From NCBI GenBank assembly GCA_021162125.1, contig JAGGZG010000239.1:1-35804 (forward strand): a stretch of DNA of 35,804 bases, in the 5' to 3' direction. A program made the translations under genes and the position numbers. The DNA is from Anaerolineae bacterium (GTDB lineage: Bacteria; Chloroflexota; Anaerolineae; JACIWR01). Position 1 is the first letter of the stretch. Each line of letters begins with the position of its first letter. This document shows, piece by piece, positions 1-35,804 of this stretch. Below the pieces are notes generated by a model. The model made no database searches. It worked only from the letters and a program-made list of their open reading frames with translations, and was not told the origin of the DNA.

Positions 1-227
1 ACCAGGTCGCTGGCGCTTTTCACCTCGGCGTCCTTCTCGAAGCGGGTTTTGATTTTGGTCCACAGGGCCTGGGCCTGCTTCCAGGCCGCCTCGCCACCCA
101 GGTCGCCCAGTTTCTTGCCCAATCCTTTGGCCGCTTCTGTAGCCCCGGCCACCAAATATGGCAGGAATGGAGCCAGGTAAGAGACGACCAGGCGGGCCTG
201 TTCTGCCTGTCCGGCGTCGAGAGTCAT
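1..227 (-). CDS. Hypothetical helical protein, 3'-partial (runs off the window edge)
   Basis: ATG at 227-225 with GGAGGTGG RBS at 238-231; manually translated open frame MTLDAGQAEQARLVVSYLAPFLPYLVAGATEAAKGLGKKLGDLGGEAAWKQAQALWTKIK... Absent from the ORF track because it is truncated. Confidence 0.7.
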   Translation of the reverse strand, partial: MTLDAGQAEQARLVVSYLAPFLPYLVAGATEAAKGLGKKLGDLGGEAAWKQAQALWTKIKTRFEKDAEVKSASDL

Positions 228-319
228 GATCCACCTCCTCGGGTTGGCAGTGCTATCTGATTGACGAGCTTCTTGCTGGCGGGCTCCATAGGGAGACCAC
301 TGGCTTCCTGATGGCTAAC

Positions 320-481
320 GTAACTGCTCAGGCTACTTCTGTTAGCGATTGAAATCGCCTCTAGAGGGCTTGCAGCCGAGCGTCCACCTGCGTGGACAGG
401 CGCGTCCACGCAGGTGGACGCTCGGCTGCAAGCCCTCTAGAGGCGATTTCAATCGCTAACAGAAGTAGCCTGAGCAGTTAC
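320..481. repeat. Perfect palindrome (78-bp arms, 6-nt loop AGGCGC); MITE/REP-like element with GTAACTGCTCAG termini
   Basis: 320-397 is the exact reverse complement of 404-481; 382-481 recurs at 31791-31890 with one mismatch. Confidence 0.95.
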
Positions 482-508
482 AAATTGAAATTGAATGGGA
501 GATGTGTT

Positions 509-1372
509 ATGGGTTTTCTGCAGAGGCTGTTCGGTAGAAGGAAAGAGCCGCCGGCGGTGGAGGTTACCCCCTCGTTGGAAGAGGCCGGCGTTGGGAAAGG
601 GGTATCTTTCCTTGTGGGCCGAGCCAGTCACGTGGGCAAAGTGCGTGGACGCAACGAGGATGCGCTGTTCACCCTGGAGTCCACAATTTTGCAGGATGGA
701 GAATCTTTGCCATTCGGCTTATTCATAGTAGCTGACGGCATGGGCGGGCGCAAGGGCGGCCAGCTCGCCAGCTCTTTGACGACCCGCGTCGTCGCTGACT
801 GGATTGTGCGCGAGGTTTATTTGCCCTTCCTGATGGGTGAGGCTCAGGACGCCGGGCAGTGGCCGATCAACGAGGCTTTGGTTGAGGCTGTCACTACGGC
901 CAACGTTGCCGTGCACGAGGCCGCCCCGGAGGCGGGGACTACGTTGACTTGTGCGTTGTTGCTGGGGGCGAATGCTTACATCGCCCATGTGGGCGACAGC
1001 CGGGCCTACCTGGTCAACCGCACCAACATCCGGCGCATTACCAGGGACCACTCGTTGGTGGATCGCCTGATCGAGCTGGGACAAATCTCGCCAGAAGAGG
1101 CGCTGACCCATCCCCAACGAAACGTCCTCTACCGGGCCGTCGGCCAGGCGGGCACGTTAGAAGTGGATACTTATCTGCAATCTATGCCGGGGAATAGTCA
1201 CCTGTTGCTGTGCAGCGATGGATTGTGGTCTGTCGTTCCAGAGCAGGAGATTGTGGAGATTATCAATAATGCCCTGTCCCCACAGGTGGCCTGCCAAAGA
1301 TTGATCCAAGCCGCCAATGAACGCGGTGGCGAGGACAATATCACCGCCGTCCTGGTTGGCATTCGCGGTTAA
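509..1372 (+). CDS. PP2C-family Ser/Thr protein phosphatase (PrpC/Stp1-like)
   Basis: Motifs RGRNED, VADGMGG, GTT, HVGDSRAY, TRDHS, LCSDGLW, GGEDNIT. Start moved to ATG 509 because 392-508 of the predicted ORF is largely the palindrome. Confidence 0.93.
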   Translation: MGFLQRLFGRRKEPPAVEVTPSLEEAGVGKGVSFLVGRASHVGKVRGRNEDALFTLESTILQDGESLPFGLFIVADGMGGRKGGQLASSLTTRVVADWIVREVYLPFLMGEAQDAGQWPINEALVEAVTTANVAVHEAAPEAGTTLTCALLLGANAYIAHVGDSRAYLVNRTNIRRITRDHSLVDRLIELGQISPEEALTHPQRNVLYRAVGQAGTLEVDTYLQSMPGNSHLLLCSDGLWSVVPEQEIVEIINNALSPQVACQRLIQAANERGGEDNITAVLVGIRG

Positions 1373-1436
1373 GCGCCAATTTCCTCTCAGGAGATACGGT
1401 GTCTGTTGGTAACGCAGGGGAGAGGGAGAGCAAGTG

Positions 1437-2915
1437 ATGAGAGTAGAGGCAGACTACTACGCCATTCTCGGCGTCAGCCAGTCGGCCACACCACAGGAAA
1501 TTAAGAGCGCGTATCGCGCCTTGGTTCGGCGTTTGCATCCTGACGTTGGCCAGAATGCCGTGATGCCGGAGCAGTTTCATCGCGTGCAGGAGGCCTACGA
1601 AATCCTCAGCGACCCGGAGAAACGGGCAGCCTATGACCGCCGGCGTGCCGAGGAGGGACTGGTCAAGGAACCGGCGATAAGTCTGCAAGTGATGCTAAGT
1701 CACCGTAGCCTGCCCTGCCTGAACGAGGACCAGGTACTCTACGCCCTGCTGGAAATAGCTCCTAGCCCCCACATCGAGGTCCGACGACCACCCCTCAACC
1801 TGTGCCTGGTTCTGGATCGAAGTACGTCTATGCAGGGCCTGCGTCTGCAACGGGTGAAAGAGGCCACCAACTATATCATTGATTACCTCGACGATGACGA
1901 TACTCTTTCGCTGGTCACTTTCAGCGACCGGGCCGAGGTGGTGCTGCCCGGACAATGTCTCGTAGACCGTGTCCGGGCCAAAGCGCAGGTGAGTGCCATC
2001 CGCAGTTCTGGTGGCACCGAGATTTTCCAGGGCTTGCAAGCGGGTCTGCGTGAGCTGGAGCGTGTGCGAGGCTCTAATACGGTGAATCATCTTATTCTGC
2101 TGACCGATGGGCAGACTTACGGGGACGAGGACAAATGTCTCCTGGCTGCAGACCGTGCCAGCCGGCATCAAATTGGCATTAGCACGATGGGCATTGGCCA
2201 GGATTGGAATGATAAACTGCTGGATGAGATCGCCCTGCGCAGCGGGGGCACCTCGGCTTACATTGATTCCGCAGCCAAGGTGACCAGCTTCTTCCGCGAC
2301 AAGATTCACAGTCTGGTCAACGTGTTTGCCCGCGAGGTTCGGTACACCTTGCTCCTGGGCGATGGAGTCCGGCTCAAGGATTCCTTTCGAGTGTCACCAT
2401 ACCTCACCCGCCTTCAGGAACGCGAAGGGGGATTCTACCTGGGACAGCTTAATGCGGATAAGCCCACTGTGGTTCTGCTGGAGTTCATTATCGCCCCCCG
2501 GCCACCGGGCTTGCTGCAACTGTTTCAGGTTGAGTTGGTTGGCGACGTGCCGATCCTGGGTCGCCGAAGCGAGCGTATTAGACGTGAGGTTGACGTGCAC
2601 TTCGCCTCGACCCGCGAGCTCGAAGAGGCTGTGCCGCCACGGATAGTCAGCGCATTGGGTAAGCTGGCCATTTTTAAGATGCAGGAAAAAACGATGGAGG
2701 AATTAGATCGCGGGCAGGTGGAGCAGGCCAGCCAGCGCCTGGAGACTATGGCCACCAGGTTGCTGAACATTGGCGAGCTGGAATTGGCTAAAGCAGCCCT
2801 TCTTGAGGCGGGCCGCTTGTCTCGCACCGGGCATCTATCGCCCGAGGGCCGGAAGAAAATCCGCTACGGCACACGCAGTCTGTCCTTACTGCCAAAGGAG
2901 GTCCGTGGTGATTAA
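1437..2915 (+). CDS. J-domain (DnaJ) + von Willebrand A domain protein
   Basis: N-terminal DYYAILGV...HPD J-domain; VWA MIDAS motif DRSTSM (DxSxS), GGT and LTDG; helical C-terminus. Confidence 0.9.
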   Translation: MRVEADYYAILGVSQSATPQEIKSAYRALVRRLHPDVGQNAVMPEQFHRVQEAYEILSDPEKRAAYDRRRAEEGLVKEPAISLQVMLSHRSLPCLNEDQVLYALLEIAPSPHIEVRRPPLNLCLVLDRSTSMQGLRLQRVKEATNYIIDYLDDDDTLSLVTFSDRAEVVLPGQCLVDRVRAKAQVSAIRSSGGTEIFQGLQAGLRELERVRGSNTVNHLILLTDGQTYGDEDKCLLAADRASRHQIGISTMGIGQDWNDKLLDEIALRSGGTSAYIDSAAKVTSFFRDKIHSLVNVFAREVRYTLLLGDGVRLKDSFRVSPYLTRLQEREGGFYLGQLNADKPTVVLLEFIIAPRPPGLLQLFQVELVGDVPILGRRSERIRREVDVHFASTRELEEAVPPRIVSALGKLAIFKMQEKTMEELDRGQVEQASQRLETMATRLLNIGELELAKAALLEAGRLSRTGHLSPEGRKKIRYGTRSLSLLPKEVRGD

Positions 2916-3417
2916 ATGTCCCTCCTGTCAAAAACGGCATCCTGCTAATACGCTCTTTTGCGATGAGTGCGGAGCGTACCTGGCTGGTGAGAAGGATAAA
3001 CACACCGATCCGCTGGCGATGGGGAACGTGGATTGGATGGAGGAGAACCAGCAGGAGACCCCCGGTCTTTCGCACCTCAATGCCGACAGCCCTCTGACAC
3101 TGAAGCTGACCGTTCGCGATAGTGGCCGGATTATCGAGTTCCCTCTGACTAAGGAGATCAGCATTGGGCGGCTGGATGCCGCCAGCGCCACCTTCCCGGA
3201 CGTTGATCTGACCGTGGACGGTGGCCTGGAAAAGGGAGTATCCCGCCGCCACGCGCGCATTACTCGGCAGGGGACAGACATTTTCATCGAGGATTTGGGA
3301 AGTGTCAACGGAACGTTCCTCAACGGCAAGCGGATCACCCCTTACCTGCCGCATTCCCTGCAGCCAGGGGACGAGGTACGGGTGGGCAGGCTGGTGTTGC
3401 GCGTGAGTATCGTATAG
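2908..3417 (+). CDS. Zinc-ribbon + FHA domain protein
   Basis: GTG 2908 after GGAGG, overlapping the upstream stop; CPSC...CDEC zinc ribbon; FHA motifs IGR, VSRRHA, DLGSVNGT. Confidence 0.9.
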   Translation: MIKCPSCQKRHPANTLFCDECGAYLAGEKDKHTDPLAMGNVDWMEENQQETPGLSHLNADSPLTLKLTVRDSGRIIEFPLTKEISIGRLDAASATFPDVDLTVDGGLEKGVSRRHARITRQGTDIFIEDLGSVNGTFLNGKRITPYLPHSLQPGDEVRVGRLVLRVSIV

Positions 3418-3466
3418 CTGGTCAATCAGTGCACATGCTGATGTTTAGCGCTTGAGGAGGTTATAG

Positions 3467-3712
3467 ATGGCCCATACTGTGATTGTGCACCTCGAGAATA
3501 CAGATCCATTCGTAGCCGAGGTGGATGAGCTTCCTGATCCTCAAGATCAGTTTCTCACTTGTACTAATCCCCGGCTGCGAGATGGAAAGCCCCTTCATTA
3601 CGTCACCGACGAGGCTGTATCGTTCATTTTCCCCTGGCATCGTGTCAGCTTCGTTGAGGTCATGCCTACTGAGGGAGAACGCGAGGAGGTAGAGGTCTTC
3701 TTCCGGGATTGA
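3467..3712 (+). CDS. Small acidic hypothetical protein (81 aa)
   Basis: Strong GAGGAGG RBS; co-oriented with its neighbours; protein-like composition. Confidence 0.75.
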   Translation: MAHTVIVHLENTDPFVAEVDELPDPQDQFLTCTNPRLRDGKPLHYVTDEAVSFIFPWHRVSFVEVMPTEGEREEVEVFFRD

Positions 3713-3819
3713 TTCCCCGGGACATCGGGTGATTGGCCAAGTGGCGAGCAAAGTTCCCATCCCCGGTGATGGGGGGACGCCGGACGCGCGTCACAGGCTG
3801 TGCTGCGAAGGGAGCTTGG

Positions 3820-4557
3820 ATGGCGGTGGAAACAGCAGAGAAAAAGCTCATCCTGGTCGTGGACGACGAGCCGCGCATGATTCGCTTCATCCGCATGAAC
3901 CTTGAGCTGGAAGGGTACCGGGTGAGCGAGGCGCTCAACGGGCTGGAGGCTCTGGAGAAGGTGCGTGACGAGTTGCCCGACCTGGTGGTGCTCGACGTGA
4001 TGATGCCCCACATGGACGGTTTCGAGACCCTGGAGCGCATCCGCGAGATCTCCACCGTGCCGGTCATTATGCTCACCGTCAAGGCCGAGGAGGAGGACAA
4101 GATCCGTGGGTTGGAGCTGGGGGCAGACGATTACGTGGTCAAACCCTTCTCTCCTCGTGAACTATCCAGCCGCATCCGGGCGGTGCTGCGTCGGGCGGAG
4201 ATGCCCACGCCGGTGGGCAGGACGACTGTCAAGGTAGACGATTATCTAACCATTGACTTCCAGCATCACGAGGTGATCGTGGGCGGCAAACCGGTGAAAC
4301 TGCGACCGACGGAGTATCGTCTGCTGTATCACCTGGTGAACAACGCCGGGTGGGTTATGCCCCACGAGACCCTGCTTTCTAAAGTGTGGGGGCACGAATA
4401 TCGCGACGAAACCCATTACCTGCGTTTGTATATCACGTACCTGCGACAGAAGATCGAACCTGATCCCGCGCATCCCAAGTACATTCTCACCGAGCGTGGG
4501 GTGGGCTATCGTTTCGTGGATTTCAATCGTGGTCAGATGGCAGAGGCGCAGTCGTAG
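3820..4557 (+). CDS. OmpR/PhoB-family response regulator (KdpE-like)
   Basis: Receiver domain [21 protein letters not shown]; winged helix with TERGVGYRF; ATG 3820 after GGGAG. Confidence 0.93.
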
Positions 4558-4587
4558 GGCAGATCATACAGGGAGAGGGAATTCTGC

Positions 4588-5103
4588 ATGAAGCGCGCAC
4601 TCAAGATCGTGGTTACTGGCCCTTTTGGCGCGGGCAAGACGGCATTCATCCAGACCATCAGCCAGATTGACGTGGTGTCTACCGAGCGCAGGATCACCCG
4701 CCGCGCACCCGCCGGCAAGGAAGAGACGACGGTGGCCCTGGATTATGGCCGGGTGACTCTGGGCCGGACTACCCTCAGCCTGTTCGGCACTCCGGGGCAG
4801 AAGCGCTTTGATTTTATGTGGGAGATTCTCTCGAAAGAGATGGACGGCTTCGTCATGCTGGTGGACAGCACTGAGGCCAGGACGTTTCGCGAGGCCAAGC
4901 GATTGATTAGACTTTTCAGCCGTTACAATTCGGTGCCCTATGTGGTGGTAGCCAATAAGCAGGACCTGACCGGCGCGGCTTCGCCCACCGCGTTGCGCCG
5001 TGCTCTGAATTTGGATAGCAAGGTCACAGTGGTGCCCTGCATCGCCACTCGCAAACGGGAGGTGCGCTCTGCGTTGCAAGCTCTGGTGCAACTCATCCCC
5101 TAG
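4588..5103 (+). CDS. Small Ras-like GTPase (ATP_bind_1 / MglA-CvnD-related)
   Basis: P-loop GPFGAGKT, TTVALDYG, GTPGQKRF and NKQD (G4). Confidence 0.9.
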   Translation: MKRALKIVVTGPFGAGKTAFIQTISQIDVVSTERRITRRAPAGKEETTVALDYGRVTLGRTTLSLFGTPGQKRFDFMWEILSKEMDGFVMLVDSTEARTFREAKRLIRLFSRYNSVPYVVVANKQDLTGAASPTALRRALNLDSKVTVVPCIATRKREVRSALQALVQLIP

Positions 5104-5114
5104 TTTGGAAGAAG

Positions 5115-5354
5115 ATGTCTGACGATTCATCCATTACTCTGGTGACTGTCGGCCTGTTGAAGAAATACGTCGGCGACCAGGAGCGCCTGGGCGTGTCCGC
5201 CCAGGGCCGTACCGTGGCGGAGATTCTGGCCAAGCTCGGTATCCCCTCTGCTTTGGTAGCCATCGTTATGGTCGAGGGCCGGCAGGTTATGAAAGACTAC
5301 GTCCCACGGGCCGGGGATGTGGTCAAACTGATACCGCTCATGGGCGGCGGGTAG
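5115..5354 (+). CDS. MoaD/ThiS-family ubiquitin-like protein
   Basis: 79 aa with beta-grasp pattern TVAEILAKLGI...GDVVKLIP and C-terminal GGG. Confidence 0.85.
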   Translation: MSDDSSITLVTVGLLKKYVGDQERLGVSAQGRTVAEILAKLGIPSALVAIVMVEGRQVMKDYVPRAGDVVKLIPLMGGG

Positions 5355-5582
5355 GGGATTTGCATTGGCCGGTAAATCCTCAACGGCAACAACCCATTGT
5401 CACGTTTTTCATACACACTCGGTATAACATCGCATCGAGGGAGATGCCGGCGGACATGGACGTCGGGTCGGTGGTGAGCCTTAGGGCTATCAGGCATCCA
5501 CGGAGCGCGTAGACGGCTATCACCCGGTCGCCGTACACGCGCTCGTTTGTCGTAGTAGTCCGCCACAGAGGTTTTGATGAGC

Positions 5583-5620
5583 TGTCATTCTGAGGAGCGA
5601 AGCGCAGGCGAAGAATGACA
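5583..5620. repeat. Short REP-like inverted repeat TGTCATTCT...AGAATGACA
   Basis: 9-bp arms around a GAGGAGCGAAGCG core, upstream of the LKR gene. Confidence 0.6.
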
Positions 5621-5643
5621 ATCCCTTGTCGGAGGTGAGAGCT

Positions 5644-6954
5644 ATGAGTATTCGTATTGGAATCCGTCGAGAGGACAAGAGCCGCTGGGAGCGGCGGGTT
5701 CCCGTGATTCCCGAACATGCCAGGAAGCTAAGAGAAGAGCATGGCGTGGAGGTCTGGCTGCAACCCTCGGAGATCCGCGTGTTTTCGGAGGAGGAGTACG
5801 TCCGGGCGGGTGCCCGGGTGCAGGAAGACCTCTCCCCTTGTCCGGTTATCTTTGCCGTGAAGGAGATACCCCAGGATTTCTTTGAGCCAGGGAAGACCTA
5901 CGTGTTCTTCTCGCACACCATCAAAGGCCAGCCGTATAATATGCCTATGCTCAAGAGAATGCTGGAGCTGGGCTGCACACTGATTGACTACGAGAAAGTG
6001 ACGGACGAACGCGGTCGGCGTTTGATCTTCTTTGGCTGGCACGCCGGCCTGGCCGGGATGATTGATACTCTGTGGGCTTTGGGTCAGAGGTTGAACTGGG
6101 AGGGAATTCCCAACCCGTTCGCCGAAATTCGACAGACCTACCAGTACGAGAGTTTGGCCGAGGCCCAGAAGGACGTGGTCAGAGTGGGCGAGAAAATCGC
6201 AGCCGATGGCCTTCCCGAATCCATCACACCGCTGATCGTCGGCATCGCCGGGTATGGGAACGTCTCGCGGGGGGTGCAGGAGATACTCAGCCTTCTGCCC
6301 ACGCTGGAGATCGAGCCCGATGAGATCGAGGCGGTGAGCACGGGCGCGGACTATTCCCGGAATCACGTCTATAAGGTGGTGTTCAGGGAAGAACATATGG
6401 TGGAGCCCACCTCCCCGGCGGATCGCTTTGTTCTGCAGGATTACTACGATCACCCGGAGAAGTATCGCTCCGTGTTCGAGAAGTACGTGCCGTACTTGAC
6501 GGTGATAATGAACTGCATTTATTGGGAGAAGAAGTATCCCCGTCTGGTGACCAAAGCGTATCTCAAACGTTTGTACAGCGGTGAGGAGCCGCCCCGCTTG
6601 CGGGTGATCGGCGACGTGAGCTGTGACATCGAGGGGGCCATCGAGTGCACGCTGCACTGCACGGAACCCGATGAGCCTGTCTTCGTCTACGACCCCTTCG
6701 CAGATCGAGCCATCCCCGGGTGCGAAGGCAGGGGCCCGGTGGTGCTGGCGGTGGACATCCTGCCCAGTGAGTTGCCACGGGAATCGTCGGCCGATTTCAG
6801 CCGGGTGCTGCTCGACTACATCCCGGCCATCGCCAAGGCCGACTACTCCGTGCCCTTCGAGCAACTCGACCTCCCGCCGGAGATCAAACGCGCGGTTATC
6901 GCCCATCGCGGCGAGCTCACCCCGAACTACCGCTATCTGGAGAAGTTCTTGTGA
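5644..6954 (+). CDS. Stand-alone lysine-ketoglutarate reductase-like enzyme (AlaDh/PNT fold; LKR half of AASS)
   Basis: IGIRREDKSRWERR, FFSHTIKGQPYNM, LIDYE, GYGNVSRG, DVSCD and LPSELPRESS motifs match LKR domains; GGAGGTG RBS. Confidence 0.85.
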   Translation: MSIRIGIRREDKSRWERRVPVIPEHARKLREEHGVEVWLQPSEIRVFSEEEYVRAGARVQEDLSPCPVIFAVKEIPQDFFEPGKTYVFFSHTIKGQPYNMPMLKRMLELGCTLIDYEKVTDERGRRLIFFGWHAGLAGMIDTLWALGQRLNWEGIPNPFAEIRQTYQYESLAEAQKDVVRVGEKIAADGLPESITPLIVGIAGYGNVSRGVQEILSLLPTLEIEPDEIEAVSTGADYSRNHVYKVVFREEHMVEPTSPADRFVLQDYYDHPEKYRSVFEKYVPYLTVIMNCIYWEKKYPRLVTKAYLKRLYSGEEPPRLRVIGDVSCDIEGAIECTLHCTEPDEPVFVYDPFADRAIPGCEGRGPVVLAVDILPSELPRESSADFSRVLLDYIPAIAKADYSVPFEQLDLPPEIKRAVIAHRGELTPNYRYLEKFL

Positions 6955-7025
6955 ATCGGCAAGTCTGCGAATCTGCGGACGCTGTCTTGCCGATTTGCTG
7001 ATTTGCCGATTTGCTGATTTGCTGA
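6954..7025. repeat. 8-nt tandem repeat (TTGCYGAT)n with inverted partial copies
   Basis: About five TTGC[C/T]GAT units at 6987-7025, facing degenerate reverse units at 6954-6979. Confidence 0.8.
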
Positions 7026-7073
7026 AATTCTGTTTCCACGTGTCCAAAATCTTAATTGGAGGAGTGTACAACG

Positions 7074-8402
7074 ATGACAAAAAACGTTCTCGTTCTCGGT
7101 GCGGGCCTGGTGGCTGGGCCCCTGGTTAGGTATCTCATGGATCAGCCCGACTTTCGCGTGAAGGTGGCGAGCCGCACGCTCAGCAAAGCCGAAAGGCTCG
7201 TCGGCGACCATCCGCGCGGCGAGGCTCAGCAATTGGACGTGAACGATGAGGCAGCTCTGGAGGCGCTGATCCGCCAGGCCGATTTGGCGGTCAGCCTTTT
7301 GCCTTATGTGTATCACCCCCTGGTCGCCAGGCTGTGCGTCAAGCACGGGAAGAACATGGTGACGACTTCCTACGTCAAAGACGCGATGCGTGCCCTGGAT
7401 GGAGCGGCGAAGGAGGCCGGGGTCATCCTCCTGAACGAAATCGGCGTAGACCCCGGCATTGATCACATGACGGCGATGAGGGTGATTCACCGCGTGCAGG
7501 AGGGCGGTGGAGAAATCACCAGCTTCTCGTCGTATTGCGGCGGGTTGCCCGCGCCGGAGGCCAATACGAACCCCTTTGGCTACAAGTTCTCCTGGAGTCC
7601 CAAAGGCGTGTTGCTGGCCGGTAAAAATGCGGCCCGCTTTTTGAAAGATGGGCAGGTGATCAACATCCCCGGCGAGGAGTTATTCGATCACTACTGGACT
7701 GTGCCTATTGAGATCGAGGGGAAAGTGATCGACTTCGAGGGCTATCCTAACCGCGACAGCCTGCCGTACATGGAGACCTACGGCATCACCTCGGCGCGGA
7801 CCATGTTCCGGGGCACGCTGCGCAACGTTGGCTGGTGCGCTACTATGAAGAAGATCGCCGAACTGGGTCTGCTGGACGAGACGGAGCGTGACGACATCGC
7901 TGGGCTGACCTTTGCCCAGTTCACGGCGAAGCTCATCAATAGTACTGGCGATCTCCGGCGGGACCTGGCGGCTTACCTGCAAATTGACCCCGACTCGCGG
8001 GTGATGAGTAACCTGGAGTGGCTGGGCCTGCTGAGCGACGATCCGCTGCCGTTGCAGAAAGGCGCACCGATAGACATCCTCACTGCACGCATGCTGGAGA
8101 AGATGCGGTACGCGCCCGGCGAGAGGGACATGCTGATCCTGCGGCACGAGTTCATCGCTGAGTATCCGGATCGCACGGAGAAAATCGTATCCACGATGAT
8201 AGATTTTGGGATTCCCTACGGTGATACTTCGATGTCGCGCACGGTGGGACTACCAGCGGCGATTGGCGCTCGGCTGATCCTGGAGGGCGTGATCAACCTG
8301 ACCGGAGTGCAGATTCCGGTCGTCCCCGAAATCTACGAGCCGGTTCTGCAAGAGCTCGAACGGTTGGGGATTACTTTTACAGAGAGCAAGGAAGTGCTTT
8401 GA
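7074..8402 (+). CDS. Saccharopine dehydrogenase (glutamate-forming type; SDH half of AASS / Lys9-like)
   Basis: Rossmann [56 protein letters not shown]. Confidence 0.92.
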
Positions 8403-9604
8403 TGAATGCTCGAAGCTACATTGCTATCGAGGAGCGATATGGAGCCCGTAACTACCATCCACTGAACGTGGTGCTCACTCGCGGGGATGGGGTATGGGTG
8501 TGGGACGTGGAGGGGAAGAAGTACCTGGACTGTCTGGCTGCGTACTCGGCGGTCAACCAGGGCCACTGTCATCCGCGTCTCGTGAAGGTCATGGTCGAAC
8601 AGGCCTGCCGGCTGGCGCTCACCTCCCGCGCTTTCCGCAATGACCAACTGCCCCTCCTGGAGAAGGAGCTGTGCGAGCTCATCGGCTACGAAATGATGCT
8701 GCCCATGAACTCCGGCGCGGAAGCGGTGGAGACCGCGATCAAGATGGCGCGCAAGTGGGGGTACACCGTCAAGGGCGTGGCCGCTGACCAGGCGGAGATC
8801 ATTGTCTGCGAGGGCAATTTCCACGGGCGGACGGTGACCATTATCACTTTTTCCTCGGTAGAGAAATACCGTGATGGTTTCGGCCCCTTCACGCCGGGCT
8901 TCAAACGCATTCCTTACGGTGATGCTGACGCGCTGGCCGCGGCCATCACGTCCAACACGGTGGCTTTTCTGGTCGAGCCTATCCAGGGCGAGGGTGGCGT
9001 CATCGTTCCGCCGGCGGGATACCTGCAGCGGGTACGCGAAATCTGTACCGCGCGAAATGTGCTTTTCATCGCCGACGAGATTCAGAGCGGGCTGGGGCGC
9101 ACGGGCAAGATGTTGGCCTGCGAGCACGAGGGTGTGCGCCCCGACGTGGTGATCTTGGGCAAGGCTCTCTCCGGTGGGATGTATCCGGTCTCGGCTGTGT
9201 TGGCGGATAGGGAGGTGCTGGGCGTGTTCAAGCCCGGTGACCACGGTTCTACCTACGGCGGCAACCCGCTGGGCTGCGCGGTGGCCCGCGAAGCGCTGCG
9301 GATCATCGTGGACGAGAAGCTGTGCCAGCGCGCCGCGGAGCTGGGCAATTACCTCATGGCCGAGGTGAGGAAGATCCAGAGCCCGCACGTGGACTTTTAT
9401 CGGGGCAAAGGATTGTGGATCGGGATCGTACTCAAAGAGGAGGCGGGTGGGGCGCGCCGTTTCTGTGAGGCGCTGATGGAGAAGGGTATCCTGGCCAAGG
9501 AGACCCACGGAAACGTCATTCGCCTGTCCCCGCCGTTGGTCATCACCAGGGAGGAGATTGACTGGGCGGTGGAGCGCCTGCGCGATGTGTTGACCATGCC
9601 TTGA
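8402..9604 (+). CDS. rocD: Ornithine--oxo-acid aminotransferase
   Basis: [51 protein letters not shown] and IRLSPPL; TGATG overlap with the SDH stop. Confidence 0.9.
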
Positions 9605-9629
9605 GAACGGCGCTTTGTCAGGGAACAAG

Positions 9630-9661
9630 CGTGCCACGCACCTCAGAATGTGCGTGGCACG
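9630..9661. repeat. REP-like palindrome, family A
   Basis: CGTGCCACGCAC-N8-GTGCGTGGCACG directly after the rocD stop; related to 18854, 24595 and 32285. Confidence 0.8.
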
Positions 9662-9811
9662 TTTGCGTTTTGGTGACATTCGTGATAGAGCGATGTCGGG
9701 TAATGAAACGCTGAGTTCCACCTTGAGGAAGGGAGGCTACTGAGACGGAATTGGATGCCTGCCAGACGTGGAGTGAGGGAAGACAAGCAAAAAGGCACAG
9801 GCCAATGTTGG

Positions 9812-10144
9812 TCAGGCTGTCACTAACTCCGGTTCTGGCCCGCGCACCGGCAGTGCCGGTATCTGGGCCAGCACATCCAAGTACCACCACCAGTGGGAGG
9901 GTGGCGTGCAGAGCCGACGGCGCTCTGCGGCCAGATCAACAAAGCGAGAAAGTTCAGCCAGGAACTCAGCGGCGTGAGCCAACAGGCGAGCGTCGGCCTC
10001 GGCAAGTTGGCGACGTTCTTCGCGGCTGAGCATGTGTTCCAGATCGGCTAACTCACTGCGCCGCCTGAGCATCTGGAGATGCTCAATCCCGCTGACGTCT
10101 GGGTATTGAGTATCTATCACATAGGCTTGAAGTAATTCATTCAC
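9812..10144 (-). CDS. Hypothetical helical protein with PPSHWWWYLD motif; candidate antitoxin/immunity protein
   Basis: GTG start overlaps the upstream stop (GTGA); 110 aa, helix-favouring composition. Confidence 0.7.
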   Translation of the reverse strand: MNELLQAYVIDTQYPDVSGIEHLQMLRRRSELADLEHMLSREERRQLAEADARLLAHAAEFLAELSRFVDLAAERRRLCTPPSHWWWYLDVLAQIPALPVRGPEPELVTA

Positions 10145-10518
10145 GATAGTATCTCCCTTGTTGACCCTACTGGAACGTACCTGGGATCAGCGCTGAAATA
10201 AGTGTCGGGTTTATCGGGGGGAAAGGCTGTTTCCATGATCCCGTTCAGACTGAACATAGCCAGCCATATCCGGCCCTCGTAGGGCGCGACCAATGTGAGA
10301 TAATCCGTTGGACCATACCGATAGACGTAGACGAAGGCGTCCGGGTGTGATATGATGGCCAGAATAACCGCTTCGTACTCGGCGAGTGTCGTTGCTGGAG
10401 GCAAATGCCCCTGCCGAATACGCTTTGCCAGGTGCCGGTGGCCTTTCCCCGGCTTCCAACGCACACCGGATTGAACCCGCCGGATGGCTTTCGCTACCTG
10501 AGCCCGAAAGTCTTCCAC
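10141..10518 (-). CDS. Hypothetical protein; candidate BECR/RelE-like ribonuclease toxin
   Basis: GGAG RBS; N-terminal RHLAKR helix, then beta-meander-like segments ending GIMETAFPP. The fold call is by pattern only. Confidence 0.6.
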   Translation of the reverse strand: MEDFRAQVAKAIRRVQSGVRWKPGKGHRHLAKRIRQGHLPPATTLAEYEAVILAIISHPDAFVYVYRYGPTDYLTLVAPYEGRIWLAMFSLNGIMETAFPPDKPDTYFSADPRYVPVGSTREILS

Positions 10519-10631
10519 TTTACTGCTCCGGGATTGTTATAGCACAAGTGTCGAACGATGGTCACCAAGTGTTGGTGCAGATAATTGATCGTTTCGGGCG
10601 AGGTAGCGAACTCCTCGTCGCTGTGGATAGA

Positions 10632-10660
10632 AGTATATCATACCGCAGGCCGGATGTCAA
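10632..10660 (-). promoter_or_regulatory. Sigma70-type promoter TTGACA-17-TATACT (extended -10)
   Basis: Reverse complement reads TTGACA tccggcctgcggtatga TATACT, pointing at the 10518 gene pair; a second TG-c-TATAAC lies at 10544-10536. Confidence 0.75.
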
Positions 10661-10726
10661 CGATGGACGGAGCAGGCGAGAACTGGGAAGGTGTCACCCC
10701 CATCCTTTAGGTCGGTCCAAGTGGTT

Positions 10727-11716
10727 TCATCCTTCATCGAACACCTTGCGGTACGCTTCGTCAACCTCTTCGTCGCTGAGGTGGGTGTAGCGTTCGGTGG
10801 TGCTGATGTTCTCGTGTCGCGCTGCGCGCTGTGCCAGGTGGATGTTCCCCGTTGCGGATACGATGCGGGTGACGAAGTCGTGGCGGAAGGAGTGGGGGGT
10901 GATACCCTCGGCTTCCTCCGGCGAGAGGGCCAATGCCGCGTAATGTTTGACCAGTTTCTCGACGGTGCGTGGGCTGAGGGGCAGCACCCGCTTCCCGGCG
11001 CCCCGGTCGTGGCGGGCGAAGAGGGGCAGGCTGCCTAGCGATTGTGGCTGCTCTCCATCCAGGATCTGCCGGGCGGACAGGTAGCGGCGGATGCGGGTCA
11101 ATGCGCGGTGCGAGAAACGGACCACGGCCTGTTTGTCGCCTTTGCCGATGATCATCGCCTGCGCCCGGTTCCAGTCAATGTCCCGCCGGCGCAGGGCACA
11201 TAGCTCCGAGACGCGCAATCCGGTGTCGGCCAGGGTCACCAGCAGCGCCACGTCACGCAGGGCGAGGAGACGCTTCTCGTTCTCGGCCATCATCAACTGC
11301 GCTTCTGCCTCGGCGATGATGCGGTCCACCTTCTCGGCCAGGCCCAGTGGGGGGAGCCGTTGGCCCAGGCGGCGGCGTCGCTTGAGCAGAGAGTCCATGC
11401 GTGCCAGGTTAACCTCGGCCCACCCCTCGCCGGCGACGTAACGGTAGAACCCGGAGACGGCGGTGGTGTACAGGTGCTCGGTGGCCACGGCGTAGGTCTT
11501 CAGGTCGCGGAGGAGGTGAAGGAGCCACTCCGGGGTGAGTGCCGCCACCGGCGTGCGCGCCGGGTTGATCTCCTGAGCGCGCAGGGTCTCGGTGAAAAAG
11601 CTCAGCCCCCGGCGATAAGCGGCGACCGTTTTGGGATTGCGGCCAATCACGTTCTGGAGGAAATCCAGGTAGCGGTCCATGGCCTGTTCGATGGTCAGCG
11701 TGGTTTCCTGCTGCAT
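10727..11716 (-). CDS. Tyrosine recombinase (XerC/XerD-like)
   Basis: Catalytic set R (TGLRVSEL), K (GKGDK), HxxR (HSFRH), H and Y (ARHENISTTERYTH); SAM-like N-terminus. Start set at ATG 11716 because the upstream extension includes tandem repeat. Confidence 0.92.
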   Translation of the reverse strand: MQQETTLTIEQAMDRYLDFLQNVIGRNPKTVAAYRRGLSFFTETLRAQEINPARTPVAALTPEWLLHLLRDLKTYAVATEHLYTTAVSGFYRYVAGEGWAEVNLARMDSLLKRRRRLGQRLPPLGLAEKVDRIIAEAEAQLMMAENEKRLLALRDVALLVTLADTGLRVSELCALRRRDIDWNRAQAMIIGKGDKQAVVRFSHRALTRIRRYLSARQILDGEQPQSLGSLPLFARHDRGAGKRVLPLSPRTVEKLVKHYAALALSPEEAEGITPHSFRHDFVTRIVSATGNIHLAQRAARHENISTTERYTHLSDEEVDEAYRKVFDEG

Positions 11717-11752
11717 GTCAGATGCAAGCTCTCCAGTCTGGACGAGCTGGAA

Positions 11753-11789
11753 GCAAGCGGGCAAGTGTGCAAATCAGCAAATCGGCAAA
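11753..11789. repeat. 8-nt tandem repeat (GCAAATCR-like), same family as 6954-7025
   Basis: GCAAGCGG GCAAGTGT GCAAATCA GCAAATCG GCAAA. Confidence 0.7.
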
Positions 11790-11839
11790 AAGGATGCATG
11801 CTTTATCCAAGCTCAAGTTCTGCTCTCCTGAAGGACTGG

Positions 11840-13357
11840 CTACTCATCGTCGGCCAGTGCTTTTTGTACCTGCTTGACCAGTTGCGCTGTGCTCCGTGGA
11901 TCGTACACCGAAACGAGGGTGATGGTTTGCACGGTGGTGCCGTCGGGTGTTTGGGCGGTGGTGACCACCCGCAGGTCGGCCGGGCGTGTGCTCGCCACCT
12001 GAGCGGTGTACGTTCCGGGCACATCGGTGCGTTCGCTGAAGGTTGCGTCTACGTTCCAGGGTTCCAGGTGCGCCGTCACCTGCGCCCCGCTGATGGGGGT
12101 GCCGTCGGCCTGCGTCAGCGTTGCCTCGAGAGCGATGGGCTGGCCCAAGGGGTAGTGAGTCAGCGCGGGGCGGACGCGCAGGACGGGCCTGATCCCCGCT
12201 TCCCAGGCCGCCGGCGATGCGGCCAGGGGCGCGGCCAGAGGGGTCAGCAGTTCTTGCCTCAGGCGAGGGCGGACCTCCGGCGCGGAGAAGAGCATGCCGT
12301 GTCCTAGATTGTAGCGATAATTGCGCACGTTGGGGCCGGATAGTTCCGCGCTGACGGTGGGCACCGTGCCATCACCGGATTTTGGCTGGGGGGTGAACTC
12401 GATTTCATCCCACTTGAGTTGCCCGTTCTGGCGAGGTACGGTTAAATAGGTGACAGTCGGCCACTCGGAACCGATAATACCCACCACCGGCACGCTGCTG
12501 CTCTGGGGCATTTGTTCATAAAACGCCTGAGCTTTGATCAGGTGTTCATGGTATTGGGACGGCAGCCACGATCTCTCGGTGAAGATGTCCACTGGCTGGC
12601 CGTCGCTGGCGGTGATGAAGCCAGGATAGATGGGCAGTAGTTCGTAGAGTGAGGGGAAGGAGCACACCACTTTACGCGAAAGCGGTTTCAGCAAGGGGTC
12701 AACGTCCGGGTTGCCGATGCCGAATCCTTCCAGCAGGAGCTGGAAGAGATAGGGGGCACCTAGATTCGGCGTGCCCATCAGGATCAGTTTCTCCACGTCG
12801 GCCTGGTGGCCCAGCACCTCGACGTAATAGCGGGTGAGAGGGCCGCCCATGCTGTGAGCGATGACGATGAACTTTGCATCCGGCCCGACGACGCGGCGCG
12901 CCCGTTCGATGCAATGCTCGAGGGCTACGACGGCTTCTTCCAAGGGTAATCGCCAGTCGTAGGGACAGGTGAACAGGGTCTGTTCCGTCTCAAAGCCCAG
13001 GGAGGTGAGGAAGGTGATAAGTTGGTTGTACACATCGTATTCGGGCAGGCCGGGGAGGTGGAGCACGCGGTCGAGTATCTCCAGGGGTTCGATGAGTTGT
13101 TCCTTGTCGGGCAGGTCCAGCAGACCAGGCTTGAGCAGCACGCGCACCAGGTTGGGCGGGTCGGGGACCCAGATGAGCTCGTCCCACAAGTGACCGGGTG
13201 GGCGGTGGAACTCGGGGTCGGACAGGCGGGAGATCAGGTTGCGAATGATTACCCGCAGCATGTCGAGCCAGTTCTCGTGGGGGCGGGGGTGGTGGTCGAA
13301 CAGCTTCGAGCCCATTCCTCCGGGGACGACGATGACCGGGTGAGGTACGGCAGGCAT
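11840..13357 (-). CDS. LCAT/PGAP1-like alpha/beta hydrolase (lipase/acyltransferase) with C-terminal Ig-like domain
   Basis: VPGGMGSKL oxyanion loop, PYDWRL, AHSMGG nucleophile, GTPNLGA, GDGTVP and a catalytic His region; beta-rich C-terminus; AGGAGGAGG RBS before ATG 13357. Confidence 0.85.
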   Translation of the reverse strand: MPAVPHPVIVVPGGMGSKLFDHHPRPHENWLDMLRVIIRNLISRLSDPEFHRPPGHLWDELIWVPDPPNLVRVLLKPGLLDLPDKEQLIEPLEILDRVLHLPGLPEYDVYNQLITFLTSLGFETEQTLFTCPYDWRLPLEEAVVALEHCIERARRVVGPDAKFIVIAHSMGGPLTRYYVEVLGHQADVEKLILMGTPNLGAPYLFQLLLEGFGIGNPDVDPLLKPLSRKVVCSFPSLYELLPIYPGFITASDGQPVDIFTERSWLPSQYHEHLIKAQAFYEQMPQSSSVPVVGIIGSEWPTVTYLTVPRQNGQLKWDEIEFTPQPKSGDGTVPTVSAELSGPNVRNYRYNLGHGMLFSAPEVRPRLRQELLTPLAAPLAASPAAWEAGIRPVLRVRPALTHYPLGQPIALEATLTQADGTPISGAQVTAHLEPWNVDATFSERTDVPGTYTAQVASTRPADLRVVTTAQTPDGTTVQTITLVSVYDPRSTAQLVKQVQKALADDE

Positions 13358-13438
13358 TCTCCTCCTCCTTTCTCTTCGCGTAGTCAAGTCGCTGATAGAA
13401 AACGGCGACCAGATGTGTGAAGGCGCTGCTCTGATTAG

Positions 13439-13467
13439 AGCATACCACACCTGGCCGCCGATGTCAA
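13439..13467 (-). promoter_or_regulatory. Sigma70-type promoter TTGACA-17-TATGCT
   Basis: Consensus -35, 17-nt spacer and TG-extended -10 upstream of the lipase gene. Confidence 0.65.
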
Positions 13468-13490
13468 CTGTCTGAAGGTTGATAAAGTTT

Positions 13491-14360
13491 CTACGCTTCC
13501 CCGAAAAAGTCCAAAGCTAGCTGTAGCACCTCCTGCGGCTTCTGCCACTCCATGTCGTGGATGCCGTCGGGAATCTCCACGATGCGCGCGCTGGGCACCT
13601 CGGCCCGCAGGAAGTCCAGGGTGGGCTTGATGTGTTCACGATAAGCCGAGCGCCCCCCGGTCAGCAGCAGGACAGGGGCCCGGATACGCCGCGCGTCGGC
13701 ACGCAAATCCACATCCGTTGCCGAAAACAGGCTGCGCTTGATACCGCCCCAGCCGTGACGGCTGGCGCAGCGCACCTCGCTGGCGACGTAGCTCAGCCAC
13801 GCTTTCCGCTCCTCTTCCGTCATCTCATCCCACCAGGGGCCAGCTATCCCTCGCGCGAATTTGATGTTCCACACGCCTGAGCGCACCACGGCGAAGAAAA
13901 GATCGCCGACGATGGGGGTGCTGACCAGCCACGATTGCAGGCGGCTCCAGCCCGGGAGACCTTTCTCCACGCTGATGAAGCCCTCGATGGCCAGCACTTT
14001 GCCCGTTCGCTGCGGATGGCGGCCGGCGAAATCGAGGACGATGGTACCGCCGTATGAAACGCCCATCAGGTGCGTCTGCTCAATGCCCAGAACATCCAGC
14101 AACCCGGCGATGACATCGGACTGTTCCTGGGGGCTGTAGCCGAAGCCACGAGCGGGTTTGTCGGACTCTCCCGTCCCCACATAGTCCACGGCCAGCACGC
14201 GGAAGTGCTGGGCCAGGCCCGGGGCCACCCGCTGCCAGTTGCGGTAGGTGGCGAAGGAAGGCGGGATGAGCAGGAGCGGATGCCCTTCGCCAGTTTCTAC
14301 GTAGTGGATGCGGTAGCCCTTGACGGTTGCGTAATGGTCGGTGCCGAATTGAGCTTTCAT
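13491..14360 (-). CDS. Alpha/beta fold hydrolase
   Basis: HYVETGEG, DYVGTGESDKP, GVSYGG nucleophile elbow, GIHDMEWQKP; GAGGA RBS before ATG 14360. Confidence 0.88.
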   Translation of the reverse strand: MKAQFGTDHYATVKGYRIHYVETGEGHPLLLIPPSFATYRNWQRVAPGLAQHFRVLAVDYVGTGESDKPARGFGYSPQEQSDVIAGLLDVLGIEQTHLMGVSYGGTIVLDFAGRHPQRTGKVLAIEGFISVEKGLPGWSRLQSWLVSTPIVGDLFFAVVRSGVWNIKFARGIAGPWWDEMTEEERKAWLSYVASEVRCASRHGWGGIKRSLFSATDVDLRADARRIRAPVLLLTGGRSAYREHIKPTLDFLRAEVPSARIVEIPDGIHDMEWQKPQEVLQLALDFFGEA

Positions 14361-14388
14361 GGTCAGTTCCTCTTTAATAGAGGTGTGG

Positions 14389-15153
14389 TCAATACCCCAG
14401 TTTTCGGCCCCGCTGGTGCAGCTTAACCGAGGGCAGCAGGAACAGGACGCCACTCAGCAGTAGCACGACCACGTCCAGCCACGGGTTGAGTAGACCCTGG
14501 CCCAGCACGGCGTGGTTCATCAGGTCCTGAGCGTAGGTCAACGGCGAGAGGTAAGCCACCGCTCGCGCCACTGCTCCCATCTCCGCCAGCGGGATGAAGA
14601 CGCCGCTGATGAAGAGCAGTCCCCAGCGCAGTAACGTGCTGGGCATCTGCACGTCGCCCGGGTTGCGGGTGGGAATGGAGCCAAAGATCAACCCCAGAGC
14701 CGAGAAAGAGAAAGACCCCAGGATCACCCCGGCAGTCAGCAGCCAGGGCTGGGCGATGCGCGCTCCAAAGACCACCACGCCGATGAGCAGGGCAAAGGCC
14801 GATGTACCGATGGCAAAAATGGCCCCCACCGCCGTCTTTCCCAGGAGCAGGGTTAGCAGTGACATCGGTGCGGCCAGCAGCCGGTCGTAAGTGCCCAGTC
14901 GTCGTTCCAGGGGGATGATGAAAGGGCCGGCAGCGGCCGCGGTGAAAAAAGTGGTCAGAGCCAGCAGGCGGGCGACGCCCTGTGCGACGGCCATTTCCCG
15001 CCGCACCGAGAAGGAGAAGAACATAAAGAACGGCATCAGCAGGCCGAACATGATCATCCCCGGTCGGAAATAATAGACCTTCATATCCTTGACGACCACA
15101 ACCCATGCCTGAGCCAGTTCGTCCTGCAGTCGTTGCCACCATCCATCCTTCAT
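14389..15153 (-). CDS. ABC-2 type exporter permease
   Basis: About six hydrophobic segments; ERRLGTYDRLLAAP and ISGVFIP...SPLTY motifs; ATGA overlap with the ATPase. Confidence 0.9.
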   Translation of the reverse strand: MKDGWWQRLQDELAQAWVVVVKDMKVYYFRPGMIMFGLLMPFFMFFSFSVRREMAVAQGVARLLALTTFFTAAAAGPFIIPLERRLGTYDRLLAAPMSLLTLLLGKTAVGAIFAIGTSAFALLIGVVVFGARIAQPWLLTAGVILGSFSFSALGLIFGSIPTRNPGDVQMPSTLLRWGLLFISGVFIPLAEMGAVARAVAYLSPLTYAQDLMNHAVLGQGLLNPWLDVVVLLLSGVLFLLPSVKLHQRGRKLGY

Positions 15154-16169
15154 CGCCGACCTCCTCTCCTGCCTCTTGCCCCCGGCCTCCTGTTTCTTGC
15201 CTCCTGCGTCTCGTGGCGCACCGTGCCCACCTGCTGACCGGTGATCTCCAAAAAGACGTCCTCCAGGCTGGGACCGAGAGTGCTCAGGCTGACCACCCGC
15301 AGTTCGTGCGAGCGGGCGTAGTCTATTATCTGCGGCAGCAGTGCCGACGGGTCCTCGGTGTACAGCCGCCATTTGTCTCCCATCTTGACCGACGTAGTTA
15401 CCCCGGGCAGCGCCGCCAGCGCTTGGCCCAGGAAACCTTTGGGAGGTTCCAGGGCTACTTCCACTGATTGCACCCGCCGGAAGGCCCGCTTCAGCTGCTC
15501 TGGGGTATCAATGGCCGCGATCTGCCCGTGGTTGATGATGGCCACCCGGTCGCAGAGTTGATTGGCTTCCTCAATCTGATGAGTAGTCAAGAAGATAGTC
15601 GTCCCTTCGGAGTTCAGTTGACGGATGAGGTCACGGATAGCGTGGGTGCTCTGCGCGTCCAGCCCCGGAGTTGGCTCGTCCAGAAAGAGAAGTGTCGGTT
15701 TGTGAATGATGGCCATGGCGATGCTCAGTCGCCGGCGCATCCCTTTAGAAAAGTTCTCCACCTTCACGTCCCGCTTTTCCCAAAGACCGAAGGTCTCCAG
15801 CAGTTCCCGTGCTCGCGTACCCCGCTCACTACGGGGCACGCGGTAGAGTTTGGCGGTGAACATCAAGTTGTCCCAAGCGGTCAGTTCGGCGTAGACGTTG
15901 GACTCCTCCGGCACCAGGCCCATCCGCCGCTTGACCGGATAGGCGTCGTGGGCCAAGTCGTGACCGCTGATAACGATGCGGCCCTCGGTTGGCTCCAACA
16001 GCGTGGCCAGCATACGTTGGGTGGTCGTCTTGCCCGCGCCGTTGGGACCTAGAAAGCCGAAGACCTCACCCTGGCGCACCTCAAAGTTGATGTGGTCTAC
16101 CGCCAGTACGCCTGCCCCTGGACGGCCGTAGTACTTGGTCAAGTTTTGGACTTCAATAGCATTGCTCAT
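15150..16169 (-). CDS. ABC exporter ATP-binding protein (DrrA-like)
   Basis: GPNGAGKTT, FSKGMRRR, LFLDEPT, TTH and SLEDVF. The Arg-rich tail is encoded by a 7-nt repeat tract at about 15160-15212. Confidence 0.93.
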   Translation of the reverse strand: MSNAIEVQNLTKYYGRPGAGVLAVDHINFEVRQGEVFGFLGPNGAGKTTTQRMLATLLEPTEGRIVISGHDLAHDAYPVKRRMGLVPEESNVYAELTAWDNLMFTAKLYRVPRSERGTRARELLETFGLWEKRDVKVENFSKGMRRRLSIAMAIIHKPTLLFLDEPTPGLDAQSTHAIRDLIRQLNSEGTTIFLTTHQIEEANQLCDRVAIINHGQIAAIDTPEQLKRAFRRVQSVEVALEPPKGFLGQALAALPGVTTSVKMGDKWRLYTEDPSALLPQIIDYARSHELRVVSLSTLGPSLEDVFLEITGQQVGTVRHETQEARNRRPGARGRRGGRR

Positions 16170-16984
16170 TTACTTCTCCTTTGCCAGCCTAGCGCATCAT
16201 CCCGTGGGCAGGCTGCAATGCAAGCCCCGCAGGCGAAGCAGTCGGCGTGGATTTTCTTCCCGGCGTAAAAGTCGGCCATCGCCTGGGTGGGGCAGGCCTT
16301 GACACACAATTTGCACTCTTTGCACGCTTCGCGGTTGATGCGTGGCCGCAGCAGGCTCACCTGTTCCACCAGCCAGCCAATCAGCCCGAAGGGGCAGAGA
16401 AACTGGCACCAGGGCCGGTAGATGAACAGGCTGGCGATCAGCACGGCGGCCGAGAACAGCCCCACCCACAGGGTGAAGTTGAACTGAAAGAGTCTGAACG
16501 GGTCCACAAGCTTGACCCAATCCAGGCCCGCCACCGCCAGCCCCACGACCAGCACCACAAAGGCGACGACGCGCACGGTATTGGAGAGCCAGAAAGGTGG
16601 CTTCCATTTGGGCAACGGCACGCGGTACAGCAAGTCTTGCAGCAGCCCTAACTGGCAGCCCCAGCCGCAGATGGACTTGTTGGAAATCCAGACCATCAGC
16701 AGCAGGACGAGCAGCATCGCGACGATGGGGAGCACAAGTTGATGGCGCACCAGGATAGCCGTGAGCAGGCTGCGCACCGAAAATACTGGATTAGGATTCA
16801 GTCCCCGCCGGGCAGCGAGGCCGTAGGCGAACCCAAAAACCAGCGTGCCGCCGATGAGGAAAGCCAGGCGCACCCTGGGCGTTACCTTGCGCCGGCGCAG
16901 AAGGATCGCAGCGACCACGGTCACCACGATCCACAGAATAAACTTGCTCAGAATCACGGGATTGAGAGCCGTTTGGTTAGGCAT
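16166..16984 (-). CDS. Membrane 4Fe-4S-binding protein (NapH/CcoG/NosR-like)
   Basis: TM helices, CGWGCQLG, WCQFLCPFG and two ferredoxin motifs (CKECKLCVKACP, CFACGACIAACP). Confidence 0.88.
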   Translation of the reverse strand: MPNQTALNPVILSKFILWIVVTVVAAILLRRRKVTPRVRLAFLIGGTLVFGFAYGLAARRGLNPNPVFSVRSLLTAILVRHQLVLPIVAMLLVLLLMVWISNKSICGWGCQLGLLQDLLYRVPLPKWKPPFWLSNTVRVVAFVVLVVGLAVAGLDWVKLVDPFRLFQFNFTLWVGLFSAAVLIASLFIYRPWCQFLCPFGLIGWLVEQVSLLRPRINREACKECKLCVKACPTQAMADFYAGKKIHADCFACGACIAACPRDDALGWQRRSK

Positions 16985-16997
16985 GACGTTACCTCCG

Positions 16998-17336
16998 TTA
17001 GAGTATTTTCGTTGCCCGGGTGGGTCTGGGCGTCTTGACCACTAGGAAGTGAAACACCTCGTCACTCTCGTTGAGCAGGCGGTGGGGGATACGGGCTGGG
17101 CTTTCGATGAGTGAGTTGGGAGATACCGGCTGGCGTTCGTCACCGATCTCGACAATACCGTGCCCTTCGAGCACGTAGAAAAACACGTCCACCGGTGTGA
17201 CGTGCAATTTAAGTGCCTCACCGGGCTGGAGCGTGACCATCACCACCTGGACGTGTTCTGTCTCGTGCAGCTTGCGCGCGCTGACGCCGTGGGGGTTGGG
17301 GGTCTCCGGGGCCTCAAACGCTTTGACAATTTTCAA
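16998..17336 (-). CDS. Cupin-domain protein
   Basis: TTG start after AGGAGGAG; LQPGEALKLH, FYVLEGHG and PARIPH cupin motifs. Confidence 0.85.
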   Translation of the reverse strand: MKIVKAFEAPETPNPHGVSARKLHETEHVQVVMVTLQPGEALKLHVTPVDVFFYVLEGHGIVEIGDERQPVSPNSLIESPARIPHRLLNESDEVFHFLVVKTPRPTRATKIL

Positions 17337-17392
17337 CTCTATTCTCCTCCTATGATAATGGCTGTGTGGCAGTGGGCTGACGTGCACAATGC

Positions 17393-17839
17393 CTATTTGT
17401 GGCTGGTCTCTGCTTCGGCAGCGCTGAGGGCCTTCTCCAGCAGGGCCAATAACGTGGTCTGTTCTTCCGATGTCAGGTTTGCCAGTAACCGCCGAACTTT
17501 CTGCAGGCGAAAGTTTTGCGCCTGTCGGTGCAACGCTTGGCCCTGAGGGGTCAAAAAAAGCCGGATGGCCCGCCGGTCCTGCGGATCGGGCTGGCGTTCC
17601 AGCAATCCCGCTTCCTCCAGCCGGCGTACCCCCACGCTGACGGTAGGAGCTGTCACATTCAGACCGGTTGCTATCTCCTGGACGCCGCAACCGGGCGATC
17701 CGGCGATCCAATCCAGTAAAGTGAGTTGTGACGGCGTCATGCGGACATCTTCGAAGGGGAGACAACCTGGCCCCAGTTTTCGCAGTCGGCCCAATAAGTT
17801 CAGAAAACTCTCTTCCACCGGCGGTGATTCATCAGCCAT
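17393..17839 (-). CDS. MarR-family transcriptional regulator
   Basis: TPSQLTLL, wHTH PTVSVGVRRLEEAGLL, DPQDRRA and LTPQG. Confidence 0.93.
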   Translation of the reverse strand: MADESPPVEESFLNLLGRLRKLGPGCLPFEDVRMTPSQLTLLDWIAGSPGCGVQEIATGLNVTAPTVSVGVRRLEEAGLLERQPDPQDRRAIRLFLTPQGQALHRQAQNFRLQKVRRLLANLTSEEQTTLLALLEKALSAAEAETSHK

Positions 17840-17862
17840 CGAGTTTTTTCCCTTTCGGAGTA

Positions 17863-17909
17863 AATTAGTTAAATCAACTAATTATATAACGCAATAGCCA
17901 GATTGTCAA
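17863..17909 (-). promoter_or_regulatory. Consensus promoter TTGACA-17-TATAAT overlapped by the palindrome AATTAGTT-N5-AACTAATT (probable MarR operator)
   Basis: -35 at 17909-17904, -10 at 17886-17881; perfect 8-bp inverted repeat at 17863-17883 covers the predicted start site. Confidence 0.8.
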
Positions 17910-17931
17910 ATTCAGTGAGAGCGCGGAGCAG

Positions 17932-17960
17932 TTGACTCCTCGTTGATAGCGTGGTAGAAT
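17932..17960 (+). promoter_or_regulatory. Promoter TTGACT-17-TAGAAT for the EamA gene (probably leaderless)
   Basis: TG-extended -10 ends 6 nt before ATG 17967; no RBS present. Confidence 0.7.
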
Positions 17961-17966
17961 CGAGCC

Positions 17967-18839
17967 ATGTTTCGTTTCACTCAACGGTCTTCCACTCTGG
18001 CCGCTGACCTGGCTCTGGTGGTAGTAGCTTTCATCTGGGGCACGACCTTTGTCCTGGTCAAGGGTGCTTTGCAGGAGATAGGTCCCTTCGCTTTCCTGGC
18101 TGCTCGTTTTTGGATAGCGTTCCTGGTCTTGGGTCTCCCGCTCCTCAGTCGTTTGTGGCGTGGCGAGCGGTCCCTGTGGCGGAACGGCGGGCTGCTAGGG
18201 GTGGTCCTTTTCGCTGCCTATGCCCTTCAAACCGCTGGCTTGCGCACCACCAGCGCCTCTAAGGCGGCTTTCATCACTGGGCTCTCGGTTGTCCTCGTGC
18301 CTTTGTTGGCGGCGCTGTGGCTCCGTCAATTGCCTCGGCCCGTCGCCTGGCTCTCGGCTCTGCTGGCCACGGTGGGTCTGGCCCTGCTTTCGATGCCCCT
18401 TGGTCAGTCCCTGGTGGTGGGGGACGGCCTGGTGTTGGGCTGCGCTCTGATGTTCGCTATCCACATCCTGCTGGTGGGCCGCTACGCTTCCCGCTATGAT
18501 CCGCTGGCTTTGAGCGCAGTGCAGATGGGAGTGGTAGCGCTGCTCAGTGGCTTGGTGGCCCCCTGGGCGGAGCCTTGGCCCGCGCGCCTCAGTCCGGTCG
18601 TGTGGGGGGCTGTGCTGTTCACGGCTTTGCTGGCCACAGTTTTAGCTTTGGTGTTGCAGGTTTCCGCCCAGCGCCGAACACCTCCCCATCGGGCGGCGTT
18701 GCTGCTTACCCTGGAGCCGGTTTTCGCCGCCCTGGCGGCTTACTTTTTGGGTGAAAGACTCACTCCGCAGGGGTGGATGGGATGCGCGCTGATTCTGATC
18801 GCGATGGTCATGGCCGAGGTGGCCGAGCGGAACAACTGA
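17967..18839 (+). CDS. DMT/EamA-family transporter
   Basis: IWGTTF, RF, KAAFITGL, GDGL and LEPVFA; about ten TM segments. Confidence 0.92.
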   Translation: MFRFTQRSSTLAADLALVVVAFIWGTTFVLVKGALQEIGPFAFLAARFWIAFLVLGLPLLSRLWRGERSLWRNGGLLGVVLFAAYALQTAGLRTTSASKAAFITGLSVVLVPLLAALWLRQLPRPVAWLSALLATVGLALLSMPLGQSLVVGDGLVLGCALMFAIHILLVGRYASRYDPLALSAVQMGVVALLSGLVAPWAEPWPARLSPVVWGAVLFTALLATVLALVLQVSAQRRTPPHRAALLLTLEPVFAALAAYFLGERLTPQGWMGCALILIAMVMAEVAERNN

Positions 18840-18853
18840 TGTGCCCTGTTGGC

Positions 18854-18890
18854 ACAAGTGCCACGCACTTCTGAAGTGCGCGGCACTTGT
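18854..18890. repeat. REP-like palindrome, family A, between convergent genes (possible terminator)
   Basis: ACAAGTGCCACGCACTTC-T-GAAGTGCGCGGCACTTGT. Confidence 0.8.
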
Positions 18891-18936
18891 CATGTGACCA
18901 ATCTTTATTTCGACCGCATGGATTAACCGTGCAGTT

Positions 18937-19707
18937 TCACACCGGGCTGGTGGCCCTTTGTTCAATCCACTGGCGAGCGGCCCGCTGTTGGCGACACTCG
19001 GGGCACAGCGCCCACAGGTCTTCGATTTCGGGGAACATCTCCTTGAGGAAAGACATCGGTTCGGGGACGAAAAAGCGGCCGCACTGTGGGCAGGTGTGCA
19101 ACTCCACCGTGGTGTGCCAGGTATGCAGGATGCGCTTGTTGCCCTGGTCCTCCATCTTGATCGCGCCGGTGGGGCAGATTTCGGCGCACGCCCCGCAGCC
19201 GATACAGGCATCGGACTGCACGTCGAAAGGGGTGCCCACTCTGCGCTCCATTCCCCGGCCGATGAAGCTGATGGCCGCTGCGCCTATCGCCTCGCGGCAG
19301 ACGCGCACGCATAATCCACACAACACACACAACTCATCGGCCCGTTCGGGTGGGGGGGCGCCGAAGCGGGAGGTGGTTATTCCCTCTTTGGCAGCCATCT
19401 CCCGTATCACGTCGGATTGTGGGCAGCGGCTCAGGAGGAACTCCAGTGCCAGGTGACGGGCGGTCGCCGCTTCCGGCACATTGGTCTCCACGACCATTCC
19501 CTCTTCCACCGGGTAGGCGCAGGAGGCGACGAGAGCGTGGCGAGGCGCAGTGATGACTACCATGCACAGCCGGCACGCGCCGTAGGGGGCCAGCCCTTCG
19601 TGGTAGCAGAGCGTGGGCAATTCCACTCCGGCAGCGCGCACCGCCTGCAGGACGGTTGTGCCGTCGGGCACGGTCACAGGCTGTCCGTTCACGGTCAGAT
19701 TTATCAT
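18937..19707 (-). CDS. Short NuoG/HydA-N-terminal-like Fe-S subunit (BfuA-like; no H-cluster or Mo domain)
   Basis: 2Fe-2S PTLC...GACRLC...ASC; 2x4Fe-4S CVLCGLCVRVC and CIGCGACAEICP; C-terminal CPQC...CPEC; GAGGTG RBS before ATG 19707. Confidence 0.88.
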   Translation of the reverse strand: MINLTVNGQPVTVPDGTTVLQAVRAAGVELPTLCYHEGLAPYGACRLCMVVITAPRHALVASCAYPVEEGMVVETNVPEAATARHLALEFLLSRCPQSDVIREMAAKEGITTSRFGAPPPERADELCVLCGLCVRVCREAIGAAAISFIGRGMERRVGTPFDVQSDACIGCGACAEICPTGAIKMEDQGNKRILHTWHTTVELHTCPQCGRFFVPEPMSFLKEMFPEIEDLWALCPECRQQRAARQWIEQRATSPV

Positions 19708-19732
19708 TGATTTCACCTCACGATCTCCGCTG

Positions 19733-19765
19733 ATCCTCCCGCAGGTTCCAAACCTGCGGGAGGAT
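19733..19765. repeat. REP-like palindrome, family B (intergenic copy)
   Basis: ATCCTCCCGCAGGTT-CCA-AACCTGCGGGAGGAT; the 29-bp core is identical to 21259-21287. Confidence 0.85.
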
Positions 19766-19766
19766 G

Positions 19767-21650
19767 TCATTTCACGATCTCGATGGCCCCCACGGGGCAG
19801 ACGTCGTAGCACATACGGCAGCGCGTGCACAGCTCGGGATCAATGACGTGCGGCTTTTTCTTCTCCCCACTGATAGCGCCTGCAGGGCACTCGCGCTTGC
19901 AGAGGCCGCAGCCAGTGCATAGATCGGGCTGGATGACGAGCCGGATCAGTGCGCGGCAGACGCCCGCCGGACAGCGTTTCTCCACCACGTGCGCCTCGTA
20001 CTCATCGCGGAAGTAGCGCAACGTGGAGAGCACCGGGTTAGGGGCCGTCTGACCCAACCCGCACAGCGAGGCCGTCTTGACCCACCTGGCTACTTCTTCC
20101 AGCAGATCCAGGTCCTCCGGTGTCCCCTTACCTTCGACAATGCGGGTGAGTATCTCGTGCATATAGCGTGTACCCTCGCGGCAGGGCGTGCACTTGCCGC
20201 ACGATTCGGCCATGGTGAAACCGAGAAAGTAGCGGGCTACGTCCACCATGCAGGTGTCCTCGTCCATGACCACCATGCCGCCGGAGCCCATGATGGAACC
20301 GGCCTGGGTCAGAGTTTCATAACTGATAGGCAGGTCGAACAGGCGGGCCGGAAGACAGCCGCCAGAGGGGCCGCCGGTCTGCACAGCTTTCACCGCCTTG
20401 CCGTTCAACCCGCCGCCACCGATGCCTTCGATCATGTCGCGCAGTGTGAGACCCAGCGGCACCTCCACCAGGCCGGTGTTAGCGACTTTGCCCACCAGGG
20501 AGAAAACGACTGTGCCCGCATTGTTCTCCGTACCGATGGCAGCGTACCAGTCGGCACCCTCGCTTATAATCACGGGCACTGTGGCCAGAGTCTTGACGTT
20601 GTTGATGACAGTGGGCTTACCCCACAACCCGCTGGTTGCCGGGAAAGGCGGCCTGGGTCGGGGCTCGCCCAATCCGCCCTCGATGGAGGAGATGAGCGCT
20701 GTTTCCTCTCCGCAGACGAAAGCGCCCGCCCCACGCACGATGGTAATGCTGAAATCGAAGCCGGAGTCGAAGATGCTGTCCCCCAGCAGCCCCAGTTCCT
20801 CGGCGCGGGCTACGGCCTGGGTGACGCGCTCGACGGCCAGCGGGTACTCGTCGCGCACGTAGATGTATCCCTGGCGTGCGCCGATAGCATATCCCGCGAT
20901 GGTCAAGCCCTCGATGACGCTGTAAGGGTCGCTCTCCAGCACAGTGCGGTCCATGTACGCGCCGGGGTCTCCCTCGTCGCCGTTGCAGATAACGTATTTG
21001 GGTTGTCCAGGAGCATCGTGGCAGATTTGCCATTTGCGCCCGGTGGGGAACCCGGCGCCGCCCCGTCCACGCAACCCGGAGCCAAGCACTTCGTCAATGG
21101 TTTCTTGTGGTGTAAGATCCAACAGGACGTGCGCCAGCGCCTGGTAGCCTCCCCGGGCGACGTATTCCTCGACGCGGGTAGGGTCAATCAGGCCGCAGTT
21201 ACGCAGGATGATCTTGCGCTGGCGAGCATAGAAGGGCAGTTCGTTGAGGAGGGGTAAACCTCCCGCAGGTTCCAAACCTGCGGGAGGTTCCTTTTCTTCC
21301 GGGATTACGGCAAGTGCACCCTCCGCCGGCAGTTCGCCCCTGGCCAGATCTGCGATCAGCTCGCGGGCACGGTCGGCGGTCATGCGGGCATAGAGGACGC
21401 GGTCTCGGCCTGGCATCCGCACGTCCACCAGCGGTTCTTGTTGGCAGTAGCCCAGGCAACCGGTGGCGATGAGCATGAGGTCCAGTCCGCGTGCTGCCGC
21501 CTCATCGCGCAGTGCATCGTACACGGCGGCAGCTCCCGTAGCCAGACCACAGGTGGCCATCCCCACGCTGATCTTCAGCCGGGAGGGATAAAGGGTGGAC
21601 AGACCGTCGGCGCGCAGTGTCTCTAAATCGGAACGGCTGTGTACCTTCAT
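19767..21650 (-). CDS. NuoF/HydB-like FMN/NAD(H) subunit (BfuB-like)
   Basis: N-terminal thioredoxin-like 2Fe-2S domain (TCG...GCLGYC), GLRGRGGAGFPTG, NGDEGDPGAYMD, GAFVCGEETAL, GGPSGG, SCGKCTPCREG, SLCGLG, H-x5-CPAGVC and a C-terminal 2x4Fe-4S domain. Confidence 0.95.
   Translation of the reverse strand: MKVHSRSDLETLRADGLSTLYPSRLKISVGMATCGLATGAAAVYDALRDEAAARGLDLMLIATGCLGYCQQEPLVDVRMPGRDRVLYARMTADRARELIADLARGELPAEGALAVIPEEKEPPAGLEPAGGLPLLNELPFYARQRKIILRNCGLIDPTRVEEYVARGGYQALAHVLLDLTPQETIDEVLGSGLRGRGGAGFPTGRKWQICHDAPGQPKYVICNGDEGDPGAYMDRTVLESDPYSVIEGLTIAGYAIGARQGYIYVRDEYPLAVERVTQAVARAEELGLLGDSIFDSGFDFSITIVRGAGAFVCGEETALISSIEGGLGEPRPRPPFPATSGLWGKPTVINNVKTLATVPVIISEGADWYAAIGTENNAGTVVFSLVGKVANTGLVEVPLGLTLRDMIEGIGGGGLNGKAVKAVQTGGPSGGCLPARLFDLPISYETLTQAGSIMGSGGMVVMDEDTCMVDVARYFLGFTMAESCGKCTPCREGTRYMHEILTRIVEGKGTPEDLDLLEEVARWVKTASLCGLGQTAPNPVLSTLRYFRDEYEAHVVEKRCPAGVCRALIRLVIQPDLCTGCGLCKRECPAGAISGEKKKPHVIDPELCTRCRMCYDVCPVGAIEIVK
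21257..21289. repeat. REP-like palindrome, family B, in-frame inside the NuoF-like CDS
   Basis: 33-bp AACCTCCCGCAGGTT-CCA-AACCTGCGGGAGGTT, translating as EPPAGLEPAGGL. Confidence 0.85.
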
Positions 21651-22096
21651 GTTTCCTGCCCCCGGTACTTCTTCAGGATACGCGGGAGGCGGTCGGCTTT
21701 GAGTCGGCCGTAGGTATCACCGTTCACCCGGATCACCGGCGACATGCTGCATGAGCCGAGGCAGTGCACCGTTTCGAGGGTGAAGGCCCGGTCGTCGGTC
21801 GTCTCGCCCGGCTTTACCCCCAGGGTCGTTTCCAATTTCTCCAGCAGTTTCTCACCACCCCGGATGTAACAGGCTGTGCCCAGGCAGACATGGATGGTGT
21901 GGCGGCCGCGTGGCTTGAAACTGAAGGCGGCGTAAAAAGTGGCGGCACTGTAGAGCTGGCTCAGCGGCACGTTCAGTTCGTCGGCTGCGTGACGCAGTTC
22001 CTCCTCCGGCAGATAGCCGTGCTCGGCGTTGATAGCGTGCAACTTGGCCAACAACGCACCCCCGGCGGGGGGCGGCGGTTGAGCGATGAGTGGCAT
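21647..22096 (-). CDS. NuoE/HydC-like 2Fe-2S subunit (BfuC-like)
   Basis: GYLP, ATFY, VCLGTACYIRG and HCLGSC; AGGAGGT RBS before ATG 22096; ATGA overlap with the NuoF-like gene. Confidence 0.93.
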   Translation of the reverse strand: MPLIAQPPPPAGGALLAKLHAINAEHGYLPEEELRHAADELNVPLSQLYSAATFYAAFSFKPRGRHTIHVCLGTACYIRGGEKLLEKLETTLGVKPGETTDDRAFTLETVHCLGSCSMSPVIRVNGDTYGRLKADRLPRILKKYRGQET

Positions 22097-22105
22097 GGTC
22101 ACCTC

Positions 22106-23986
22106 CTAAATCCCCAACGCCGCTCGCTTCTCTGCGATGTGATCAACCATCAGTTGCGCGGCCTTGAAGGGATCGGGCTCGACAGCGAAGGCAGCACCGA
22201 CGACGTCGTTCGCGCCTTCAGTCAGCAGTTTGGTCACCTCGGGGCCACCCAGCACCGGGGGCACGGTGCCCAGCACGGTGAAGACACCCGATGACACTAC
22301 GTAAGCGCCGATGCTGACAGCTTTCTCGCTCATCCATTCTGGGGCTGCGCCGGCCACCGGCAAATCGCTGATGTCCACCCCCAGGGCGTTGGCGATGGCC
22401 GCGCAAGCGACCAGGATGCGGCTGATGTCCACGCAGGAGCCCATGTGCAGCACCGGCGGGATACCCAGTGCTTTGCATACTCCCTTTAGCCCCTCGCCAG
22501 CCTGCTCAGCCGCCTCCGGCAGCATCAGCCCGGCCTTGGCCGTGGCGATGGCATTGCAACCCGTGGTCACCACCAACACGTCTTGCTTGATCAATTCCTT
22601 GACCAGGTTGACGTGGCCGTAATCGTGTTGGACCTTGGGGTTGTTGCAGCCGACCACGCCAGCGATGCCCTTGATCGCGCCGCTCTTGATGGCCTCCAGC
22701 AGCGGGTCAAGGGTGCCACCCAGCGCGGCCACGATGGCCTCTACGCTGAAGCCAACCATGCACTCCATCTTTTCGTCGGGAATGTGCACCATGTCGGCCC
22801 TGCGGAAACGGTAGTTCTCCACGGCGGTGCGCACGATCTCTTTGGCGATCTCGTAGGCCCGCTCTTCGTGGAACTCGACGTGGGTCGCGCCGGGGAACTT
22901 GGCCTTGGGTGAGGTGGAGATGAACTTGGTGTGGAAGCAGCCGGTCAACGCGCCCAAAGCAGGCATGATGCATTGTACGTCCACGATGATTGCTTCGACT
23001 GCGCCGGTGATGACCGCTAATTCCTGCTGCAAAAAGTTGCCAGCGATGGGGATGCCGTGGCGCATGAGCACCTCGTTGCCGGTGCAGCACATGCCGACCA
23101 CGTTGATGCCTTTGGCCCCGTACTTCTCGGCCAGGGCCAGCAGCTCGGGATCCTGGGAGGCGGCGACGATCATCTCCGAGAGGGTGGGCTCGTGGCCGTG
23201 GGCGACGATGTTTACCTCATCGGCCTTGAGCACGCCCAGGTTGGCCTGTGAGCGGACGGGGGTAGGGGTGCCGAAGAGAACGTCGGAGAGCTCGGTGGCG
23301 ACCATTGAGCCGCCCCAGCCGTCGGCGACGGACGCCTTGAGCCCTTGCAGGATCAGGTTAACGGGGTCGTTGTCCACGCCGATGTGGGTGCGATGCATGA
23401 TCTCCACGATCTCGCGGTCAATGCCGCGCGGATCAATGCCCAGCGATTGCCACAGGGCGACGCGCTTCTCCGGTGCGCGACGGGTGAACTGGATGGGGCC
23501 TTCCTGCTTGCCGAACTCGGCATAGACGGCACGGGCCAGGTCCAGAGCGATTTCCTCTTTGCTGCGTCCCTCGGTCTCGATGCCGTACTCCGCGGCCAGA
23601 GCTTTGAGTTTGGCCTCGTCTTTGATCTCGTAGCCGCCGCCCTTGCCCTCGGCGGTCAGCAACAGGGTGTGGGCGATGTCCCGCCCGTGGTCGGAGTGGG
23701 CGGCTGCGCCACCGGCGATCATGCGGATCAGATTGCGAGCGACGATGATGTCCGCCGTGGCTCCGCAAACGCCCCTCTTGGGTCCTTCTTCCTCAAAGGG
23801 GCTGATGCGGCAAGGTCCCATGTTACAATTGCGGCAGCAGACCCCCAGCTCGCCAAAGCCACACTGGGGCTGCATCGCCTCCAGACGATCCCAGGCCGTT
23901 TCGAGACCCAGCTCCTCGGCCCGGGCCAGCATCTCGTGTACAGCAGGGTCAATGCTCCTGCTCAGAATCTTCTCACTGTACGTCAT
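22106..23986 (-). CDS. cooS: Anaerobic Ni,Fe carbon-monoxide dehydrogenase catalytic subunit
   Basis: D/B clusters QCGFGELGVCCRNCNMGPC...GVCG; AAHSDH; C-cluster ligands HGHEP, GMCCTG, DVQC, GCNN, TGC, GSCVD; catalytic Lys in WMSEKA. Confidence 0.97.
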   Translation of the reverse strand: MTYSEKILSRSIDPAVHEMLARAEELGLETAWDRLEAMQPQCGFGELGVCCRNCNMGPCRISPFEEEGPKRGVCGATADIIVARNLIRMIAGGAAAHSDHGRDIAHTLLLTAEGKGGGYEIKDEAKLKALAAEYGIETEGRSKEEIALDLARAVYAEFGKQEGPIQFTRRAPEKRVALWQSLGIDPRGIDREIVEIMHRTHIGVDNDPVNLILQGLKASVADGWGGSMVATELSDVLFGTPTPVRSQANLGVLKADEVNIVAHGHEPTLSEMIVAASQDPELLALAEKYGAKGINVVGMCCTGNEVLMRHGIPIAGNFLQQELAVITGAVEAIIVDVQCIMPALGALTGCFHTKFISTSPKAKFPGATHVEFHEERAYEIAKEIVRTAVENYRFRRADMVHIPDEKMECMVGFSVEAIVAALGGTLDPLLEAIKSGAIKGIAGVVGCNNPKVQHDYGHVNLVKELIKQDVLVVTTGCNAIATAKAGLMLPEAAEQAGEGLKGVCKALGIPPVLHMGSCVDISRILVACAAIANALGVDISDLPVAGAAPEWMSEKAVSIGAYVVSSGVFTVLGTVPPVLGGPEVTKLLTEGANDVVGAAFAVEPDPFKAAQLMVDHIAEKRAALGI

Positions 23987-24014
23987 GGGAAATCACCTCC
24001 TCATGATTTCGGGC

Positions 24015-24566
24015 TTATTGACTGCTGGCTAACTGTTTCTGGCTTTCCAGCGCGTCCAGGAATTGCCGGGCTGCGGCCTGGGTAGCTTGATGGATGACCT
24101 CGGTGGGATATTTCAGGCTGAGCGCCTTGGTTGGGCAGGCTTCCACGCAGGCCGGGCCACCAGGCCGATCCACGCACAAGTCGCATTTGAAAGCCGCCGC
24201 CTTCTCACGGCCAGCCACCTCGGTGGTGGCCACGTGAATCGCGCCGAAAGGACAGACCATCATGCACAGTCGGCAGGCGATGCACAGCCGCTGATCCACC
24301 GCCGTGTAAGTTTCGGTGCGATAAAGGGCTCCAGTGGGGCAGACCCGCACGCAGGGTGCGTCCTCGCACTGGCGGCACTGGGTAGAGAGCTTCACGCTGT
24401 CCACCTGGACCACGCGGTTGCGGCGGTATAGCTTCTCGCCGGCCAGGACAGCACCGATGATGTTGCCCGCCGTGGTGTGGGCTGCCGCACAGGCCAGCTC
24501 GCAAGTGTGGCAACCCAGGCAGCGTTCCGGGTTGACGAGGATGAATGGGCCTTCGAGTTTGTTCAT
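24015..24566 (-). CDS. cooF: CooF/HydN-like 4x[4Fe-4S] electron-transfer protein
   Basis: CLGCHTCELAC, CRQCEDAPCVRVCP, CIACRLCMMVCP and KCDLC...PACVEACP; directly upstream of cooS; AAGGAGGTG RBS. Confidence 0.88.
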   Translation of the reverse strand: MNKLEGPFILVNPERCLGCHTCELACAAAHTTAGNIIGAVLAGEKLYRRNRVVQVDSVKLSTQCRQCEDAPCVRVCPTGALYRTETYTAVDQRLCIACRLCMMVCPFGAIHVATTEVAGREKAAAFKCDLCVDRPGGPACVEACPTKALSLKYPTEVIHQATQAAARQFLDALESQKQLASSQ

Positions 24567-24594
24567 GCGTTTTCACCTCCTTCGAACTTAATTC

Positions 24595-24629
24595 AAGTGC
24601 CCGGCACTTGCAAAAAGTGCTGGGCACTT
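24595..24629. repeat. REP-like palindrome, family A
   Basis: AAGTGCCCGGCACTT-GCAAA-AAGTGCTGGGCACTT. Confidence 0.8.
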
Positions 24630-24661
24630 CTGAAATGGGGAATGGGCAATTTGTGCTGGTA

Positions 24662-24814
24662 CAGAGTGTTGCATGAGTGGAGTCTCGAACTTGTTCGGGG
24701 TACTCTGGCTAACCGGAGGTTGGTTTGTCCGGGCCGTTCTGCAACAAGTTGCGGACTCCGGCCGGCGACCAGGCACAGGGACAAATCCCTTAAAAGTACT
24801 TATGCAACACACTG
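24662..24814. mobile_element. 153-bp MITE-like element with 17-bp terminal inverted repeats and 6-bp target-site duplication
   Basis: Ends CAGAGTGTTGCATGAGT / ACTTATGCAACACACTG (15/17 complementary); CTGGTA directly flanks both ends (24656-24661, 24815-24820). Confidence 0.75.
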
Positions 24815-24998
24815 CTGGTATGGAAAAACCAAAAACGCATCCACGGCTCGAGGATGCCGGGATGTCATTTACGTTCGAGGAACGTCTGAAGAAACGATAG
24901 GCTTTCATAGCCTCTCAGAGAGCTTCAATCCCTCGGTCAGACTCAGTGGGTTAGGTTAAATGTTAGAGACGTGGGGAAGGAACAAGAAGAACAAGTTC

Positions 24999-25067
24999 AG
25001 TGTAGCATACAAATACCCGTGATGTAATATCCGTTCGCAGGGTATTTGCTTCACCTGAATGGGTGAA
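24999..25067 (-). promoter_or_regulatory. Candidate regulated promoter of the coo operon: extended -10 plus upstream inverted repeats
   Basis: TG-c-TACACT at 25007-24999 with no consensus -35; inverted repeats AAATACCC...GGGTATTT (25011-25047) and TTCACC-N6-GGTGAA (25050-25067). Confidence 0.45.
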
Positions 25068-25078
25068 ATGGAGGAGTG

Positions 25079-25708
25079 TCACAACAATCCGCGCTTGGTT
25101 GCCCGCATTACAGCTTCGATGCGGTTGTGGGCATCCAGTTTCTGATACAGGTTCTGGATGTAGGTCTTGATGGTGTTTTCACTCAGACAAAGACGCTGTG
25201 CGATCTCGCGATTAGTCAGTCCCTCGGCGATCAGGCGCAAGATCTCGATCTCGCGCAGGGTTAAACGGTCAGGGACATCATCCGCCGGCCCTTCCTGTAA
25301 CCAATTGAACATCATGCGGGCGACACGCGGGTCTACCGGGGATCCATCTCGCACCAACTCACGGATGCTGCGCCGCAGGTCTGTGCTGGCCACGTCTTTC
25401 AGCACATAGCCCCTGGCCCCGGCGCGAATACATTCCTGTACTACACCACTATCCAGATAACCGGTCAGGATTAGCACTACTGTCCCAGGTACATCATGTT
25501 GGATGCGGTAGCACAGTTCAATGCCGCTGATTCTGGGGAGACGCACGTCCACCAGCGCCACGTCGGGGTGGGTAGCGTGGATTACGCGCAGGGCCTCTTC
25601 GCCATCTCCAGCCTCTCCTACGACTTCAAATTCGGGATCGCCTTGTAGGATGGCGGCGATGCCCCGGCGCACAATTTCGTGATCGTCTACAACGACAACA
25701 CGGATCAT
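25079..25708 (-). CDS. NarL/LuxR-family response regulator (DosR/DevR-like)
   Basis: VVDDHEIVRRG, VDVRLP, GARGYVLK, LTLREIEIL, GLTNREIA and TIKTY; ATGA overlap with the kinase stop. Confidence 0.93.
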   Translation of the reverse strand: MIRVVVVDDHEIVRRGIAAILQGDPEFEVVGEAGDGEEALRVIHATHPDVALVDVRLPRISGIELCYRIQHDVPGTVVLILTGYLDSGVVQECIRAGARGYVLKDVASTDLRRSIRELVRDGSPVDPRVARMMFNWLQEGPADDVPDRLTLREIEILRLIAEGLTNREIAQRLCLSENTIKTYIQNLYQKLDAHNRIEAVMRATKRGLL

Positions 25709-26865
25709 TGGCTTGCTGTCTCCCGTTTGGGTAGCCACGCCTTGACTATCAGCCCGCCCTCGTCGCCGTTCGCCAGGCTCAACCGCCCACCGGCCTTTTC
25801 CACCATCGTGCGAGTCGTGGATATGCCGAAGTGGTATCCATCACCTTGCAACACGATTGGCAGGTGAGAGGGCGGAATCCCCACGCCGTCGTCCTGTATG
25901 GTGACAACTAATTCATCCCGATTGCAGGAAAGTGTGACCAATACCATCGTTGCTTGGGCATGCTTGCGCACATTCGCCAACGCTTCTTGCACCACACGAA
26001 TCACCGCATTCCGCAATTGGGTGTTAGGGACAGCGAGGCGAGGTGGAAGAACCAGGCAGGTTTCTATGGCTGTGGTATCCTCGAATTCCTGAACCAGTGT
26101 GCGCAAGGCGCAGGAGAGCGTATCCTGGCCGTCACTTTGTGAGAGGGCGAAGATAGCATTGCGAACTTCGCTGCTGCCCTGTGCCGAAAGGCGACCTATG
26201 GCCTCCAGGTGTGCGTCAGGTGGAAGATTGTCAGCCAGGGCATCCAATCCCTGTTTCGCTTCCAGGCCGATGATGTAAAAGAGTTGCGCTACTGTGTCGT
26301 GCAGATTATTGGCCAGGCGTTCTCGCTCTCGCAGGCGGGCCATCTCCTGTGATTGAGCGTAGAGCCGGGCATTTTCAATGGCGATGGCCGCCTGGGTGGA
26401 GAAAGCAGAAAGTAGCTCTTCGTCGTCCGCGGTAAAAGCTGGCTCCCCTGGCCCGTTGCCCACGAAGAGGACGCCCAGGACATGGCCTTTGGACTGGAGG
26501 GGCACGGTCAGGAGCGCCTTGACGGGAGGGTGGCCTGGTGGCATACCTACTGCTTGCGGATGCTGCTGCACGTCTGTCACCCGCAGAGGTCGTCCATCGC
26601 GCAACGGGGCGGCGAAAAGCCCGCTGCCCTGGGGCAAGCGGTTGAGAGGGTAGGGCCAACCACAGACCTTGAAGCAGTCGAAACGTTGGCCCTCTTCCTG
26701 GCTCAGCACCAGCAATCCCCCTAATTCCGCGCCGATGAGCCGCGTGGCCGTGTCCACGATCTCCTGGAGCAGGGGGTCCAAATCCAGCCGGGAGGCTATC
26801 GAGCGGCTGACCTCCATCAAACGGGAGAGCTGATGAACTTTGCGTTCCAGATATTCTTTAGACAT
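25705..26865 (-). CDS. Cytoplasmic GAF + HisKA_3 sensor histidine kinase (DosS/DosT-like GAF)
   Basis: GAF with HPQAVGMPPGHPPVKALLTVPL; H-box ERERLANNLHDTVAQ; QEALANVRKHA, DDGVG and HFGI; no TM segment. Start ATG 26865 has a weak RBS. Confidence 0.9.
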   Translation of the reverse strand: MSKEYLERKVHQLSRLMEVSRSIASRLDLDPLLQEIVDTATRLIGAELGGLLVLSQEEGQRFDCFKVCGWPYPLNRLPQGSGLFAAPLRDGRPLRVTDVQQHPQAVGMPPGHPPVKALLTVPLQSKGHVLGVLFVGNGPGEPAFTADDEELLSAFSTQAAIAIENARLYAQSQEMARLRERERLANNLHDTVAQLFYIIGLEAKQGLDALADNLPPDAHLEAIGRLSAQGSSEVRNAIFALSQSDGQDTLSCALRTLVQEFEDTTAIETCLVLPPRLAVPNTQLRNAVIRVVQEALANVRKHAQATMVLVTLSCNRDELVVTIQDDGVGIPPSHLPIVLQGDGYHFGISTTRTMVEKAGGRLSLANGDEGGLIVKAWLPKRETASQ

Positions 26866-26909
26866 TGCTTCGTTCTTTTGAGATGAGCGGCGCTGCTTCT
26901 CGTGAACTA

Positions 26910-26946
26910 TCAGGTGACAGTCACCTCCGAGGTGACTGTCACCTGA
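26910..26946. repeat. REP-like nested palindrome that supplies the stop codon of the aminotransferase
   Basis: TCAGGTGACAGTCACCTC-C-GAGGTGACTGTCACCTGA, perfect 18-bp arms. Confidence 0.85.
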
Positions 26947-28054
26947 CGTGAATCCGATCCAAGGCCGAAACCAGGTAATCGTGCGGAAGACCAAAGCTGA
27001 TGCGCACGAGATGATCCATGCCAAAGTGGTCGCCGGGCACGATGAGCACGCTTTTCTCCTTGCGTAACCGCTCTGTGAACTCCGTTGAGTTGATATCGAG
27101 ATGATAGCGGACGAAAGCAATAGCGGCTGCCTGAGGGGGTGTCAGGCTGAATGTGTCCCCGTGGCTGTCCATCCACTGTTGTAGCACTGAATACCCCTTG
27201 CGGATATAATCCCTGGCGCGCTGGATGAGGCGGGGGCGTACTTCTGGGGACAGGGCGATGGTGGCGAGTTTGTTTGAGAGCATCGTGGCGGAAATTGCGA
27301 TGTACTCGTGCCGGGCCCAGATCTCGTCTATGGTGTCTGGAGGGGCAACTGCCCAGCCGATGCGAAGCCCTGGCAGTCCGTATGCTTTGCTCAAACTGCC
27401 TACAGCTATCACTCTATTATACCGACCGTAGAACGAGGGCGTCTGTTCGTCTGTCAGACGCTCTGCTCCTCTGTACACCTCATCGGCCAGAATCCAGGCT
27501 CCTACACGTTCCGCCGCAGCGATTATAGCATCCATTTCGGCCTCGGTGAGAATGTAGCCGGTGGGGTTGTTGGGATTGCATACGGCGATGAGCCTGGTGT
27601 TGGCTGTGACTGCTTCGTCCAGTTCGCCCAGGTCGAGTGCCCAGCCGTGCTTTTCTCTCAAATGGAATTCTTTCACTTTCAGGCCGTGGTTCTTGGCAAT
27701 GCCCCAAATCTGCATGTAGTTGGGGAGCATGATGACGATCTCGTCTCCCGCAGAAAGCAGGGTGCGGGTGGTGATGTAGTTGGCTTCGGCTGCCCCCACG
27801 GTGACCAGGACGTTTTCCACCGTGGCCCCATCGTACAGAGCGGCGATGTTCTCCCGTAATTCGGGCACGCCGTTGACGTGAGGGTAGTTCAACTCGGTGG
27901 CAAGCAGGTGATTGATATAGTCAGGGGCATCTCTTAGCAGCTCGCCCAGCGACACGGGATGTACCCCGCTTTCGGAGAGATTGTATTCCACGTCCTGCTC
28001 AAACTTGGACATCATACGTTCCATGAGAAATGGATGGAACTTGGGCATCTGCAT
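26939..28054 (-). CDS. Class I/II PLP-dependent aminotransferase
   Basis: NLSESG, TVGAAEAN, CNPNNPTG, DEVYRG, SLSKAYGLPGLRIGW and VRISFG; AAGGAG RBS. Confidence 0.92.
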   Translation of the reverse strand: MQMPKFHPFLMERMMSKFEQDVEYNLSESGVHPVSLGELLRDAPDYINHLLATELNYPHVNGVPELRENIAALYDGATVENVLVTVGAAEANYITTRTLLSAGDEIVIMLPNYMQIWGIAKNHGLKVKEFHLREKHGWALDLGELDEAVTANTRLIAVCNPNNPTGYILTEAEMDAIIAAAERVGAWILADEVYRGAERLTDEQTPSFYGRYNRVIAVGSLSKAYGLPGLRIGWAVAPPDTIDEIWARHEYIAISATMLSNKLATIALSPEVRPRLIQRARDYIRKGYSVLQQWMDSHGDTFSLTPPQAAAIAFVRYHLDINSTEFTERLRKEKSVLIVPGDHFGMDHLVRISFGLPHDYLVSALDRIHVR

Positions 28055-28119
28055 ACAACTCCTTCTTTAAACATGGTCAAACATGGTCGTTGTGGCAGAG
28101 TCACGTGTTGTGGTGAATT

Positions 28120-28836
28120 CTATAGGGCTCTTTTCTGAATCGCCAGTAACTCGCCGATCCCCTTCTCCGCCAGATTCAACAACTTCTCCAGCGCGGCTCG
28201 ATCAAAAGGCCGGCCCTCCGCTGTGCCCTGCACCTCCACGTACTCGCCATCGGCGGTCATCACCACGTTGACATCTACGTCGGCGATGGCATCCTCTGCG
28301 TAGCACAGATCGAGCATGGGTTCCCCGTCCACCACCCCCACGCTGACGGCGGCCACCGGCACGCGGAGCACATCGGCCGGCACCACGCCGCGCTCAGCCA
28401 GGCGCTGTAAGGCCAGGGCCACGGCCACGTATCCCCCGGTGACGGCCGCAGTTCGCGTTCCCCCGTCGGCCTGGAGCACGTCGCAGTCCACGATAATGGT
28501 TCGTGGCCCCAGCTTTTGCAGATCCACGGCGGCGCGCAGGCTGCGCCCGATGAAGCGGCGAATCTCCTGCGTGCGGCCCCGGAGCCCGCGGGTCTCGCGA
28601 GGGGTGCGGGTGTGCGTAGAACGGGGGAGCAGCGCGTACTCGGCGGTGAGCCATCCCTGTTCGTTATCCCAGCCCTGATTACGCAGCCAGGAGGGTAGAG
28701 TATCCTCCACCGTGACGTTGCACAGCACTTTGGTGCTGCCCATCTCGATCAGCACCGAGCCCTCTGGATAGGCGATGTAATCCGGGGTGATGGTCACCGG
28801 ACGCAGGTCGTCGTTGGCCCGTCCATCTACGCGCAT
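28120..28836 (-). CDS. rph: Ribonuclease PH
   Basis: MRVDGR, EGSVLI, WLTAEY, GRTQEIRRFIGRSLR, DCDVLQADGGTRTA, LDLCYAED and EVQGTAEG. Confidence 0.96.
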   Translation of the reverse strand: MRVDGRANDDLRPVTITPDYIAYPEGSVLIEMGSTKVLCNVTVEDTLPSWLRNQGWDNEQGWLTAEYALLPRSTHTRTPRETRGLRGRTQEIRRFIGRSLRAAVDLQKLGPRTIIVDCDVLQADGGTRTAAVTGGYVAVALALQRLAERGVVPADVLRVPVAAVSVGVVDGEPMLDLCYAEDAIADVDVNVVMTADGEYVEVQGTAEGRPFDRAALEKLLNLAEKGIGELLAIQKRAL

Positions 28837-28911
28837 AAAAATCGCCTCCTCGGAGTTTGTTTGGGGAGCGTGGGGACAAGCTCCCGTTTATGGCTCCTTT
28901 ACCTGCTAATA

Positions 28912-28960
28912 AGCCGTGCTGCGTGTTGCGTAGACGGAACACGCAATACGCAACACGGCT
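28912..28960. repeat. Hairpin built from 7-nt repeats (TGCGTGT / ACGCAAC)
   Basis: AGCCGTGCTGCGTGTTGCGT...ACGCAATACGCAACACGGCT between valS and rph. Confidence 0.7.
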
Positions 28961-29028
28961 ACGAAGATCACGAGTGCACGTTGAGCCTGGTTCTGTTTCC
29001 GCCAGACCAAATTGTGCTCGGTACAGGA

Positions 29029-31683
29029 TCACAGCCCGCCCAGGCTCTCCAGTCGTTCCCGCAGCTTCTGCCACTTCTCCCGATACTTGGTTACCTTGTC
29101 GCGTTCTTTTTGCACGACGTGGGCCGGGGCCTTGGAGATAAAATTCTTGTTGGTCAGCAGAATCTGGCTATTGGCGATGAGCTTGGTCAGGCGTTCCATT
29201 TCGTTGGCGATGCGCGCTTTCTCCGCTTCCACATCTATCATCCCGGCCAGTGGCAGGTAGATCGTCACTCCGCCGACTACCAGAGTCAGCGCCTGGGCCG
29301 GAACATCCGTCAGCGTCGTGTCCAGTTCCAGCCGCTCAGAGTCCAGGTGGGCCAGGGATAGCAGGATGTCCTGCTGTTCGCGGAGCAGGTCGTAGTACTT
29401 GCCGGCCGCTATGGACGCAGCAATGCGCTGTTTCGGCTGCACGCTGAACTCGGCGCGGGCATTGCGGATGGCGCGCACGATGTCCATCAGCAGCTCGATG
29501 GCCGTCTCGGCTTCCTCGTCCACCCCACCAGCCCGCGGCCAGGGAGCGATCATGATGCTCTCACCCTCGTGGGGCAGATTCTGCCAGATGGCCTCGGTGA
29601 CGAAGGGCATAAAGGGATGCAGGAGGCGCATCGTTCGTTCCAGGACGTACGCCAGCACTTGCCGGGCGGCGTTCTGGGCGCTGGGGTCCTGGCCATAAAG
29701 GCGCACCTTAGCCATCTCGATGTACCAGTCGCAGAACTCACCCCACAGGAAGTCGTAGATCTGCCGTCCGGCCTCGCCGTACTGGTACTGTTCGATCAGG
29801 CGCGTCACGTCCGCCACCAGGCGATTGCTGCGGCTGATAATCCATTTGTCCACCGGGTTCTGCTCCGGTAGATTTTGGATGGAGATGCCGGGCTTGACCG
29901 ATTCGTCCATGTGGCTGACCACGAAGCGGGCCGCGTTCCAGATTTTATTGGCGAAGTTGCGGCTGGCCTCCACCCGTTGCAGGGATAGCTTCATGTCGTT
30001 GCCCGGCGAGGAGCCGGTGAGCAGGGTGAAACGCAGCGCGTCCGCGCCGTATTCGTCAACGATGTTAAGTGGGTCGTATTTTTCGGCGTCGGGCATGGAC
30101 TTGCTGATCTTCTCGCCCCGTTCATTGCGGATCAACCCGTGCAGGTACACTATGCTGTAGGGCGCTTGTCCGGTCATGGCCAGGCCGAGCATGATCTCCC
30201 GGGCCACCCAGAAGAACAGGATGTCGTACCCGGTCTCGCGCATCGTGGTCGGATAGAAGTACTGGAAATCTTCGGTCTCCTCAGGCCAACCCAGCGTGGA
30301 GAAGGGCCACAGCCCGGAGGAGAACCAGGTGTCGAGCACGTCGGGGTCCTGGCGGATGTTGGTACTGCCGCAGTGGGCGCACTTGGTGGGGTCCGTTACC
30401 TCGCAAGTCTGGCCGCCGCAGTCATCGCAGTACCATACCGGGATGCGGTGGCCCCACCACAGTTGGCGGCTGATGCACCAGTCGCGGATGTTCTCCAGCC
30501 AGTTGAAGTACACCTTGGTGAAACGTTCGGGCACGATGCGGATGCGCCCGTCGCGCACGGCCTCCAGGGCCGCGTCGGCCAGGGACTTGATCTTGACGAA
30601 CCATTGGGTGGACACGTATGGCTCGATCACAGTGTTGCAGCGTTGGCAGTGGCCCAGGGAGTGCTGGTAGTTCTCAACTTTAACCAATAGCCCGGCCTTC
30701 TCCAGGTCGGCTACCAGGTTCTTGCGGCATTCGTAGCGATCCTGACCCTGGTACGGGCCGGCGGCCTCGTTCATAGTGCCGTTCTCGTTGAGCACATTGA
30801 TGACCGGCAAATCGTGCCGCTGCCCGATTTCGTAGTCAGTGGGGTCGTGGCCCGGGGTCACTTTTACTGCGCCGGTGCCGAACTCGGGGTCCACAACCTC
30901 GTCGGCGATGATGGGGATGCGGCGTTCCAGTATCGGTAGGATGGCCGTGCGCCCGACCATTGCCGTATAGCGTTCGTCGTCCGGGTGAACGGCCACGGCG
31001 GTATCGCCCAGGATGGTCTCCGGCCGGGTGGTGGCCACCTCGATGAACCCGCCGCCTTCCAGCGGGTAGCGCACGTACCATAGCTTGCCGGTCCTCTCCT
31101 CGTGGACCACCTCCAGGTCGGAGATGGCGGAGGTGCAGCGCGGACACCAGTTCACCAGATAAGTGCCCCGGTAGATCAATCCCTGCTTGTACAGGCGCAC
31201 GAAAGCCTCGCGCACCGCCCGTGACAGCCCCTCGTCCAGGGTGAAGCGCTCTCGCTCCCAATCGCAGGAGACGCCCAGCCGGCGGTGCTGGTCGGTGATG
31301 CGCTTGTGGTAGATTTCCTTCCATTGCCACACCCGCTCTATGAATTTCTCGCGGCCCAGGTCATGCCGGGTGAGGCCCTCCTTGGCCAGCTCGCGCTCCA
31401 CCACGTTCTGCGTGGCGATGCCGGCGTGGTCCGAACCGGGCAACCAGAGGGTAGGATCGCCCTTCATGCGATGGTAGCGGGTCACCAGGTCTTCCACTGC
31501 TGCGGTAATAGCGTGACCCAGGTGCAGTGCCCCGGTGACGTTGGGCGGTGGCATGGTGATGGTGAAGGGCTTTTTCCAGGGGTTAATCTCCGGACGGAAG
31601 TATCCTTTTCTCTCCCACCAGTCGTAGATAGGCTTTTCCGCTTTTTGCGGATTGTAGGTTTTGGGCATTTTGATCTTGCTCAT
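29029..31683 (-). CDS. valS: Valine--tRNA ligase
   Basis: PPPNVTGALHLGH, DHAGIATQ, TTRPET, DWCISRQLWWGH, DVLDTWFSS, KISKS and a C-terminal coiled-coil arm. Confidence 0.98.
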   Translation of the reverse strand: MSKIKMPKTYNPQKAEKPIYDWWERKGYFRPEINPWKKPFTITMPPPNVTGALHLGHAITAAVEDLVTRYHRMKGDPTLWLPGSDHAGIATQNVVERELAKEGLTRHDLGREKFIERVWQWKEIYHKRITDQHRRLGVSCDWERERFTLDEGLSRAVREAFVRLYKQGLIYRGTYLVNWCPRCTSAISDLEVVHEERTGKLWYVRYPLEGGGFIEVATTRPETILGDTAVAVHPDDERYTAMVGRTAILPILERRIPIIADEVVDPEFGTGAVKVTPGHDPTDYEIGQRHDLPVINVLNENGTMNEAAGPYQGQDRYECRKNLVADLEKAGLLVKVENYQHSLGHCQRCNTVIEPYVSTQWFVKIKSLADAALEAVRDGRIRIVPERFTKVYFNWLENIRDWCISRQLWWGHRIPVWYCDDCGGQTCEVTDPTKCAHCGSTNIRQDPDVLDTWFSSGLWPFSTLGWPEETEDFQYFYPTTMRETGYDILFFWVAREIMLGLAMTGQAPYSIVYLHGLIRNERGEKISKSMPDAEKYDPLNIVDEYGADALRFTLLTGSSPGNDMKLSLQRVEASRNFANKIWNAARFVVSHMDESVKPGISIQNLPEQNPVDKWIISRSNRLVADVTRLIEQYQYGEAGRQIYDFLWGEFCDWYIEMAKVRLYGQDPSAQNAARQVLAYVLERTMRLLHPFMPFVTEAIWQNLPHEGESIMIAPWPRAGGVDEEAETAIELLMDIVRAIRNARAEFSVQPKQRIAASIAAGKYYDLLREQQDILLSLAHLDSERLELDTTLTDVPAQALTLVVGGVTIYLPLAGMIDVEAEKARIANEMERLTKLIANSQILLTNKNFISKAPAHVVQKERDKVTKYREKWQKLRERLESLGGL

Positions 31684-31790
31684 GGCCGGATTGTCCTTTC
31701 CTTATAGTCAAGGGGTGAGACAGGAGATACACGTACAGCAACGCCGTCTTCGTCCACTGTCATCACCTCCCCTCCAGGTCTTGCTTCTGA

Positions 31791-31890
31791 GTAACTGCTC
31801 AGGTTACTTCTGTTAGCGATTGAAATCGCCTCTAGAGGGCTTGCAGCCGAGCGTCCACCTGCGTGGACGCGCCTGTCCACGCAGGTGGAC
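31791..31890. repeat. Second, asymmetric copy of the 320-481 element
   Basis: Reverse complement of 382-481 with one mismatch (31804); continues into a divergent arm containing GCGGTTTCAACCGC up to about 31930. Confidence 0.93.
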
Positions 31891-31942
31891 AGCCAGCTTT
31901 AGCTCCTCAGGCGCGGTTTCAACCGCTTAACGCTTCTGAATC

Positions 31943-31976
31943 AAAAGCCCCTCTCGCCTCAAGGACGAGAGGGGCT
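31943..31976 (-). terminator. T-box intrinsic terminator
   Basis: AGCCCCTCTCGTCCTTGAGGCGAGAGGGGCT followed by a short U-tract; overlaps the antiterminator strand CGTCCTT. Confidence 0.85.
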
Positions 31977-32182
31977 CCCTCACGCGGTACCACCTTGCTT
32001 CTGGTCAACCGACCAGCGCTCTGCGGCTGTAACGGGCCGACCCGTGCTGGCCTACTGCTGTGGCCATCAGCCAGCAGACTCCCAGGCGACCTTCGACTGG
32101 CGGCCGGTGCGCGGGGCTTCCAGCCGGTGACCCCGCTTCTCTATCACCGCAGTCCAGCCTACTCCTCCTGTTCACCGTCTTT
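31943..32182 (-). ncRNA. Val T-box riboswitch leader of valS
   Basis: T-box AAGGTGGTACCGCG (31996-31983); stem I motifs GGAGTAG, AGAGAAG, GCTGGAA; specifier GAAG-GTC (Val codon, 32090-32088). Confidence 0.93.
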
Positions 32183-32250
32183 CACAGTCTATGATGAATG
32201 AAGAGTGAGGGAGTTTTGGGAACCCCCTTGCTCCCTCACGGCTGTTTTTA

Positions 32251-32279
32251 ATTATAACCGATTTTGGCCGAAGTGTCAA
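32251..32279 (-). promoter_or_regulatory. Consensus promoter TTGACA-17-TATAAT for T-box/valS
   Basis: -35 at 32279-32274; -10 at 32256-32251. Confidence 0.85.
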
Positions 32280-32284
32280 AATTG

Positions 32285-32318
32285 AGGTGCCCGGCACTTG
32301 AAGAAGTGCCGGGCACCT
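32285..32318. repeat. REP-like palindrome, family A
   Basis: AGGTGCCCGGCACTT-GAAG-AAGTGCCGGGCACCT between divergent promoters. Confidence 0.8.
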
Positions 32319-32331
32319 TGAAAGACCAATT

Positions 32332-32360
32332 TTGTCATTTGGGGGGAAAGCTGGTATAAT
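32332..32360 (+). promoter_or_regulatory. Promoter TTGTCA-17-TATAAT (extended -10)
   Basis: Lies upstream of the AAGGAGG RBS and ATG 32393. Confidence 0.75.
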
Positions 32361-32392
32361 CTGGCCCATACGTAAACCACAAGGAGGATTCA

Positions 32393-32818
32393 ATGGGACG
32401 AGTGATTTCCGTCGAGCGGGTGGGCACAAAGCGGCAACAACTGCGACGTACCGTTGCCGAGGCCCTTCGCCGATTGATGGAAAAGCCTGAGTTGGACGAG
32501 GAGGCCAAAGACCTGGCGGCGCTCATCGTCTTTTGTCTGGATGCCATCGCCGAGGGGGTGGATCGTTCGGCGACAGCCTGGGAGCGAAGGAATTACTACC
32601 TCAAGGCCGACCGCTTTCGTCGTGAGTGGGCGTGGGCCAGTCGCACTGCGGACGAGATGGCGACCTTGATTCAAGAAGATGCCTGGGATGGCCTGCCGGC
32701 GGTGTTGGCCAGCCTGCTGCCCCACTTTGCGGACGTGCGGGTGGTCAAGTTGGTGCGCCCGCCGTCTCTGTGGCAGGGAGCGTACCAGCGATTGCTTGCC
32801 GAGGAGACGCTGCGATGA
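32393..32818 (+). CDS. Hypothetical helical protein
   Basis: Strong RBS and promoter; AWERRNYYLKADRFRREWAW segment; ATGA overlap with the next gene. Confidence 0.82.
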   Translation: MGRVISVERVGTKRQQLRRTVAEALRRLMEKPELDEEAKDLAALIVFCLDAIAEGVDRSATAWERRNYYLKADRFRREWAWASRTADEMATLIQEDAWDGLPAVLASLLPHFADVRVVKLVRPPSLWQGAYQRLLAEETLR

Positions 32819-33948
32819 AATTCACACGCTCGACTTCTTCCCCTCCGCCCCCTGAACCTCCCATTCCAGAATGGGACATCGTCCGCCTGCGGGAGGCTGT
32901 GGGCGACGTGTTTGCCGTGAGCGACGTGACCATGAATCCATCGCCGCGCGTGGCCCTTCAACTCCGTGGCCGGCTGCTGGTCCCGGCCCACCAGGCGTAC
33001 GAGCAGGTGAGCAGTCGCTTTCGTGACCTGGGCTACACCCCCCTCTTTCAACGTGAGGATGGGAACGACGTGATTCTGGCCGTGCGAGGCGTCATCCAGG
33101 CCACGCCTTCCCGTCCCTGGTTAGCGGCCCTGCTGTTCCTGGCCACCGTGGCGTCCGTGGTGTTTGCCGGTATGCAGATGGTAGAGCCGCCACCTGGGCA
33201 TCTGCTCCCTTCGCCGCTGGCCGGGCTGCCCTTCGCCGTGAGTCTGCTGAGCATCCTCCTGGTTCACGAGTTAGGACACTATTTCGTGGCCCGAGCCTAC
33301 GGCGTGCCGGTCAGCTTGCCGTATTTCATCCCTATGCCTATTAGCCTGTTCGGTACGATGGGGGCTTTCATTCGTATGAAGGCCCCGCCGACCAACCGGC
33401 GAGTGCTGGTGTCCATCGCCGCCGCCGGGCCGCTGGCCGGGTTGATGCTGGCTATACCCATCTTAATCATTGGGTTGCTGCTTTCGGAAGTGACTCCCCT
33501 GCCCACCGGTGAGCTGTTACTGATGGAGGGCAACTCTTTGCTGTACCTGGGCCTCAAGTTTTTGATCTTCGGACGAGTCTTGCCCAGCGGAGGGGTGGAC
33601 GTGATGCTGCATCCAATAGCCATGGCTGGTTGGGTGGGTTTGCTGGTCACTGGCCTCAATTTGATCCCCGCCGGGCAGCTTGATGGAGGGCACATCGTCT
33701 ACGCCTTGCTAGGGGAACGGGCGCGTTGGCTCACCTGGCTGATAATTGGTGCTATGCTGGTTCTGGGTTTCGTCTGGGACGGGTGGTTCCTGTGGGCCGG
33801 GCTGATTTTCGTCTTCGGGCGGCGTCCGGCGGCTCCACTGGACGCTATCACCACCCTCGACCGGCCGCGGCAGGTGTTGGCTGTGCTCGTCATCATTGTG
33901 TTCATCCTGATTTTCACTCCTGTGCCCCTGGTCGCTCAGCAATTTTAA
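32815..33948 (+). CDS. Site-2 protease (M50 family intramembrane metalloprotease)
   Basis: HELGH, PYFIP, GTMGA, AGPLAG and NLIPAGQLDGGH. Confidence 0.93.
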   Translation: MKFTRSTSSPPPPEPPIPEWDIVRLREAVGDVFAVSDVTMNPSPRVALQLRGRLLVPAHQAYEQVSSRFRDLGYTPLFQREDGNDVILAVRGVIQATPSRPWLAALLFLATVASVVFAGMQMVEPPPGHLLPSPLAGLPFAVSLLSILLVHELGHYFVARAYGVPVSLPYFIPMPISLFGTMGAFIRMKAPPTNRRVLVSIAAAGPLAGLMLAIPILIIGLLLSEVTPLPTGELLLMEGNSLLYLGLKFLIFGRVLPSGGVDVMLHPIAMAGWVGLLVTGLNLIPAGQLDGGHIVYALLGERARWLTWLIIGAMLVLGFVWDGWFLWAGLIFVFGRRPAAPLDAITTLDRPRQVLAVLVIIVFILIFTPVPLVAQQF

Positions 33949-33964
33949 CAATGAGGAGGTCGCG

Positions 33965-34765
33965 GTGGCGGGTTCGACGGATGTGGGCGGAATTTGGCCG
34001 CAGTTAAAGGGTGCTTTCCGTGAGCGATGGGGGCTGTGGCTCGTGATCGCGCTGGGGGTAGCGCTCATCGTCGCCCTGGCACTGTGCGAGGTGGGCAGAA
34101 TGGCCGTCGCCATCAGTGCGCGACCCTCACCAACCGCCACCGTCCAGCCCACTCCCTCACTCGCGCCACCGACGGCCACATCGAGCGCTACTCCCTTGCC
34201 TACGGCCACGCGCACTTCTACCCCGACCCCGACCATCACCCCCACTCCGACGTCCACGCCCATTGTCCTCGGCCCGCCGCAGATTCACGCCCTGGGCCGC
34301 CTGGAGCCCATCCGCTACGCACTGACCACCATCGTCGAGGGCAAGCGCGGCTCCGGCGGTGTACTGGAGTGGGTGGGCCTGGGCACGGTGGAGCTGGTGC
34401 TGATCGTGCCCGGCGAGGTGATCGCCGGGGTGGACTTGGCCACGGTCACGGCGGACGACATCCAGGTGCGGGGGGACGCGGTTACGTTGGTGTTGCCCGC
34501 GCCGGAAGTGCTGGTCACGCGAGTGGATCCGGGCGCAGTGCGGGTGTACGACCTCAAGCAGAAGCTCTTTGCCCCTGCACCCGACGAGCTGGAGCTGGAG
34601 TTGCTGGCTCGCGCGGAGGACAACTTGCGTGGTCAGGCGCTGGAAGCGGGCATCCTGGATGGGGCGCGGAGCGTGGCCGAAGCGCAGCTCACCAATTGGC
34701 TCTACGAGCTGGGCTTTCGGCGGGTGACCATTTTCTGGCGAGCTCCCACGCCCTCTGCCCATTAA
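33965..34765 (+). CDS. DUF4230-like membrane-anchored protein with Pro/Thr-rich linker
   Basis: N-terminal TM helix, PT repeats, GEVIAGVDL, LPAPEV, AGILDGA and LGFRRV; GAGGAGG RBS. Confidence 0.8.
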   Translation: MAGSTDVGGIWPQLKGAFRERWGLWLVIALGVALIVALALCEVGRMAVAISARPSPTATVQPTPSLAPPTATSSATPLPTATRTSTPTPTITPTPTSTPIVLGPPQIHALGRLEPIRYALTTIVEGKRGSGGVLEWVGLGTVELVLIVPGEVIAGVDLATVTADDIQVRGDAVTLVLPAPEVLVTRVDPGAVRVYDLKQKLFAPAPDELELELLARAEDNLRGQALEAGILDGARSVAEAQLTNWLYELGFRRVTIFWRAPTPSAH

Positions 34766-34786
34766 GCGGGCTGCACCCTGATTGTA

Positions 34787-34862
34787 GGACGCAGATGAAC
34801 GCCGATAGGCGCTGATTTTCTATTTTATTTTTATCTGCGAAAATCTGCGTGAATCTGCGTCC
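34787..34862. repeat. Inverted array of 10-nt repeats (ATCTGCG core) between convergent genes
   Basis: GGACGCAGAT... and ...ATCTGCGAAAATCTGCGTGAATCTGCGTCC flank an AT-rich spacer. Confidence 0.75.
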
Positions 34863-34873
34863 AAGTGGGATTG

Positions 34874-35665
34874 TCAGACAATCAGGGACTGCACCTGAAA
34901 CTGAAAGCGAGCCCGGAAGCGACGCAGCAGGCGCAGGATGGGTGCCCCGAAGAGCAGGAGCAGCAGCGCGTTGCCCGCCGCCCGCCCTACGTCCCACCAC
35001 AGTGAGGTAATGACGTAGAAAGCGGCGTAACGCTTCAGTGTCTCGATTGCTCCTAGACCGGGCTGCCAGTAGATCGCCGTCTGCGTCGGGTCGAACACGA
35101 AGGGCCAGAACCAGAGATTCATCATTGCCCCGAAGGCGAATCCCCAGCCCAACCCCCACACGGTGAGCATGGTCACCTCCAGGCGCGGCCAGCGCCGCAG
35201 ATCGGGCAGCCAGGCCGAGGCCATCCCGATCCACCCCGTGGCGAACATCTGAAAGGGCAGCCACGGCCCCACTCCGGCCCCCATGAGCGCCGATACCAGC
35301 AGCGAGAGCGCCCCCAACAGAAAGCCGAAAGTCGCCCCGTAACAGTACCCGGCCAGGATGGGCAGGAAAAACACCGCCGCGAACCCGGCCGGCCCGGGCA
35401 CGGCGCGTAGCACGGCGTTAACCGCTGTGAGGATGCCCAGCACGGCGATGATCTTGGAGTTGATCTGCCCGGAGCTGAGGTTGGTCAACACTGCGCCCAG
35501 ACAGAAGACCATCAGGATGATGAATAAAAATGGTGCGTCGCCGGAGTGGGACAGCGCCCCGTGGACTGAATTCGCCGGCTGGGGGACAAAGAAGGGGTAT
35601 AGGAACGCGGCGACGCCTACCAGGCTGGCTGCGGCCAGGACGATGGCGTTAAGAAACTTTTTCAT
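34874..35665 (-). CDS. ECF transporter S component
   Basis: Multi-TM; FFLPILAGYCYGATFGF, GVGPWLPFQMF, TSLWWDVGRAAGN; coupled to the upstream ATPase. Confidence 0.85.
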   Translation of the reverse strand: MKKFLNAIVLAAASLVGVAAFLYPFFVPQPANSVHGALSHSGDAPFLFIILMVFCLGAVLTNLSSGQINSKIIAVLGILTAVNAVLRAVPGPAGFAAVFFLPILAGYCYGATFGFLLGALSLLVSALMGAGVGPWLPFQMFATGWIGMASAWLPDLRRWPRLEVTMLTVWGLGWGFAFGAMMNLWFWPFVFDPTQTAIYWQPGLGAIETLKRYAAFYVITSLWWDVGRAAGNALLLLLFGAPILRLLRRFRARFQFQVQSLIV

Positions 35666-35804
35666 CGTCTCCCCAACACATCCTCCACGGTCAGGAACCG
35701 TGCATCGCGGAAGAGCTTATTCACCTGCGAGGCGAAGACCTGTGAGTCGGTCATCACCTGGCGAACGGGACCATCCACCACCACCTGGCCCTCGCCCAGG
35801 ATAA
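35662..35804 (-). CDS. ECF/ABC transporter ATPase, C-terminal fragment (5'-partial)
   Basis: Manual translation ...ILGEGQVVVDGPVRQVMTDSQVFASQVNKLFRDARFLTVEDVLGRR*, with ATGA overlap into the S component. Confidence 0.7.
   Translation of the reverse strand, partial: ILGEGQVVVDGPVRQVMTDSQVFASQVNKLFRDARFLTVEDVLGRR

Follow-up and report, generated by a model that had tools for sequence, protein, structure and literature searches.

Within the window, the 35,804-nucleotide stretch of DNA analyzed here, five co-oriented and tightly spaced genes on the minus strand (24566-18937) encode CooF, CooS and proteins resembling NuoE, NuoF and the N-terminal part of NuoG. Their host is an uncultured marine-sediment Chloroflexota bacterium, represented by a metagenome-assembled genome (MAG). 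The first gene, cooF (24566-24015), specifies a HydN/HycB-like polyferredoxin of 183 aa that has 16 cysteines (four [4Fe-4S] motifs) and ends in a tail of about 30 residues; it is followed by cooS (23986-22106), encoding a Ni,Fe CO dehydrogenase (CODH) catalytic subunit of 626 aa. The remaining genes encode a NuoE/HydC-like, thioredoxin-like [2Fe-2S] protein (bfuC, 22102-21647; 151 aa from a GTG start), a NuoF/HydB-like flavoprotein (bfuB, 21650-19767; 627 aa) and a putative WorA-like adaptor with a [2Fe-2S] and two [4Fe-4S] motifs (bfuA, 19707-18937; 256 aa). The spacers measure 28 nt between cooF and cooS and 59 nt between bfuB and bfuA, bfuC and bfuB overlap by 4 nt, and the cooS-bfuC gap is 3 nt from the GTG or 9 nt if bfuC starts at an alternative ATG at 22096. 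These values bear out the five linked genes and the gaps of the initial annotation (28, 9 from the ATG, an overlap and 59 nt). Its suggestion of a Chloroflexota origin is also supported, and the record of the closest locus bears the title of an uncultured Anaerolineales MAG. Contigs of other public runs, one of which may be the source sample, bridge the cooS-bfuC junction in four of four runs and the cooF-cooS junction in three of four, and thus neither junction is an assembly artifact of the MAG.

The neighbors of the operon encode a LuxR-type response regulator, a GAF histidine kinase and an EamA transporter. As had been claimed, a domain search of the window found no ACS (acsB/cdhC), hydrogenase or formate dehydrogenase (FDH) gene in the operon; nor did it find a Pyr_redox_2 gene there, that is, an FNOR-type flavoprotein beside CooF. 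No cooC maturation gene lies within the operon. Palindromic elements of two families are interspersed with the genes. A REP-like palindrome, CCTCCCGCAGGTT-N3-AACCTGCGGGAGG, with 24 copies in the genome, occupies part of the bfuB-bfuA spacer (19735..19763), at which public contigs break, and a second copy within the bfuB frame (21259..21287) encodes part of the linker EPPAGLEPAGG. The other REP-like family, an inverted pair of AAGTGCnnnGCACTT found at 26 sites on 16 contigs of the genome, is represented directly upstream of the cooF ribosome-binding site (24595..24629) and again downstream of the bfuA stop, before the convergent EamA gene (18856..18888), where it is possibly a transcript-end hairpin.

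CooS scores 752 bits on TIGR01702 (equivalog cut-off 478) and 643 bits on PF03063. Its best solved match is 6t7j_B (859 bits), whose Cys/His motifs are identical, with GVCCRNCNMGPC, HGHEP, GMCCTGNE, DVQCIMP, VGCNNP, TGCNAI and GSCVD all kept; 6vwy/6b6v follow at 757-767 bits and chains labelled 'Carbon monoxide dehydrogenase 2' at 611-623. The conserved motif residues include those that we take to be the cluster ligands, and the original description of the protein as a Ni,Fe CODH with cluster-ligand motifs stands. The nearest solved CODHs presumably come from Thermococcus and N. vulgaris. As to the clade of CooS, for which the comparison covered only these nearest solved chains, the CODHs of Thermococcus and N. 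vulgaris belong to clade E (PMC13056359). CooF finds its best solved matches in HycB4 (7qv7_B, E = 1e-35, the alignment reaching residue 171) and HycB3 of the HDCR filament (7qv7), C-terminal region included, and also matches WorS of the WorABCSL complex (9mqx_E, E = 1e-23). It thus resembles, as far as sequence comparison goes, the wire-forming HycB4 and WorS, although HDCR itself couples hydrogenase and formate dehydrogenase subunits and has neither the flavin nor the CODH of the enzyme considered here. The 16 cysteines of CooF are invariant in all 20 CooFs of Bfu-linked loci.

The BfuABC family was defined by Schut et al. in 2022, with a BfuB carrying NuoF FMN-binding, SLBB, NuoF [4Fe-4S] and 4Fe-4S ferredoxin-type domains, according to the definition given in PMC9304861. 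Using Pfam counterparts of that paper's InterPro entries, a mapping made in the present analysis, we find the full set in the window BfuB (PF01512, 156 bits; PF10531, 29 bits; PF10589, 124 bits; Fer4 at residues 571-624). BfuC, with cysteines C73, C78, C114 and C118, scores 154 bits on PF01257, as expected of the NuoE-like, thioredoxin-like [2Fe-2S] subunit of the family, and below the equivalog cut-offs of the HoxE/NuoE NCBIfam models. From its N-terminus, BfuB comprises a thioredoxin-like domain (B5), the FMN/NAD site, SLBB, the [4Fe-4S] B1 motif, an H-x5-C-x4-C site (B2) and a C-terminal 2x[4Fe-4S] domain (B3/B4), with the motifs GDEGDPGAYMDR, GGPSGG and DEDTC...H-VVEKR-C-PAGV-C. The B2 site, DEDTC...HVVEKRCPAGVC, aligns with the same residues in 7t2r_B, and the two CxxCxxCxxxC motifs of the last 62 residues align with those of 7t2r_B, 9n5u_B and 9bov_B.

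These features matter in that non-bifurcating homologues are described as being without H-x5-C-x4-C, the paired C-terminal CxxCxxCxxxC motifs and the N-terminal domain (PMC11829005; the comparison in PMC9304861), and deletion of B3/B4 in T. kivui HydABC abolished bifurcation (PMC11829005). Retention of B3/B4 in the window BfuB therefore suggests that they are used. The best solved match of BfuB is the NiFe hydrogenase subunit B 7t2r_B (763 bits), with chains labelled NfnB/HydB at 636-730 bits, as against 388 bits for the complex I subunit 2fug_1. The N-terminal domain is the exception. Four cysteines are usual in B5 of the family, for a [2Fe-2S] cluster or, in Csac NfnB, for Zn, and 7t2r_B has all four (C-x4-C...C-x3-C); the window BfuB has only three (C34, C65 and C69) and lacks the first one of the C-x4-C motif. 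Two solved B subunits, 9n5u_B (labelled NfnB) and 9bov_B, likewise have one Cys in the first B5 motif. Judged by its residues, then, BfuB has nearly all of the features by which bifurcating BfuB/HydB can be told apart from NADH-only NuoF. The FMN/NAD site, A-x-M motif, GGPSG, H-x5-C-x4-C and C-terminal 2x[4Fe-4S] domain listed in the initial annotation are present, while its 'N-terminal 2Fe-2S domain' has only the three cysteines.

A further correction to the initial annotation concerns BfuA. It contains the [2Fe-2S] ferredoxin-type (Fer2_4, 78 bits) and 2x[4Fe-4S] (Fer4_7/Fer4) domains by which A subunits of the BfuABC family are recognized, but its sequence has no catalytic domain, and a sequence scan found no His-ligated cluster motif (H-x3-C-x2-C-x5-C). 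Because it has no catalytic domain, BfuA needs a partner for electron input. Its best solved match is WorA (9mqx_A, 247 aa; E = 4.6e-48), aligned over residues 2-245 and including a C-terminal four-Cys zinc-finger motif, CxxC...CxxC, with its tail. All 16 cysteines of BfuA, those of the four-Cys motif among them, are invariant in the 27 CooS-linked BfuAs. BfuA would thus be a small, WorA-like adaptor of Type 2, the type without the His-ligated A3 cluster and the A5 cluster.

An enzyme of this kind has been predicted before. Codh-Bfu was proposed by Schut et al. (2022) in PMC9304861, and the 2025 PNAS paper on WorABCSL names the predicted enzyme CodhABCSF; the passages of the two papers that treat it agree with the initial annotation that the type had been predicted from genomes and never purified (PMC9304861; PMC12318220). 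Like the window operon, Codh-Bfu/CodhABCSF combines a BfuABC core with CooS and CooF, the latter a WorS homologue, and has a Type-2 BfuA that appears to be without A3 and A5 and to carry a WorA-like zinc finger and C-terminal helix. The 2022 account (PMC9304861) describes the type from four sequences and places it 'only in Firmicutes'; bfuB and bfuA flank the CODH genes there, and the subunits number six, A-F. The window operon differs in coming from a Chloroflexota MAG, in its order cooF-cooS-C-B-A, in having five genes and in its three-Cys B5. By sequence, the locus is a further case of the predicted Codh-Bfu type, beyond the Firmicutes. The idea of CooS/CooF feeding a BfuABC-type core is upheld by domains, motifs, recurrent synteny and tree clustering; the novelty that had been implied is not, since the type (PMC9304861; PMC12318220), its Type-2 wiring and also a nanowire model, in which CooF is the homologue of WorS, have been published before.

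WorABCSL of Acetomicrobium mobile (9mqx) is one of the nearest solved systems: BfuA matches WorA over its full length, CooF matches WorS and BfuB scores 652 bits against 9mqx_B. The wiring S4 - A4 - A2 - A1 described for it in PMC12318220 would be expected alike in the window enzyme, in which a Ni,Fe CODH dimer stands in place of the tungstopterin aldehyde oxidoreductase. NiFe-HydABCSL of A. mobile (7t2r), FeFe-HydABC and NfnABC have the BfuB/BfuC core in common with the window enzyme, but their A subunits are 571-1178 aa long and have catalytic or remnant C-terminal domains, in contrast to the 256 aa of the window BfuA. The CooS-CooF-FNOR clusters catalogued by Inoue in 2019 (the part of PMC6344411 that covers them) likewise join a monofunctional CooS and CooF to an NAD(P)-reducing flavoprotein; there it is a single FAD protein, in place of which the window operon encodes an FMN/Fe-S module of three subunits that includes a ferredoxin-side domain.

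The pairing of CooS with bfuCBA is seen at other loci too. Among the 80 best CooS loci, 19 have bfuB within 8 kb, in at least four gene orders; the co-occurrence that was to be looked for is thus found, though not in one five-gene order. These linked loci represent five or more phyla of bacteria as well as two families of methanogens, their record titles naming Chloroflexota, Bacillota, Planctomycetota, Spirochaetota, Bacteroidota, Methanospirillaceae and Methanoregula. At locus L059, CooS-CooF is placed between bfuB and bfuA, and the CooS of locus L009 is 92% identical to that of the window. Approached from the BfuB side, through 34 loci in other genomes of the class, all eight of the best-scoring loci are CooS-linked, against one of the other 26. 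The tree check called for at the outset gave clustering as well: 27 of 29 CooS-linked BfuB rows fall in one 34-row clade, and the CooS-linkage label changes 6 times on the BfuB tree, against 18.1 in shuffles (0/500 as low), under a biased sampling in which linked rows were collected via CooS and unlinked rows via similarity to the window BfuB, with 1.5-kb flanks only. On the CooS tree the Bfu-linkage label is scattered, changing 16 times where shuffles give 18.0 (58/500 as low). Pairwise identities of CooS and BfuB at 18 linked loci correlate with a Spearman coefficient of 0.60 (0/2000 permutations as high), which speaks for a common history of the two. CooS-linked BfuB is, on these sequence trees, largely a CODH-associated lineage, and CooS is freely exchanged.

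Given this gene content, the cofactor motifs, the family membership at the sequence level and the recurrent linkage, we infer a physical complex and, with it, an electron path, a stoichiometry, bifurcation and a direction. We put at about 60% the probability that the five genes encode one soluble Codh-Bfu (CodhABCSF) enzyme, a Type-2 member of BfuABC. The CooS dimer would oxidize CO at its Ni,Fe C-cluster, and the electrons would enter the four [4Fe-4S] clusters of CooF. Like WorS on WorA in WorABCSL, CooF would dock on the small BfuA, at an adaptor formed by the C-terminal zinc finger and helix. From there A4 - A2 - A1 would lead into the BfuBC core, where the FMN/B1/C1 site would pass two electrons as hydride to NAD(P)+ and two would travel singly to ferredoxin by way of the 2x[4Fe-4S] domain at the C-terminus of BfuB, for a net reaction of 2 CO + NAD+ + 2 Fd_ox -> 2 CO2 + NADH + 2 Fd_red. 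The reaction should be reversible, as Bfu enzymes are described to be in section 6 of PMC9304861.

Would a CO-oxidizing enzyme need to bifurcate? By the standard potentials in Table 1 of PMC9304861, CO can reduce ferredoxin and NAD+ both, and no coupling is required. This favors a reading in which the enzyme is a non-bifurcating CO:NAD(P)+ oxidoreductase, with a NuoEFG-like module in the role of FNOR and the extra BfuB domains structural or vestigial. At the nearest CooS outside the lineage (locus L010, 82% identity), the next genes encode CooF and, in place of Bfu, a Pyr_redox_2 flavoprotein of the FNOR type (453 aa); the module is therefore exchangeable, and a swap at the same position is indicated. 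Furthermore, the C-terminal 2x[4Fe-4S] ferredoxin-side domain is absent from 6 of 27 CooS-linked B subunits, 4 of which also have no H-x5-C-x4-C, so that a CODH with a NuoEF-like module exists in a form that is by definition not Bfu, and a plain CO:NAD+ enzyme must still be reckoned with. Against it, the window BfuB and 21 of the 27 keep H-x5-C-x4-C and both C-terminal cluster motifs, BfuB scores far nearer to the solved B subunits of bifurcating enzymes than to NADH-only homologues, and the B3/B4 clusters whose loss abolished bifurcation in T. kivui are kept; we regard this reading as rather unlikely. Each tenfold increase in pCO2/pCO would raise the CO2/CO couple by about 30 mV from its -520 mV, so that roughly -370 mV would be reached once the ratio is 1e5, and with CO at such trace levels ferredoxin would be reducible only when coupled to NAD+ reduction.

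The other redox enzymes of the genome bear on whether the operon holds one enzyme or two that are merely co-transcribed, a ferredoxin-reducing CooS/CooF and a BfuABC for a partner encoded elsewhere. A candidate partner exists in the lone NiFe hydrogenase large/small pair on contig C309, which has no redox partner genes adjoining; the best solved match of BfuB belongs to a NiFe-hydrogenase complex, and CooS-Bfu linkage is frequently gained and lost on the CooS tree. On the other hand, the genome has a second bfuCBA set on contig C120, whose orthologue in a relative has an HdrA-MvhD gene directly downstream and which would be the more natural choice for an Mvh-like hydrogenase, and the selenocysteine FDH on contig C259 already has its own NuoF-like (NuoF-GltD) subunit. 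These make it unlikely that ABC partners another enzyme. The recurrence of CooS with bfuCBA in several orders, including the insertion at L059, and the CooS adjoining each of the eight best-scoring BfuB loci in other genomes of the class also argue for one enzyme, and we consider separate enzymes quite improbable. More improbable still is that the same complex runs in reverse, confurcating NADH and Fd_red to make CO from CO2 for a separate Wood-Ljungdahl CODH/ACS. The genome does encode ACS (contig C36), both CFeSP subunits, FTHFS and FolD beside a second CooS, and the reversibility of Bfu enzymes would allow it, but that ACS-linked CooS, 53% identical to the operon CooS, already produces CO in place, and the mean potential of NADH and Fd_red, as reckoned from Table 1 of PMC9304861, would lie above the CO2/CO couple unless CO were very low.

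The Codh-Bfu reading has implications beyond this MAG. According to the account in PMC12318220, none of the CO-oxidizing Bfu enzymes has yet been purified. The window locus and roughly 28 related loci take the gene set well outside the Firmicutes, to which it had originally been assigned. Since the window organism is uncultured, cultured carriers offer the practical route to a test; they include the strain of locus L059 and others named in PMC9304861 and PMC12318220. The naturally shortened B subunits are possible controls for the ferredoxin-side domain. More tentatively, and with the odds somewhat against it, CODH-Bfu may be a widespread device that has been shuffled by horizontal transfer, with carriers in five or more bacterial phyla, in Methanomicrobiales and, here, in Anaerolineae, and that turns trace CO into reduced ferredoxin through NAD+ coupling. 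In this reading CooF might serve as a short wire of clusters that gathers electrons from several CooS dimers, and BfuB variants without the ferredoxin-side domain would mark repeated switching between the bifurcating form and a plain CO:NAD+ one, which would allow a comparison of what lets a Bfu core bifurcate. The Anaerolineae lineage of the window is recurrent in hydrothermal and marine-sediment metagenomes. If the Codh-Bfu reading is true, an acetogen-like member of the Anaerolineae in sediments and vents could use CO at very low levels.

The genes cooF, cooS, bfuC, bfuB and bfuA lie head to tail on the minus strand of the window (24566-18937) and form a real and well-formed operon; the initial annotation's claim of five tightly linked genes is borne out by the reading frames, the spacers and the family matches. 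The first gene, cooF (24566-24015), encodes a HydN/HycB-like protein of 183 aa, and cooS (23986-22106) encodes a 626-aa protein that scores 752 bits against the carbon monoxide dehydrogenase (CODH) equivalog model TIGR01702, for which the cut-off is 478. These are followed by bfuC (22102-21647; 151 aa, NuoE-like, PF01257), bfuB (21650-19767; 627 aa, with NuoF FMN, SLBB and [4Fe-4S] domains and a C-terminal dicluster domain) and bfuA (19707-18937; 256 aa, with one [2Fe-2S] and two [4Fe-4S] motifs). In the order of the genes, cooS begins 28 nt after cooF and bfuC 3 or 9 nt after cooS, bfuB overlaps bfuC by 4 nt, and 59 nt separate bfuB from bfuA; the 9-nt gap that had been annotated between cooS and bfuC is reproduced when bfuC starts at an alternative ATG at 22096. 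GGAGG-like ribosome sites precede cooF and bfuA. A promoter scan of 18300-25300 returned no sigma-70-like promoter, the terminator-like matches in that stretch are REP hairpins, and no Rfam family lies inside the operon. Upstream, the operon is flanked by genes for a LuxR-type response regulator and a GAF kinase; downstream, a gene for an EamA transporter converges on it. Since neither the response regulator nor the kinase is a conserved neighbour of CooS in the best 80 loci, where only one weak response-regulator match was found, we left them out of the system's parts.

Two repeat families surround and enter the operon. One is a REP-like perfect palindrome with 13-nt arms and a loop of 3-5 nt, present in 24 copies in the assembly, including 19735-19763 and 21259-21287 in the window; one copy falls within the coding sequence of bfuB, where it contributes part of EPPAGLEPAGG, a variable linker that joins the N-terminal domain to the FMN domain, and a similar linker is present in both congeners. 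The other consists of inverted pairs of AAGTGCnnnGCACTT, which bracket the operon just upstream of the cooF ribosome site (24595-24629) and just after bfuA (18856-18888). These pairs occur genome-wide, at 26 sites on 16 contigs, and are therefore probably not a CODH-specific operator. The cooS-bfuC junction is bridged by Logan contigs in four of four public runs and cooF-cooS in three of them; one of the four runs may be the source sample. The bfuB-bfuA spacer is unbridged; the contigs stop at the REP palindrome, as public unitig-like contigs do at REP palindrome sites, and we take the stops as a repeat effect and not a break in the operon.

The window is one contig of a 3.53-Mb assembly (407 contigs, 89% complete). 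The operon is present in both other genomes of the genus, with B subunits 88-90% identical, and the closest public locus, titled as an uncultured Anaerolineales MAG, has the identical five-gene order and a CooS 92% identical. Near-identical DNA was found in 20 runs from 17 studies labelled as hydrothermal vent, sediment or marine metagenomes, among them the four runs with bridging contigs; no RNA run was among those listed, a result that is neutral as to expression. Elsewhere in the window, a T-box leader (31958-32184, minus strand; 107 bits against a gathering score of 93) lies upstream of a valyl-tRNA synthetase gene (29029-31683).

Judged by sequence score, the B subunit is much nearer to the B subunits of solved complexes of the bifurcating BfuABC (Bfu) family than to NADH-only homologues. 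It scores 763 bits against 7t2r_B, the B subunit of NiFe-HydABCSL, 730 against a chain labelled NfnB, and 719 and 636 against HydB chains, compared with 416 against an NAD-dependent formate dehydrogenase (FDH) beta subunit and 388 against complex I (2fug_1). The sites B2 to B5 are described as absent in non-bifurcating homologues (PMC11829005, PMC9304861), and deletion of B3/B4 is described as abolishing bifurcation in T. kivui HydABC (PMC11829005). A motif scan found DEDTC...HVVEKRCPAGVC at B2 and, at the C-terminus, both CxxCxxCxxxC motifs, so that the B2 site and the C-terminal 2x[4Fe-4S] domain of the initial annotation stand; its N-terminal cluster domain stands less well, as the B5 domain, though present, has three cysteines rather than four, compared with C-x4-C...C-x3-C in 7t2r_B. 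The three-cysteine pattern is common to the closest relatives and to two solved B subunits. Because the B5 site of Csac NfnB is reported to hold zinc, and B1-FMN-C1 is now regarded as the minimal site for bifurcation (PMC11829005), the missing cysteine is compatible with membership in the family.

The A subunit and CooF resemble components of a solved complex. BfuA has neither a catalytic domain nor a His-ligated cluster, and its best solved match is 9mqx_A (247 aa), aligned end to end over residues 2-245 (E 4.6e-48), the WorA subunit of WorABCSL from A. mobile (PMC12318220). The WorA C-terminus is described as a four-Cys zinc finger and an alpha-helix that recruit WorS, so that cluster S4 of WorS comes within 10.7 Å of A4 (PMC12318220); C206, C209, C235 and C238, with a tail after them, are found in all 27 BfuAs from CooS-linked loci. 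The 16 cysteines of CooF are invariant in 20 of 20 relatives, and among solved structures it matches WorS (9mqx_E) as well as the HDCR filament subunits HycB4 and HycB3. In E. limosum, expression of WorSL is described as exceeding that of bfuABC (PMC12318220). The WorABCSL paper itself considers it likely that CodhABCSF, whose WorS homologue is CooF, has a similar build, and its remark that this enzyme 'has yet to be purified' (PMC12318220) agrees with the earlier statement that CODH-linked Bfu types are predicted yet unpurified. Two CooS loci, neither with a nearby bfuB or bfuC, encode a BfuA-like protein after CooS-CooF (L054, 4077-8526; L071, 3908-4681); in L054 the genes for ACS and a CFeSP subunit come immediately after the BfuA-like gene.

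Linkage of CooS to this module extends well beyond the genus. Among the best 80 of 596 confirmed CooS loci, 19 have bfuB within 8 kb, and the search for the identical order that the initial annotation had suggested yielded F-S-C-B-A in seven loci besides the window. Six have S-F-C-B-A, with an insert of about 2 kb in three; three have F-C-B-A-S, accompanied by one truncated B-A-S; a Clostridium strain (L059) has B-S-F-A with C on the other strand; and at one locus CooS and C-B are 5.4 kb apart. By record title, which for MAGs can be wrong, the linked loci belong to Chloroflexota, Bacillota, Planctomycetota, Spirochaetota, Bacteroidota, Methanospirillaceae and Methanoregula. B alone is common, since 243 of 401 genomes of the class encode a B-like protein (E <= 1e-150). 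Across 34 B loci in other genomes of the class, CooS adjoins 8 of the 8 best-scoring and 1 of the 26 others, a count based on 1.5-kb flanks with several high-identity partial matches left out.

Trees of the two proteins behave differently with respect to this linkage. In a 55-row BfuB tree, a single clade of 34 rows (SH-aLRT 87) holds 27 of the 29 CooS-linked rows, and the linkage label requires 6 changes where shuffled labels require 18.1 (none of 500 shuffles needed as few), in a sample biased by the recruitment of linked rows through CooS and of unlinked rows through similarity to the window's B. On the 81-row CooS tree the label is scattered, with 16 changes against 18.0 in shuffles (58 of 500 as low), and we rejected the idea that Bfu-linked CooS forms a CODH lineage of its own. 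Outside the lineage, the CooS nearest to the window's (82% identity) has CooF and an FNOR-type flavoprotein after it. Across 18 linked loci, with L051 and L084 left out, the pairwise identities of CooS and those of B are correlated (Spearman 0.60; 0 of 2000 permutations as high). Our reading is of a largely CODH-associated B lineage that has repeatedly been combined with an exchangeable CooS/CooF unit.

We considered whether the operon might encode a plain, non-bifurcating CO:NAD+ enzyme, a reading that we keep alive. The full type accounts for 21 of the 27 CooS-linked B subunits; the other six are short NuoF-like proteins (562-574 aa) without the C-terminal 2x[4Fe-4S] domain, and by the published definition cannot be Bfu enzymes. 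Two of these (L103 and L104, with no CooF within the fetched stretch) stop directly after the B2 motif. The other four (L051, L056, L066 and L086) lack B2, with its H-x5-C-x4-C, as well as the C-terminal domain, pair with longer CooFs of 200-210 aa, and include both methanogen loci (Methanospirillaceae and Methanoregula). As these six lie outside that definition, a CODH with a NuoEF-like module probably also exists as a plain CO:NAD+ enzyme; the window's B, in contrast, has the full set. The ABC module might also serve an enzyme encoded elsewhere, which we regard as less likely, though not impossible, given what else the genome encodes. An FDH (L005, 383-5694) has a NuoF-GltD fusion of its own, which exceeds 829 aa and is cut off by the contig end; the FdhA after it is interrupted by an in-frame TGA where selenocysteine is expected (CAHL-TGA-HSPT). 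A second bfuC-bfuB-bfuA set (contig C120, L004 112-3221; also L128, 403-5791), whose B on C120 is 58.5% identical, is preceded by genes for an OmpR-type regulator and a GAF kinase. The contig ends 111 nt past bfuA, and a relative encodes a 741-aa HdrA-MvhD fusion after its orthologous set. A BfuABC core beside an HdrA-type bifurcating flavoprotein is a pairing that the passages on functional classes in Schut et al. (2022; PMC9304861) do not include. A lone NiFe hydrogenase pair (L126, 2881-5080; large subunit 445 aa, small 286 aa), with no adjoining redox partner genes, may be an Mvh-like partner of this HdrA-MvhD/BfuABC set. A second CooS, 53% identical and split over two contigs (C378 and C36), lies beside ACS, CFeSP, FTHFS and FolD, and no FeFe hydrogenase was found in the assembly.

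RnfD was found in none of five genomes, the window's and four relatives. A 464-aa protein encoded on another contig (L127, 3408-4802) combines Complex1_51K, SLBB and Fer4_17 domains with a C-terminal RnfC_N, with no other rnf genes beside it. A NuoD-like gene is present in both congeners and missing from this assembly, probably through incompleteness.

The operon is thus, by its sequence, a good member of a predicted, uncharacterised enzyme type and not a new kind of system. Codh-Bfu was proposed by Schut et al. (2022; PMC9304861) from four sequences of Type 2 in BfuB clade 49, 'only in Firmicutes'; the window's B would be expected to fall in that clade of the paper's 57-clade tree. Cultured carriers include the Clostridium strain of L059 and the Sporomusa, Acetohalobium and Clostridium species that PMC9304861 and PMC12318220 name. 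NuoE/F/G-like COGs had been recorded among CODH neighbours, uninterpreted, by Inoue et al. (2019; PMC6344411), and the passage of PMC13056359 that pools such neighbours as 'NAD(P)/FAD-dependent oxidoreductase' does not mention Bfu. PMC5736913, PMC11996240 and PMC11338639 proved to have no bearing on the matter. In the full text of open-access papers and bioRxiv, the term 'Codh-Bfu' occurs in one paper only and we found no report of a purified or assayed CODH-Bfu.

We hypothesize that the window's enzyme bifurcates. By homology with WorABCSL and the Bfu structures, electrons would pass from the C-cluster of CooS through its B and D clusters to CooF, and on through A4, A2 and A1 of BfuA to B1/FMN/C1, from which a hydride would go to NAD(P)+ and two single electrons, via B3 and B4, to ferredoxin. 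Using the potentials that PMC9304861 gives in its Table 1, we infer that CO at standard state (-520 mV) needs no coupling, and that each tenfold drop in CO raises the potential of the CO couple by about 30 mV. Because the couple rises as CO falls, ferredoxin reduction at trace CO would need the pull of NAD+ reduction; coupling at trace CO is the rationale offered by those authors (PMC9304861). The operon extends the predicted Codh-Bfu type to Chloroflexota, and the related loci carry it further, into several more phyla and two families of methanogens.

Follow-up and report, generated by a model that had tools for sequence, protein, structure and literature searches.

The window analysed here, a 35,804-nucleotide stretch of contig JAGGZG010000239.1 from an Anaerolineae bacterium, carries a two-gene signalling system beside the operon of a Ni-containing CO dehydrogenase (Ni-CODH). 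All genes lie on the same strand, in the order kinase-regulator, 512 bp, cooF-cooS-nuoE-nuoF-hoxU-like (Table 1). The likely start codon of the regulator, ATG at 25708, overlaps the stop codon of the kinase gene as ATGA; the frame that starts from GTG covers 25079-25738(-). For the last gene of the operon, the table lists the coordinates of the open reading frame, and homology begins near residue 40. The initial annotation of this DNA had described a soluble, single-GAF HisKA_3 kinase and a coupled NarL-type regulator, directly upstream of cooF and co-oriented with it. This description holds, with the addition of the spacer. Neither protein has a Pfam match to a cNMP-binding/CRP helix-turn-helix, PAS plus LytTR or MHYT domain, and no CooA-, RcoM- or CoxC-type gene was found by Pfam among the window ORFs scanned.

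Table 1. Features of the two-component locus and of the adjacent CO dehydrogenase operon, in positions of the window
Feature	Position	Strand	Basis
Sensor histidine kinase, 386 aa; short N-terminal helix + one GAF + HisKA_3 (DHp) + HATPase_c	25705..26865	(-)	translation, Pfam
GAF domain, presumed heme pocket, residues 27-164	26374..26787	(-)	Pfam GAF_2 E 3e-24; family profile vs DevS GAF-A
Motif HPQAVGMPPGHPPVKALLTVPL, residues 102-123	26497..26562	(-)	translation; holds His112
His112 codon, aligned with proximal heme ligand His149 of DosS	26530-26532	(-)	alignment
Phe134 codon, position of distal Tyr171 of DosS	26464..26466	(-)	alignment
His189 codon, phospho-accepting His in LHDTVAQ H-box	26299..26301	(-)	HisKA_3 match, conservation
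Response regulator, 209 aa from ATG 25708 (219 aa from GTG 25738)	25079..25708	(-)	Pfam Response_reg + GerE
Regulator-to-cooF spacer, presumed control region of the CODH operon	24567..25078	(-)	sequence
Inverted repeat ATACCC-N21-GGGTAT, candidate operator	25013..25045	(-)	rarity; half-site recurrence
Weak promoter-like element TGC-TACACT, overlapped by the ATACCC-N21-GGGTAT repeat	25007-24999	(-)	sequence
Conserved, possibly structured leader segment, ending in a hairpin and then a T-run	24829..24929	(-)	conserved in window, L012, L238
REP-like hairpin, AAGTGC-N3-GCACTT pair, just 5' of the cooF ribosome-binding site	24595..24629	(-)	genome-wide count
cooF-like 4Fe-4S ferredoxin, 183 aa	24015..24566	(-)	Pfam Fer4 families; HydN/AegA-like in NCBIfam
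cooS, Ni-CODH catalytic subunit, 626 aa	22106..23986	(-)	TIGR01702 752 bits, cut-off 478
NuoE/HoxE-like [2Fe-2S] subunit	21647..22102	(-)	PF01257 2e-45; NCBIfam
NuoF/HydB-like FMN subunit, C-terminal 2x[4Fe-4S] region	19767..21650	(-)	Complex1_51K, NADH_4Fe-4S, Fer4 at 572-624
HoxU/NuoG-N-terminal-like 2Fe-2S/4Fe-4S subunit	18937..19830	(-)	Fer2_4, Fer4; HoxU + FeFe-hydrogenase A6 N-terminal matches

The kinase starts with MSKEY. Besides GAF_2, Pfam identified a HisKA_3 domain at residues 180-244 and a HATPase_c domain at residues 286-381. As read from the translation, just 26 hydrophilic residues precede the GAF domain, leaving no room for a membrane segment; the kinase should therefore be cytoplasmic. 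His189, Asp190 and Gln194 of the H-box are invariant or nearly so in the family alignment, and the HDxxxQ pattern is presumably the phosphatase motif of HisKA_3 kinases. DesK and the ATPase domain of DevS (DosS) are also among the PDB matches, and the kinase has the same HisKA_3 plus HATPase_c core as DosS and DosT. Different from these two proteins, which contain GAF-A and GAF-B in tandem, it gives a single GAF match in Pfam. Family kinases are 373-426 residues in size; two-GAF relatives of 540-640 residues score far lower. The family comprises at least about 95 clusters, among them a P0084/P0093/P0096 subclade.

The motif HPQAVGMPPGHPPVKALLTVPL reads as the initial annotation had quoted it, and the likeness that it had noted to the GAF-A domains of DosS and DosT was borne out. 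In a phmmer search of the PDB with the single kinase sequence, GAF-A of DevS (5e-22) and DosT (1e-20) were the best GAF matches, the next GAF domain being at 7e-10; with the family GAF profile, the values against solved structures are 1e-40, 7e-38 and 9e-18, respectively. The PDB matches of the kinase GAF also include cNMP-binding GAF domains. His112 aligns with chain residue 92 of a DosS construct consisting of Asp63-Arg210 plus five extra residues, which gives the number His149 (PMC4082495). His102, His112 and Phe134 are invariant in 52 aligned family sequences, and the HPxxxGxPxxHPP segment is conserved between the kinase and DosS/DosT. In three sets of family loci, the proximal His is present in 13/14, 10/10 and 15/15; locus L016 has Tyr at this position. 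Nor is the motif a generic one: of the 75 GAF matches in the same genome, this kinase is the only one that carries His at both motif positions. Judged by its sequence, the domain is of the GAF-A type with a proximal heme His; it would be expected to bind heme and to respond to CO.

The distal side of the pocket differs from that of DosS. Leu52 and Leu54 align with Glu87 and His89, and throughout the family alignments Phe, Leu and Leu take the places of Tyr171, Glu87 and His89, which form the distal network in DosS. Phe was found at the distal Tyr position in 14/14, 10/10 and 15/15 family loci, in place of the Tyr of DosS and DosT; among the matches listed, 128 of 134 non-family, His-bearing DosS-like GAF domains (51/57 plus 77/77) keep the Tyr. 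The initial annotation had cautioned that kinases with no relation to CO also have the GAF motif. The caution was correct, and the distal residue, Phe in the family and Tyr in nearly all others, resolves it. As described in PMC4082495, both DosS and DosT bind CO; Tyr171 of DosS (Tyr169 in DosT) forms a hydrogen bond with O2 and is required to discriminate between ligands, and the Y171F mutant of DosS is switched off alike by O2, CO and NO. Because of the behaviour of this mutant, loss of the distal Tyr alone does not give CO specificity.

The regulator is most similar to DevR/DosR (3c3w, 2e-44) among PDB structures, with VraR at 4e-37 and NarL at 3e-29. Its acceptor motif, DVALVDVRLP, aligns with that of DevR, and the protein combines the receiver Asp with a GerE/LuxR helix-turn-helix; once phosphorylated, it is predicted to bind DNA. 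At recognition-helix positions 179 and 183, which we take to be Lys and Asn in DevR, the regulator has Asn and Thr, so that its DNA site should differ from that of DevR.

To see what this kinase family adjoins elsewhere, 38 informative family loci were compared. Thirteen adjoin Ni-CODH genes, cooFS (the window, L012, L013, L100, L101, L102, L104, L106, L108, L213, L264, L238 and L112), with L238 and L112 counted as cooF/cooS-linked though their contigs end after cooF. Form-I Mo-CODH genes, coxMSL, lie next to 19 further loci. Three paralogous loci, L016 being one, adjoin a formate-dehydrogenase/group-4-hydrogenase (formate hydrogenlyase) cluster instead of CODH, and the remaining three (L103, L109 and L269) have no CO dehydrogenase in reach. 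On TIGR01702 (cut-off 478), CooS of L213 and L264 scored 745 and 623 bits, respectively. Form-I Mo-Cu CODH was recognized by the coxM-coxS-coxL order, a TIGR02416 score above the cut-off and the AYXCSFR loop, an active-site signature described in PMC7645674. The three CoxL proteins tested scored 1236-1245 bits (cut-off 991), and the loop of the 19 cox-linked loci is AYRCSFR in 16 (L206-L211 and 10 of the 13 cox-linked loci in the second-class test set) and an S/H variant in three.

In a second bacterial class, where the family occurs in 20 of 201 genomes, 15 new loci provided an independent test: 13 are cox-linked, one is cooFS-linked and one is neither, which makes 14/15 CODH-linked. Several carriers in this class, G813, G863, G924 and G947, are single-contig genomes, perhaps of cultured organisms. 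Control loci were non-family matches from a genome-contig profile scan (full-length family alignment; generic H-box patterns) and from a six-sequence GAF metagenome scan. Among the matches listed, 201 non-family GAF-HisKA_3 loci contained no cooS and two form-I coxL genes; these two loci (L024 and L061) belong to a sister clade that has Gly at the distal Tyr position and is also coxMSL-linked. CODH linkage was thus found in 32/38 family loci and in 0/199 controls among the matches listed; since related genomes are not independent samples, locus counts overstate the number of independent events. The 32 linked loci span several phyla-level labels, three gene arrangements and two unrelated enzymes. 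CO is the sole factor common to Ni-CODH and Mo-CODH, and is therefore the likely signal. The initial annotation had proposed a DosS/DosR-like heme-GAF phosphorelay for the CODH operon, possibly sensing CO, and had called for a survey of this kinase clade against cooS; the co-occurrence is strong and supports the proposal, and it extends to Mo-CODH, which had not been foreseen.

In a quick IQ-TREE phylogeny of 55 rows, the Tyr-less clade had an SH-aLRT value of 100, and the Anaerolineae Ni-CODH clade (98) was nested among Mo-CODH-linked clades. Such nesting suggests that the sensor kept a CO-oxidising neighbour while the type of enzyme changed. The cooS clade of the window is present in 9 of 11 kinase-bearing Anaerolineae genomes, compared to 36/401 overall. 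No system lies beside cooS in 28 of these 36 genomes; no family kinase was found in 27 of them, and in G354 the kinase is located on another contig. The 27 include both congeners. Given these absences, the system is accessory. Of the two findings that the initial annotation had named as evidence against its proposal, operons that lack the system do occur, in these 28 of 36 genomes, and a family of kinases unlinked to CODH was not what we observed. The CODH operon of the congeners is 90% identical, and no copy of the DNA of the pair was found in either congener genome (G001, G002); the operon of G001 lacks the pair, and the G002 contig ends 688 bp upstream of cooF. Compared to the window, L102 has 50% identity in the kinase and 89% in CooS, and L012 has 78% and 75%, respectively. 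These identities are not congruent, indicating that the link was re-made or kept through recombination. Among 14 informative loci with operons lacking the two-component system, no alternative upstream regulator recurs. Near-identical DNA (at least half of the sampled words) was present in 16 sequencing runs, which are labelled as marine, sediment or hydrothermal vent metagenomes; none of the 16 is an RNA run.

The spacer before cooF contains several candidate control elements, and the L012 spacer, its orthologue, shares two conserved blocks with it. ATACCC/GGGTAT repeats with a spacing of 18-26 occur just three times in the 3.5-Mb genome; the half-site ATACC/GGTAT recurs as ATACC-N6-GGTAT in 5/8 cox-linked spacers, and the palindromes conserved in coxM-kinase spacers exceed shuffled controls. 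The spacers of L206-L210 and L260 carry GATCC-N4-GGATC, and those with ATACC-N6-GGTAT fall in the range L261-L274. At its threshold, a promoter scan gave no sigma-70-like site. For the leader segment, RNAalifold predicted 37 pairs, 7 of them with compensatory changes, from three sequences only; the spacer had no match in Rfam. Other candidates were set aside as operators: AAGTGC-N3-GCACTT palindromes have 26 exact and 144 one-mismatch sites genome-wide, mostly paired; Ni-CODH spacers show no enrichment of the half-site [CG]ATCC; and a Dos-box-like palindrome, GGGAT-TT-GTCCC, is absent as a conserved element in L012. No inverted repeat is common to all spacers, and the Ni-CODH-linked ones did not yield a shared operator. 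A 106-residue ORF in the spacer, 24588-24908(-), shows no conservation at the protein level when the window is compared with L012, and a 160-residue ORF, 24477-24959(+), has no Pfam match.

We favour, with moderate confidence, the explanation that the two genes encode a DosS/DosR-type two-component system that specifically serves the neighbouring Ni-CODH operon, with carbon monoxide as its most likely signal; the kinase family is probably a previously undescribed CO sensor. In the proposed mechanism, the single GAF domain would hold a b-type heme on His112. With Leu52, Leu54 and Phe134 in place of Glu87, His89 and Tyr171 of DosS, the distal pocket would be wholly apolar and would therefore have no residue to donate the hydrogen bond by which DosS and DosT read O2. 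Binding of CO to the ferrous heme would shift the kinase/phosphatase balance at His189, switching the kinase either on or off, and the phosphoryl group would pass to the receiver Asp of the DosR-like regulator. The regulator may then act at the weak promoter in the spacer and set the transcription of the five operon genes, the products of which would transfer the electrons of CO oxidation to NAD(P)+, to ferredoxin or to both.

This arrangement can be set against known systems. Mycobacterial DosS/DosT-DosR shares the kinase core, the heme GAF-A likeness and the DevR-type regulator, but its target is the dormancy regulon, whereas the neighbour here is a CO dehydrogenase. RcoM, a heme CO sensor that regulates aerobic cox genes, was reportedly identified from its genomic linkage to cox as well as coo genes, which would be the same logic as used here; it is a single-component protein with PAS and LytTR domains, neither of which is present in the kinase/regulator pair. 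CorQR of Thermococcus and CoxC of Afipia are likewise described as CO-responding regulators at CODH clusters. CorQR is LysR-type and unrelated in domain content, CoxC is a membrane, MHYT-domain, copper-dependent repressor, and both are without a GAF domain or HisKA_3 kinase. Histidine kinases of COG0642 and response regulators of COG0745, which we take to be of the HisKA/OmpR type, would not be a GAF-HisKA_3/NarL-type pair as found here. Inoue et al. 2019 reported that these two groups co-occur with Ni-CODH genes; in the portion of the paper covered, they are tied to no CODH structural group and left without interpretation (PMC6344411). CooA is a heme-based, CO-responsive activator beside Ni-CODH genes (PMC11347149, PMC13077300), and in this it resembles the present system, for which the CO response is predicted. 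Different from the one-component, CRP-family CooA, sensing and DNA binding reside here on separate proteins joined by phosphotransfer. In a recent survey, the Ni-CODH/ECH loci of 80 genomes from 59 genera had none of the known regulators next to them (PMC13077300). Within the literature covered, our search gave no description of this kinase family.

The formate hydrogenlyase-type neighbours of three paralogues would be natural under a redox or anoxia signal, and the closest characterised relatives do sense O2 and redox state (PMC4082495). The kinase might thus be a hypoxia/redox sensor like DosS and DosT, its heme reporting O2, redox or energy state and the regulator switching on energy-salvaging enzymes (CODH, formate hydrogenlyase) under fitting conditions, with CO being the substrate of the target rather than the signal; Ni-CODH is, according to published abstracts, O2-sensitive. 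We consider this unlikely. The O2-bonding Tyr, which 128 of 134 other His-bearing DosS-like GAF domains among the matches listed have kept, is lost in every member. In addition, 13 loci of the clade lie next to an anaerobic, O2-sensitive enzyme and 19 next to an aerobic one; the two enzymes require opposite O2 logic and have only CO in common.

It is quite unlikely that the GAF ligand is something other than CO on heme, be it a different ligand of the heme, such as NO or sulfide, or a metal or small molecule that is tied to CO metabolism without involving heme; the conserved His would then serve that ligand. The likeness is specifically to heme GAF-A, by a margin of 23 orders of magnitude over any other solved GAF domain, and the heme-ligating His is nearly universal in the family, although GAF domains bind many ligands, as the cNMP-binding ones among the PDB matches illustrate. 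DosS also binds NO and, in its ferric form, sulfide (PMC9062744), but either ligand would leave the CO-dehydrogenase neighbours unexplained. Heme supply speaks on both sides. HemB (ALAD) and ferrochelatase were not found in the 89%-complete genome of the window, and ALAD was not found in the kinase-bearing Anaerolineae MAGs G031, G177, G245 and G251, nor in congener G001; in G031, G177 and G245, the kinase adjoins cooS. In total, ALAD was not found in 5/10 kinase-bearing Anaerolineae genomes tested (G285 left out). On the other side, ALAD is present in 5/5 cox-linked genomes tested, and the genome of the window has cytochrome c maturation genes, indicating that this organism uses heme. URO-D matches in the genome were rejected as HemE, being partial (84 bits).

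That the pair controls genes elsewhere and is simply carried along with CO dehydrogenase clusters is very improbable: the 90%-identical G001 operon is without the pair, no DNA copy was found in either congener, and no operator is established in the window, but against this stand the linkage of 32/38 loci, in three gene arrangements and with two unrelated enzymes, versus 0/199 controls among the matches listed, the incongruent kinase and CooS identities of L102 and L012, and the coxM-kinase palindromes in excess of shuffled controls.

Returning to the CO-sensing explanation, a broader joint reading has, in our estimate, about an even chance of being right. The family would join CooA and RcoM as a third heme-based class of CO sensor in bacteria, and no earlier class would have signalled by phosphorelay. 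Its ancestor, an O2/redox sensor resembling DosS, would have turned into a CO sensor through loss of the distal tyrosine network. The clade would then have tracked CO oxidation through different phyla, through oxic as well as anoxic ways of life, and through two unrelated enzymes, Mo-Cu and Ni-Fe CODH. In Anaerolineae, the Ni-CODH branch would have arisen secondarily, by re-wiring of a system that was once cox-linked; in the subclade of the window, the system may act together with the conserved structured leader RNA before cooF.

Known CO-detecting regulators are a handful: CooA, RcoM, CorQR and CoxC. If the explanation is true, a heme-GAF two-component sensor of both anaerobic and aerobic CO dehydrogenase would be a new sensor class, and a compact soluble part for CO biosensing. 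It would also offer a natural experiment on how a gas sensor is retuned by changes in the distal pocket. The sequence marker, His kept and distal Tyr changed to Phe or Gly, would allow regulation by CO to be predicted for uncultured lineages, in Chloroflexota, Bacillota-labelled, Dormibacterota and other genomes.

The kinase and the regulator stand at the head of seven minus-strand genes (18937–26865). The initial annotation had described a soluble single-GAF kinase and a coupled regulator upstream of cooF; this is confirmed by the domains, by the ATGA overlap of the kinase stop with the regulator ATG and by the shared strand, and the kinase has no room for a membrane segment. The contig (C56) belongs to a genome that is 89% complete, in 407 contigs. 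The T-box leader lying upstream of the valyl-tRNA synthetase gene is ordinary, and an integrase gene ∼7 kb past the operon end has lipase and hydrolase genes and an ABC-2 transporter as neighbours.

Features of the window around the kinase–regulator pair and the cooF-cooS operon
Feature	Position	Strand	Remarks
Kinase	25705–26865	-	386 aa; one GAF + HisKA_3 + HATPase_c
Kinase GAF	residues 27–164		
Quoted motif	residues 102–123		
Kinase HisKA_3	residues 180–244		
Kinase HATPase_c	residues 286–381		
Regulator	25079–25708	-	209 aa
Regulator-to-cooF spacer			512 bp
Second conserved block	24829–24929	-	∼100 nt
cooF	24015–24566	-	
cooS	22106–23986	-	TIGR01702, 752 bits (cut-off 478)
NuoE-like gene		-	part of seven-gene stretch
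NuoF/HydB-like gene		-	C-terminal 2x[4Fe-4S] region
HoxU/NuoG-N-like gene		-	part of seven-gene stretch
REP-like hairpin copies	18856–18888, 24595–24629, 32285–32318		
T-box leader	31958–32184	-	107 bits (gathering score 93)
Valyl-tRNA synthetase gene	29029–31683		
Tyrosine recombinase/integrase gene	10727–11764	-	Phage_integrase, 9e-29

Among all PDB sequences, the kinase best matched the heme-binding GAF-A domains of DevS/DosS (5e-22) and DosT (1e-20), the next GAF being that of PDE2A (7e-10); for the 52-member family profile, the corresponding values were 1e-40, 7e-38 and 9e-18. The best match of the regulator is DevR/DosR (2e-44), followed by VraR (4e-37) and NarL (3e-29), and its acceptor-Asp segment aligned with that of DevR/DosR. 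The crystallised DosS construct comprises Asp63–Arg210 plus five residues; residue roles and numbering follow an excerpt of PMC4082495. In the alignment, kinase His112 corresponds to the proximal ligand His149 of DosS, in keeping with the DosS-like GAF proposed earlier, and Leu52, Leu54 and Phe134 correspond to Glu87, His89 and Tyr171, which form the distal hydrogen-bond network of DosS (PMC4082495, same excerpt). His residues at both motif positions occur in only 1 of 75 GAF matches in the window genome.

H102, H112, F134, H189 and Q194 are invariant in the 52-sequence family alignment. The Tyr171 position is Phe in every family locus checked; the Glu87/His89 positions are aliphatic, Leu/Leu in general and Val/Val or Val/Ala in one cox-linked clade. 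Among the family loci checked, the ligand His is substituted only in L016, a hydrogenlyase paralogue. The caution that the motif also occurs in kinases unrelated to CO was justified: the ligand His is present in non-family GAFs as well, most of them with Tyr at the distal position (51/57 genome loci and 77/77 metagenome loci among the matches listed). Different from DosS and DosT, the kinase contains a single GAF, and it lacks the distal Tyr that DosS has; the pair is therefore not a strict DosS/DosT member.

The family is rare across the sampled genomes. With a few best candidates scored per genome, it was found in 11 of 401 genomes of the window's class, in neither congener and in none of 400 other genomes of a phylum-wide sample. 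Searching 5.8 billion proteins with a word index gave ∼95 family clusters (373–426 aa, full-length coverage, 42–97% identical), below which scores fall to two-GAF proteins of 540–640 aa.

The 11 Anaerolineae carrier genomes hold 14 family places, and in nine of them kinase and regulator lie directly 5′ of cooF/cooS. At three loci (L016, L105 and L107), the pair is 5′ of a formate-dehydrogenase-alpha-like gene (644 bits, below the 666-bit cut-off), HycB and a group-4 [NiFe]-hydrogenase; at L109 a sugar kinase comes next after the pair. At L103 (8877–9698, plus strand), in genome G354, the region downstream of the family kinase has acquired restriction-modification and SNF2 helicase genes, and cooS is on a different contig; upstream, genes for acetate kinase and a CooC-like CbiA/ArsA-type ATPase are transcribed divergently from the kinase. 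Additional Ni-CODH-linked loci are L213, L264, L238 and L112; the contig ends after cooF in L238 and after a cooF-like gene in L112.

Of the 401 genomes, 36 carry a cooS of the window's clade (at least 59% identity), and the pair is beside it in just eight of these; in 27 of the other 28 no family kinase was found, the remaining one being G354. No other regulator was recurrent upstream of 14 informative pair-less operons. The congener G001 carries the same operon (90% identity), with fmt upstream in place of the pair. By protein, cooF-cooS-nuoEF-hoxU is 83–91% identical between the congeners (locus L008, G001:C167 10620–15257, compared with window 24567–31683); fmt and a glycosyl hydrolase lie upstream in G001, and the two-component system, then aminotransferase, RNase PH and ValRS genes, in the window, which therefore points to rearrangement or insertion at the 5′ border of the operon. 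The window genome also has a second, split cooS, ∼53–55% identical (L017, G000:C378 1–7744; G000:C36); 4–6 kb upstream of it are a regulator and a non-family GAF kinase, 30% identical and with no His motif.

Mo-CODH loci were reached via family proteins labelled Firmicutes and Actinomycetia by NCBI. In six loci (L206–L211), the pair is divergent from coxM-coxS-coxL; three tested CoxL proteins scored 1236–1245 bits on TIGR02416 (cut-off 991), and all six contain VAYRCSFR. This loop is the form-I signature, which an excerpt of PMC7645674 describes together with the coxMSL order. The class of one cox-linked carrier genome served as an independent test set, and the family was present in 20 of its 201 genomes. 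Among 15 new places, coxMSL is divergently adjacent in eight and 1.6–5.5 kb off in five, one (L264) has cooF-cooS (CooS 623 bits), and one shows neither CO dehydrogenase before the contig end. The CoxL loop reads AYRCSFR in 10, SYRCSFR in one and AHRCSFR in two.

Altogether, 38 loci were informative: 13 are linked to Ni-CODH, 19 to Mo-CODH, three to formate hydrogenlyase and three to other genes or none. The co-occurrence of the kinase clade with cooS, which the initial annotation had proposed as a check, was thus observed, and it extends to Mo-CODH. As controls we used 201 non-family GAF-HisKA_3 loci among the matches listed (81 and 77 from two scans, 23 and 20 distant protein-scan matches). 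None of them has cooS. Form-I coxL is present at two, L024, from a MAG with the label Dormibacterota, and L061, from bacterium HR28; at each of these, the pair is 5′ of coxMSL on the same strand, and the kinase has the ligand-position His with Gly at the Tyr171 position. These two loci (L024 10001–14635 and L061 10001–18481) represent a more distant DosS-like clade, 34% identical to the window kinase.

A quick IQ-TREE tree of 55 rows, with SH-aLRT supports only, is to be read cautiously, as it has long branches and non-independent relatives. In it the Tyr-less kinases form one 41-row clade (100), within which the Gly pair, L024 and L061, is sister to 39 Phe-type rows (92); L215 is an outgroup row with Phe outside this clade. 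An 18-row Anaerolineae clade (98) comprises the window, 11 more Ni-CODH, three hydrogenlyase, two 'other' and one unknown row, and around it branch the lone L264 row and two cox-linked clades, one of six rows (100) and one of 14 (99). The hydrogenlyase rows group as a clade (98) whose sister is a Ni-CODH clade of the same genomes. Neighbour labels require at least three changes for Mo-CODH and at least six for Ni-CODH.

Two blocks of the spacer are conserved with locus L012. The first, immediately past the regulator stop, contains a weak TGn-extended -10-like element, TGCTACACT (by reading, TGCTATACT, TGCTATCAT and TGCTATCCT in relatives), and ATACCC-N21-GGGTAT, a type of repeat that the genome has three times. 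In cox-linked spacers, palindromes outnumber those of shuffles (shuffle maximum 2): GATCC-N4-GGATC occurs in five of the six L206–L211 spacers and in L260, and ATACC-N6-GGTAT in 5/8 spacers of the other cox-linked clade. The recognition helix starts with SENT(I/V)K throughout these clades. Taken with the palindromes, this makes ATACC/GGTAT a candidate half-site in the window. The second block (also L012 8782–8881 and L238 2970–3069) is restricted to the window's kinase subclade and has no Rfam match; its predicted multi-hairpin fold (37 pairs, seven compensatory, three sequences) ends in a terminal hairpin and T-run, and it is possibly an attenuator or small RNA.

Other repeats were also noted. 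A REP-like perfect hairpin, AGGTGCCCGGCACTT-N3-AAGTGCCGGGCACCT, and its variants are scattered through the genome (AAGTGC-N3-GCACTT matches 26 sites exactly and 144 with one mismatch, and most sites are paired); the cooF ribosome-binding site is directly preceded by a copy, and a G001 copy lies between cooS and nuoE. By eye, the regulator-to-fdh spacers of L016, L105 and L107 show a TTGACA/TATAAT-like promoter preceded by long inverted repeats of approximately GCCACTTGGGCA ... TGCCCATGTGGC, and CCACTTG in sister Ni-CODH promoters keeps the same 34-nt distance to the -35.

Searches of the window genome (89% complete) gave no ALAD, ferrochelatase or cytochrome bd, and those of G001, G031, G177, G245 and G251 (84–93% complete) gave no ALAD. 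G015, G047, G126, G270 and G354 do have ALAD, as do all five cox-linked or Gly-type genomes tested. CcmF- and CcmC-like genes show that the window organism uses heme, and it may be a heme scavenger; overall, the heme-supply genes speak neither for nor against a heme cofactor.

CooA, RcoM, CorQR and CoxC are the CO-responsive regulators listed in excerpts of PMC13077300, PMC13725076 and PMC11347149, and excerpts of Inoue et al. 2019 (PMC6344411) mention a two-component system close to Ni-CODHs but do not interpret it. The claim of novelty may be affected by Table S1 of PMC13077300 and by the supplementary tables of PMC6344411. Open-access literature and bioRxiv main texts gave no account of coo or cox genes being controlled by a GAF kinase. 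The two-component type noted near Ni-CODHs is presumably unrelated to the present pair.

The main counter-evidence comes from the paralogues at hydrogenlyase loci, from the three loci with no CO dehydrogenase link and from the many operons that lack the pair. The initial annotation had named kinases unlinked to CODH and operons lacking the system as evidence against it; the latter exist (28/36), whereas the kinases are mostly CODH-linked (32/38). The clade keeps a CO-oxidising neighbour despite the changed enzyme family (Mo-Cu to Ni-Fe), across a changed oxygen regime and in same-strand upstream, divergent and downstream arrangements. What these contexts have in common is CO, an argument that CO is the signal and that the kinase is not simply a sensor of O2 or anoxia. 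The absence of the Tyr that contacts O2 is consistent with CO as the signal, but this does not prove specificity. The Y171F mutant of DosS has a higher affinity for both O2 and CO, and whichever ligand binds turns it off (excerpt of PMC4082495); here, therefore, CO could decrease the activity of the kinase instead of increasing it, and the regulator could be an activator or a repressor. A regulatory link of the pair to the adjacent operon is highly probable, and CO sensing via heme is somewhat favoured. Taken together, these results support the interpretation in the initial annotation: the pair, a variant of the DosS/DosR kind, most likely serves CO dehydrogenases as a phosphorelay that senses CO.
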